Assembly: GCA_030704615.1 (NCBI GenBank)
Contig: CM060732.1
Span: 63,736,001 to 63,800,000, forward strand
DNA from: Takakia lepidozioides
Lineage: Eukaryota; Plantae; Bryophyta
Direction of reading: 5' to 3'
Length of the DNA stretch: 64,000 nt
Position numbers and translations under genes: made by a program. A model generated the notes under the pieces. The model was not told the origin of the DNA. It worked only from the letters and a program-made list of their open reading frames with translations, and searched no databases. The first letter of the stretch is position 1. Every line of letters starts with the position of its first letter. Positions 1 through 64,000 of this stretch are shown here, in pieces.

Positions 1-759
1 TGAAGGGCAGCCATGTCTAAGTATAACGTCATCAAGGAAGAATTCTATTGTCCAGGACAGAATACGGGCTAATGAGACATGTAAGTATCACCCACACAGT
101 GTGTGTGCTTAATAGGGGACCTTGACCCTCACAAGCTCCTTCAGTAAGTGCAGTGTTGTCTGTTATTTTTCTTATTTTTCCTGTGTGCATGTAGCGAAGT
201 AGGCAACTCGCCAAAGTTTTATCCAAATTTGCAAATGCACACATTGATAGACACTAAGGCAAATGGAATCTGGCAAACTTCTCATGTTCTTGTGGTGTGC
301 ACCAGGTCAATTGGCAAAGAGCGTAAAACAAATCTGCATGCAGGAGTTCTCATATTCTTCACAGTGGTTGGACAACAGGTTTAATAAGGTGAGGCTAGCT
401 TCCTAATTAAGAATGCAATCGGCAGAAGCTGGCATGCAGATGTTTGTGGGCTGGAATTTATCTTCACTTGCTCAAATTAATGAGGATTCTGGTCTTTGTC
501 TGAAAAGCAGCTTGTTCCTACTTTTCCTGCTAATAGGTTGTTTTTCGGCACTAACCGGGCATGAAAGTAGTTTGTTCAAGGTTTTTGCCTGCTATTGAAC
601 ATTATGCTTGAAGCTTTGATGGTCGCAAGGATGTGATTGCAGGTGCAGCTGCTCAGGTGTACGCAGCTGGTTTTCACAGAGAGGTCCAAAATCACCAGAT
701 CACTTCAGACACAAGCTCATGAAGGAGCTCCTTTGTATTGAGAGTTGGTGGAACCGTCC

Positions 760-1480
760 GAGGCTAGCTGCCACCCCCATGCACCGTCCATTTCAAGCTG
801 GAGGGAGGCCAAAGGGGGCTGGTTCTTGGAATTGCCGCCGCCAGATGGTGTCTAACAAGCTTACTCCAGAGACTGGAAAGATGAGTGAATACCCTTGGAA
901 CCCATTTCGCCAAACATGGCAGAAATCTGGGATTGTGGGTCCAAGACCCTTAGCCCACCATGCTTTCTCTTCTGAGAAATCTGGGCCCAACTGTGGCGCC
1001 CCAAATCAAGTTTCGCACCAGATATTTAATTTTTAAGGTGAAAGGAGCTCCAATAGGAGAATTTCATTTTCAGCCCAGAAGATTCACAGAAACTGCCAAG
1101 AGCGTTCAGAATCACGGAGGAAACATTTGAACTGGAACTATTGTCAATGTACAGGGTAGCCTTGTCAGCGTATAAGGAGGATCTGATAGAAGAAGAAGGG
1201 TCCAAGGACAAGGAGTGAGGAATGATCAAACCCCAAGAGTCATTCCTTTTATCCATGAGGTGGCCTAAGCCATCTGCAGCAATCAGAAAAAGAAAAGGGC
1301 CAAGGGGCAACCCTGTCTGACTGACTTGAAAAGCGGGACAGATTTAGAAAGTGCTCCGTTTATCAACGCCCTGCTGGAAGCTGAGCAATCTAGGAGAATA
1401 CCAATCCAGGTTAAAATCCCAAAGCCTCCAAGGCACCAAGCAAATAATTCCAGTTGATGTTATTGAAGGCCTTCGAAGGC
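760..1480 (-). mobile_element. Degraded L1-like LINE reverse transcriptase fragment
   Basis: Minus-strand translation gives KAFNNINWNYLLGALEALGF, SVRQGCPLGPFLFLIAADGL, SLYADKATL and FCESSGLK (non-LTR RT motifs), with stops and frameshifts. Confidence 0.8.
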
Positions 1481-1606
1481 CCTACAACTTGGTTGTCAAT
1501 GATAGGAAGCGTAAGTATGGTATGGTGTCTCTTGACCCCCAAGGACTACTGCTTCTTGCGGGAAGGCATACAGCTTCCTGACACCACTTCCTAGGTGGTA
1601 TATGTC

Positions 1607-2845
1607 TAGGGAATTCCAAAAAGGCCTTGATGTGAAATGCATCGCAATTCACTTGATCACCCCCTAGAAGTGCGCAATTCAATTGAATTGCAAGGGCAAT
1701 TCAATTGAACTAACCCTAATTTGCAATTCAATTGAATTGTCGGCACACGATTCAATTGAATTGCGAATTGGCAATTCAATTGAATTGCAGTCAACAATTC
1801 AATCGAATTGTCAACTCGCAATTCAATTGAATCGCTAGTTGGCAATTCAATTGAATTGCTGACTACAATTCAATTGAATTGTAATCTATAATTTTTTAAC
1901 TTATTTCTGTATATAATATATATGTATATATTTAAATTATACATATATACATACACAGGTATAAGCTAAAAATATATGTTGCCTGTCTATTCTTGCTGTC
2001 CGTCTGTCAATCCTTTGCCCGTGGTAAAGGCTTAAGCCCAAGATAAGCCTAAGGGAGAGCGAGAGAGGGAGAGAGAGAGAGGGGAAGTCACGAAGCGCTT
2101 GTAAAAGCGGGATTGTCTCTCTTTGTGGATGTTGGTGCCAATATATGGCTATGTACATATACCAAACATGATACCAATGTAAGAGTATCAACGTGTAAGA
2201 GTTTGATATATTAAACTTATATAGAACATACATCCCAACTTCAACATGATACCTTTGTAAGGGTATCGAAATTTTTGATAATTCTCAAGATGAACATATT
2301 TTTTGTTTTCTTTGTCATGGGCCAGATACTAGTGTTAGGGGACTACATGGTGATGGAGGGGAAGCCTTTCATCAATTGTCAGGTTTGATTTTGTTTGTTT
2401 TTTTCGGAGCCAGCCATGTTTCTTTTGCCACTGAATCACAGGAAGCTGCTGATCTGTCTCCGTCTCTGGCTCTCCCTTTCTCGCTGAGGCTGAGGGTGGT
2501 TTCACAACTCCACAATTTCCTCAAGGGCACAAGAAAGAGGGCCAGCAAGAATAGACGGGCAACATGTATTTTTAGTTTATACTCTTATATGTGTATAAAT
2601 ATAATTTGAATATATACATGTACATATATATTATATACAAAAATAAGTTAAAAAATATAGATTACAATTCAATTGAATTGCCAATTCGCAATTCAGTTGA
2701 ATCGTGTGCCGACAATTCAATTGAATTGCAAATTAGGGTTAGTTCAATTGAATTGCCCTTGCAATTCAATTGAATTGCGCACTTTTAGGGGGTGATCAAG
2801 TGAATTGCGATGCATTTCACATCAAGGCCTTTTTGGAATTCCCTA
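1607..2845. mobile_element. Non-autonomous TIR/foldback element (hAT-like termini) with long inverted arms
   Basis: 1607-~1998 is an inverted repeat of ~2542-2845. Termini are TAGGGAATTCC...GGAATTCCCTA. Flanks TATATGTC (1599-1606) and TATGTGTC (2844-2851) match 7/8, as for an 8-bp TSD. No coding capacity. Confidence 0.8.
1675..1881. repeat. Array of about 9 copies of the 16-bp palindrome CAATTCAATTGAATTG, period about 24 bp
   Basis: Copies start near 1675, 1697, 1724, 1748, 1772, 1795, 1819, 1843 and 1866. About 5 copies lie in the mirror arm at 2665-2777. Confidence 0.9.
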
Positions 2846-3579
2846 TGTGTCCCTTACCACAACTTGGATTTCTATAGTACCTTATACGTACCTACCATGT
2901 ATCTATAGAATATTATCTAGCAGCGAACCGTATGCAACGTCGGACAAGGATCAGTGGCTTCCCCCTCCCTCTGCTTTTCCAAAAGAGTAGGAGACCCCCC
3001 AGGGGACCCCCCTGTCGGGAGGACCATAAACAATCCACGATGGTTGAGGTAAAAAAAAATACGTGAATATGTAGCCCAAGTTTCATTTCAAAACATTTTA
3101 GCCACTAAGAAGATGGAATGACAAAGTGAGGGGCGGGTGGGAAAGGAGGGGAAGGACATGCAGATGACAGGAAAATGGGGGGCTTCATGAGTGGATAGGT
3201 GGGCCGGGGTGAGTTGTGGATGAACTAGACACAAGGGGATTGAATTTTTTCTTTTTCTTTTTTTCTTTTCTTTTTTGTTGTTTTTTAAGTGAGAGAGGGA
3301 TGAAGGCCTCAAAAACTTTATAGTTGATGGACAAAAAAGGAAGATAATAGGAATAATGTAAGAACTTAATGGACGCGTGTGATCTGACAGTACTTTCGTC
3401 GGATTCCGGCAACCTGGGCTCCTGTCAAATCCTCCCCACCCCATATTATCTCGGTTTCACTATTAAATACTTACGAATCCGAGAGGGTTGCAAGTTGTGG
3501 TGGGTAGCGTGATGGTAAGGTGATAGCAATGGAGGCGGTGAGGTTCTGGGTTCAATTCCTGATGGGAGGTTGTGGCAGT

Positions 3580-3803
3580 GTAACCCCGATCGATGTAACC
3601 CTCGGTAACCTCGATTTCTCATGTAACTCTGGTTGGTCCATTTTATACTTAGCCACATTTGGACTTAGTCAACTTTCGAGACCAAGTGTGGGTAACCCCG
3701 ATCGATGTAACCCTCGGTAACCTCGATTTCTCATGTAACTCTGGTTGGTCCATTTTATACTTAGCCACATTTGGACTTAGTCAACTTTCGAGACCAAGTG
3801 TGG
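3580..3803. repeat. 112-bp tandem duplication inside the MULE
   Basis: GTAACCCCGATCGATG...AGACCAAGTGTGG starts at 3580 and again at 3692. Confidence 0.9.
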
Positions 3804-3835
3804 GGTACACCGGCTGGAGTTACATTCCATTCTGT

Positions 3836-4021
3836 GTAACCCCGAGTGGAGTTACACACCTCGTCGTGTAACCCGATGTAACCCCAAGTGGAGTTACACA
3901 CCTCGTCGTGTAACCCGATGTAACCCCAAGTGGAGTTACACACCTCGTTGTGTAACCCGATGTAACCCCAAGTGGAGTTACTAACCTCGTCGTGTAACCC
4001 AGTGTAACCCCGACTGGAGTT
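3836..4021. repeat. 42-bp tandem repeat, about 4.5 copies, inside the MULE
   Basis: Unit GTGGAGTTACACACCTCGTCGTGTAACCCGATGTAACCCCAA at 3846, 3888, 3930 and 3972. Confidence 0.9.
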
Positions 4022-4410
4022 GACACTCCATCAGTCCCATGTCACCCTCAAGAGAGGGTGGGGAAGATTTGACATGCCAGAAACCGGCGTACCATCCTGT
4101 CAGAGGTTGCACGTGTACATTAAGTTCTTACATTATTCCTATTATCTTCCGACAAAAACGGTCCAAAAAATACAATAGAGAAAAAAAATAACCTCTAAAT
4201 GAGTGCCTGGAGGCTGATATCGGAAGGCGCAGCTTTGGAACCAAAAACTTTTCTTTTCTTGAAAGGGAAAAGACCTTGGCTGGAGGACAGCTCACAAATC
4301 AGAGAAAATAACCTCTTTCACAGTTTCATCGCCACGAAGGCGTAGAAAAGGACACTGCCCAATGGAAGGGAGAGAAGAGTATACCACACCTGTCAAGTAG
4401 CAGGATTTGA

Positions 4411-4480
4411 CTAGGATTTGACCCCAGGGCCCATAATCATGTAGGTGGCACTCAATGCACTAACCAACTGAGCTACTGAC
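4411..4480 (-). other. tRNA-derived (SINE-head-like) remnant with Pol III A and B boxes
   Basis: Minus strand has TAGCTCAGTTGG (A box, 4464-4475) and GGTCAAATCC (B-box-like, 4414-4423). No intact cloverleaf. Confidence 0.45.
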
Positions 4481-4587
4481 TGTTGGTGGGAGTGAAATAT
4501 TGATTGATCTAGTTCCTACGATTCTGGATTACATGAAAGATATATGGCACTGAAATGATTCAACATATCTAATTCTAATCTATCACT

Positions 4588-5850
4588 GTATTTTATTTTT
4601 ATTTTTTTGTGTTTTTAAGATAACAGGGGACATGGGCCCTAGAAACATTTATTGATAAAATCGAGGAAAAAATAACCTCGGAAAAACAACACCTTGAGGA
4701 TGAGAAAGGGGACACTATCCCATGACCCAAAAACTAAGAAGGCTGCTAGAGCTATGGATGAGTAGGTCCGCAGCTAGAGAAGCTAGAAAGTAGAATCTAG
4801 CGCCTAGAGGAGTCAAAGTAAGGGGGGGCTTTAGATTTGCCCTTCCTAAGGTGCTTGTGGTGCCAATTAACATATGATTCTTCAGGCTCAATAGATTTAC
4901 GCTCGCTGATGGAACTGTCAATATGACGGGAAGCTATCGTTCCAAACAATCTTTGATTCACAGGCTCTTGTGCACAATCTCCCGCTTTGGCCCCAGAAGT
5001 TATCAAAGCTATTGAATAGCTGCACTCTCCTTCTCGTTGAACATCTAGTAGTAGCTGCACATAAAACACGCTAGGCCTTTCTTGCTTTAGACTTTAAGTC
5101 TAAGTGAACTATGCAACTTTCGTTTGGCACATGGTTGCACCCCCGAATAAAGAAAAGAACGCCTACACTTCCATATGTTCCAAAGGGTATGCGCTCTAAG
5201 AGCAGCCCATACCGGATAGTGGCTCCAAATTACCACTTTGTCCATATTAAGACGCAGCACAGAGTTGAGAAAAGAGAAATCCGAAGGCCAGGTCTCATAG
5301 AATCTGTTGACAGCCCGCCAAACAAAGTAGTTCAAGGGACACTCAAGCAGCCAATGCTCTATAGACTCGGCACAACCCGAACTACCCAATGTGCAAAGGA
5401 GGGTCCAAAATGAAAGAGAAGAAGGTAAAGATACGGTTAACAATTTTCCAGACCAGAACGACTTTTGCTACTCTATTTTTCCTCCACACCTCCTTCCAAA
5501 TTAGTTGCCAGTCAGTGGGCAAGGTAGACAAGTGACGTCATCTAGAATTCCATTTCGCAGTAAACATCACAGGGGTTTGAGGACGGAATATCCGAGCTAA
5601 TGCACGATATACGCAAAGATGGCCGGGTCATGGCCACTAGACATCCCATTACCTTTTGCACGGTCGAATTGCAGGTGTTGCAGGGGCGGAGAAACACCCA
5701 AGTGAAAAAATTAAAGTAATGTGCCATGTTGCCCGGAGGACCCTGGTTCCATTTCCCCGACTGCCTACAAAAATCCCTGATCGCATAGAGGCCTGATCGG
5801 TCCTCAATAGTGGAGTAACAGGGGTGATAAAGAGCCCCATCAGTAGCAAC
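4588..5850 (-). mobile_element. 3' fragment of an L1-like LINE (zf-RVT region, polyadenylation signal, A-rich tail)
   Basis: ORF 5087-5443 has C..C..ESIEHWLLECP..VW and LWNIWKCRRSFLY. The minus strand has AATAAA near 4650 followed by an A-rich tail at ~4588-4616. Confidence 0.75.
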
Positions 5851-6425
5851 CTTGAAGGAACAGAAGAGAGCTCTTGTGAAATTCTGGATTCAACGTAAAA
5901 AGTAGAGCGAGTCGATTTCTACTCACTCTAATAATTAATACTAGGGTAGCCTGTGCCGTTGGCCCAAGTGTCCAATGCCATCTAAATCATCTAAGTCTAA
6001 ATATTTTTAACAGAACCTATGACATGATTTGAGCCGGAGACCTTTTCATTGATATCTCTACTGTCGAGGCTCCGATCATTGTCCCAGGAAAGCCCACTTT
6101 GCTATTTTTTGTGAATTTCTAGAGACCAAAACTACTTGAAATTCAACATCTCCCACACCGCCGGTCCAAAAATCATGAGACCAAGTCGGTGCACCCCTCC
6201 TTATCGAGGGCTTTCCACGGTACCAAGCATTCAGTTTGGGACATCTCAAATCTACAAAACAAACAAACAAAACAAAACAAACGTCTCGCTTCATATATTG
6301 ATAGCTATGGTTCTATTTGTTTTTTGGGCCCTGGAGGGAGTCCACTAAATATTAACTAAAGTACTTACTATATTGTATAAATAGTAAGGTGAGCATGAGC
6401 ACCTCCTTATGTAGCCGTAAGTAGT

Positions 6426-8250
6426 ATACATATATATATATGACGCCAACCGAAGCTAGCTTAATAAGAGCCTCTTCCCCTTGCGGGTACTGCCCCCTTT
6501 CAGAGGTGGGTTCTATCCGAACCGTAATATGTTACACAATGGCTAGCTCGCCACTTTCAATCTTTCGTTTATTGAGGATTAGGGATGTGAGTGATGAAAT
6601 AGCCGTGAAATGCAAGGCTCGTAGTAGAGGTGTTAGTGTATTTGAGTGGTTAGGTTTAAGATTATCTTTCAAACCTGGGATATTATGGATATGACCACCG
6701 CCCTGACAAACGCAGTGATGACGGTCAGAGGTGGCCGTGTTCCCGCCCTTGTGACGAAGGGCATGTATGATTGGGTCATATTTTTCATGTTTGTACATAA
6801 GTGATTGATTCGGATTTCGATCATGCAGAATGCAAATTCCAAAAAATATATTTTTGAGAGATGGAAGCGGTTATGTCGGTGGCAATGCCTGTATAGAAAG
6901 TCCCTGAACTAGCAAAATATCTGGGTATAGTCTTGTTAGTCAAAGGCACGGCACAAATGATTGGACATACTATGTACCAGGTGTGGGGACGAGACCCGCA
7001 CACACACATTCAAGGGTAGACCAAACTACTCCTACAAGAACCCCGCACCTACAGAATTTGTACATATCTCCGTATAGGTGCTATGGTCGGAAATCTAGCC
7101 CTTGTTGATATGAGCCAAACGGGTATGTGTGCGACCGTTGGATAGGGCTGGTCGAGGGGTTGATGATTGGCTGAATAGCACCAAGTTGGGCACGATGGTT
7201 TGCTAAGTCATTACGTATTATGTCTGTGTGAGATCGAACTTTGTGTATATGGATTTGCAACGGTAAAGATGATACAACATCGACGATTCCTTTTATAAGT
7301 GTAATATCAGGATGGTGAATCGGTGATGATGGCATGCAAATTTGGTTGGTAAGAAGGTATAGGGAGACCAAGTTGTCTGTAAATAAATAGTATGTTGAAG
7401 TAGGCTGGTAGGGGAGAGACTTGATAGCATCATGTATAGCCATAAGCTCCGCTCGTAGGATATTCTGGCGACCAGGAGACGGCTATATATTTTGGTATTG
7501 GTGCCAACTAAATATATACCATAACCCACTTGGGCATCTTTTAAGGAGCCATCAGTAGATATGCATTTATGTGGTTGGAATTTTAAGGTTGTGGGTTCCG
7601 TGAAATCTGGGAGTGGTATAGCAAAGGTTTTTGGTCTTGCTGCCTAAAGAGGCCTAGAGGTCACATGTCTCCATGGTTTGTCTGGATTGATTCGGGGATA
7701 TTTGTGGGAATTTGGGTAGGCGAATGAACCGTGGCTGTGTGACCAAATAAATGTCTTAGAATCCGGTCCAGTTGATGGTAGAAAGTGATAGGTATTTGCA
7801 GGTCTTGTGAGTGGTGTCCACATACCAGTTTAGTTAATAAAGGTTCTGGATATTTCATGTAATTGCGCCACGGCAGTGGGGGTTGATAAATGATTGAGCG
7901 AGGCTCAAATGTAACTAACGTGAATACTCCAGGGGGGTCGCTTAGTATTGGGTGTTTAGAGTTGGTATGGTTAGTATTAGGAATAAATAAGATGGTGAAT
8001 GATTATGGTGATATATGTGCAGCAATGCAATGAAGCGCCTCACTGGCAGAAGCGGAATTAGGGGGGTGTGCAAACCCTTGCCCTTGCCATTGGTGGGACC
8101 TTGCAGCCCCCGGGATCCAAAGTGCTGATTAATGTTGTGTAAGCTCGAATAAGTAGATAAACCCAATGGGCATGTGAGAGGGTTAGAGTAGAATGAGTGA
8201 GTGAGTTGCAACTCCGTGGTAAGGAAGTCTAGAAAGAGTGCGGGGAGGGT
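6426..8250 (-). mobile_element. 5'-truncated RLE-type LINE (Dualen/RandI-like architecture): N6A-MTase-like domain, RNase H, restriction-like endonuclease, (TA)n tail
   Basis: RNase H motifs IYTDGS (~7545-7560), QNILRAELMAI, FTDNL and HKVRSH..RNDLAN. RLE motifs PDILLVQG and FLEFAFC. C-terminal KHEKYDPIIHAL...LHFTAI..L. TA microsatellite at 6426-6441. Frameshifted. Confidence 0.7.
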
Positions 8251-8676
8251 CGAGTAAGGTGCTCACCTCCTTATATAGGAATAGGCGGCGCTCGGGCCAC
8301 TTATCCACTCATCAAGCCATGCTGCCAGATAACTGACTGTATATAGGGTTTTGTTCTATATTAACTTTATGTAAGCATATCCACCAGCGTTCATCGCGAC
8401 ATTCCTCCACCTAGTCTGAAAACCTAATCCCTCCACCAACTCCCAAATGCAAGCCACAACAAGAACCTGACTACGAAATCCAAAAGCTTCCAGCCCCGAA
8501 CACGACTCTGATATATCCGATCGTGTATTGGATCCAAGGCCTGAACTCGACCCGCAGAATCCACCAACACACACACTGCAACTTCATCACACCCCGACTC
8601 TTGTATCCCATCCCATGGGAAATGTAGTCTCAATTCTGTTAAGAAATTTGATACTGGTTATCCGCCAGCAAGGGAT

Positions 8677-9200
8677 GTGTTACAGGCATTGCAAGAATTG
8701 AGGAAAGACAATCAGGAGATGAAGGGGAGGATACAGGAGCTTGAATTGCGGTCAAGCTCCTCATGGAGTATAGCTTCTGCCCTTCTAAGGCGTTTTCTCT
8801 TGCAACTCTCGATGGAGACGATTGCCACCAAGAACGTGTGGGAGAGGGACAACCACAAACCGTTTGTGGCTTATGCAAGATTTGCTTTGGAACCGATACA
8901 GTTTTTGTTATTTGGCACCATGGCGAAGGTGCGAAAAGGAGGCAACTCCTTTGTTGCCTCCCCTGAACTGCTTCGGTTGCTTTCGGATGCCACGCCGGCA
9001 AGGAGTGCTCTTTCATAATCTTCCATCCACAGAGGACTCTATTAAAGTTTGCCCGAGCGATTGATGACTTGCAGGCCGCGGATGATGATGACAACAAATG
9101 GCGCAAGGATGCGTATGGAACTTTATTGGAGAAAATCCTTGGGAAAACATTGGCGGAGATTCTCAAGGATGCAAGTGAAAGGTGTGGGAGGTACAGATGC
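8677..9200 (+). pseudogene. Degenerate orphan ORF with an N-terminal coiled coil
   Basis: ORF 8677-9018 (LQALQELRKDNQEMKGRIQELEL...) continues in another frame as FARAIDDLQAADDDDNKWRKDAYGTLLEKILGKTLAEIL. No family recognised. Confidence 0.3.
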
Positions 9201-9618
9201 CTACTACAACGTTGAATTGAAGGATGAGGTAATCACCAAGTCCCTGATGCGGCAAGGAAACAGTTGACTTTGCTGTTATGCTTGGGCTAGGGCTAGATCG
9301 GGTAAAGAGGCGAAAAGTTTGAGAATTGCATAGCCAAGGAACAAGAGGCAGTCTTTGAAGGAAAAATGAATGTGATTGAGGAAGTGATGCTCTCAAGAAG
9401 GTGAACATCAAATTTACAGTTGCTGTTACAGCAGAAGGAAATTCAGTGAACTTAAGCGATGCTGCTGAGGAAAAGAGATCTACTACACAAATGGAGGAGA
9501 GAACAGAGGTGAAGGAGAAAAGAGAGAAGGATCCGGAACAGAGAGGAATTGGTGATGGAACCCAGTGAAGAGATCTTCAAGGCAGGGCATGGAGACTTCA
9601 TTGGCGTTGTGAACGCGT

Positions 9619-10532
9619 GTGCCAGAAAAAGGCAAGGTTGTCCATGCTGACATTATCAAAGCTGGAGTTGCGGCAGATGTTATTCTGGAGACTGCCCTGA
9701 CTGATATGTATGCCAAATGTGGAAGCATGAAGGATGCACAGCTAGTGTTCGACAATATGCCTCAACGAAATTTGGTCTCATGGAATGTCGCAGGATATGC
9801 TCAGCATACTTGTGGTAGGGAGGCCTTGCAACTCTTTGAACAAATGCAACGGGAAGGCCTTGAACCGAGCAGTATCACCTTAACATCTCTTCTCTCTGCA
9901 TGTACCCAGAGGGCCGTCACTACTTTGATTCCATGAGTCGAGATCACCACGTCACCTCTACATTGGAGCATCTTGGTTGCACGGTGGACCTCCTGGCCGT
10001 GCAGGGCGATTGGATGAGGCAGAGGACTTCATCAGCAACATGCCAATCAGAGCAGTGTGCTGCAGAATGGAGGGCCTTGCTTGGTGCCTGCAGAATTCAT
10101 TGCGATGTGGAGGTGGCAGAACGTGCAGCTCAAAGCATTCTGAAGAGTGAGTAAATTGATGGAAGACAGGTCAAGAGGGAGTTTAAGCGAAGCAGCATTG
10201 AGGTAGAGAACCAGCAAATCGCATCCAAAGATCGAGGAAATCCATGTCGAGCTAAAAATATTGTCTACATCAATGAAGGAGGCTGACTATGTGCCTGACA
10301 CGGATTGCACGATGGTCAAAACAAATTTTCTCTTTGCTACAATAAAGAGAAGCTAACCATTGCTTATTAAGACATTCCCGGGGATGCCTATCCTGTGCCC
10401 ACAACCTTGGGGTGTGTGGTGACTGCCACACCGCCGAGCAAGGTCATTTCCAGGTTGTTGGTTGAGAACATATTGTTCTCAATGCCAATCGCTCTCATCA
10501 CCTCCAAGATGATACGTATAGATTACTGGTGA
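9619..10532 (+). pseudogene. PLS-class PPR-DYW (organellar RNA-editing factor) pseudogene
   Basis: TALTDMYAKCGSMKDAQLVFDNM, E-domain WRALLGACRIH, degenerate KEKLTIAY and NLGVCGDCHTA, ending GATTACTGGTGA (DYW-stop) at 10521-10532. Several frameshifts. Confidence 0.85.
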
Positions 10533-12798
10533 AACAGCCAACCTGAAAGGAAAGAGGTCATTTCCAGAATGCAGTTGGAAAGGTCTCAGTGTCTTGTTTA
10601 CTGTATTATGTATGAGAAATCAAATTGAATGAGCTGTGTGTGCTGCCTGTGGTGAGGATACAGCTCAAGTGATCATTGATTGACACAGTCAACAGGAAAT
10701 CGGATTGCAGAGGAAATTGCAAGGAATGGAAAGCAAGAAGAAATCCTCTATGTACCAGGGCCTGAAAATATTCCATGTACTTGTTTAACAAACAGTCCCC
10801 CAAAGATACAGCAAAACTTACTAGAGGGTGATTTCTGCAGTGACCTTGGAAAATCCAAGCATTTCCTTGTATATTCCTTGTACTTTGACAAAAGCTGCAA
10901 AGACTTGCGAAGATCACACACTTTTGGAGTAATAGACGAATGTAAGAACCACTTCTAGATCTGGGTGCTGGATTCCAACTACTCCTTAAGTCTGTCTCAG
11001 ATAAATGCTTATTTTTCCTCTAGACTATTTAACTTGTTCCACCATATAGATATGACAGTTATCTCTTTGTCGAAGTAAAACAACATATTGGTGTGCAAAG
11101 GTGTGCACCCGTGATTGTGGAAATGTTACTACTACTACATCCCGTCTGCTCCTATGTGACGCGAATCAATCTACATGGCAAACTGTGCAGATCATTAATG
11201 AAAGAGTTCAATTGCTCAATGTCATTCCTATAATGTATCCTGCAACAAAGGTATGATACAAATGGTCATCCTCAAAGACAACTCCACCTTCCGTCCACAT
11301 ACTGCTAGGGATTCTAGATGCAGTTGTCTCAGTCTCCACTCTTCAGTAGAAAAGACATTGATGCCTTATTGGTGAATACCCTTACACCAAACTGTGAAGC
11401 ACATTCTCAATGACTGTCATTAACACCTACCAGTGACAGTGCATATTACGGCTAGTATCCTCTCAATGATACAGAAAAACAAGAATGCTGTGAAGAAAAC
11501 CTTCGGTTCCATGGCCTTGGCAAGACTGAGATCCATACAGCTCCGTCCTGCACAGAAAGGAACAGCTTCAGGTCTGGAATAATCTCTCTATGTTATGGAC
11601 CTCTTCTACAAAAACCAACAATGATCACCCCTTAACTAGTGAAGCTACTGGGTTCATTGCCAGTACCTCTCCATCAGCTCTGAGCTTCTTATCAGAGTAT
11701 ATGAATCCTCTCTGGTGCTCCTACCTCTGAATGCATGTGCAAGGTATCACCACCTCAGAATCTACGTGCCAGGTACCCCACCTCTAAACTCAGGTCTCCG
11801 TAGCTCTTTCCCAATCTAAGGTATGAGTCTCCCTTTGCAATAAATCTCTCTTCTTTCTTTACTTTTCAGTGGCCCCAGACACATCAGGTAGGAATCCATG
11901 AGCGTCAATGGCTTGAATGATGAGGAAGTTTATTTGTCGGTATATGACAGAGCAGTACTATCAGACTCTGCTCTCGTAGGCTACTTGTGCCTCAGCTTGA
12001 AGACAAACCACTACTTATCACCTGACAAACTGCTAAAACAATAAGGATCTAAAACCATCCCCGCACATTGCAGGTGTCAAAAAGCTGGAAATTCCATGAA
12101 GCATGAAATATGGTAAAACCTTTCTCCAGCAAAGAATTTTACTGGCATTTCTTCAAGGAATGAAGAAACATCCTCCATACATTTGTATCTATACACACTA
12201 TCATCTCCTTGTTAGTAATTTGTTCTTCATTCAGGTGTCATAGGAAACCATCTTCCATAGAATCATAACCCTTCAGATGGAATTCAGTTTCTGAGTACCA
12301 TTCACCAACTGCTGAACACCACTGTATAGATTGACTCCACTACAGTAGTTTCTATTCAAATGTCCAATCTACCAAATGGCAATCAAACTATAAGCCAGAC
12401 AGTAGAAAAGGACATGCAGATAGAAACATTGCAACGCTAAACCGTCTATCCATAACCGCCGCATCCAAAACCTGAAGAGAAAAGGAAATTAAAATCCCAA
12501 CAACCCGATGCAATTCGCATGATGCAAAACCAAGGGGAGAGAGGGGAATATTAGGGCACACGTAGTAGAGTAACGTGAATCGAATAACCTTGCATGACGC
12601 GAAAACAGGTTCACATGACTCCCGTGATCATCGTCATCCTCAGGGAGAAAACAAAAACTGCCAACATTCAGGCAGTAAGGTAACATGACCGTTGCCAAAT
12701 CAACCAGCCGATGTTTCGACCACGAAAGAGAAACCTAAATTTCCAATTTCCAATTCCGTTACAGATTAAGAGGACAAGAGAAACTCACATGATTGTAC

Positions 12799-13020
12799 TT
12801 AATTGTAGTAAAGTTCAAGGCCCATGCCATCGTGAATCTCATAGTCGGCCAGCGTGATGTGGTCCTTGTAGATTGTGTACCATTTTTGGATGCGAATCTT
12901 CTCAGGCCGGGTGCCAGTCTGCGCAGCTACCAGCTTTTTCAGATCGCCAATAGTGTCGTCTTCGTTGCATTTGACACGCACCTTCTTGCCCAACCTGTCG
13001 TTGAGAACCACCTCAATCAT
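12799..13020 (-). CDS. UBL5: Ubiquitin-like protein 5 (Hub1)
   Basis: 73-aa [18 protein letters not shown]...[12 protein letters not shown] with the canonical C-terminal di-tyrosine. Intronless CDS. Confidence 0.98.
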
Positions 13021-13622
13021 GGTTCCTGGCTATGATCGCTGCAGTGTATAGATACGACTGACCGACCACCCTCAAGACCCAAAATCCTTCACACAAATCA
13101 GAGTCTAGCACCACTCCCAACCCACAATCCACAAGAACAAATCTCTTGCGATTCCTTGCGCAGTACTCAAACAGGGAAGATGAATTGCCGCGGGAGTGAA
13201 GAGGCAACTTCTCATTCTTCAATCTGGTCTCCTGAGATGGGCCAACCAGAGAACAGAAAAATCCCTCTAGGGAAAAACTGGAACGTAAGATCTCTTGTTT
13301 GTTTTTGTACTTTTCAACCGCAGATTATAAGATAATGGATGGCATGGATGTGTTTCTCCCTTGTTTGGAAAAGGTGGGCCTGTCGAGGCTGGTCGTGTAG
13401 AGTCGAGGAAATTCAACCCCGTCACCGCCTCGACAGTTGTAGGAGCAATCCATAAGCAGATTTTTTTTGCCAGATTTTTGTGGGCGGCAACAATCTGAGA
13501 GAGAGAAGGGGGAAGAGGAGGGTTGTGTAGATCTCAATTGTAGCTCTGCTCATCAGGAATCGGTAAGTTGTGAGGGAGGGGGGCTGGTTTGATTAGAGGA
13601 TTTGGGAAGAGTGGAAGAAATC

Positions 13623-15407
13623 ATGAGCGCCCCACAGGAGCAGCCACAGAACTCGAAATCAGAGACCCCTCCGCCTTCAGGAACGTCGGCATGCAGGAAG
13701 AAGAAGTCAGACAGCACATCCACAACGTTTTTCGGGGATATAGTGGATCATATCGACGAGTTTGTGAACGCCTCTATGGATGAACACAAATCGTGCTTCA
13801 AGAAAACCCTCAACAAGGTTCTCTCTGTCTCTCTGGCCTCAGCTCCTGTTTTGCTTTGTCGCTCAGTTTCTTCGGCCGCAAGGCGACAGCATGCAAAGTC
13901 CAATGATGTCATCATCATCTGTGACAATTCCTCTTTAGTATGTATGAGAATCTAGAGCTTTCTCTGGTAAGCAAAACATGGTATGCCTCCATGGTAAATT
14001 GATATAAACATAGTACGGTTGCTAGGCAATTGTTGTACTTCTCCCCGGGGTAGGAAGGAAGCCAACAGAAGAGGGGCAGAAGGAAGAGGGGGAGAAAGAG
14101 ATTGGGTTAGGTATGAGGCGAAGGGAAAATTGAGATGGGGACGGATGAAGGGGGAGAGAAGCACCCAAAGGAATTAGTGTTTTTCAAGGCTTTAGTGGGT
14201 AGCGAATTGTGGAACCAAAGCAAGCCCGTTGTCTCGCGTGCAGTGCAGATTATGTTGATCACCTCCCCTTTCCTTGAAATGTAATCCGTCAGGTCCCACC
14301 ATGCAAAGTTAGGGTCCATAATATGCCAGAGTTGCTTCCTCCTAAGATGCAGCTCTCTCTCTTTCTCTCCTCTTTGTGTTCCGCTCAAACTGGGCACGGG
14401 GTCAATGGCCACAAGGTGACGGCAAACAACGTCTTATGAGTACATACTCTCGTTTTTTGTAAGTCAATGGCCCATGTGCAAGACAACGGCCATTTTCTGA
14501 TACAATCTCCTGGGTATTCACCCCAGAGAGCGACCCTCTTCAGGACCATCAAGAGCATAGTCCCTGCACCTCTGTTCACAATCTTCCAAAGGGTTGAGCC
14601 TAAAAGCCTTGATCCTGTTGGGGTCTAATTGCTGGGCAGCTCACACACTGCAGAATTATGCATCTGTGAAGGGCTTTCCAGAGAAGATCTGGAAAGGTCA
14701 AACTAATTGTTTGTGTCAAGGTAAGTTGCACTACTGGAGTGAGGCCCCCACAAAGGTAGTGGCTGTTCCCTCTTTTTCCACCCAAACTGGGCACAGGATC
14801 TATGGCCACAAGGCTACAGCAAACAAGGTCTTATGAGTACATTATCTCGAGCTGGAAGGCATTGGTGCCAGTTTTAAAATCAACCTCACACTTCGGAGTG
14901 TGCAGTTATTGTCATCAGATATGCCAGTTTGTTGTCTGCTGTTGCTTACCACCATTGCCAGCTTGGGTTTGGTCTGGTATTCCCTGATGGGCTCGGAGTG
15001 AAATACCCTGAAGGGTGGGCATACGTTAGTCACAGGCAACAAGCTCTCTTTTTGGGGGTCAGGTGGACATATTCTTGTCTCATGTGGAATCCCTGTTTTC
15101 TCTGGGTCTTGAGCTTCTCATTTCGGTAAGTAGTCCCCAATTTGGTACACATGACACCAGACCGTAACCATGTGCATCTGCCTTTTGAGCACTAACCTAA
15201 CATCCGGATGCCTCTCCTCTCCACAAAATCCCTTACTCTCTCCTTATGGCACGCCCTGATTTGCTCATCCAGAATGCTGAAGTTCCATCTCTCTCTTCGC
15301 TGCAGATGTTTGGCATGTCGAAGGCGGTATCGAATGGAGGAGGGACCCCATCCTCCGCAGCTCCTGTGGAGAGCGTGATGTCTAGGCCAGCAACAACATC
15401 CGATTAG
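13623..15407 (+). CDS. Small conserved plant protein of unknown function (98 aa); exons 13623-13817 and 15306-15407
   Basis: CRKKKS...DHIDEFVNASMDEHKSCFKKTLNK joins MFGMSKAV across a phase-0 GT..AG intron. Resembles a conserved plant family. Confidence 0.85.
14382..14841 (+). repeat. Intronic dispersed repeat (LINE-3'-like remnant) with an internal ~60-bp direct repeat
   Basis: CAAACTGGGCAC...TGGCCACAAGG...CTTATGAGTACA occurs at ~14385 and ~14783. A homologous copy lies on the opposite strand at 21583-21960. Confidence 0.65.
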
Positions 15408-17185
15408 CATGACTCGGTTTTTGGGTTTTGTATGGGAAAAGTTGCCCATGTCTTGATGAAGAGCTTATTGTACAGCTCGTTTTTGGTTGAACTTGATGAC
15501 CTTTCCAATTAGATGCGCGGGTGCTGTTAATGCACTTTTTGATTCTGAGGCACACTGTTTTGCATCAGGCCGTAGTGGAAGTATAGGGAGGTTGGGTAGA
15601 GGGAGACCTCTTCTCTTTGGATTACTGCTGCAATTGTGTACATACAGCACTCAGATAGTATGGGTGTAAAAAGTGATCATCTTGGTGGAGAGTTTTTTGC
15701 CCAATCATAGGTTCATAGTTTAATTTTTCTTCTTTGAGCGTATCAATGTGTTTTCCCTTCTGACACTGTTTAATTTTGCCTACTATATGTGGCCACACAT
15801 CTGATACATTCCTGGGTACATGTATATTGAAGGGTGGATCTGGCAGCTTTTTGAAGTTTCCACATAATCACATCAGGACTGCTAATTTCGAACCATCTGG
15901 TGAGAAGTTTTGACACAAATATTGAGAAGGTTCAGTGACCATCTTTAGAGATCTTATAGATTAGCAGATGATATCAAGGACATTTTCCTACAGAGTCATG
16001 GTTGACCAAGCCCCGCATGCTTGCAAAGGAAACCACCCCGTAGCTACTGTCTAGCTTTTCAACCAAAGTAGTGCTTGTACTGCCTGTTTATATCTATCTC
16101 CTGCATGACCCAGGTTGGAGATGGGACATTACATTTGGGCTTGATGTAAAGGACAGCTAGTTTCCATATGTAATGGATACTGACTGTGCATGAGTCTTAA
16201 CATGCCTATCATTTTTTAGTGTTATCAGACATTGGTAAGGTATCAATGTTGAGATGCTCCTCTTGCAGATGATTAACATTCCTGCCATATCAACTTCTCT
16301 CGTGAGTTGCAAAGGGGAACTTCAGCTGTCTTTTATTTTCATTTCATATGGAACCTCTACCATGACACTATATTTACTTTCATACCAGAATTCCAATTGG
16401 AAATGGGGTCTCAAAGCTATTGTAGTGCAAAGTTGAACAGCTCTATATGCATACCCATCACTGAACCCTCACAGCCATCCATCCACTCTGCATAGAAGGC
16501 AGTAGATGACTCGGCAGAGAAGGTGTTGAATGACATGCTTTTACTTGGACAACATCTTGAGCTCTTGCATGTAAACATGTAAAAAGTAAACATGCTTGTT
16601 CTCATGCTTGGGATCGCTTTTCCTGACAGTTGTGCATCAGCACTTTGGGCAATGTGGTCCTATATGAATTCCTTCCAGAAACTTAAAAGTTAGACATGGC
16701 CACTAGAATGGATCGGCGAAGTTTGGATCAACACCCAAACTCACAATATCCAGTTGCCATAAACTACTTTCCCATGATCCAAAATAGAGCTGCATTACAG
16801 CTGCTCCACTGATAAACTGCATGCACACATTATCACAAGGGTTTTTACCTCAAGTAGGTGGTAAACAGTCATCCCAAGGCAGGCCGAGCCCATATATCCA
16901 GATATACTGCCAGCCTGGTACAGTGCTGTCAAAACCCATTTGTCAGTTAAGCCCAGGACTGCAACAAAATAACAATGACAGATCTCCAATATGCCTGGAT
17001 ATTTGACTCAATTTTTGAAACTTTGTACCTCAAAACTTGTGATAAAAAGATTGAAAAAACCCATTAGCTTCTATGCAGGGTCCTCCTCTGGTTTGTTTGC
17101 TGATGTCATCCCCCGCAAAGAGAAGCTGGTCCTTGACCAGGACTAGCCTTAAACAATGATTCAAGACACAGGCAGGCGTAACAGT

Positions 17186-18688
17186 TTACTTTGGTGTCAA
17201 TTTCTTCAGTAGTTCTGCATGAGGAAAACTATCCTTGTCAATATAGTAGAAATTGCCATTAGCCACAAAAGTTACAACAGGGCGCTGTGTCTCGGGTGCC
17301 TTCACATCTGAGAGCCGGATCGTTCGACGCAGAGGAGTAGCCAGCCAAGAGAGCACCTCTACCTCAATTTCATTTGATCCGGGGGTCCAGGTCAACTTAC
17401 GGACATAAGGGCTTGCGAACCAATGCAGAGCGGCTGTTGTTGATGCACTGAGCATCACCAAGGTTGAGGCAATCGCCCCTTTGGCAATCACAGAAAGGTC
17501 CGGAGATGTAAAAAAAGTGACAATTGGCCCACCTGCCAGAATTTAGACCTATTAGAATATACAAATCATACTTGCACATACAGCACAGACAATCTCTTTG
17601 TGTATTTCTCTTGACTGGGAGAACATCTGCATCAGCAGGAGGGAAACCCCCTGTATCACATCTACACAAGGTAGGGAGGGAAGGGTGGAGTAAACTTTAT
17701 TTCCCTGTAGCCAGAATATCAAACCCTGTGTACCAGGACCAGGACTTTTTGGGCTAAATCCTGGTACACAAACACCCACGATTGACTCCAGCAGGGTGCA
17801 AACCTCTCGGGTACTATGCTCTCCGGGTAAACCAACATGCAAGTCAATTGCAGGGAACGTGTCTATTTCAATCTGGAAGTTGCAGATCCAAATATCATGG
17901 TGAAGCAGACCTAAGAGATTAACAATCTGCACCAGAGCTGATGGGCATAGATTGGATTGAGGACATTTCACCACCAACTGTCATGCATGGCAGCTATCAT
18001 TACTCAATTATAAATCCCCATGGTGACCTCCAGACATGTCTGAATTTGCAGTCTATCCAAGTCAAAGCCGAGAAAAGAATGTTATTACCTCAGCGCTGAT
18101 CTGAATTAGATCATGTGAAAGGGAATGTTGGGCCCTACACCATAGCCTTATCAGTACTACAAGGGCTTCACGCTGAGCCGGGATGTTTGCATATACCCCG
18201 ATCGAGCTATTTCGGACATACTGTGGGGAAATCCTAACCTCAATGCCATGAGTCTTGTATCACACTACCTGCGACTGAGAGACAGCAAGTTGTAAGAGAA
18301 AGGAGCTTCACGCGTCGCAGAGTGTCAGTCATCACCCCCTCATACACCACAGTTGCAGGCTTCTCGTCGACTTCTGAGACCCGGTACTGCTTCCTCTCTT
18401 TCTCTTTGGTCAAAACTTGGGTAGCCCATCTCTGCTGTTGCAAGGCAGTGCCAAAAAGACTGGCCGGTCCGATCGTGCCCCGGCTACATGCTTGCCTGCA
18501 GCCTGCAGCTCCCATTCAGACCCATCAACTTCCACATTCTCCCCCACAATGCAGCATGTGTGAAAATTCAATTCGGCAGCCAACACATTCCCACCCATTA
18601 CAGGAAAGACAGGCACATGCAAGCAGGATGCAGGGAGCAGAGAGTAGTGAAAGAACCCACCAGCCCTGATCAGAGCAGCTCCCACCAT
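17186..18688 (-). CDS. Mitochondrial TMEM70/DUF1301-family protein (202 aa); exons 18688-18661, 18502-18269, 17532-17186
   Basis: The spliced frame stays open (609 nt). It has an R-rich presequence, YEG..TDTLRRVKLLSLTTCCLSVAGGP and TTAALHWFASPYV, typical of the TMEM70/TMEM186/TMEM223 group. Confidence 0.85.
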
Positions 18689-19541
18689 CGCCGAAATGTC
18701 AACCTTGACAGACGAAATTAGGGTTTAATAAAGATTGTCGGTCATGGTCATGGGAAGAAATCCCCTTCCGGGAATGAATGAATAGGAATTTGGCAGACCC
18801 AGCTCGCATTCCAAACAGATGAATGTGTCCACAGTTGTATGAGGATTCCCTTAATCTTGATTCAACCACCGCAACCAAACTGGGTTATGCAAATGCCGTT
18901 GTTTTAGTGAAGAATCAGAATGTGTTGGAAGTGATGGTGCGAGGGTGTGGCCAAGATGTGTACTTGTTTGAATGCAGTCTTTTGGCGCCATGTCAGACTG
19001 TTCACCTGCTCCCACCTGCAGGCTCGCCTTCTCCTTCTCCAACTGTGGGGCCCTTTGCCCTTTTGGGAATGTTGAACCCAGGACCCCTGCAGATTGCTAA
19101 CCAAAACTATTGGGGACTCCCACTGGGAAGTTTGGAAATTCCCTGTTGGTAGACAAACTGAAAACTGCTGGGCTGCAGGCAGGTTTTTGAATCTCACGCC
19201 ATTTCTTGTCTGATCTTAGATACTGCTTGGCAGTGGGCGAAGCTCTGAAAGTATGTAGATGGACCTCTGCACCTGGATCTTGACGCTGCGTAGCTAACGG
19301 GTGCTGGGTTTCATAGCCTTGGTTTCGTCGAGTTCACGGGTGGGTCTGCGCTCCTTACGTGAATACTTACCATGCAGGATACTTTCCTCGGTCGAACCTG
19401 GAATCCTATCTATTCTGAATTGGTGATGATCTAAAGAGCAGGTCATTTCAGCTCTGTTTCGTTTTGGGTTTGGAAGATCTGCTCTTCCCGAGGACTCCTA
19501 CAATATGTACTGTGCATTACTGCCTCGCTTCTGCAAATGAC

Positions 19542-22437
19542 ATGCATTTGGAGGATCTGCTCTTGTATGAAGTCCAGAGGTATCTGCACCTCTTGGATAA
19601 TCTGTTGTGCGGACGGCAGTTGCACAAGCAGGTTGAGAAAGGACTTGAAGATATCAGCAGGTAGAGGGAGAAACGGATAGATGGATAAGTCGATGCTTGT
19701 TCCACAATTATGATATACTTTTCTTCGGCAAGTGTCGATAATGCCAGCGACATTGCTTGGATTTGTACCAAGTTCCACCAATTCAACAAGATCGGATCAG
19801 CCAAGCGTCTCTGAAGATCCGCACGGGGTCGTGGCTGGGAATGTTACATAGTTTTTGCCTGAGAATAGAGAAGACGAGAGTTTTTTTTCAAAGTGATAAG
19901 GAAGTCTCCTCTTGAACTCGATCATATTTCAGTTTATGGAAGCGCAGCACATTGGTTACCATTTTCCATCAGGAGCTCTCTACCATGGTAGCTTTCTTAA
20001 TCTGATTTACAACCATCCAACAGCGAGCGGTACTGGTGTTCTGCGGCATGCTATGTCGTCGACTTATCAGCAGATTTCCATGCATGGCCCCTTTCTTGAC
20101 TTTTAATCTGATCAACAGCAGGCGGTGGCTCTGAAAGTCATTCTCTGTAAAGTAGGTCAATGTGCACTCGATCAGAAAGGATTTTCAAGCTTCCGCAGAG
20201 GAGTGGATTGGCCTGTACTTGGATCTTCAGTTGCCTGACCTTTAAATTCCCGTCTTTGAAAGGAATGTTACTGCAAACCAACTTCACAGAAGCATGAGAA
20301 GATTATTCTAAATGGAAGGCGAGCAGAGATAGGTAGGTATAACCACTGGGACAAGTATGTTCATGTGCATACTTGGATGGAGTTGGAGCGAAGTTGCTGC
20401 AGGGGGGTTTAAAATGTCCAATCTAAGCCTTCAGCAAGTGGCCGTATTGTCACATTTGAGTCGCTTTTTTGTCATATCCTCAGTAGGGCGGTTTGTTCCT
20501 CTTTGCACATTCGATGTTCACAAGCTATGGTGGGGATCACTTTGTGATCGGAGGCTGATTAGAAAGTAAACACACTTTAGCTATTGAGCACTTTAGCTTT
20601 GGAATCCTCTCTACCAGTTGTCAATAGTCTCTGCTCTGCTGCACGTGTGAACAGCTTGACCCTTGCACATTAAAGCCACAAAAATTCTATGAAGGGGCCA
20701 GGTAAGGCTTGTTGCACGTCAGAATGAGCCACTGCTGGTGTAAGTGTGAAGCAGGCCTGGGCCAATGTGGCCCAAAAGTGCCTCGCCTGAAGTCTCTCTT
20801 CAATGCACACAAAAATTATGATGAAGCCTCTCTCCGTCGCGGGGACCGCCAGGCTGAGCTGCAGGTCATTTGGGAGGTCAGCACCAACCCTCTTTTGTCT
20901 GTGTGCTTCTGTATCTACCTCCATTCTGACCTTGTATTTAGGCTGTCTGTCCGTTCCTATTTCTGTCTTCCCCTCACAGATTTTTGTCAGTCTGATGTTG
21001 TGTAACAGCATCTTATGGACATTTATGTGGATTTCATATAAAATGGTCTTACTTTTGCAGGAAATTGGTGAAGAGAAGGCACGCCGGCTGGAGGAGCTGC
21101 GACAACTTGTATCAGTGTCAGTGGATAAGGCTTATGACAAGGTTTTTACTTCTCATATTTCTGGAGTGTAACCAAGTGTGGGAATATGGACATTTTGCTA
21201 GTTCTAGCTTGCAACAGATGTCAGGCATGTAATTCTGGTTGCACTGCCAGGCACAGTATTGAGGAAAGGGACAGAAGCCAGAGAGAGTTGTACTCATTGA
21301 ACATCTCCTGCTAATGTGGTTAAGATTTACCCTGCAGGGCCTTTGGATATTAACCTTTGAATGAGTTGTTCAGTTTCTACCTCTAGGGTATGTGGACTCT
21401 CAGCCCAAAATCATCATAGAGCCAACAACAATCTAATTACAGGGAATTGAGTATGAATGTAAGGCCTGATCAAACTTGAAAACTGATTTCCGTGGTTTCT
21501 CTAGCCCATAATCTGACAAATGGTTTGCTGTGTTTGCTTTGCCAAACATGCCGCTCAACTAAAAAATGAAAGAGGGAGAGAATGTACTCATCAGACATTG
21601 TTTGCCGTAGCCTTGTGGCCATTGACCCTGCGCCCAGTTTGAGCGGAACGCAAAGGGACAGAACTTACCTTTGTCAGGTGCTGACGCCGAGAGAGAGAGA
21701 GAGAAAAAAAATGTGGGGCTCCACCCAGGAGTGGGACTTACCTTGGTATAAACAATTAGTTCGAGCTTTCCAGATATCCTCTAGAAAGCTCTTCATGCAA
21801 GCATCGATCTGCTGTGTGTGAGCTGCCCAGCAATTAGACCCCAGGGCCAGGGCTGCCTCAAGATTTTCAATGTTGGTGAACAGAGGTACAAGAAAAATGT
21901 TCTTGATGTTCCTGAAGAGGATCACTCTCTGGTGAGAGTACCCCAACAAATGTATCAGAAATGGATATTGTCTTCAGGCTGCCCACGCATTGGGGCAATT
22001 ACAATCTCCTTTTCCTCTCTGCATCTGTTACTTGTTCAAGGTGGGCTCGTTGCCCTGATTTTAAATTTCAGTCTAGCGCCAAGGGTAGGTAGGCACTTCT
22101 ACACTTCTAAAATGACATATAGAGCCTTCTGACTATGTCACCTGGTAATCTGTTGCATAGGCATTGGAGGAGTCTGTGCGTCGAAGGACTGCATTACAGG
22201 AGAGTGTGGCACATAGTGAGAACAGGCTCAAGGAGCTTCTAGGGCCTGATTCTATGCGAGTACGTAAACGGTCTTTTCTTTTATTGGTGATTCGTCTCTT
22301 CAGTCAAACTGCGCTTGCAACACCATGGTCATGTGCTGCTAGTGATGAGCTCCTTCCCAACCTGTATAACTATGTTCTTGTAGGTGCAATTGACTACAAT
22401 GGAATCCCACTTGGACAGCTCTGACAAGCTACAATAA
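19542..22437 (+). CDS. Putative multi-exon coiled-coil protein of unknown function (5' exons uncertain)
   Basis: Phase-compatible AG/GT-bounded exons at ~20263-20332, ~20755-20864, 21061-21141, ~22161-22259 and 22384-22437 give ...DEASLRRGDRQAELQ/EIGEEKARRLEELRQLV.../ALEESVRRRTALQE.../VQLTTMESHLDSSDKLQ*. Confidence 0.5.
21583..21960 (-). repeat. Second copy of the intronic LINE-like remnant
   Basis: Translates to LGSNCWAAHT...IWKARTNCLYQG, matching LGSNCWAAHT...IWKGQTNCLCQG at 14594-14836. Confidence 0.65.
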
Positions 22438-22928
22438 TTTACTCTATTGATATGGTTATCTGGCGTGTCCTGCACATAATTGTTCTCTAAGTGAAGCTGT
22501 ATGGGGGCAACAGAATGGAATCAATTTTTCGGGTCACATTGCAGGTGGGGAGAGAGTGTACGCCTGGAAAGAAAAATGAGCTTTGTTATATCCTCTAAAA
22601 AAGAGAATGGCCTTGCCAGAATTTGCATTTATTGATGTGCCAAGGTTGTGATTGAGCCTAATCCTTCATACAGTTTGTTCTGTTCTTCAGAAAGACCGAC
22701 TTATATACTAGAGTGAAAACTCTCAGAGAGGGTTTATATTGAGATACGAGGAGAGACAGGTAATGGCAGAAACAACAAACATTAGTGTTAGTGATGAGAT
22801 GAGGGTCTTGGGTAGTCTGGTCATCAGATGAACTCACATTGTCAGACGACAATACACAGAGTCTAAAGACTTGAGGGTTCTTGCAGGCAACTGGACCCAG
22901 GGACCTGTCCCTGCAGGCAAGGTTAGAT

Positions 22929-25900
22929 ATGAACATGGCAAGCCTGCATGAGCTTGACAGTGCAAGGGTAGGTAGCTATGGCTGGGTGGGTGGGCTGGTG
23001 GTCATGGTGGAACTGCGTCGCCGAGTTGCTGTGTTGCGTGACACCTTGAAGCTTCCCCCTTGCAATGGCTCTGCAGATCTTGATGAGGTTTGTGGCCACT
23101 GCTTACTCAATCCATGTTATAGAGATAGCAGTGAAAGGTTTTAAGGGACCTTGATCATCTCTTACGAGGATAATATTATTAAGTGGTTTCTCTTCTCAAA
23201 ACTCTTGTTTATTGTGACAGAAAATAGACACATTGACCCATTCATTGTCGTTGCCTGCATAAATATTCAACAATTCCAACGTTGAAGCTCCTTTGATCAT
23301 TGAAGCCATTTATTGCTTCCATCGTTATCCTTTCACAGAGTGCTTTTGCAAAATACTTGATTTGAAGCTCAGAACATGCTCATGTATCTCTCCTTTTGTG
23401 CCCAAAGATCAAGTTGCCTAATGGATCTCAAAACTGAGAGGAACTTGGTGTCATTTGTGCAGATGCTTCTAAGCACTATGGAATCTCTGAATACTTTGTA
23501 TCCAGGGAAGGTGTCGCCAGTTCCATCATTCAAAAAACCCAGGGGTGATGAGAAGCCAATATTCCAGGTGCCAATCAGTGGACTGAATTGTTTTGTAGAT
23601 TCCATAAGAAAGTTGGTCCAAGTTTTGTACACTTATTGCCTGTGCACCCTATTAGGGACAGGAGGCTAATCTGGAAATTAATGCTTTCATAAACAGAAAA
23701 CAGCATTTGGCTGGAGAGGACATGCATTGCCTAACACAATATATATTCCTCAAAAAAGATGGACGAAAGAGAGCCAAACATAGAAGAAAGATGAAGCGCT
23801 TCTGGTGACATTAAGATGGGGCAGCAGATACACAACTTGACTGACGACCTCAAGGAAACAGCACAGGCGACCTGTCATGAATAACTGAATCTTGGGCTTT
23901 TTCTTTGCAGCGATTGCAACGGTTCTATATGACACTACGAGCTATGGAACAAACCTGGGTCGAGTCATTTGCTCAAAAGGTTGGTTCAATTTTGTTTGTG
24001 GCTATGGTAAATATAGTGAATTGATGAGTCTTTTCCTTGCTGTAGAACCTAGGGGCCACAAATCTCAGCTGGCTTCAGCAAAGAGAGTAAGTAAAAGGGA
24101 GGGAGTCGGAGGGTCATGTGGAGCTTACTAAGGATGTCACTGGCACACGATATATCCCACTTTGATGTGAAAGCTGTGCAAGTGTGCTTGAATGGAAGCG
24201 TAGACATCAGCTGTCATATTGCATGCTACCCGGTTGACACCTAATCTTGGAGGATTTTTGGGGTTTGTGGCAGAATAACCACCGGCGTAGTCAGGATTTC
24301 AATAGCGATACCAATGGAGACTCCAGTGTAAGCAATTCAGTTGGAATAGCTAAACTACAGCTTACTTTTTCAGTCAAAATAACTGCAGTCGATGTGTTCT
24401 GAAGGGTTGAGGCTTTTAGAGGCACTTTGGGTCTGGGGGTTTTGCAACTGTTTCTTACCTTCTCCTGGGAAGCGGACTCAACCTCTCCTATGGAATGATC
24501 AACGCCTTCAGCTTGTTTGTTGCCTGAACTCCACTGTGAACCTTGCAGGATGATGAAAAATCAGAAACCAGAAGTATCGGAGGTTTTGACGATCATACAG
24601 AGAGGACTGCTCAACTGCGTCTTCAAGGTGAATGAGGTCTTAAAAGGTCAAATCCATTTATCTTTCTTGATGTCAGACAACGAGATTGGACAAAAGGTTA
24701 GCAGCAGCAAAATTTTTGCAAGGTTGGCTTTCTGCATATCTGTAGTTAAAATTGTCCAGGTGCAATGTTGTTTGGTTGTTCTCTAGTTTTGTTGACATAT
24801 GAGAGAGCACGAACCACTTCACAGACTGTTGGCATTATCTTCAAATCTTGCTAGAAACATTGCAGTGGCTGAAACTGACCATAATTTAATATTTTATGGT
24901 TGTTGTCTTCTAATGATGTGGCAGTTAGTTCTTTGCAAAACTCCGTTGAGTGGTTGAATAAAAGAATATTATATTCAAAGAATTGTTGTGCTCCTAGTTG
25001 TCTAAGCAAGGGCTTGGATTGTGCAGAGCTGGAGGAAAAGCGGAATGCACGCAAAAGGTCAAGGGATGTCCACCGTCAGAAGAGTGAAACTCCTCCTGCC
25101 TCCTTCCGCACACCATCCTTCCGCTCTACACCCATGTCAAAATTCTCCATGGGTAAAAACAGTAAGAACAAAATCAGCAAACTCAGTCGGGAGCTCTCAG
25201 ACGAATCCTGTACTCTGGAGCAATTAAGTGAGTCTCACCTTTTCTCTTTCTTTCCCCTTTCCTCTTCCCCTGTAACATGATCTCTTCAAGGTCAACTTGG
25301 CTTTCAAATTGTCAATCTTTGTAGGTGTGGCCACTCTAACAGAGTGTGCAACTTGCAGATACCACTCGATATGAAATGAAATGGAGATTTTCAATAACTC
25401 CAGGTTTGATTTGCATGTTAATATGTGGTGCATCAGGAATTCGCTGCTGGATATTGTCAAGTTCCCCCATTGGAAACCTCTTTGAGCTTTCCATGCATGT
25501 TATCAAGTCTCATTTCATTTCATTTCATTTCTGCTTCTATCCCACACTAAGAGGTTTTTTGGGATGGTTTTCGAACTGTTGATAATAGTATCCTGATGGG
25601 TTTGTGCAGGTCAGAAGATACTAATGAAATTGGATGAGTTGAATCAGCATGTGAAAGTTGCTGTGACTCAACCAGGGGACACTGCAAACCCTGTTGCTAC
25701 CCAACAAGAAGAAATGGCAAACTCTGCTGTACTTCAACCAGAGAAGACTAAAGACCCCTCCAAGCAACCAGAACAAGAGATGCCATCAACAGTAGATATA
25801 AACGGAGAGTTTGGACCACCAGTTCTCGCTGGAAAACCCCCTCTTGTTCCTTCTCCAGTAGGATTGATCCTGAATAAATCGCCTGATTCTGACCAAGTTA

Positions 25901-28900
25901 TCAGTGTACTCCCCCAGGAATCAGATCTCAACAAACAACCCAGTCCTGATCGGGTCTCTAGTTTATCCTCCCCTGCTACTGTCTCCAGCAAGCCTCCTTC
26001 AACTCCCACCTCAGTTCTCCCTGCCAACAGACAGAAATCTTCATTCTATGTCAATGCGGGGATCGCTCCAATGTTCTGGCCTCCAGCAGAACTTGTGATG
26101 GAGAGAGAGTTGCAGCAAAAGGTGGTGCCACCAAGTCAGCATGCTCATCTAGGGCTCCTGGATGCATTTCCACGTGTCTTTCAGACTGATGCTCCACCCA
26201 GTGATCTGGCCCAGGGATCCCTGCTGTTTATGGGACCTGGTGGACTTGCTCCGGGCTTCTTTGCAGCTGCCAATGGAATCAAACCTGTGGATCTTTTTGG
26301 TGCCCATCTCTCAACTTCTAAAGCCAGTGGGCCTGCCACTCCAAGCAAACAGCCCGTAAGCCTGGCAGTAAACTCCAGTCAACCTGCAACAACTACAGCT
26401 AACAGCAGCCATTCCTTAACCACAACAATGAAGAGCAGTGAGTTGCCAATCATTATACCTGGTACCAAGAAACTGGGTGCACCTCCCCCTCCTCCCCCAC
26501 CCCCTCCCCCACCAGGAAGCGGACCCTTACGATCCAACAAAGCAGTAAAGTTGAAACGGTCAGTGAAGATTGGGAAGCTGTACAGGAGTGTCAAAAGTAA
26601 AGTGGAAGGAGCAGCCCTGGGTTGGACAGGAGATGAAGCTGGGCCTGGCCGGAAAGTTGGGGTAGTTACTAATTCAGGCGAAGGCATGGCTGATGCCCTG
26701 GCAGAAATCACCAAGAAGTACGTTGCTGTTGATCCTGTGTTCTGACATTTCTTTTTTCCAGATAAATCAGGTGAACCTTGTGTTGTCAATAGTTGTAGGG
26801 TATTTGCGTTTGAGCAACATGAAAATGAAATGCAATGAAATGGACCTTTATAACGTCTGCAGAACGCTCAAAAGGAAAGCAAGAAACAAGAAAGAATAAA
26901 AGACAGCAAAGCCAGAAGCAGCCCGAAAGCAACATGAAGCGTTGGGGTTTGGTTTTGATGAGGCAAGTTTTCCTAGATTTCTTGTGGAAAGGAAGGAAGA
27001 GAGGATAACATGTAAGGTTTTGTTGGGGGGGACAGGTCAGCATATTTTAAGAAGATAGAGGATGATGTTCAGCAGCATGCAGAGGCTATTGGGGAGGTCA
27101 AATTGGCACTAGAAAACTTCCAGACCTCAAACATGGACTACCTTCTCAGGTTCCGGAACAATGTTGAGATCCAACTTGAAGACCTTACTGATGAGTCACA
27201 GGTGCGTACAAAGCCTAACTTAGAGCACCAATAATGAAAGCAACAGCTGCATAGTGGCCAATAAGGCTAAGAGATGAGCTCTGCCACAATGATGGCTAAA
27301 TTGCAGTGTGCAAATCAAGTAATGGACAAAGAACTGTGAACCGTCAAATGCCCTCAACTCCGTTGAGAAATTGTTGATCATCATATTGTTCAAGAGTTGT
27401 AAGTTCTGCTGACATTATACACCTGTTGATTGTGAGGGAGCCAGGTGTTGGCTCGATTTAAAGGTTTCCCAAGCAAAAAGCTGGAAGTTGTCCGGCTTGC
27501 AGCAGCATTGTATGGACGACTCTTGTCCATGGCCCAAGATCTTGAGAGGTGGGATGTCAAGGGTACTGCATCAGAGCAACTTGAAAAAGTCACCCGCCAT
27601 TTCAACAAGGTAGGTATCCAGCCACATATGACTAAATATCTGCGTAAGCTTCATGATTATGGTGGTACTGGAGCCGTGAGGTGAGTGGTCATGGTGTGAT
27701 CCCAGTTGTTTCCAGTTGTTTGCAATTTCCAGTATTTACTACTAGTTTGCCTTGCCATGCCACCTCTGTAGGCCCCAATGGCCTCATGTGTTTGGGTGAA
27801 AAGAAGGGATGATTCTCTTATAAATTTTAACAACAAAGAACTTCCAACCTGAAAGTAACCTCCTTTTCTCTCCACTTTTTGCCCCCCACAGATAAAGAAG
27901 GAAATAGAAGCAGTGGAACGGACCAAGGAGCAGGAACTCAAGCTTTTTGCGAGTCACAAGATTCAGTTCAACTTTTCTGTTCTTGTCCGATTGAAGGAAG
28001 CCATGGTCACTCTCTCCTCATGTTGCCTAGTTTCGGCTTTGGAGGTGTGTACTCAGTGCAATTTTTATTTCAGGAGTGGCTTCCGTGAAGGTCATGGCAA
28101 AAGGACTAATTTGTCTGTCGCATTCACTTCTTTCTCCACTCGTCATGTGCAACCACCAACTTGCCCAATCTGTGCTAGGTAGAGGGCTACAGTAGCAGTG
28201 CTGGAATCAACATAATGCCTCCTAAGAGATGGTGTGTACGCAAGGTAAAATGTAAACTCCGTGAGTCCTCTGATGCATTTCTGGTCGGCAGTGCGTGGAG
28301 ACTTGGGCTGAGTCTCACACTGGTGTTGGAACACTGACAACAGGTTTCCAAAAGATAGTCTTCTGCAAGGACTTTATGGTTGGGTAACAAGGATCACACG
28401 GATCAGTCAAATGACAACTCCCAAAAAGCATCACTTAGACAGTGGACCATGTCGTCCAGATCCAGTCACCAAACAGGGTTGGATCTACAAAAGGATCACC
28501 CAGGTCATGAGAGGCTCAAAACATTAGAGCAGTAACACCGTTCCTAGGAGTGTGCTATACACCCAGTCAGCATGATGCATTCTGGGTATGTTAAATGGCT
28601 TGACTGTGTCACATGAAGATGACCCCTGATGCCACAAGGAAGCTGTTTTTGGGGAAAGTTTTAATCTCTTCAGACACCCTCTATTGTGAGCATGCCCCTG
28701 TTTGAATGAGCTAACCAAACCTTTTATTGTCACAGGCAAGCAAGAAGGTGAAGCCTCCTGGAGCTGTGGATGTTGCAGCCTTGAATTCGTATGAACTTGA
28801 TAAATTGCGCATTAGCCTGCAAACCTTATGGCAGGCATTTCAGCTGGCATTCCGTGTCTATAACTTTGCCGGAGGCCATGATGATGAGTCTGAAAAACTC

Positions 28901-28954
28901 ACCTCTGAGCTTGCCTCAGAAATGGAGACCTATCCTGTGGAAGTGTGGTCATAG
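22929..28954 (+). CDS. CHUP1-C-terminal-domain protein (At4g04980/At1g61080-like, proline-rich); multi-exon
   Basis: N-terminal MVELRRRVAVLRDTLKLPPCNGS; polyproline tract; ADALAEITK/RSAYFKKIEDDV; LTDESQ/VLARFKGFPSKKLE; FQLAFRVYNFAGGHD; stop at 28952-28954. Some internal exons are uncertain. Confidence 0.85.
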
Positions 28955-29624
28955 CGTTTAGTCCTTCCTCCCACCTGTCACATCACTCATGTTTTTATTT
29001 ACCAGTACATATCTTGTACAATAGTATCAATCCAAGTCACCAGTCCTCACTAATTATGTGATGACAGAGGGTGATTTCATTGGCTTGCTGACCAAGGTGG
29101 CCAGAGCAGATGCTACATCGGAGAGAGAGCGAGGAAAACTGAATGAGGGCATGAGAAGTCAGTTAGTGTATGAACAAACATGGAGCCAAGGGCAGCACCA
29201 TTGCAAAGAGTATGAGGCAGTACCTTCTTCCAGCGTCCCGGTTTGTAGTTATGAGAAGCACTCAGGCCTTAACTCAAAGCCTGAAGATAGTACAAGCCTA
29301 TAAAACAGAATTTACATCGGAAATTCTTATCTTTTTTCAATCGGAAATGAATGTGGTCTGGTTTGCAGTCAGATATAGGTCTGATTATTCTACTTGGGTT
29401 TTAGGGTGGCAAGTTAAGAGAAGAGAAAAAAGAAAGTGGAACCTCGTTATTCTGCCTTTGTAGCTTTCTGCAAGGTTGACTTTTCCTTCCCTATTAATAA
29501 AGTTTTTCAGGGCTACAATCCCCCTGTTCTCAAAAAAAAAAAAAAGCGGCTAGTCGCGTAATGGCTCCACCCTAACGACAAAACGTAAATGCTAGTGCTG
29601 AATATAATGGAAGTCAATCGAATA

Positions 29625-30191
29625 TCATAGAACTGAAGGAATAAATGGCAAAGGTCTTAAGAGATTTCTAATTGCTGTCAGCTTGAAACGCTGTTCAACA
29701 TGACCACGCACTCTTATAACCACTACAGCAATAGTGGCGGTTGCAAACTTTTCCTGGAATCCTTGTGAGAAAGTGTTGATTGTGTCTTTGCAGAAAAAAA
29801 TTAGCACCGGAGGGCTGTGAAACGGTGGTATTATCTGCACAGGGATGCAGAAGTAATTTCCAAGCAGTTTCGGACGTTCAGAGAAATTTTCCAAGCACAC
29901 ATATGCGCCTTTGGAAAATTTCTCCGAGTGCGTTTGGACCAGCGCCGAGACAGTCACACTGACAGTCGTGAAACCTAGCCTATCTATTAGATCGCAATGC
30001 AAATATAACCATGTGCTAGGGTTTTCATGAAAAGATTGCTTGTTCGTGTTGCCATATCTATCAAGTATAAGTCCTTCGAAAGCTGCATCTCGAACTGTGA
30101 GATCCAGGTCATCGACACAGAGCAGAGGGCGCTCTCGCTTATTGTTTGTTCGTGCCATACCTTCAAACTTAAAGGCAAAAATGCTATACAA
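29625..30191 (-). pseudogene. Possible OB-fold/RPA-like ORF fragment (TE cargo)
   Basis: Beta-rich pattern (YLHCDLIDRLGFTTVSVTVS, FSKGAYVCLENF, TIAVVVIRVRG) loosely resembles RPA70-like OB folds. Weak support. Confidence 0.3.
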
Positions 30192-30907
30192 CTAGAGAAG
30201 GAAAATACAGAAGGGAAAAAAAAAAAAAACAGAAGTTGACTTTTACACTGTGGAGTTGTATTGTTCTTGTGACGTCCTTTTATAGGGAGTAGTTATGAAC
30301 GACGTAAATGAAAGACCACATGCGTGAGCTGACCGGTGGGCCCCGCGCACGGACGCCCGGCTCCCTCCCCCCCCCCCCCCCCCCCCCCGCCCGCTGCTGC
30401 GCGCGGTCGCCCAGCTGATGCCACGGCAGCCCCGCCCGCCCAGTCTGCCAGCCAGTCCGCTGTGCACGCCAGTCCGTTGTGCCAGTCCCCGCAGGTCCAC
30501 CCAACAGTCCGTTGTGCCCGTCTGCTGCCCCCAAGTCTGCCAGTCTGCCAGTCCACGCCGGCCGAAGGATCTGGATCGTCTATTCTGAGAAACCCATCCG
30601 CGCCATTCATGCCAGTCCGCTATGCCAGTCCTGGCCAGTCCACCCAAGAGTCTGCCCGCCAGTCTGCCGCCCATGAGTCCGTTTTCCTCCAGTCCACTGA
30701 TGATGCCGCATCTAGACCGTCCGTTCGTAATGCCATCTGAGCCCTCCATTTTTAGGGCATGAATTCAAACCTTATCCCTGTCGCCTGCCACTTGCCAGCA
30801 GCCGCGAACGTGTGCACTGATGCTCCTTGCACGTTGTCCATCGTGTCCAGTGTACTGAGGCGCGTTTCTTGCAAGTTCTGAAGCGTGTCCTCTATACTGT
30901 ACAGGGC

Positions 30908-33900
30908 ATGGACGTGGAAGCAGAAGACGATGATATACTAAAAATGGGAAGCTGGATTATACGGCCTCTTCGACAAGTTTGCAAACACCCAAACCAGGAC
31001 CCTTCAACACGAGGGACCTCCAATGGAAGAGAGACACGCAATATGGTTATATGGATGCACGAGTAAATGTTCAGAAGGCCTGCATACCGTGGGATAGAGT
31101 TGATGACTTTCTCCTTAGAGAGGATAGTTTGGTGGACTACCCCACTCAGTTTTGGATGAATGTCCATACTAAAGTGCAACCCGGCATGCTAAAAGAGCCG
31201 AGAGCCAACAGTTTTCTAAACAGTATCATGTGTGCACCATCCTCATCGTCCTTTTGTAGTTTGATTGCATGTCTGTTGCCATTTTTCGTACCCACGTACT
31301 ATGATTTCATGCTTCCAGAAGTCGATGGATATTGATTGTGATTTTTATGTCCAGGTATCAATGCTGCTACGGTCCAGATGACAAGCGCACCAACAATGCG
31401 ATAGTGGGGGATCCCAAACTGAAACGTGGAGGACCTCTTGTGGGTGCTGGAACATCTCATCCTCATAAAGGCCCAAGGATAAAGAAGTCGGAATATGGAG
31501 AATCTTACAAGCGTGGTTGCCAATGCTGTTTCAAGGTCCAACAATGTTATCTCGCCCCCGACATTTGTGTCCTCACGTACTACAACAATGTGGAGCATAC
31601 AGACGCAAAAGGGAACGTCTGCCATGGGAAGTCCGTTGAGTTCAGGAACACTAGCCACGCCTATGCACCACACATTAGCGAGGAATTGAAAGCATGGGTC
31701 AGGGAGTGTCTGTGCCGAGGCCTGTCAGTCGCCCAAATCATGATGGAACATAAAGAGCACGTCATGAACAACACCGGGTTGGGGGATGCATAGACACAAG
31801 ACGATTTTTTGTTGGAGCACGATGTGCGCAACCTGGCCAAGAAATGGGTGTGGCAAACATTCAAAAAACATGCCAACGATGCGGAGAGTGTCCGCATGTG
31901 GAAAGACCAGAATCCGAAATCGGTCTTCTTCTATCGAGCGGAGAAATTGGCGCCAACATTCAAGCACTACGATGGCGACTTAACATTCATAATCGGCATA
32001 CAAACTGAATGGCAGAAGAAGCGAATGCTTCAATTAGGCCATGCCCGTATCGTTGCATGCGACGCAACCTTCGGGATAAATCACCACAACGTACTCTTCA
32101 TCCCTTTCACAATTTATCCGCTTGCAAAACTAGTGGATGTATGCACACTGGCAGCATCTGACATTCTGCATTTGAACAGTTCCCATTGTACACGTTGATG
32201 GTCTTCGACGAGTGGCTTAACGGTATACCACTTGCGTACATCATATGTGCGCGTGAGTGGACAACAAATCTGGTGCCGTGGATAGCAGCCTTGCAGGACT
32301 CACTCCTCGCAGAAAGGCCGGACTTGCGACCCGATGCCTTCATTGTGGACGATGCCAACGCCGAAATAAACGCCATTACATAAGTTTTACGTACTATCCT
32401 ATACACTCGCGTGCAAGTCCGCCGCGTGTGTCCATTGTTTGTCTCTTTGGCAAGTCCCCTACCATACAATGCAGTCCTGGCTGCAAGTCTGGCCCATTCC
32501 TTTCTGCAAGTCTGCTGGCAAACCAGTCCGCTGATAATGTCCTCTAGCGAAGTCCGCTAGAAGACTCACTTGTGCAAGTATGCTGCAAGGTCAATCTGCT
32601 CGGGTGTGCTGCTAGCAAAGTCTGGGTTTAAGTCTGCTGTCGGTCTCCTAAGGGCAAGTCCGCTGGCAGGCGAGTCCGCCAGAGATGACTGTTCGCAAGC
32701 AGTCCACTGCAAGACTCACGTGCATCAGTCTGATGTGACCTCAATCTGGTCCAGCAAGTCCGCTGGCAGGCGAGTCCGCCGGAGGGGACTGTTTGGAAGT
32801 CTGCTGGCAACCCAGTCTGCTCGGAATGCCCTCTGGCCAAGTCCGACTCACTTACGTAAGTCCACTGCGAGGTCATCGTGGTCAGGTCTGCTGGCGGTCT
32901 TGCGAGGGCAACACTCATGGCAGGTCAGAGTGGGCGAGTCTGCTGGCTGAATCCGTTAGGCAAGTGCACTGGAACAGACGGGCAGACCAGTACACCAGAG
33001 AGTCTACTGGATTGGTGCCCAAGTCCACCGGCGAAGTTCTCTTTGAAGTCTCTCATGTGGGCATGTGTACTTTGCAGAGCTGTTTTCCGAGGAGTGCTCA
33101 TTTTCATGTGCCTTTGGCATGTCCGGCTGGCTTGGGCGAAGCAATCATGCGCGAAAACCCAAGATCCTATCACTGCCGCAAACTTGCTGAAAGATATGGG
33201 AGACCTCATATACTGTAGAGGTGGACCAAGCAATCCCAAAGAAGGTCTTGCATGGATAGCAACAACGCTCCGAGAAAGAAATATCTGAATGGGCATGAAT
33301 TTATGGACTACATCGATAAGGAATGGCGTCCTAAAATAGCATTGTGGTGTACAGCAGCTCGCCATGTTCCACATGCCAGTCAAGACACAAATACTAGCAT
33401 TGAGGCATATCATGGAAACTTGAAGGCAAGACTGAGGATGGGGAAAGGCAAAATGACTGGGCGTAGAGTGGATTGGCTCATATGGGAACTCACATGCCAT
33501 GTGCTAACACACTACTGGTATGCAATTCACCTGAAGACGCACGGATTCATAAGGAATGACAAACAGGAGAAGTACATGTCCAGTTCTGTGCTTGCGGCAC
33601 GCAACATCCTTGCTTGCAATGTCACTCTTCCGTTCCATCCTAGGCAACCAGCCTATGTTGTAAGCACCAATCACCCAAACACAATTTACATTGTTTACAA
33701 CCCCGGATGCGAATGGGCTTCTTGCACTTGCCCATGGGCAATGAATGGCAATTTGTGCAAGCGTCAAGTCCGAGTCCTGAAGTTGCTTCATCCACACTTG
33801 CAGGATGGACTCATAGTGTGCGCTTGTGGCACGGCGTTGGGAACCATTCATGGAGGATTGCATAATGTGTTTAGGGTTCATGCAAGTGGCAGCGACGAAG

Positions 33901-34319
33901 AGGGTTTGGGAAATGCAACAGAGGGGCCTGGGACATATGACTTCCCCTATGATGCGAAGCCTGTTCTCGTACCATCCTCCATGGACGAAGAATTTGCAGA
34001 CATACTTCACATTGTTGGTAACGACAAATACCTGGAGAAACATGTATTGTCTTCTCTTCGTATCTGTAGGGGGCAGCTTGTTGATATTCTTGCCAAGAGT
34101 GTTGCAGGAATGTTGCACCCTGCGGCAGCAGAGAGCTTCCGTCCTGTAAATGACAACAACAATATGTTGCTGAAAAAGAAACGGGATTTTGTTGAGGCAT
34201 GGAAAACGCGACCCAAAGTCGTAAGCAAAACAGGGAAGAGGGTTGGTGCCCCAACACCTGCAGCACACATATACTCCACAATCCGAAGGGTTGCAGACCG
34301 TATACCAATTATAAAGTAG
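30908..34319 (+). mobile_element. MULE-type DDE transposase with SWIM zinc finger (At1g60560-like), intron-containing, pseudogenised
   Basis: KRGCQCCF, IVACDATFGIN, LYTLMVFD..NGIP, FIVDDANAE, CLWHV, TNTSIEAYH and SWIM CTC.......CKRQ. In-frame stop at ~31791. Confidence 0.85.
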
Positions 34320-35251
34320 AGTAAAAAATGTAGGAAATGCTACAGTATCATTCTCCCGATGAAATAAAATTTCGGCGGTACAATTGCATGTGCACAAGAC
34401 TTCTTGTATGTCTGCCAACCAATCTGTTGAACCAGTTTTCTGGCGTCTGAACCAGTATGCTCAACCAGTCTTCTACCATCTGAACCAGTCTGCTGTACCA
34501 GGCTTCTGCTCAGTCTTCGAATAGTCTGTTGTGCCAGCCTTCGAACCATTGTGGTCATAGGCTTGTAAACACTTAGAGTAATCCATCACCAGGAAAACAA
34601 AGTATACAGGGTGCGGAGTACACAGTCTCCTAGAGCAGACCAGTCTCTTGGTTCTGAACGTGCCTGCACCCGGCTGACCAGTGAGCCTCATGCGGTCTGC
34701 CCATCAGACTGGCCATTCTGAGTACGGTGGACCCTCACTTACTCTGCTGACCAGACTTGGCAGACTACTGGCCAATGCCATCCGCCTGTACTCTACCACT
34801 CCGGTGACTCTCGACTGTCTGCTCACCAGTGCAGACTCATGGTTCCCAATCGCATTTGTCAGTCTGCCGGACTGACCCAACTCCTCAGTTTGTCGGACTC
34901 TCGTCAGTCTAGCAACATTGCCCTCTCCTAACGTCTGCTCACCAGCCTAGACATACCCTCTTCGCGTACTCTGGCATTCTGCTAACTCTCGGCTGTTTGC
35001 TGACCAGTGGACTCCCTTGGTATGTTAAACAAAATGATTGTGTGTGCTCGCACTGTGCAGGGATAAGTCCGCTTAACAACATGCAGTGAATTGGTCACAA
35101 GTCTACAACGAGTACTCCATACTGCACTCATAATCGACCAATGGGATGTGTATGCAAAGTCATCTTTTATTTCGTTGCAAATACTCAAAAGCATGCTTAC
35201 ATGACAAATGCGTCCTATGGTGCACCTCTAATCTCGGGCCCAGACGGATAT

Positions 35252-37560
35252 CTATGAAGATATTGCTTTCTCAGCAGCGGCCAAACCAGTCAAGATGTAC
35301 TTAAGACACTGCATCCGTTGGCCAAGTGCAAACTTGAACGTAAACCAGTTTTTCGTGAAAGGTACTCCTCTCTCTGCCCTTTTAGAAGAGGTTCGACTAC
35401 GCCCAGTTTGTAGCCATTCATAATATCCTTGGATGAAGGACATGGCGTAAAACCCACATTCCCAGCTGAATGGTTGTTGGGGCACTTCAGGCTAGTTGAA
35501 CTGAAATGCCCTAACCTCCTCCCAACCCGGTGAATCAACACTGTAGCCTAAACACTCCGCATGCAGCTTCCGTATCCATGACAAAACATATGGGCAACCA
35601 TGCAAAGACTCGATGGAGTTCATGTGAGTGTAGCAGCCTTTCCGCACGTCAATGACAATAACACTCCAGTGCCCCCTGCAAGACGATTCTCATGAGTCTC
35701 ACGGCAGCAATCCCCTCAGCAGACTACTCCAACTGACTCTCCAGCAGACTCTACAGACTTGCAAGTAGGTTGGGTCTTGGTCCTAGTACACCCAGCAGAC
35801 TCAGCAGACTCACGACTCAGCAAACTCAGCAAATTCATCACTCAGCAAACTCGGCATAATGAGCAGACTCAGGAGAGTGGGCAGACCAAGCAGACTGTCC
35901 TCATTCAAAAGACTGGGCAGATTTGCCAGACTAAGCAGACTCAACGGACTCAACCAGCGAGAGGCCGGTGTGAACGGACTGACGTCATTCAAAAGACTGG
36001 CCCGACATAACAGACTGGGTATACGAGACCTTATTCATCCACAATCGGAACGATTATATGATGGCAGTCTTTTATATCTTTGCCGAGCTGAGAGACGCTC
36101 CTACAAGAATGCAGATTGTCCACTAGCCTTTCCCGTGGCCCGTCCCAGTATGTCATCATGAGACTCGTTGAGGCTGGCAGAAGAGCAACAATACTTGAGT
36201 ACTTCTCCTCAACCGTCTTATCATAGAAACGACACCACAGCTCCAACATTCTATCTGTGCACTCCGACTCCACCATCTCAAGTGGCTTCAAGTCCGGAGG
36301 CCCGATGGAGCACTCATATCGGGGGTCGCCTTCATAAAATTGAACCATGGCACGGCCGGCCGCAACATTCCGTCGCAGGGCCGCGGCAAAATGAGAACCC
36401 AACCTACACACAGACCACGCCCTTGTGTGAAAACCCATGTACGCAACGGTCTGAGCGGACTGACTCCATTCAACAGACTGCCCACACCGAGCGGACTAAG
36501 TGGACTCACCAGACTCACCAGACCAAGCAGACTGAGCAGACTCACACTTCTGAGCAGGCTAGAGTGACCAGACTCAGCAGACTGGGAGGACTACTCACTG
36601 GTGCATTTGTCGCTGAAGAATCACTTCCTTGTCCGTATCCAATGTCATTTTGCGGTCCTTGTTCATGAAGACAGCAGACTTGCCTTTCTTTGCAGGTTTC
36701 TTCGCAACAGGTCCCTCCCGAACTTCCTGAATCTTCTCCACAACAGTCCACTTCTTCGCTCTACTTGTGCCTTGGGATTCGGCGACTACTGTGGCCGGGT
36801 TAGATTCAGCAGACTGACAAAGTGATGTGGTCCTGCTTCGCAACACGACTGTGTCTGCAGGTTTGTTCACACTTGCAGGACTTGTCTTGGCAGCCTCACG
36901 GGTCGCATGTGTTGAACTAATCCATGCATCTGTTGGCGTTGTAAGTAAGCCACATTTTCTGGTTGTGGAGCCAACGTGAGCAGCATGGGCGGGTTATGGA
37001 ATTGCCTGGGAGGGAAACGGTGTCCTGAGGTCCGTGGGGCAAACATCCTGTAGGTACAATAGATCATGTCAATACACGGAAATGAACATAAATCTGAAAT
37101 CACAGAGGTGAAAGACGGCAGGGCACAACCTGTACGGCGTCATTGGAAGGAAGCGCATGGGCAGACTGCTCCCCTACTTGAACGCCCAAGTCCGGACAGA
37201 CTCTGTGTGCGCGGCATGTTGGCCCTCAGTCTGTCCAATATTAGCGTCAGTCTGCTGATCAGTATCCTCAGTCTGATCAGACTGGTGCTCAGTCTGCTCG
37301 CCGCTCTGGTCAGTCTGCTGTCGAGTCTGGTGGACAGTCTTGTGTGCGGGGGGAACGGCATGTTGGCCCTTAGTCTATCCATGTTCAGCGTCAGTCTGCT
37401 GCTCAGTGTCCTCAGTCTGGACAGTCTGGTGCTCAGTCTGCTTTTTGCTCTGGTCAGTCTGCTGTTGTTCAGCCTGGTGGACACTCTCGTGGTTGGTCTG
37501 CTCTTGTAGGGAGGAGATCAATCTATCAACTTGCAAGTCAACTGTCTCTTCAGGGTCTAA
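35252..37560 (-). mobile_element. TE-borne Ulp1-like (peptidase C48) gene, multi-exon, degraded
   Basis: IIVPIVDE (~36035), GHWSVIVIDV (~35650-35675) and PQQPFSWECGFY (~35450-35485) supply the His and Gln/Cys catalytic motifs. Upstream exons are low-complexity. Confidence 0.75.
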
Positions 37561-37865
37561 TGCATAAATATAATGAAATATAATGAACCAAGTTGCCAAC
37601 TGTATTTCATTATATTTCATTAGTTGGCAACCTGCTTGTTTGTTTTGTCCCCGTCTGCATCTTCCTCCCCATTTAAACTCCCACATTCGTGCATACCAGA
37701 ATCCGGTGTGCCAGGCGGCTCTGTCACCATTGCCCCCTGACTGCTATTGCCTTTGTATGTGGCAAGGGCTGAATTTCCATGTGTACCTCACAGCTCGCCT
37801 TCCCTGTATTCTGCTGCTGCTCGGTCAAATTCAAAAGATCATCAGTGACAGGAAGACATAAGGGC

Positions 37866-39450
37866 TTAGAGTGAGCACCAGTTACCGTCTGAAATTGGGA
37901 TTCCAAACATTTTGATACTGTCACAGCAGACGCATCCATTGTAGATGTCACTGGTCCCTGGGCCTGGTAGATTAATCCCCAATCTGGCCACAATGGCTTT
38001 CTGGTACTCAATCATGCTCTGCATCTGTAATTTTAAGTCTGCCATGTCACGTCCTTGTGATTCCACCAGTTTGTCCATGCCATCCATCCTACCAACTACT
38101 GTAGAATATGCGAAACTTGCCTCCTGCCAATCCATGAAAACTTGCCCAAGTATGAATCAAACAAAAAAACCTAGCATGAACAACCACTGGAAAGAAAACC
38201 CAGGCCAAAAGCCTTGAAAAAAACCCTAGCAACCTATGATGCAGCAACCACTCTAGCAAACGTGGAAAACACACTTACCCGCCTGTCACTTCCAGCTGAC
38301 AACCGTGACACTGAACCCTCTTGAATTTCATATAATGTAGGAGGGCACCCTGATAGGGTTTCCTGCAAATTAATTAATCCATGCCACAAACAAACCCATG
38401 CCACGAGTCAGTAAGCAATGTGAGGGCTGACAATATACACATAGCAATTCAATGAGGAACAAAATACAGAGTGGTGATGATGCCACCTACCAAGCGTGCT
38501 TCCACCATTGCCTTCCCACCACGGCCAGTCTTGGTAGGGTTCTGAATTGCACCATTTGCCTTCTTCATGTTGCCCGACACTTTGTGGAACACCTCTGTCT
38601 GCCAGTAAGTTACAAGCTTGTTCCATACCTCGTCATATACAGTAATGGATTTCCCCTTACCACCCAACCACGCAATGTGTGCTTCATAACGCTGGCTCTT
38701 CATTATTCTGCCAAATGTTTGTTTTACGTGGAAGTCTTTTAACTTGTGTGGCGTATATGAAAATAGCTTAGCCAGGTGATCTCTGATTTTGTATACAAGT
38801 TCATCAGGTTGGTTGTTGATGGCAAGGGAACAATCTAGCTTGCGATAAGCCTATCCTTTAAGGGCAGCGTGCCATACATTCCGAGTCTGACCATACGGGG
38901 CTCCTTTGAGGTTCGTCACAATCACCGTGGGAGGAAGACGTTCAGCTATTCTATCTTCCTTCACTTGTACGCTTCAATTTTGGCTGAGCTATTAGCCCTC
39001 CTTAAAGCATTGGTTCTATCATTCTTTGAAACGGCACCCTCCCCTCCTTCAGAGACCTCCATGCGCACAAGAGAATTCACAGCAGGATCCTGCCAAGTAG
39101 GGACTGGTGGCCATGGTTGTTGGCCAGAAGGCCGAAGACCATACTGGCCATACTGTCCATAAGCAGGAGGATATTCTGGTGGCCTGCCACCCCCATAGCT
39201 ATTAGGGGGTGGTAAATATGGTGGAGGAGGATACTGGCCATACTGCCCATATGGAGGAGCACCATATTGACCCTGACCATACTGAGTGCCAGATTGTGGG
39301 TACTGAGGCATACCATAATAAGGTGGGGGTACTGGTGGCACAAAACCCAAAACAATGGGAGAGTTATGGCCACCTCCTACGTTCTTCTGGGCACCATCTC
39401 CATTGCTAGCAGCAGGGATCGTGGATCCAGTGCGTTTGTGCTTGCCCTGA
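37866..39450 (-). mobile_element. CACTA TnpA-like / Transposase_24 (Ptta) ORF remnants
   Basis: VWNKLVTYWQTEVFHKVSGNMKKAN...TGRGG, preceded by a P/Y/G/Q-rich exon and followed by a coiled-coil exon. Confidence 0.6.
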
Positions 39451-40935
39451 AAAGAAATTCCCCCAGTACAATGTGGGTGATTACAAATACATATAGGCAA
39501 CAAGCAGTAAATCCTTGAATTCAAGAAAACAAACTGGAAGCACATATGATTTGTAAAGACAAGATTACCCAAAACTCAGTATGATCTTGGATAGTAAATC
39601 TCCCAAATTTGATTGGCCCCAATGATGTCCTCCCAGTACATTTTTGAACCCTCTTAGGTATGGGGTGTTCCTGAAATCCATAGCAAGAATTCAAAGGGAC
39701 AAACCTGATGGGTCCATGAGAAGTATCCCTCCAAGTTTTACTGATATTCTGGGTGCATAAGTAACCCAAGTATCTCTATAAGTAGCCATTGTAGCTTAGT
39801 ACCAGGACGTTGGTTTCATGGGGCAAAGAATTTGAACACACCTGAAGTCTACATTGGGCTGACATCATGACTTTGGCACTTCAACTTGTCTAGTGGAAAT
39901 CATTTGTGATTGTGCCTTGGCTGACCCCTACATTGTCCAACATCCCCTGTCTTGACAGACATACCCTATCTCTTCATGATCTTATCATACCCTATCTCTT
40001 CGCGATTTTACCAAAAACATACATAATTTGAATCATGGTCATTGTGAAGAACTATAACTCACAGACGGAGAAGGTGTTCGTAGTGTAGATGATGGGCATT
40101 TTTGTCTTGCGACATGAGCCTGGGCATGCTCTCATCGGCTCGTCGTGGCATCTGCCGACAACACACTCGCCTCGCACTGGCGTGGGAGGAGTGGATCGTC
40201 CTCATCATCCTCAGAAGAGCCCTCATGCAGAATCGTAATCTTCATCGTCTTTAGTCTGGCACTTTGCCTTGCAGGACCTTGATCCCTACCTTTTTCTTTC
40301 GGAGCACGTGGCTTGCGAGGGCATTTCGCTCCCGCAAGCCTACACAAACACCTCCATGACCTCCCTCTCAAACAATCACAAACTAATGCAAACATACATA
40401 CCCTAATACAATAAGCCTACGTTGAACCACAGCCGCACCCTACCAGACTAGACATGGCTGCCCACGAATGACGGCAGACATCTCCCGCCTAATGACACAC
40501 CCTCCTCAAACCTAGTCGTCACTCACTGCATGTTGTTTGCCTCTCTGTTTGTACAAGTTGCAACTACTCGCCCCCATTTGTGCTACGAAGCTTATGAGAG
40601 CTGTAGGAAGGTCAGAGGATAAGGTGAATCGCGTGTTTAGTGGGTGGGTAGTCAGGAACTAGACTCACCCATCTATTAACTGCCTGAACGTTCCTTCCAC
40701 CTCCTTTATGGCAGCAACCTGGCGCTCTCGGAACTTCTCGTACTTAGTGAGAGAGACTGTCACTTCGAAGACCTTCCGCTTCACTATGGACACTCAGAAA
40801 CGACACTTACAGATGCAAAAGATATAGAAATAGCACATTGGCAGCTGGTGCAAAACAAGAGACAATACACTGTGCGTAGCATGCAAAGAGGATTGGGGTG
40901 ACGTTCAAAGCATGTACAGTGCAGGTGGCGACCGG

Positions 40936-43900
40936 ATGCGTAGGCGTAGAATAGATGACCGTCTATGGCAAATGGAAGAAGCGTATGCCACAAGAAATGG
41001 GCATACAAAAATGCTATGCAACTGTGATGAGTGTCATGGAGGAAAACTATTGTTGTTGGAAACAGTGAGGAATCATTACATGATACACGGGAGGGATCCT
41101 CTTCTCCGACGTTATTCTCTTCCGGTACAATTGCCACTTTCCCAGTGACAACACTTTAGTTTGAATTTTGAATGCAACGATCCTCTTCTCCATATGTCGA
41201 CATTTCGTTACGTGTTTTCATTGGTCATGTGTAGTCATGTAGTCATATATGACTAACTAAGTGACTGCAACTATGACTTCAATGGCTACAAATGTCGTGT
41301 TTTGATTGGGTGTATATTCATAAGATACATACGTAAATATGATTGCATCACTGCAACGTCACCGTGCCTCCCATGCCATAATGATTAAGTGTCACATCGT
41401 TGTTGGTCCACTCACAAGATGACTATTGGGGTGCAGGGATGTGAATATTCAGATGATGAAGACGAAGGCCCTGCGGCACAGCGGGAGCCCAATGTCACAG
41501 AGAACGCAGATGAGGGTGGTGGATTGGAGGTAGAAATCCAGCGTGCATTGCAGGAAGCATTTCTCTTTGCAGATGCAAACAGAGAGGACCCCATTCATGG
41601 TGGAACCGATCACACATTTGCCGATCATGACGATGAACTCGACGATTTTGGAGACAATGAATTTGATAAGAATGCTCACCTGCACGTCGATCCCGAGTAT
41701 GATAAACTCTTCCGACAGGCGCAATGTCCACTTTTTGAAGGGTGCTCGATTAGCCGGCTGCAAGCAACTTTGACATTGCTGAACGCATGCACTACCCACA
41801 AGTGCACCAATGCATTTGTGGATGAGCTTCTGGGATTGTTGCGTAAGAGTTTTTTGCCTAAAGAGAATTCATTGCCGAAAACTCACTATGAAGCAAAAAT
41901 CATGATTGCCGAGATGGGATTGCAGTACACCATGATTCATGCTTGTGAGCGTGGTTGTGTACTCTTCCGTGGGGAGTATGAGAATGTAGACATTTGCCCA
42001 GTGTGCCGCAGTTCCCATTACATTCCAGGTCGTGGAAGTGTGCCCAAGAAAGTATTACGACACTTCCCTGTCATTCCAAGGTTGAAACGTATGTACCGAT
42101 GTAAGTCGATCGCTAACCTCATGACATGGCATGACAGACATAAGAGCCAGGATGGGTTGGTTCGACATCCAGCTTATAGCAAAGCATGGAGACACATTGA
42201 CACCACATTTGAGGATTTTGCTGCAGAGCCACGATCTGTGCGATTTGGATTGGCCTTAGACGGTGTAAATCCCTACGGAGCTCAATCCACCAGTTGGAGC
42301 ACATGGCCCGTTCTCTTGGTCAATTACAATATGCCTCCGTGGTTAATGACCAAAAAGTTCTTTGGCATGTTAGTGCTACTGATTCCTGGTAAGGAGTCTG
42401 TTATCTCGGACAATGTAGATGTTTACCTGATGCCCCTAGTGGAAGAGCTACTGGAACTATGGAGAGGGATTGTAGCCCATGATGTTTCCCGTCCTCGTGG
42501 TCAACGCGAATTCACACTGAGGGCAGTGTTGATGTGGTCAATCCATGACTACCCTGCATATGGCTTGCTCTCAGGTCACGTGACGAAAGGTTATGCTGGT
42601 TGTCCAACTTGTGGACCCGGGACGACTTCACAGCAGTTACACACATGTGGGAAAACTGTTTTCCTGGGCCACCGAAGATTTATGGCCCGCAATCATCCAT
42701 ATAGAAGGTCAAGAATGTTCAATGACGCTACTTAGCATGGAACTCCTCCAAAAACGCAGACTGGAACACAAATCAAGGAGCTTGCAACAGCTCGCACTGC
42801 ATGGGTGGAAAACGGAGGGATGCCAGACAGTAGGACAGACCCAGCTAAAACCAATGGAGTTAATTGATTGTCAATTTTATATGTCTTACCTTATTGGGAG
42901 GTAATTCCTTCATGGCTTTTAAATTGGCTGTGTACATCAATGCGATTTCTGTTTAAATTGTGATGAGTAAATGCTCAATATCGTATGTGTTCATTTTGTA
43001 GGGTCTCCTCATCCGCCACACGTTTGACGCAATGCATTGCGAGAAGAACTTGGCTGAAAATATTATTAAAATTATCTTTGGTGAGAAAGACACATTGAAA
43101 GTTCGCCGTGATTTGGAGCTACTTGGGATGCGCCCGGAATTATGGCTACAACGTGATCCTGACAGAGCAGATACGTCAATTATGCCTCCTGCCCCTTATG
43201 TCCTCACTGAGGCTGAGTTACAAGTCTTTCTGGAGATTGTGCAGAACTTGAAAGTGCCAACAGGCTACGCATCAGCTTTCAAAAAGCATGTGGTGAAGAA
43301 GAAATTGTCTGGCATGAAATCACATGACTATCACATGTGTGCTCATGCAGCAAATTATACCGTGTGCTATCCGTGGGCTCATGGCAAGTGGTCCTCGCAG
43401 GGCCATTTTGCGAGTATGTCGTGTATTTAAGAAGTTGTGTGCAAAAGTGGTGAATCATGTAGAGTATGAGGAATTGAGAACTGAAGCAGTTGTGACTTTG
43501 TGTCTTATAGAGAAGGAGTTCCCACCATCATTTTTTGATGTGATGACACATCTGGTTGTTCACCTAGTGGACGAGTTGTACTTATGCGGGCCCGTAGCAT
43601 CTCGTTGGATGTACCCCATGGAGCGGGCAATGAAAGATATGAAGGGCTACGTAAGAAACATGGCAAGGCCCGAGGGGAGCATGGCAGAAGGATACCAATT
43701 TGAAGAAGCATTGGGTTTTTACACAGAGTATATGGCGGGATTTGATGGAAGTGTACGAAGGGTGTGGGATGCAGATGAGGGAGAATCTGTGGAACGTGAA
43801 GTTGTGGAAGGAAGTTCTAAAGCTCGAAAATTGAATGACATGCGTGATATTGTACATGAGTACATCATTCAGAACCATCCTCGTCTGTTAGTCATGTTGG

Positions 43901-44987
43901 GGTAAGAAATCTACTCCATTGACATTCAGATTTCCAAGTTTTAGTCATTTCTCATTAGATGCGATATGGTGTCTTGTCATATCTCCCACGCCACCTCTGA
44001 CAATGTCCTGGCTGACCTTCGGATTGTGACAGGATATATGAAGCAGAGTCCACACGGATAGAAGTCAGACGACACTTGTTTCGTGAGGATTAAGGGCTGG
44101 AAGGCATGAGCAATCCCACGGCAATTCGGTACCCTCCTAATTTGCATCCATGTCCTCCATTTGTTGTTTGGCTCCCTCAAGGTGTACGGGATCATCTCTC
44201 AATTCAATCGGATGGGCTTGATCCTACAACAAGTGAGGAATTACTGGATCTTTCAAGGCCTCCATCATTTACTGCCCTGTCACTCAAGAATATGATAGCG
44301 TATGGTAACCATTACAGGGTTACATCCCCCGGCATGAACACAACAAGTATGGTGTCTTTTGATTGTGGAGTTTCATCTGTTTTCCAGCACCAACCCATTA
44401 CCAACAATTCAGGCGATGACATGGAGGAACCTACAAGATATGTGGGTCTTATAAGGGAGATTTTGCAAATTGACTATGGCCAAACACAGCCTATAGTGAT
44501 TTTGTGTTCTTGGGTACGAGCGCGTCGCGTGGGTCGTCAACCTATGTCAATGAAGCAGGATGATGTTGGCTTCACACTAGTCAATTTTAACTGTATGCTT
44601 CCACCTTCTGAGCAACCTTTTGAGTTTCCTGGCCAGGTTGATCAAGTGTTTTTTTCTGATTGTGTGAAGGAGCCGGGGTGGAAAGTCGTCCTGGAGAAGA
44701 GCCCCCGAGCACGTAGAGTGGTCTGCGACATATCACTTGATAATGATGATGTGGCGGAAGTGGAAGGATTGTTAGCCCCACAAAGACTAGAAGAGACTCT
44801 GGTTACTGATGGCCCAACATGCAGCCGAGCGGTACCGGTTACTCCAGAGCAGGTGGCCTCCTTGTACCTCCGAGCACCCCGTATACGTGGTGATGATGTT
44901 CAGCCAACCATTGTACAAGATCAAGTCTATGATGAAGACAGTGATACATGCAGTGACCCAGACATAGATGAGGATGATGAAGATTAG
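40936..44987 (+). mobile_element. CACTA (En/Spm) TnpD transposase: Transposase-associated, Transposase_21, DUF4218 and DUF4216 regions; pseudogenised
   Basis: CNCDEC..VRNHY..G, IHACERGCVLF, FGLALDGVNPY, STWPV, HDYPAYG, MHCEKN, KSHDYH, RWMYPMER, PEGSM and QVDQVFF. Premature stop at ~42733 and frameshift at ~43335. Confidence 0.95.
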
Positions 44988-47900
44988 ATATGCTGGATTT
45001 GTGCACTCCAGTTATAGACCATGCATAATAGTTTAAGGTGGTAACACTCCCTTCGCATTCCCATTAAGATATCATGCTTGGACAGTGGATTTTATGATCA
45101 ATAATGGAGTGCTTTCCTTTCATGGCTGTTTATTCATTTGTTGTTGCAATTGGCTTTGGACCAACCCGTGCAAGTACCATTGCCATGGGTTCTGCCTGCG
45201 ATGTTTTCTTGCCATAGATTCGGATGCAGCACTGACATTAGACCTCAATGAATGTACTTCTATTTCACTACGAAAAGATAGGCGATTTAGTCAGAGTGAG
45301 TCCAAGGTTGAGCCAAACATGATGCTGAAGCAATGTGAACAACCAGACAACGAAGTTACAAGATAGCTAGACAGTGTTCTTGAAACTGAATTTCAATTAT
45401 CAGACTATCAGCTTCTGTCTGCCCTTGATGTTGGGGCAGAACTCTCAGCACCAGTCACAACAACAAGCTGTAACCTGCCCAGTGACAACAAAGTGTCTTT
45501 TCCCAATTGTGCTGCAAGCAGGCTTCTGTTTGAAGCAGCAGGTAGTGCCATAGAGAATTGTCTCTCTTATAGTACAGTGAATGGACATAGTAAAGGCTTC
45601 AGATAAAATTTGCTAGGATGTTGTACATTTGCAAAAGAGAGTGTTGGAATCGAGAGCCATGATCTGCAGGATATGGAATGTGGCTTGAATTTTGTAAATG
45701 CCACTGGCCACAATGGCCTGCAGGTGCCAGGTAGCTCTTCTGATGAACAAAATGTGAAAGACAAGGAGCAGTGCCAAAATCCAGGACACCCACACTTGAA
45801 AGACATGGGCTTGGTTGAGTGCTTTGATCTACAAACCCAACAAAGATGTTTTTAAAATGAATTGTAGATGGTGGTTGAACAACACAAAACCATGGATTTT
45901 AGTATTGGGAATGCAACCACGATTTGAAATTCATTGGTGCTTCAAGAAAAGACGCAAAGGTTATGTATGATATACTACATTATAGATTACATTATAAAAT
46001 TTCACGTCTATACATCACACATGTATTTACTCTTGCAAATAGTTTTACAAAAGATTCAAACGACTTTTGACGATTTATATTCCGAATATTCAGCTGACAA
46101 AGCCGTAAATTATTAGTTCGATGTTTAAATACGATCGGATCTCAATAAGAGCTTTCGAGGACCAGGACAATTAGTTACTTGATGAAATATCCAGATCATT
46201 TGACATGTCATCAATTTATATTTATCGGCATGGATTCGTCAATCTTGATCGAACGAAGATAAAAACAATGATTTGAACAACATACATGACGATAATGACA
46301 ACGAAAATAGCTTACACTCCGTCGGTTGCCCACCCCACCGCGTGGTAGGCCGTGAATCTGATGCCATCATTTGTAATCATTACAAATGTGCCAATGGTCC
46401 AAAGCTGCTCTTGTGAGTCCAACTCATGTAGCATGTGTACTTTACCCGCATTTGAACGCGTCCGTTTGTTAGTGACCTCCGTGCTTGAATCAACTGGGGA
46501 AATGTGGTACACATACTTTGTACGTGTGAGGGGCTCATTGTCGTCTTGGGTAAGAACGTCCTTGGTCCCTTCCCACTCCTGCAGTGCCGACACCGCACTT
46601 GTGTTGCAGCTTCAGGCTCCCTGCTGTTGTTCCCTCCTCCGCTGTAACTAGAACATTCCCCGCAACATCATACACGGTGATGCTCTGCACCTGCACCTGC
46701 ACCTGCTTCATTTTCTGATTCCTCGTCCCCAAACATGTTGAACCTACAACAAATGATGAGAAACAAAGATCAATGCAGCTTTCAAAACATTCAAAGTCGA
46801 TCTATCTAAATAGAACGACAAGTTAATTTTGTATATCGTTTTTGCATTGACTACCAAAATAGGCCATATAAATTCGAGGAAATGTCACCTGATGAGTTTT
46901 GTAGTAAATCATGCCAGGTTGAAATCCTTACCATTGTAAATAGGTGTTTATCAGCTGTCTCCAAGATGTGGGTACTTGAAATCCACCGAGATCTCTGTCC
47001 CAATCCTCCGGTAGCTGTGACATCAAAAGCCCAAGATCAGGTTGCTTCTCCAAATGAGCTTGAGCTCCACCGCGCATTTGGAACCCTCCAAAGAGTTGTT
47101 CCAGCATGAGTTCTTGTAGTTGTATAGGTGCACCATAGCTATCCCAAACTGATTGCACATGCAGAAGCTGACCAAGTAAAGCTTGTTGAAATGTTACATT
47201 GGAAGAGGGTCGGCCACTTGATCAAGACCTTGATGTAAAGGATTCTCACTGACCTCTAAGCCCATTTCCGTGTCCATCAACCTCAGGGACCGAACCCTGA
47301 TGTGGCAGCTAGTTCTCTTGTGTATCGATGTTATCCGCAGCAGTCTGACCCCTCACGCGAATTAGACGATCTAATGTGGCATCTTGCCTCCGCATATGTG
47401 TTGCGGCAATTGTTGTTGTGACCATTCTTCCATCTACATCACTAATGCAGATCTTGCATGGGCATGAACATCCACAAACGAACACTCACACTTTAGATGG
47501 ATATCCGATAACTAAAATACCAGTAATACGATGCTTCAAAATACCTTCCAAAAAAAAATTGCGGCAACGTACGTTTGCGCTATTTGTAATTTGTTCATCC
47601 TTCTCCGACTTATAGCCAAGAACACGATAAAGTTGGGAAGACACTTTAAATGAACTATATCCAATATGTTCAGAATTCAATAGAAAAATCCTCGCAAATA
47701 ATCGATATGCTCCATGAATGCAAAGAATCACAAAATTTTGACAAACAGTTATTAAATAACGAAAATCCAAAAAATGACCAGATACACGAAAGTGTAGAAG
47801 ACATCAACATTGATCCATTATACAAGACACACGAAGACAATAATATACTAGACAAAATGCACAAAGAGGATAATGTATATGTGGATGACAATTTAGTGTT

Positions 47901-49182
47901 ACAACAATATCCAAAAAATATAGCTACAATCAGCCAAAAATAAATATCTTATGTGCAATACAAGTGAAAGCAAATATTATGTAACATCATGAAAATATCA
48001 TCTTCCCCAACATATTCGACTACAAAGGTACTCCAGCACCACAACCACAACTGGTTGTCTCGAAATATTATTCAAGAATCTCATTGAAGCGTTTTGGCCA
48101 CTCTGGGTGGTCCAAGGATGCATATGGGCCTACATGCATCCAAGGTGAGGTAAGCCGAGACAATTTGAGTAGTGAAATGCCTCAGGGTCTGTTGGCATTT
48201 TCGAAAATGCCCACCTTCAAACTGGAGGCAAGGAGCCCTAAGGAGGCTGTAAGCTAGCGTTCTCCAGCCATGCTTTCTCTACACTAGATGGGTATCCTGC
48301 ATGATAAATTCTCAGCAATTTATCCTCCCAAGAAAATTTAACTCTCAAGCAAGATGAAGTAGATTATTTCAGGTTGAATCTTCTATGTTTATGTCTTCCC
48401 CATCATTCCGTAAACTGTCCTTTGTAGAAAATATAACCACACTTCGACAGGTGACTTTTGTAAGAGTCATCTTATCGTTGGTTTGTGATGCTGCTCTTTG
48501 TATGGCAGGTAGAAGCTCTCTATAAAGCTTTCTATGTGCAGTCGGAGGAGTGCAAAATTGGTCATACAACGCACAGGCTGGCTATGGTCAGCTCTCATCC
48601 ATGTTCTATTTTGTATCATATGGAAATATGTATTCATTGTACTTTCTAACAAATCAATATGTAAGGAACAGTACAAGAATTTCCCAAGTGTGCATCTGCC
48701 ATCTGTTGCTTCTGACATTCCAAAACGCACATGCATTATGTGAACTGCTGGGACCGGCTTACCACATGTAGAGTTCTGATCAAGTTTTGGAAGGGGTACC
48801 GGAATCCAATGCGCCTATCGAATGTGCCTATGTTTGAGGTTGGATCATACACCTCTCAAAATCGGTACTAGGAACCAGGGAAGGGTTCGGTAACAAAAAA
48901 ATTCTGCTCGCCATCATACTATTGTCGCACCATGTGTCAAGGACGAGGGGAAGCTGCATTGCAGTAGTACATCCTATGGCTGGCCATGCCTTGGAAGGCC
49001 TCCGCAAGCGAGTCATTGACCATGTCCGTACCTCTGGGTTTTTCGTTAGTGGTTATTTTGTATGGCCATGTCTTTTTCCTTGTAGGAGAGGAGGCTTTCA
49101 GACCCGCCAAGAGAGCAATGTACATTTACCGGATCATGGAGAAGGTGTACATACGCCAGTATGCCGCTACTACAGGGCCTAG

Positions 49183-52100
49183 CATGGGTAAAAACAGTAA
49201 GAACAAAATCAGCAAACTCAGTCAGAGCTCTCTGAAGAATCCTGTACTCTGGAGCAATTAAGTGAGTCTCACCTTTTCTCTTTCTTTTCCCCCTTCCACT
49301 TCCCCTGTAACATGATCTCTTCAAGGTCAACTTGGCTTTCAAATTGTCAATCTTTGTAGGTGTGGCCACTCTAACAGAGTGTGCAACTTGCAGATTATCA
49401 CTCATTCAAATATGAAATGAAATGGAGATTTTCAATAACTCCAGGTTTGATTTGCATGTTAATATGTGATGCACCAGGAATTCGCTGCTGGATTTTGTCA
49501 AGTTCCCCCATCGGAAAGAGCTTTCCATGCATGTTATCAAGTCTCATTCCTTTCATTTCTGCTTCTATGCCACACTAAGAGGTTTCTTGGGACGGTGTTC
49601 GAACTGTTAGTAACATATTCTGATGGGTTTGTGCTTGTCAGAAGGTACTAATGAAATTGGATGAGTTGAATCAGCATGTGAAAGTTGCTGTGACTCAACC
49701 AGAGGACACTGCAAACCCTGTTGCTACCCAACCAGAAGAAATGGCAAACTCTGCTGAGCTTCAACCAGAGAAGACAAAAGACCCCTCCAAGCAACCAGAA
49801 CAAGAGACCCCACCAACAGTAGATATAAATGGAGAGTTTGGACCACCAGTTCTCGCTGGAAAACCCCCTCCCGTTCCTTCTCCAGTAGGATTGATCCTGA
49901 ATAAATCGCCTAATTCTAACCAAGTTATCAGTGTACTCCCCCAGGAATCAGATCTCAACAAACAACCCAGTCCTGATCGGGTCTCTAGTTTATCCTCCCC
50001 TACTACTGTCTCCAGCAAGCCTCCTTCAACTCCCACCTCAGTTCTCCCTGCCAACAGACAGAAATCTTCATTCTATGTCAATGGGGGATCGCTCCAATGT
50101 TCTGGCCTCCAGCAGAGCTTGTGATGGAGAGATTGTTGCAGCAAAAGGAATAAAAATTGCACTGAGTACACACCTCCATAGCCGAAACAAGGCAACATGA
50201 GGAGAGAGTGACCATGGGCTTCCTTCAATCGGACAAGAACAGAAAAGTTGAACTGAATCATGTGACTCGCAAAAAGCTTGAGTTCCAGCTCATTGGTCTG
50301 TTCCACTGCTTCTATTTCCTTCTTTATCTGTGGGGAGCAAAAAGTGGAGAAAAAGAGGTTACTTTCAGGTTGGAAGTTCTTTGTTGTTAGAATTAATAAG
50401 AGAATCATCCCTTCTTACCCAAACACATGAGGCCAATTTAACCTCCCCAATAGCCTCTGCATGCTGCTGCACATCATCCTCTATCTTCTTGAAGTATGCT
50501 GACCTGTCCCCCCCAATACAATAAAAGGAAATACACTAGCGTATGAACGTTTCAGAGAAGTAGAATAGAAATGGAATTACTGTTTGTTCTGGAACATGTC
50601 ATGTGAAGATTGAGTCTAATTATATAACCTCCACTATCCTCTCTTCCTTCCTTTCCACAAGAAATCTAGGAAAACATGCCTCACCAAGGCTTCGTGTTGC
50701 TTTTGGGCTGCTGTTGGCTTCTCTCTTTTGTCTTTTATTCTTTCTTGTTTCTTGCTTTCCTTTTGTCCCATAAGCTCTTTGAGATTTCTGCAGACGTTAT
50801 AAAGGTCCATTTTACTGCATTTCATTTCATGTTGCTCAAAAGCAAGTACCCTACAACTATTGACAACACAAGGTTCACCTGATTTATCTGGAAAAGAGAA
50901 ATGTCAGAACACAGGATCAACAGCAACATACTTCTTGGTGATTTCTGCCAGGTGCATCAGCCATGCCTTCGCCTGAATTAGTAACCGGCCAGGCCCAGCT
51001 TCATCTCCTGTCCGACCCAGGGCTGCTCCTTCCACTTTACTTTTGACAATCCTGTGCAGCTTCCTAATCTTCACTGACCGTTTCAACTTTACTGCTTTGT
51101 TGGTTCGTAAGGGTCCACTTCCCGGTGGGGGAGGGGGTGGGGGAGGAGGGGGAGGTGCACCCAGTTTCTTGGTACCAGGTATAATGATTGGCAACTCACT
51201 GCTCTTCATTGTTGTGGTTAAGGAATGGCTGCTGTTAGCTGCAGTTGTTGCAGGTTGACTGGAGTTTACTGCCAGGCTTACGGGCTGTTTGCTTGGAGCG
51301 GCAGGCCCACTAGCTTTAGAAGTTGAGAGATGGGCACCAAAAATATCCACAGGTTTGATTCCATTGGTAGCTGCAAAGAAGCCTGGGGCAAGTCCACCAG
51401 GTCCCATAAACAGCAGGGATCCCTGGGCCAGATCAGCATCAGTCTGAAAGGCATGTGGAAATGTCTGTCGCATCCACTTCTTCCTCCTCTCGTCATGTGC
51501 CCAATCTGTGCTAGGTAGAGAGGGCTACAGTAGCAGTGCCTGGAATCAACATAATGCCTCCTAAGAGATGTTGTGTACGCCACATAAAAGGTAAACTCCG
51601 TGAGTCCTCTATTGCATTTCTGGTCGGCAGTGCGTGGGGAGCCTCCTGGAGCTGTGGATGTTGCAGCCTTGAATTCGTATGAACTTGATAAATTGCGCCT
51701 TAGCCTGCAAACCTTATGGCAGGCATTCCATGTCTACAACTTGCCGGTGGCCATGATGATGAGTCTGAAAAACCCACCTCTGAGCTTGCCTATTTACCAG
51801 TACATATCTTGTAAAATAGTGTCAATCCAAATCACCAGTCCTCACTAATTATGTGATGACCGAGGGTGATTTCATTGGCGTGCTTACCAAGGTGGCCAGA
51901 GCAGATGCTACATCGGAGAGAGAGCGAGGAAAACTCAATGAGTGAGGGCATGAGAAGTCAGTTAGTGTATGAACAAACATGGAGCCAAGGGCAGCACCCT
52001 TGCAAAGAGTATGAGGCAGTACCTTCTTCCAGCGTCTCGGTTTGAAGTTGTGAGAAGCACTCAGGCCTTAACTCAAAGCCTGAAGATGGTACAAGCCTGT

Positions 52101-52226
52101 AAAACAGAATTTACATCGGAATTTATCTATTTATTTAAGAGAAGAGAAAAAAGAAAGTGGAACCTCGTTATTCTGCCTTCGTGGCTTTCTGCACGGTTAA
52201 CTTTTCCTTACCTATTTTTCAGGGCT
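49183..52226 (+). pseudogene. Rearranged partial duplicate of the CHUP1-like gene with an inverted core
   Basis: 49183-50148 matches 25148-26122 (direct). 50148-51462 matches ~26165-28071 inverted, with a deletion. 51463-52226 matches ~28112-28298 and ~28751-29513 (direct). Frameshifted. Confidence 0.92.
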
Positions 52227-53849
52227 TCATAAAAAGAAAAGGGCACCTTGTTACTAAGGGGTGGACTCTCGGGTTTGAACTCCTCACCATCTGGTGTAAG
52301 CTTATGGAATTCACTCACTGCCAACCGACTTTCCAAGTTCCGGAGCCCATTAGCTAAGTTTGTAGGAATGTCTTATATAGAAAAACAACACATGAGGGCT
52401 GGGCGTTCCTCCGCACTATTAAGATGACTTCTGAGAACAACGTCCACGTCGATGGGCTATATCCAAGTTTTATGAAAAGATGAGAATTTATTTCATTTGA
52501 TATTAATTTGACTTGTGTAATGACCGTGGCTCGTTTTTTATACAAGTGGTTAAAAAATCTGGATTACGAATGCTGTTTATATGATATCTTTTTCATCTTT
52601 ATTTTCAATTGGTTTAGATTTCAAAACGTTTGGATTTTTATTTAATGTCACGGTTTCATGAAGAAACTTTGTTGTTTTCTAGTTAATGCATATTTGTTCC
52701 AGCGTTCATCATGTATTTTGTCTTTAATTAAATCATTAAGAAAAAACATTCTTTCTGTATTATTTGAAGTGCATGCCCAAGTTGTTTTGATAAAAATCTT
52801 TGTCTTGATAAAATTTATTGATATTTGTTCTGCCACTTTCCAATTCCACTTATCTATCGAGCTGTGCAGAATTGGATGCCAACCTTAGGGCCGGGATATG
52901 TGGAAAGGAAGTTTCTGAGATTTGTAACTATGTCAGCCTGAATATTACAAAACATTCTGGTCTACTATGGGCACTTGGTTGGATGTGGTAGCCACTGGTC
53001 TTGAATCTTGGGCCATGCAGCTTTACTATATGTTTTAATTAAGGGACAACTAAAATTGTTAAGCCAGAGAGCTCTTGTAGTTCCCTGCATCATGAGAGGC
53101 CTTCACTACAGCCTCCCGCAAATCTGCCAGCCTGGATCACCAGCTCCAAGTGTCAGCACAGCATTGGTACAATATTCCATGTCCACAGCATTTTGTCAAA
53201 CAGTTTCACTACTTGCTAGAGTTCAACCCTCCAGGCAGGTGCTCTTGCCTGCTCATGGCTAACTTACTTAGACTTGATATGGATTGCCGGCGGGTATGAT
53301 CTGGACTAGAAATTTTTCCCCAGAGATTGTTTGAACACATCCTCACTTTATCTGTACCCTTATCATATTTATTGTCCCCCCCACCCCGTTGCAATATTGT
53401 TGTGCATATATATATTCCACAAGATTTTAAGGCTTGTTTCTTACTGGAGTGAAGTCCAACTGCACAAAAAACGTTTGCTATAATCACTTAGCAAACAGCA
53501 GGAATGGTCTTGTGTATGAGACATCCTGCAAAGTCTTGCCAAGAGAAGATTAAAGACAAATTGCACTCTGGCGGCCCCTAATTGGAGATGGAAGTGTTGA
53601 ATGACTTCAACAAACTTAATGAATTGGTTGCAAAATCTTGCCAGTCTGTGGTACTGAGAAGTAGCCTGCTTTTGCATGTGGGTGACCAAATTCTTGGAGC
53701 TTGATACTCTCTTTTTCAATATCTCTCCCCTTCCCAGATGCTAACTTGTGTAATGCTTGAGTTGAACTGAAGATGTCCAGAAACAATGACATTGTTGAGG
53801 GATACATTACTGGCATACATGCATGTAGACAGATGGAAACAAAAGTGAG

Positions 53850-55412
53850 CAGACTGATGTATGTAACCTTGTCAGCCATCACTCAGTCCCTTTGCATTTG
53901 CTCATAGATTTTGAGGGCCTCTTCACTATGACCACACTCTCATATCATGTGGCCATTGCACTCCATGACACCACTATCATGATTATCCATTTTGTCAAAC
54001 ACTTAACGTGCTTCTTTCACACTCCCACATTTAGCATACATATGGACTAGGGTAGTCTCCAAATTAATATATGACATAATCCCAGCTTCCTTGATGTCAG
54101 CATGGATCTGCTTCTCTGTTTCTAGTGCTCTAAGCTAGCACAGGCATCGAGAATGGTAATATACGTGACTCTGTCAGGTATCACCCCTTCCTGTTCCATT
54201 TGCTCATAGATTTTGAGAGCCTCTTCGCCATGTCCAAGCTGAGCATACCCTGTGATCACGACACTCCATGAGCCCACATCGTGCTTACACATTCTGTCAA
54301 ACACTTCACGCGCATCCTTCACACTCCCGCAACTGGCATACATGTGGACAAGAGCGGTGTCAAAATATTTTCTGACTGAATTCCAGTTTTGATGATATCA
54401 GCAGGATTCCCCTGCCACTTTCCAGGGCTCAAATCACTTGCACTCTGTAACTAGGCTACTCGGTCACCACAGATTTGAGCTTACACACAGTGGGAGAACA
54501 CAAACCTATGCTTCTTCTTGACACGGATGGTGCCCCATCACACCCAACATCATCCACATGCCCTGCAATATCACAATGATAGCCGCAAAGAAGGAAGATA
54601 AATGTCAATCCAAATTGCCATATTGGCTAGAAATTGTATGCAAAAAAACAATTTAGATGAGTCTCTCTTGTGATGCATGCAATTTCAAGAAGATGCCATT
54701 TGCAGTTGGCATGCAAGTGTCCACGAGAGGATTTAGGGTAGGAGTTGCACCTGCATACTCCTGGAGGAAATCCATTGTGGATGGTGACAAAGCAGCGTTC
54801 AGATTCCACCATGCACGGTAAAAAAGGTCCACCATGCAGCCATAATGTTCCACAGTAGCATTGAGCCCATGATCTCGACTCATGGGATCAAAATAGTGTT
54901 GGCCTAGACCCCCCTGATTACATGCCAATAGAAGACATACAAAGGTGATACCATTCACCTTTTCTGTTGCATGTGTTCAAATACACGAAGAGCCTCCCTA
55001 CCATACCCATGCTGGATATCCGTGTCAATATCCTAGCTTTGATGATGGCACCATGGATCTATATGCCCTTTTCCAGGGCGGCAAGATGCGCGCACATATT
55101 GAGAATGCAAATCAACACAACTTTGTTGGGCTTGACACATTCCCTCATCATTTGCTCACATATGTCTATAGCCTCTTTATTATACCCATGCTGAGCATAT
55201 CCTGTTAACATTGCACTCCATGAGATAGCATCTTGTTGAGCCATATTGTCAAACACTTGACGCGAATCCTTTAGGCTGCCACACTTTGCATTCATGTCCA
55301 CAAGGGCATTCTCGAGAATGAAATCTGGTATAATCCCAGTTTTGATGATGTCAGCATGTACCTTTTTGCCCTTTTCCATGTTGGAAAACAGCTCATAATC
55401 TGCATCTTGACT
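53850..55412 (-). pseudogene. PLS-class PPR pseudogene fragments
   Basis: ENALVDMNAKCGSLKDSRQVFDNM, HYFDPMSRDHG..ATVEHYGCMVDL and MYASCGSVKDAREVFDRM, with stops and frameshifts. Cut at its 5' side by an LTR. Confidence 0.85.
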
Positions 55413-55695
55413 TGTAGATAAAGTTAGAGACATTAAAACTAACTCTCTATTTAGAGAGGCTTTTGTCTCTTAAGGTTAAAGCTAGTCCATTTGGGACTAC
55501 TTAACGTATGTAATGAAAGTAGGTATAAAAGGCAAGTCTTAGTGATTGCTTTTAGCCTAGCTAGAACTATATAAGAAGCTCGGGGGTGAAGCCACATATC
55601 AATTGTTCATGTTGTGTGTTTCTATGGTTGGTGAAGAGCTTCTATACAATCCTCATTTGTTGTTCTATCTACGTTTTTCAATATGGTATCAGAAC
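55413..55695 (+). mobile_element. 5' LTR (~268 bp, TG...CA) with a tRNA-iMet-type primer-binding site, from a truncated LTR retrotransposon
   Basis: TGTAGAT at 55413, TATATAA at ~55568, ...TTTTCA at 55680, then TGGTATCAGAAC at 55684-55695. Confidence 0.7.
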
Positions 55696-57546
55696 CTAGT
55701 TGCTAGAAGGTGGCTGCAGTTTCATGCTAGATAGAGGAGGTGCCAGCGAGGACGTGATCAAAGTGAGCTCCTAGTCAAAGCAATTCGGTCCACGACCAGT
55801 GATCAGTAAAAGTCTGTGAGTTTGCTGATTGTCAAGATCCTCCTGTCAGCAGGCCTATGATGACCTTGCTGCTACTGATGTAGCCCCTCTTCTCAACATT
55901 TTTTGTGCTGATCGGTACCCATTGGCCTTGGATTCACATGGCGTATTGGCTGCTTGGGGCTGGTCTAGCCTTCTTGATGATCCTGGTTGATTTATTCGTG
56001 TGTTAGTATGCACTACAACATATTGCGGCTTTTATGACTCCCATGGGTGCGCTGTCACGACAAATTTGTGGTAGAAATGCCATTTGCAGTTGTAAATGCC
56101 TTTTGAAGTCATAACATAGATCACGACGAAGCCGTTTTATGCGACTGTATGACTCCGAACTTTGCGCAACACAGGTCAAACACCCTTTGACCAGGAATAT
56201 TGCCATGGCGGATATGACTACCAGTCAGGGTCATGCCCATACTAGAATGACGTGTGCATATTGCTAGACGGACATATGACTTCATGACTGCCACTCTAAT
56301 GCATTCTGCCAGATCATCACATGCCGTCATGACATGGAGAGTCTGTGACATTGAACAACTTATGAGGTGTCTACATATGATTGGTTAAGTGGTTTTGATA
56401 TTGTGGTGCGGGGGATGCAAGTGAAGGGAATGGTTGCACACGAAGCAGATTAGTAGGCCGTTTGCGCTTTGTGGAGAAGAATGGAACGTGAAGCCAACAT
56501 GCTAGAGAGGCGATCTGGAACCGCATCTGTTTGTGACGTTACGTTCAAATGGCGACGTGCATTTTAGTGTTTGTTGATCGCGGACAACATCAAAAGCAAG
56601 CCTCATACTACGGAATGACAGACGAACAAATGAACACTCTAACATATCGCCTTGTGCATGTCGTCCGGGTAGCAAGCCGTCCTGGAGATCGACGTCGTGT
56701 GGTACTGGAATAGAAGCTTGGCAATACGGTCTGTTCTGATCCACCCACTTTGCCATGGGGGGGTGTTCTAAGAATGGGAGAGCCCATGAATTCAGCTTCT
56801 TGTATGATAAAACAACTGAGATAACAGCTCATGTTGTTCTCTCTAATGTACATATCCCCAATGACCTGCCCCAAGCTAGAACAGCAGCAGGATGACATCA
56901 GGGAATAATGATGTGGTGCAAGGCATGGAACACCTGCAGGGCACCAGCATTGTAGTGCTAAATGTACTACACCCTGCTTGAGCCATTCACAGATGGGGGA
57001 CTCTACAAGTGAGTCACATGGTGTTAGCTGGGGCATGAGAGAAACTGCCCATAAAATGCATCTGCGCAAAGAACCCATTCAACCAGCCAGAGCATCATCT
57101 ATGCGGATTGCCGGATTCTTTTGGGAAAAATGCAAACATGATAAGTAGGGACCAAGCTTAAAAGCACCACTGGTATTCAATGGTCCATAACACGAGCCTG
57201 CCCAATATAAGACCCACAAAATCACTGGGGCAATTATGTAATGTAAACTGGAAGGCACATGCACTTTGTCAACAATGTACCCAAAGGCAGAACTGATGTG
57301 TAAATCTGCATGTCGTTCCAAAGTCTATAGTGACATAAATGTCATGTCACGTTGCCAGACAGACACACCATGTAAGTTGGACACCTCCAACACCTGCAAA
57401 AAGGACACCCCCCAACCCTTAGTGCCAGTCTTATGAATCCCACATTATTCATGAATCAACCGGGATTACATATTGAATTTTGCCCCTTCATATACTTGAG
57501 ATAGAGAAAGGCAGTTGGGGGGGGAAGTCGTACCTCATTCTAGGTA

Positions 57547-57780
57547 CTAGTACACATCCACATCAACCAACTCCTCATCACTGGACTCTGAATCTCCATC
57601 GCAACTGTCCTCCGTGGGACATGGATGTGCTTCCTCAGATCGCATGTCTCTGTAAAGTGAAGCAACCTCTTCAGGTGTTGTCGCGCGACTTTTACTCACC
57701 CATCCCTTCGCTATCCGAGGCGGGAACTCCAAGATAGAAGAGTTGGAAATCTCTAAGCACTCAGCCCGCTCAGAACAATC
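57547..57780 (-). mobile_element. C-terminal tail of a second CACTA TnpD, interrupted by an LTR
   Basis: SRATTPEEVASLY plus an acidic tail parallels SRAVPVTPEQVASLY plus an acidic tail at the end of ORF 44106-44987. Confidence 0.55.
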
Positions 57781-58356
57781 AGTCATGACCTACAACTAGT
57801 GTATCATGGGGGTGTTTCCTATTTATTTTCCTTCCCGCATTCATGTTAGCTAGTTACCTTACTGTTGGTATTTAAGTATTAGTTTGCTTCAGCAATCTAT
57901 CGGATTCCATCAACTCATCCATTCATTCCACAGCTTCACTCAGATCTCTCTACACAGTGTGAGTATGAAGTATGTATCAGATTAATATCTATCAAGTATC
58001 AGGCTGAAGCCATGGTATCTCTATTCTGCTCTACATTACAACTCTACTTCTTGCATTCAGCAAGTATCAACAGATCGTTCTCCTCCTACTCCATGCTCTC
58101 CCCCTATCTGCTCAGAGATGTGCTCTCTGCTTCATTTCCAAGTTCTGATTTCCCCCGAAGTCATCCCCAACTCCTTCCCGAAGTGATTCCCCAAGAAGTG
58201 ATCCTTTTCCAGTCCTCGCTCCTGGCTTTCTCTTCCTACCTGTTGTTTTAACCGTTTCCCTCACTAACCGTCATCCGTGAACTAACATGTTCCATTCGCA
58301 GATATTGTTCCCACAGTCGTTCCCTGTCCTGCTATCCGTTCCCTATGGTCGTGACA
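57781..58356. mobile_element. LTR-like segment (576 bp)
   Basis: Near-inverted termini AGTCATGACC...GGTCGTGACA (8/10), internal TATTTAAG and CT-rich tract. No TSD seen. Confidence 0.5.
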
Positions 58357-58362
58357 GCTATG

Positions 58363-58634
58363 TCAAGCTGTGACTGGCTGTGTGAAACTATGACGGGCTG
58401 TGACTAGCTGTGCGACTGTGTTGGGCTGTGACGGGCTGTGTCGGGCTGTGATTGGCTGTGCGACTGTGTTGGGCTGTGTCGGGCTGTGTCGGGCTGTGAC
58501 TGGCTGTGTGGCTGTGACGGGCTGTGTTTGGCTGTGATTGGCTGTGACGATTGTGTCTGGCTGTGACGGGCTGTGTTGGACTGTGATGGGCTGTGTCGGA
58601 CTGTGATGGGCTGTGTTGGCTGTGACGGGCTGTG
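58363..58634. repeat. Degenerate 10-bp tandem array (GGCTGTGNNN)n
   Basis: Units such as GGCTGTGACG, GGCTGTGTCG and GGCTGTGATT repeat over ~270 bp inside the presumed 3' LTR. Confidence 0.9.
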
Positions 58635-58639
58635 TACCC

Positions 58640-58792
58640 CCCCCCCCAAAATGCGCTGCTGTCACCCCTAAGGCTCATGTTGGTCTCAGTCTGTGCAAAA
58701 ATTAAGGGTACCCCACAGATCCCGTAAAAGTGCCTAAGTCCCAGACAGTCCTCTAACATTACCCCTTCCCCTCTCAAAAAGTCGTGTCCTCA
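58640..58792 (-). mobile_element. Polypurine tract and start of the 3' LTR of a gypsy element
   Basis: Minus strand reads GAGGACACGACTTTTT-GAGAGGGGAAGGGGTAA-TGTTAGAGG. The LTR begins at 58758. Confidence 0.75.
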
Positions 58793-58796
58793 CGGT

Positions 58797-60729
58797 TTAC
58801 TGTTTGGGATTTGTAACCCTTTGTGAGCGAGCACCCTTCTGACGGTTAGAGTCTCGTGAAGGACTCCGTGTACGAGCCCGTGTCCTGTCACTGGTTGAGG
58901 GAGATGATTGAACACTACCTGGATATATCAGTCCCTCTGGAGGCTGATATCGAGGTAATCTTTCAGGCATAGGAGACCCCCGTCGCTTCTTCTCTGCCAT
59001 CTGAATTGCATAGTCCTCTGCCATGTCAAAAGAGTCCGCTGAAGAAACAGTTGTATCAGAATCCTCGTCCCCCCTGAGATGTTTTAACTGTCGAACTCTA
59101 ATTGGAATTCTCTGGGGCATACAATGTTATCCCACCATGTCTGGAAGTTTAAACTGTAAAACTTGTTGTAAGCGCTGAATTGCAAAATTGGTGAAGACCC
59201 TGAGCTCCTTGTCTGTCCAGGTGAGTGGGGTACCAATGACTTGTGAATTGTGCAAATATTTCCATGCCTCATGTCCCTTAAAGAAAATATCGTCAGGCCC
59301 GAATTTCTGTGTTGACAAATTGTTCCAGGCCGCATGAAACCATGAACGAATCTGAGAATCCTTTTGCATCATAACTTTTGCCTCATATAGGTACATATGA
59401 GGTGGCACTGAAGGTAAGACCCAATGATCCCCACTGGAATAACTCAGAAAGCGCGTTTGCATCTTCTGCTGCTCAATGTGATAACGTACCAGAAAACAAG
59501 CAGCGTAGTGTAACCCGCAGCCCATGACAATACTTGCTACCTCTTTGGTCTTGGTATAAATGAATCCATGTACAACTTGGAAGGCAATTAATTCCTTCAA
59601 CATGGTACTTGCCTCATGCCAGTACTGCGCAAAGTGATGATCCTCAATTGGTCGATTGTTCGGAAGAACTTTAGTCCTAGTTGCCACTGGCAGCCAATTG
59701 CGCATGATTTGATAGTAATGTGCCAACGACTGCGGAGGACTAAATTCCTTCCAAGCCAAATCCAACACAATGGGAATTTGGTTGAAGGGCATAATCATAG
59801 CCCGACTGTACTCCGTGCAGCTGGAGTTTTGGGTGGGTTAAAAGCAGCATTCCCCCATACCAGGCTGTGGTGGCTGTGGTGTGGCTGTAGTAACAACAGG
59901 GTCAGCTACTGTTACAGTGACTTGTGGTGGATTTGGTGGCATTGGCTCTTGTACCATTGGCATCTCCTGCACCCCCTGCGAAGAAGATTGAAAAGCCAAA
60001 GTTCTGGCTTGTAAATAAGAAGCCATCAGTTGTTCCTCAGGTACAAAGACTCTCTTGTCGATATTTGAAGTGAGGTCCTCCACCTGAGTCTGCAGGCCGT
60101 CTACATCCTCCTGTAACTCCGCTATCCTACTATAGACATTGTCTATAGTAATTGTGGCAATGTTCTGCACTTGCAGTCTGAGCTCATTCATCTCGCTTTG
60201 GGTGAGCTTTCGTGGTGCTTTGCCCTCCACCGGCCCTTGTGCTAACTTGACCTGCATAAGGTGGTTATCCACCAAGTTGCTTGTGGCACCCCTGAGAGTC
60301 TGCTCCTCTGTGAGCCTGTACACATCTATCTGCTGCTGTAAAGCCTCCATGCGCTTCGCATGAGGTTCAACCAAACTCGCATAGGCAGCAGCCAGATTAT
60401 TGGCTTCCTTCCAAGCCTTGTTAGCCACAGAGAGTTTCATTTCTATTTACCATGAGCGTTTGTTGCAACTCCAGGATGTACCTCTCTTGGTCAGCTTCAA
60501 CCTGCCTGTATTGCTTGAAAGTATTCTCATTGCGATAGATTGTATTCTTCATATCGACAATGAGTTTCGTTTGCTCGACATTCTCTGCCTCTGCCTTCGT
60601 ACATCTTTCCGCTTGACTGTTTATTTCTATTGTAGCTTGGTCAAGCATAGTTGTGAGTATAGCACATTGTATGGCCATCCTGTCATGCACTATCTGCAAC
60701 TCCGTATGTAGTGCATTCACTTCTTGCAA
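58797..60729 (-). pseudogene. Accessory ORF3-position gene of an LTR element (coiled coil, globular domain, basic RS-rich tail), frameshifted
   Basis: Four consecutive same-strand ORFs (60421-60729, 59838-60440, 59127-59798, 58797-59120) end just before the PPT. Confidence 0.6.
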
Positions 60730-60734
60730 CTTGC

Positions 60735-61701
60735 TTTCCTGATAGGTCGTCTCAAGATAGGCGCCGAGGTCAACCTTGCCTTGAGCTCTTGAAAAGCTCG
60801 TTCCTGCTCATCTTCCCACTGCCACTCCTGGTCCACCTTGGTCAGCTTGGTTAGAGCCTTTGCAATGGTACTAAATCCCTTGACAAACCGTCTATAATAG
60901 TTTGCCAACCCCATGAAAGCTCGAACTCGGCTCACATCCGTGGGGGGTGGAATTTGTGCAATGGCCTCTACCTTAGTTTGCTGTACCCCCAATCCTCCAG
61001 GATATATCATGTGACCCAGATACTCAATCTGGTTGTGGAAAAACTTTCACTTCCCCGGATGCAACTTCAATCCGTGCGCTCTCAAGCGCTCCAATACCAC
61101 CTGAAGGTGTCTCTCATGCTCCTCCATCGTAACACTAAAGATGATGATGTCATCTATGTAGCACCGAGCAAAGTCCACCCCTGCTAGAATCCTATCCATG
61201 ACTCTCTGAAACTCTGCAGGAGCATTCTTAAGCCCAAATGGTCAGAACCGCCACTGGTATAGGCAATCCTTGCCGTGCTCATTGATCCCCCAGAATGTCC
61301 GTCTTCTGCTTGTCCGCCTCCTTGATTGGCAACTGGTGATATCCGGATCGTAAATCCAAAGTGCTAAAGGCCTTAGCATGCCCGATGGCATCAAAGATCT
61401 CCTCTGGTGTTGGCATGGCATACTTATCGGACTTGGTCTGACGATTTACAGGCCAGTAATCACCGCACATACGTCTCTCCGTCCAATTGCCATAGACATC
61501 CTTCTTGGCTGGCATCACTGTGGCTGAAACATACTCTCCACCAGAGAGCTCTACCAAACCTGCCTCCCAGAGATCTTGAGTCATCATCTGAATCAAAGAC
61601 CTCTCCATGTCACTGTATCTATAGGGTCTCCGAAAGATTGGCGTGTCAGTGGCCAACTCAATACGGATCTCTTGACCCTTTAGTGCTCCCAAGTCCTTCA
61701 A
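60735..61701 (-). mobile_element. Ty3/gypsy reverse transcriptase and connection region, truncated before RNase H and integrase
   Basis: RMCGDYWPVN, LDLRSGYHQ, PFGLKNAPAEFQ, YIDD (61149-61160), FMGLANYYRRFV and LTSAPIL. One stop and frameshifts. Confidence 0.95.
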
Positions 61702-62164
61702 ACTGAAGGCAAAGCAATTCCTGTAAGCCCTCAGGAACCGCCGTATACGTTGTCTCTCTCCTCCGGTGACAATGGGTCCAATGTCAGGCTCCCAATTGTC
61801 CTCCGTAAGTACAACCTTAAGTCCAGTGGGCTTAGAGGTAGATGACGCGTCTCGTGGTTGCTATGCTGCAACCTCTTGAGCAGTACTCCCCTGCCTGCTC
61901 AGTCAATGACAAGACCTCATCCTGCCCCATCATCTCATCATTGAGGACCTCCTCAACCCGAGAAGAATCCCCAACCTCATCTATCACAGCCGCCTTGGCT
62001 GCCAACTCCCTCTAACCTCGAGCACCTCCCACGTGTGCCATGGATGCATGCACCCCGTGGTCCTCACATGCTCGCCCCCACTCACTGCCTGTACCGTCTC
62101 GGTAGGCAGAGAGACCATTGAGGGAAGTGTACTCCGCACTCTGCGTTGCTCAGCTAGAGCCAAG

Positions 62165-63110
62165 CTGATAATCCAGGTCAAGCAATTGAGATCCATTGCT
62201 TGCCCCAACACTTGACGACGTGATGCCTCAGAAAGAGACGACACCGCCGTGGTACCAGTGGTAAAACCCATTGCCCGCTCACGCTCGTCAGCATTAGGCT
62301 CCACTAACTGCTGCAATTGAGCATCCCACAGGAGGCCAGGTCCACTATCCCGGAAAGCATGCGATCCTGGGAAGCTGAGCAGTGTAGGTAATGCTGCCCG
62401 TGGTTGACCCACCTTGTTGACCACGCCAAAGGCGAACGGTCATCGTGTCTCACACGCTGAGACTGCCTCCCTGTGTCCAGAATGTTATCCACTGTGAGAT
62501 GTGCTGGCCGCTGCACCCATCAAATGCACGCTTGAGCAGTGCGGGTGGCATCAAGTTAGTCCACCATAGCCGTGGACGATGAGCCGTGACCCCACTGTAG
62601 CTGCATCTAGCAACACTGCTGACCCAAGCCACGACCGGACTTGATGCACACTGGCCATCACCCTGGCCCGAGAATTGCCCATCAGTGGCACATTCTCCAA
62701 GATGTATGCTGGAGATACAGCTTGATGAAGCTGCAAGTGGCGCAAACCGCACCATCTCCCAAAACAGACCCGACCTCAAGTCTCGCAATCCATTGCCATG
62801 CCCGGCTGATGAATGCCCTTGGCAGGGCCAACCTGCCACTACCAGATCAATGGAGCCACCCGCTCCAAATCCTGCGCCCCCAGCAACGAAATGTCTGCTG
62901 GCAAGGCCTGCTGATATCCACGAATTGCAGACACCGACAACAACTCAGGGTACCGCTGCACCAACTGAGCAACATGGCGAAGTGAAACGCGTCGTGCAGT
63001 CTCATCCCTCTCCACATACAGGTAACGCCGAACTCGTACACCTGCTTGTAACACAGCAGCCAATCCGGTGCTGATCCCGCCAAACAAGTCCAGAAGACAA
63101 ATGCCTTCAT
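62165..63110 (-). mobile_element. DNMT3-like cytosine-5 DNA methyltransferase domain within gypsy pol (frameshifted)
   Basis: Motif I LDLFGGISTG, II YVERD, IV AGWPCQG, VI ILENV, VIII AHRPRLWWTN, IX ERERAMGF and X RRQVLGQAMD, in canonical order. Confidence 0.92.
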
Positions 63111-63499
63111 CCGGATACTGCCACACAATAGGTGTGGTGTCCAATGGAGACAATTGAGGTGGTCCTGGTGCAATCCCCACACTCTCCTCCTCTCCTGACG
63201 GTACAAAAGCCTCCACCCAGGCTTGTTGCACCGTCGATCAGCATCCCGCTGCAAATCCTTGCTCGTGCCCCACAATGGAGTCTGAGCAACCATGGTAGGC
63301 AACTCCGCCATACCATACATCCTGCTCTCCCGGAGGTGGTACATCCTCTGAATGAGCATTGCCCTCAAGCAACTCTCTAGGCCAACTCACTGCCGCTGTG
63401 AATGCTGCTAGTGTCGGCATCTTGCCTCGCTGGGCAACCGCAACTCCTCCTATGAACGTCACAGGGAGCTGCACACGCCGGCCCTCCCCTGACTGCCAT

Positions 63500-63830
63500 G
63501 CAGGCCTATAGGAAGCTGACTCCTCCCAAAAATCCAGGGTGAAGCCCATGGGGTACAACACTGCCCCACCAACCAGGACATCGTATGAGCGTCTGTCACA
63601 ATGGCCTTGGCTCGCATCACTGAGCCATCTGTAGGGTGATCCGGCCGTAGTCTGATAGCCAACTCACGCCGTGTCATGCCCCGAGCCTGCTCCGATCCTC
63701 CCAGAGACGTCTGTATCTGGAAAGGACAAGGCTCCATATCCGCCTCCGTGAGGCCCAAGCCTGCAATAGCAGCTCTGCCCAGCATCAATGGCTGAGCTCC
63801 CGAGTCCAACAAGACCCGCAGTGGCCGGTA
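63500..63830 (-). mobile_element. Retroviral-type aspartic protease of the same pol
   Basis: RVLLDSGAQ (DSG at 63798-63806), followed after a frameshift by YDVLVGGAVL. Confidence 0.85.
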
Positions 63831-64000
63831 CCTCTTGCCTGCCGGTCCACTCAAACAGAAAATGCCATCCTGGTTGTCTAACATGACAACTCCAGGTGTC
63901 ACCATGGCGCGCTCAATGGCTGGCCTAGCTGGCAGCTCCATCAACCTGGCAGCTGCAGCTTGCCATGGCGCCGCCGTGGCAGTCTTGACCTCAAATCCGA

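Follow-up and report, generated by a model that had tools for sequence, protein, structure and literature searches.

A Ty3/gypsy retrotransposon family of bryophytes with a DNMT3-like cytosine methyltransferase in its Gag-protease frame, ahead of a predicted readthrough stop

What retrotransposon-borne methyltransferases do has been an open question since 2018, and Symbiodinium and Klebsormidium, their known hosts, are hard to manipulate. A stretch of 64,000 nucleotides from Takakia lepidozioides (contig CM060732.1), called the window below, contains near one end the remains of such an element. An initial annotation made from the letters alone had described a Ty3/gypsy retrotransposon with a C5-methyltransferase between protease and reverse transcriptase. 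The motifs on which this was based were all recovered on the minus strand, in order and scattered across three frames: LLDSGA at 63812, LDLFGG at 63093, YVERD at 63018, AGWPCQG at 62836, ILENV at 62703, LDAATVGS at 62610, HRPRLWW at 62581, ERERAMGF at 62286, RRQVLGQ at 62220, and YIDD at 61160. The element and the sequence fused to it are composed of the following features.

63564–63998, minus strand: end of the spacer between Gag and protease, and aspartic protease (LLDSGA); PF13650 with E 0.007, below the cut-off; matches to P0002, P0009 and P0019 with 53–56% identity
63133–63563, minus strand: C-terminal part of the protease, with the linker that leads to the methyltransferase; the frame is broken near 63585 and 63230
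62134–63132, minus strand: DNMT3-like C5 cytosine methyltransferase domain with motifs I, II, IV (PC), VI (ENV), VIII, IX and X in canonical order
61864–62133, minus strand: ORF1 tail behind the methyltransferase, with little conservation; compensating pair of frame breaks near 62013 and 61888
61855–61863, minus strand: in-frame stop with the 3' context TAG CAA CCA, which fits UAG-CAR-YYA (motif definition in PMC2754532); predicted readthrough site between ORF1 and ORF2
60738–61854, minus strand: start of ORF2 with reverse transcriptase (YIDD) and the first residues of RNase H, cut off at 60738
58797–60737, minus strand: fused downstream sequence, a decayed ORF with no Pfam family and coiled-coil-like matches only; absent from 89 of 89 loci tested
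57679–58778, minus strand: polypurine tract, then an LTR about 1080 bp long, from TG at 58758 to CA at 57679; loose ends of matching contigs at 57679

A Pfam search of 16 stop-free pieces of the window yielded 33.1 bits for the DNA methylase family PF00145 (cut-off 22) on the piece 62453–62944 and 59.4 bits for RVT_1 (cut-off 29.6) on 61050–61241. The aspartyl protease reached 17.4 bits, under its cut-off of 24.3, which is passed by relatives of the same domain order (P0073, P0128, P0130, P0259). As the initial annotation had stated, there are no introns in the methyltransferase and several frameshifts. These were mapped to positions near 62857, 62746, 62583, 62515, and 62424 in the methyltransferase and near 61298 in the reverse transcriptase, which also has stops near 61243 and 61047; sister copies are free of them. 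The gag gene and the 5' end are outside the window. At 60738 the copy breaks off at the start of RNase H and joins a different sequence, and loose ends and partly placed records of matching contigs are found at this junction. With its frame breaks and truncation the copy is a dead member of a highly repeated Ty3/gypsy family, and it retains, as had been noted, the PC and ENV motifs of the methyltransferase.

The region from 60737 to 57679 is not favoured as the 3' half of the methyltransferase element, because relatives of that element end in an integrase with PHD finger and split repeats and lack both a tRNA primer site and a polypurine tract, and because the ORF of this region is missing from all 89 loci. 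This ORF, for which neither Atlas nor Pfam gave a name, is probably part of a different high-copy LTR element, and the LTR belongs to that fused element. The polypurine tract at this LTR and the tRNA-type sequence which follows 57679 in other copies are presumably its PPT and primer binding site. Elsewhere the window contains PPR pseudogenes and a CACTA transposase, consistent with a land plant but not indicative of a particular class, and no tRNA genes; a piece of a host gene from the window had no match in a homolog search, and in the Atlas all hits were below 0.9.

Collinear relatives with the order Gag-PR-DNMT-RT-RH-IN-PHD were found in Marchantia, Sphagnum, and Calypogeia as well as in metagenome loci, and the methyltransferase has the same position in these three bryophyte genera and in streptophyte algae, so that it is a family trait. 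Of the 80 metagenome loci retained, 53 have the reverse transcriptase behind it, as do L088 and the window; each of the remaining 27 loci lacks either a nearby match to the reverse transcriptase or one to the C-terminus of the methyltransferase, mostly because the contigs end. L088 is intact and consists of a Gag-PR-DNMT frame of 1162 amino acids, the stop context TAG CAA TCA, and an RT-RH-IN-PHD frame of 1047 amino acids. A DDE integrase (PF00665) follows RNase H in the family and completes the Gag-PR-RT-RH-IN order in relatives such as L088, and the integrase carries a PHD finger. L088 and L090 were, together with one weak match, the only findings in prokaryote genomes; the two appear to be eukaryotic DNA that contaminates a cyanobacterial bin. 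In viral collections all matches were to methyltransferases of phage type, with 23–43% identity. In contigs of runs X3, X5, and X6 the coverage of the methyltransferase is about that of the reverse transcriptase.

TG...CA ends with a short target-site duplication were seen in relatives only, the window copy having no ends of its own. Among 13 loci inspected, the 4-bp flanks are identical in L018, L035, L070, L064, L051, L054, and L080 and differ at one position in L072 and L030; the other four lack one end. Examination of four Sphagnum-like loci (L018, L035, L070, L072) showed split repeats in the arrangement A-coding-B-A-B, with A about 340 bp and B about 115 bp; this arrangement was not seen in L088, which is a collapsed contig. 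Marchantia polymorpha has full-length annotated Gag-PR-DNMT frames (P0019, Mp_4g09160, and P0036, Mp_8g17980), and 20 Marchantia gene models among the matches are transposon pieces, which can inflate DNMT counts. In a quick midpoint-rooted tree that contained no host DNMT3 or DRM sequence, the window and the Klebsormidium nitens protein P0108 are placed within a methyltransferase group of 36 rows with a support of 94. A quick midpoint-rooted tree of the reverse transcriptase agrees with it around the window.

The view that the enzyme is DNMT3-like and not permuted in the way of DRM was borne out by the canonical order of motifs I to X and by structural comparisons. A profile search of the PDB gave DNMT3A with an E-value of 2.7e-27, DRM-type enzymes with 6.4e-16, and DNMT2 with about 5e-6, and the predicted fold of the relative P0001 (pLDDT 92.6) had DNMT3A as its best structural match (E 7.4e-19). 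ORF1 was found to have neither PWWP nor ADD nor any other module for targeting. The catalytic cysteine is present in 78 of the 79 loci with coverage of its site and the glutamate of motif VI in 69 of 75, both being invariant in an alignment of 59 sequences; two residues of the SAM-binding motif I are kept in 75 and 76 of 77 loci. Between lineages the methyltransferase is under purifying selection like the reverse transcriptase, with a median pN of 0.18 and pS of 0.74 for the window against 81 loci, as compared to 0.17 and 0.76 for the reverse transcriptase (54 loci). Within the main group of decayed copies its constraint is weaker than that of the reverse transcriptase or RNase H and equal to that of the protease (median dN/dS 0.54 for the methyltransferase, 0.53 for the protease, 0.37 for the reverse transcriptase, 0.38 for RNase H). 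A CpG or CHG footprint of self-methylation was considered and found not to be specific: the CpG observed/expected ratio of the window element is 0.55 overall and 0.31 at codon junctions, a loss no stronger than in the fused ORF without methyltransferase (0.46 and 0.29). The out-of-frame row L029 was left out of one CpG comparison.

One part of the initial annotation had to be revised. The domain order stands, whereas the placement of the methyltransferase inside pol does not: an in-frame TAG at 61863–61861, which is a family feature, separates it from the reverse transcriptase, so that it forms the C-terminal part of the Gag-PR ORF, 112 codons before the stop in the window as counted from motif X. 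Annotated ORF1 proteins likewise end 92–112 residues past motif X (Marchantia P0019, P0027, P0036, and P0076, Calypogeia P0007, and others). The first in-frame stop upstream of the reverse transcriptase was surveyed in 55 sequences and is TAG in 36, TAA in 16, and TGA in two, with none in one. CAR-YY follows in 49 of the 55, in four synonymously saturated lineages; 44 of these 49 have CAA CCC and belong to a single group of close relatives, which reduces the number of independent cases to four lineages. The exact CARYYA occurs in four sequences (window, L029, L030, L088). At 38,776 stop-like triplets used as background, CAR follows in 3.0% and CARYYA in 0.23%. The stop motif is a conserved island, and the gaps between lineages downstream of it measure 18, 6, and 3 nt, all of them keeping the frame. 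For a possible RNA stem 3' of the stop, six pairs were predicted and none had a compensatory change, so that its conservation was not supported. The relatives P0069 and P0259 have one continuous ORF, so the stop is not needed for retention of the methyltransferase. Judged by its context, TAG CAA CCA is very probably a readthrough site of the tobacco mosaic virus (TMV) type; the methyltransferase would then be made at the level of Gag, which alters the stoichiometry to be expected. That a stop is conserved at this place suggests that production of the enzyme in large amounts has been selected for.

From these data a working model can be outlined, for which as a whole the chances appear about even. 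ORF1 would encode Gag, protease, and the DNMT3-like methyltransferase and would end at the conserved TMV-type stop, and readthrough at low frequency would yield RT-RNase H-integrase-PHD, so that the methyltransferase would accumulate to Gag-like abundance, far above the reverse transcriptase. It is likely that the enzyme is packaged in the particle and released by the protease, and equally likely that it is catalytically active. Whether the element's own new cDNA is its main target is evenly balanced. Such cDNA would arrive pre-methylated and resemble resident methylated chromatin, and the PHD finger of the integrase may read histone marks where the element inserts. A precedent is given by the SymbioDIRS-Dnmt3 domains, which in yeast carry out de novo methylation of CG, and methylation of cDNA has been proposed. 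The Klebsormidium Gypsy-DNMT3 domain gave no methylation in yeast, a result its authors called inconclusive (PMC5890265).

Other readings concern the origin of the domain, the way ORF2 is made, and the task of the enzyme. Capture of a host DNMT3 fragment by a single dead element, in which it would be neutral, would agree with the many frame breaks of the window copy; it is refuted by the collinear relatives in three bryophyte genera and streptophyte algae, the metagenome loci, and purifying selection, and the lack of introns, the agreeing trees, and the equal depth of methyltransferase and reverse transcriptase leave it next to no credibility. ORF2 might be made by reinitiation or splicing, which would still leave the methyltransferase at Gag level. 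An ATG two codons past the stop in the Sphagnum-like group would permit reinitiation, but the first methionine lies 84 codons into ORF2 in the window and 47 in L029, and there is none in the first 100 codons of L088. Some Marchantia and Sphagnum gene models fuse methyltransferase and reverse transcriptase and skip the stop region (P0053, P0022, P0035, P0060), but the stretches skipped differ, as would be expected from automatic annotation across stops. As the CAR-YY island and the frame-keeping gaps are also conserved, both routes are considered quite improbable in comparison to readthrough.

Concerning its task, the enzyme could act mainly on chromosomes, entering the nucleus after release and methylating integrated copies or their promoter repeats in a self-limiting feedback, competing transposons, or host DNA. 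Output at Gag level would be more than is required for a single cDNA in each particle, plant DNMT3 acts de novo on CG and CHH (PMC6453930), and in Marchantia met1 mutants transposons are upregulated and non-CG methylation is gained with little change in host ROS1, IBM1, and DRM transcripts (10.1101/363937). Against this, ORF1 has no targeting module, Klebsormidium as a host of such elements has an ordinary plant-like methylome (PMC5890265), and most copies seen are broken, which makes a mainly chromosomal role unlikely, if the least so of these alternatives. A job in the particle other than DNA methylation, such as binding or shielding of cDNA or RNA, RNA methylation, or a structural part in Gag, would agree with the inactivity of the Klebsormidium domain in yeast (PMC5890265), with the unspecific CpG footprint, and with co-expression with Gag; it is improbable in view of the cysteine and glutamate invariant in 59 diverse sequences, the retained SAM-binding residues, and the DNA enzymes DNMT3A and DNMT2 as nearest solved structures. 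A wider scenario, speculative and rather improbable, would combine the favoured cDNA methylation with a chromosomal effect: an ancient green-plant Ty3 lineage with DNMT3-like enzyme and PHD integrase would persist in mosses and liverworts, its leaky stop mass-producing an active de novo methyltransferase which marks cDNA and spills onto host chromatin, so that part of bryophyte de novo methylation, e.g., the non-CG gain in Marchantia met1, would be written by the transposon rather than by the host.

The Gypsy-DNMT3 kind of element is known since 2018 (PMC5890265). As far as literature searches show, its occurrence in land plants, where the initial annotation had known of no characterised family, the readthrough-type stop, and the integrase PHD finger in the family are new. 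A review had described land plants 'such as tracheophytes' as lacking methylase-encoding transposons (PMC6338049), which is contradicted at least for bryophytes. An account of the plant Ty3 lineages Phygy, Selgy, Tcn1, and Chlamyvir contains neither 'methyltransferase' nor 'Marchantia' in its main text (PMC6317226). The stop is a plant chromosomal candidate for TMV-type readthrough. Since Marchantia polymorpha is a genetic model with methylation mutants and has full-length Gag-PR-DNMT frames, the role of the enzyme is now directly testable.

Compared to known systems, the stop shares its six downstream bases with the UAG-CAR-YYA of the TMV replicase, which yields about 10% polymerase-containing product (PMC2754532); unlike there, it lies in a retrotransposon, after a protease and a methyltransferase, and its readthrough is a prediction. 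Host plant DNMT3 and DRM have the same fold and motif set, the window enzyme following the DNMT3 order without the circular permutation of DRM, but it has no introns and no host-type accessory domains and forms part of a Gag-PR frame. SymbioDIRS-Dnmt3 and SymbioLINE-Dnmt of Symbiodinium are likewise retrotransposons with a C5-methyltransferase, of DNMT3 type and CG-active in yeast in the DIRS case (PMC5890265), but they are tyrosine-recombinase or LINE elements of dinoflagellates, whereas the window family has a protease and a DDE integrase. EpiLTRs and DAM-LTRs (bioRxiv 10.64898/2026.05.21.726589) are also Ty3-like LTR elements which combine a methyltransferase with a chromatin-reading domain, there an adenine methyltransferase, a chromodomain, and a DNMT4-sister enzyme, here a DNMT3-like enzyme and a PHD finger. 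The closest system is KnitGypsy-Dnmt3 of K. nitens (de Mendoza et al. 2018, PMC5890265), from a genus for which the initial annotation had mentioned retrotransposons of this sort; it is likewise a Ty3/gypsy element, and its DNMT3-related domain has no introns, is unrearranged, and is under purifying selection. The K. nitens protein GAQ93235.1 (P0108), which we infer to be a copy of it, has the same order of zinc knuckle, protease motif, and methyltransferase, and the A-coding-B-A-B layout of the four Sphagnum-like relatives is one that the legend to Fig. 4c of that paper terms DIRS-like. Differences are that this protein is only 29–31% identical to the nearest relatives of the window element, and that the nearest named relatives of the latter are land plants. 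In KnitGypsy-Dnmt3 the methyltransferase is in the Pol ORF, the same ORF as reverse transcriptase and RNase H according to the response to reviewers (PMC5890265), whereas in the window family a conserved stop lies between them. As methyltransferase and reverse transcriptase are thus joined only in the predicted readthrough product, the window family is a variant, rather than a plain member, of the KnitGypsy-Dnmt3 kind.

A six-frame translation recovered on the minus strand all the motifs which the initial annotation had quoted, in the order protease, methyltransferase motifs I to X and reverse transcriptase (RT). When 16 stop-free pieces were compared with Pfam, the motif IV piece reached 33.1 bits for PF00145 against a cut-off of 22, one RT piece exceeded the cut-off of RVT_1, and the protease scored under its own. 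Contigs of four public sequencing runs aligned to the window revealed that 57500-64000 is highly repeated (76,473 contigs in run X3; this depth is not to be read as copy number). According to these contigs only the window copy carries the frame breaks and the two stops in RT. Its RNase H, integrase and PHD finger have been lost. A 2325-nt contig from run X7 (record 26), reaching from the protease to the RT start and aligned on 61642-63891, lacks the eight frame breaks listed for the window in this range; its loose ends resemble what we take to be a cloning-vector polylinker, which would fit a cloned family member.

The DNA methyltransferase (DNMT) is DNMT3-like by family profile and by the predicted fold of a relative. 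A family profile of 59 members compared with solved structures matched DNMT3A best (E 2.7e-27), followed by DNMT3B/C, DRM-type enzymes (6.4e-16) and HhaI (3e-9). The predicted model of the related protein P0001 (74% identity to the window piece) reached a pLDDT of 92.6 and aligned to DNMT3A with E 7.4e-19 and a TM score of 0.81 by target length. The catalytic cysteine and the motif VI glutamate are invariant in the family alignment; among the loci covering these residues, 78 of 79 retain the cysteine and 69 of 75 the glutamate. Between window and loci the median pN was 0.18 and pS 0.74 (saturated) for the DNMT, similar to RT with 0.17 and 0.76; for every domain the columns of low local identity had been masked, and pN is lowered by this masking. 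Among the decayed copies of the main group dN/dS amounted to 0.54 for DNMT, 0.53 for protease and 0.37 for RT. In quick trees built without host DNMT3, the window grouped with bryophyte-type elements and the divergent locus L088, with support 95 for DNMT (21 of 58 rows) and 99 for RT (9 of 31 rows).

Sixty-three proteins of 232-2000 residues were matched by the window motif I-III piece with up to 75% identity. Among the 27 carrying species names were 20 from Marchantia polymorpha, four from Sphagnum and three from Calypogeia fissa, and none from vascular plants or Physcomitrium. An alignment query yielded L088 and 117 metagenome loci; L088 and the best 80 of the latter are collinear, with Gag, protease, DNMT, RT, RNase H, integrase and PHD finger, and the DNMT is a trait of the family. 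L088 carries an intact element (1-9285) with ORF1 (Gag-PR-DNMT) and ORF2 (RT-RNase H-integrase-PHD) both open. It sits in a cyanobacterial genome bin, likely as eukaryotic contamination, and its contig ends overlap by 127 bp, as in a collapsed repeat. The Marchantia and Sphagnum gene models P0022, P0035, P0053, P0059 and P0060 fuse DNMT to RT and skip the stop region, and are likely annotation artefacts of transposon copies. A wider search (280 cluster representatives, E < 1e-30) found the protease-then-DNMT order, among named members, in Closterium, Klebsormidium nitens and Mesostigma, and the DNMT placed after RT in Haematococcus and Cymbomonas proteins. The latter belong to a second architecture with the DNMT between RT-RNase H and integrase-PHD (P0077, P0091, P0097, P0099, P0252, P0254 and P0256-P0258), which suggests either a move of the DNMT inside the element or two separate gains in green plants.

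The following features are located in the window:
31305-34319, plus strand: Mutator-type transposase (presumed)
41389-44987, plus strand: CACTA transposase pieces (PF02992, DUF4218)
53800-55470, minus strand: decayed PPR genes
57679-60737, minus strand: tail with a decayed family-less ORF, a polypurine tract and an LTR of about 1080 bp
61863-61855, minus strand: in-frame TAG CAA CCA, 112 codons past motif X

CACTA and PPR genes, with bryophytes as the closest relatives that bear a name, make a land plant the likely host of the window. The probable Mutator-type transposase had no Pfam match. A duplicated, rearranged segment (25148-29495 and 49183-52216, 85-95% identical) contains a proline-rich ORF presumably resembling the C-terminal part of CHUP1-like proteins, a label for which no database support was found.

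The stop between DNMT and RT was surveyed in 55 sequences containing both domains (53 metagenome loci, L088 and the window). In 49 of these, CAR-YY comes right after a stop in the RT frame, and 44 of the 49, all from one close group, read CAA CCC; the six exceptions comprise two nearby frame breaks, two insertions, one lost stop and TAG TAG CCA in L077. No sister-copy variants at the window stop occurred in the 40 of 59 rows listed. The exact CARYYA (chance level 0.23%) was found in the window, L029, L030 and L088. The four stop-bearing lineages (main group, L029, L088 and window) are synonymously saturated, and the motif forms a conserved island with frame-keeping gaps 3' of the stop. Annotated Marchantia and Calypogeia ORF1 proteins terminate at the equivalent position. 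CAR YYA 3' of UAG is required for about 10% readthrough in tobacco mosaic virus (TMV), according to an excerpt of PMC2754532, and this CAR YYA context is matched, as judged from sequence, by the window, L029, L030 and L088 stops. Against a readthrough stop count an ATG two codons past the stop in the main group, the continuous single ORF, with no stop, in some relatives, and the lack of support for a conserved RNA structure 3' of the stop, which was looked for. Expression of ORF2 by reinitiation or splicing is quite improbable; ORF2 of L088 has no methionine within its first 100 codons.

Architecture, conservation, stop context and fold form the established part, and the mechanism proposed beyond them draws on retroelement biology. 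Most ribosomes would end translation after the DNMT, because of which Gag-PR-DNMT would outnumber the RT-integrase product. The enzyme would enter the particle together with Gag, be freed by the protease at poorly conserved linkers and encounter newly made double-stranded cDNA, whose methylation we rank first with about an even chance of being its role. Action on chromosomes ranks second and is rather unlikely; no compositional footprint distinguished it from action on cDNA. The single Klebsormidium Gypsy-DNMT3 assayed was inactive in yeast; since human DNMT3B gave no activity there either, the result was termed inconclusive (excerpt of PMC5890265).

At 60738 the window copy adjoins the decayed ORF, polypurine tract and 1080-bp LTR, where sister contigs run into RNase H. 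The tail probably belongs to another LTR family and became joined to the DNMT element. These runs show it, too, to be highly repeated; a tRNA-type primer site is present in its other copies, and a short tandem array lies within its LTR (about 58360-58640). In Sphagnum-like relatives the repeats are arranged as A-coding-B-A-B, with TG...CA ends, 4-bp duplications and no obvious tRNA primer site. The ends of loci L018, L035, L070 and L072, as well as L051, L054, L064 and L080, are those of integrase-bearing gypsy elements with 4-bp duplications, whose split repeats follow the pattern A-coding-B-A-B or, where part has been lost, A-coding-B. Directly after its 5' repeat L070 carries a 22-nt sequence that is the complement of part of repeat A and may serve self-priming.

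Comparison was made with excerpts of bioRxiv 10.64898/2026.05.21.726589 (including its EpiLTR section), PMC12344493, PMC6453930, PMC6317226, PMC12885004, 10.1101/363937, PMC2754532, PMC6338049 and PMC9940879. In the literature searched, with subscription journals and Repbase outside its scope, no description of a land-plant DNMT-gypsy family or of its stop was found. Excerpts of two later papers place such elements in 'streptophytes' with bryophytes unnamed, and their supplements may contain bryophyte sequences; 'Marchantia' does not appear in three searched supplements of PMC5890265. The window DNMT-gypsy element is real and well supported, and its added weight comes from its occurrence in land plants, the availability of a tractable host and a readthrough-type stop placing the enzyme with Gag. 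Gypsy elements with PHD fingers have a Chlamydomonas precedent, the Gypsy-DNMT3 kind was already published (PMC5890265), and the A-coding-B-A-B layout corresponds to the DIRS-like label of KnitGypsy-Dnmt3, the Klebsormidium nitens element, in the Fig. 4c legend of that paper.
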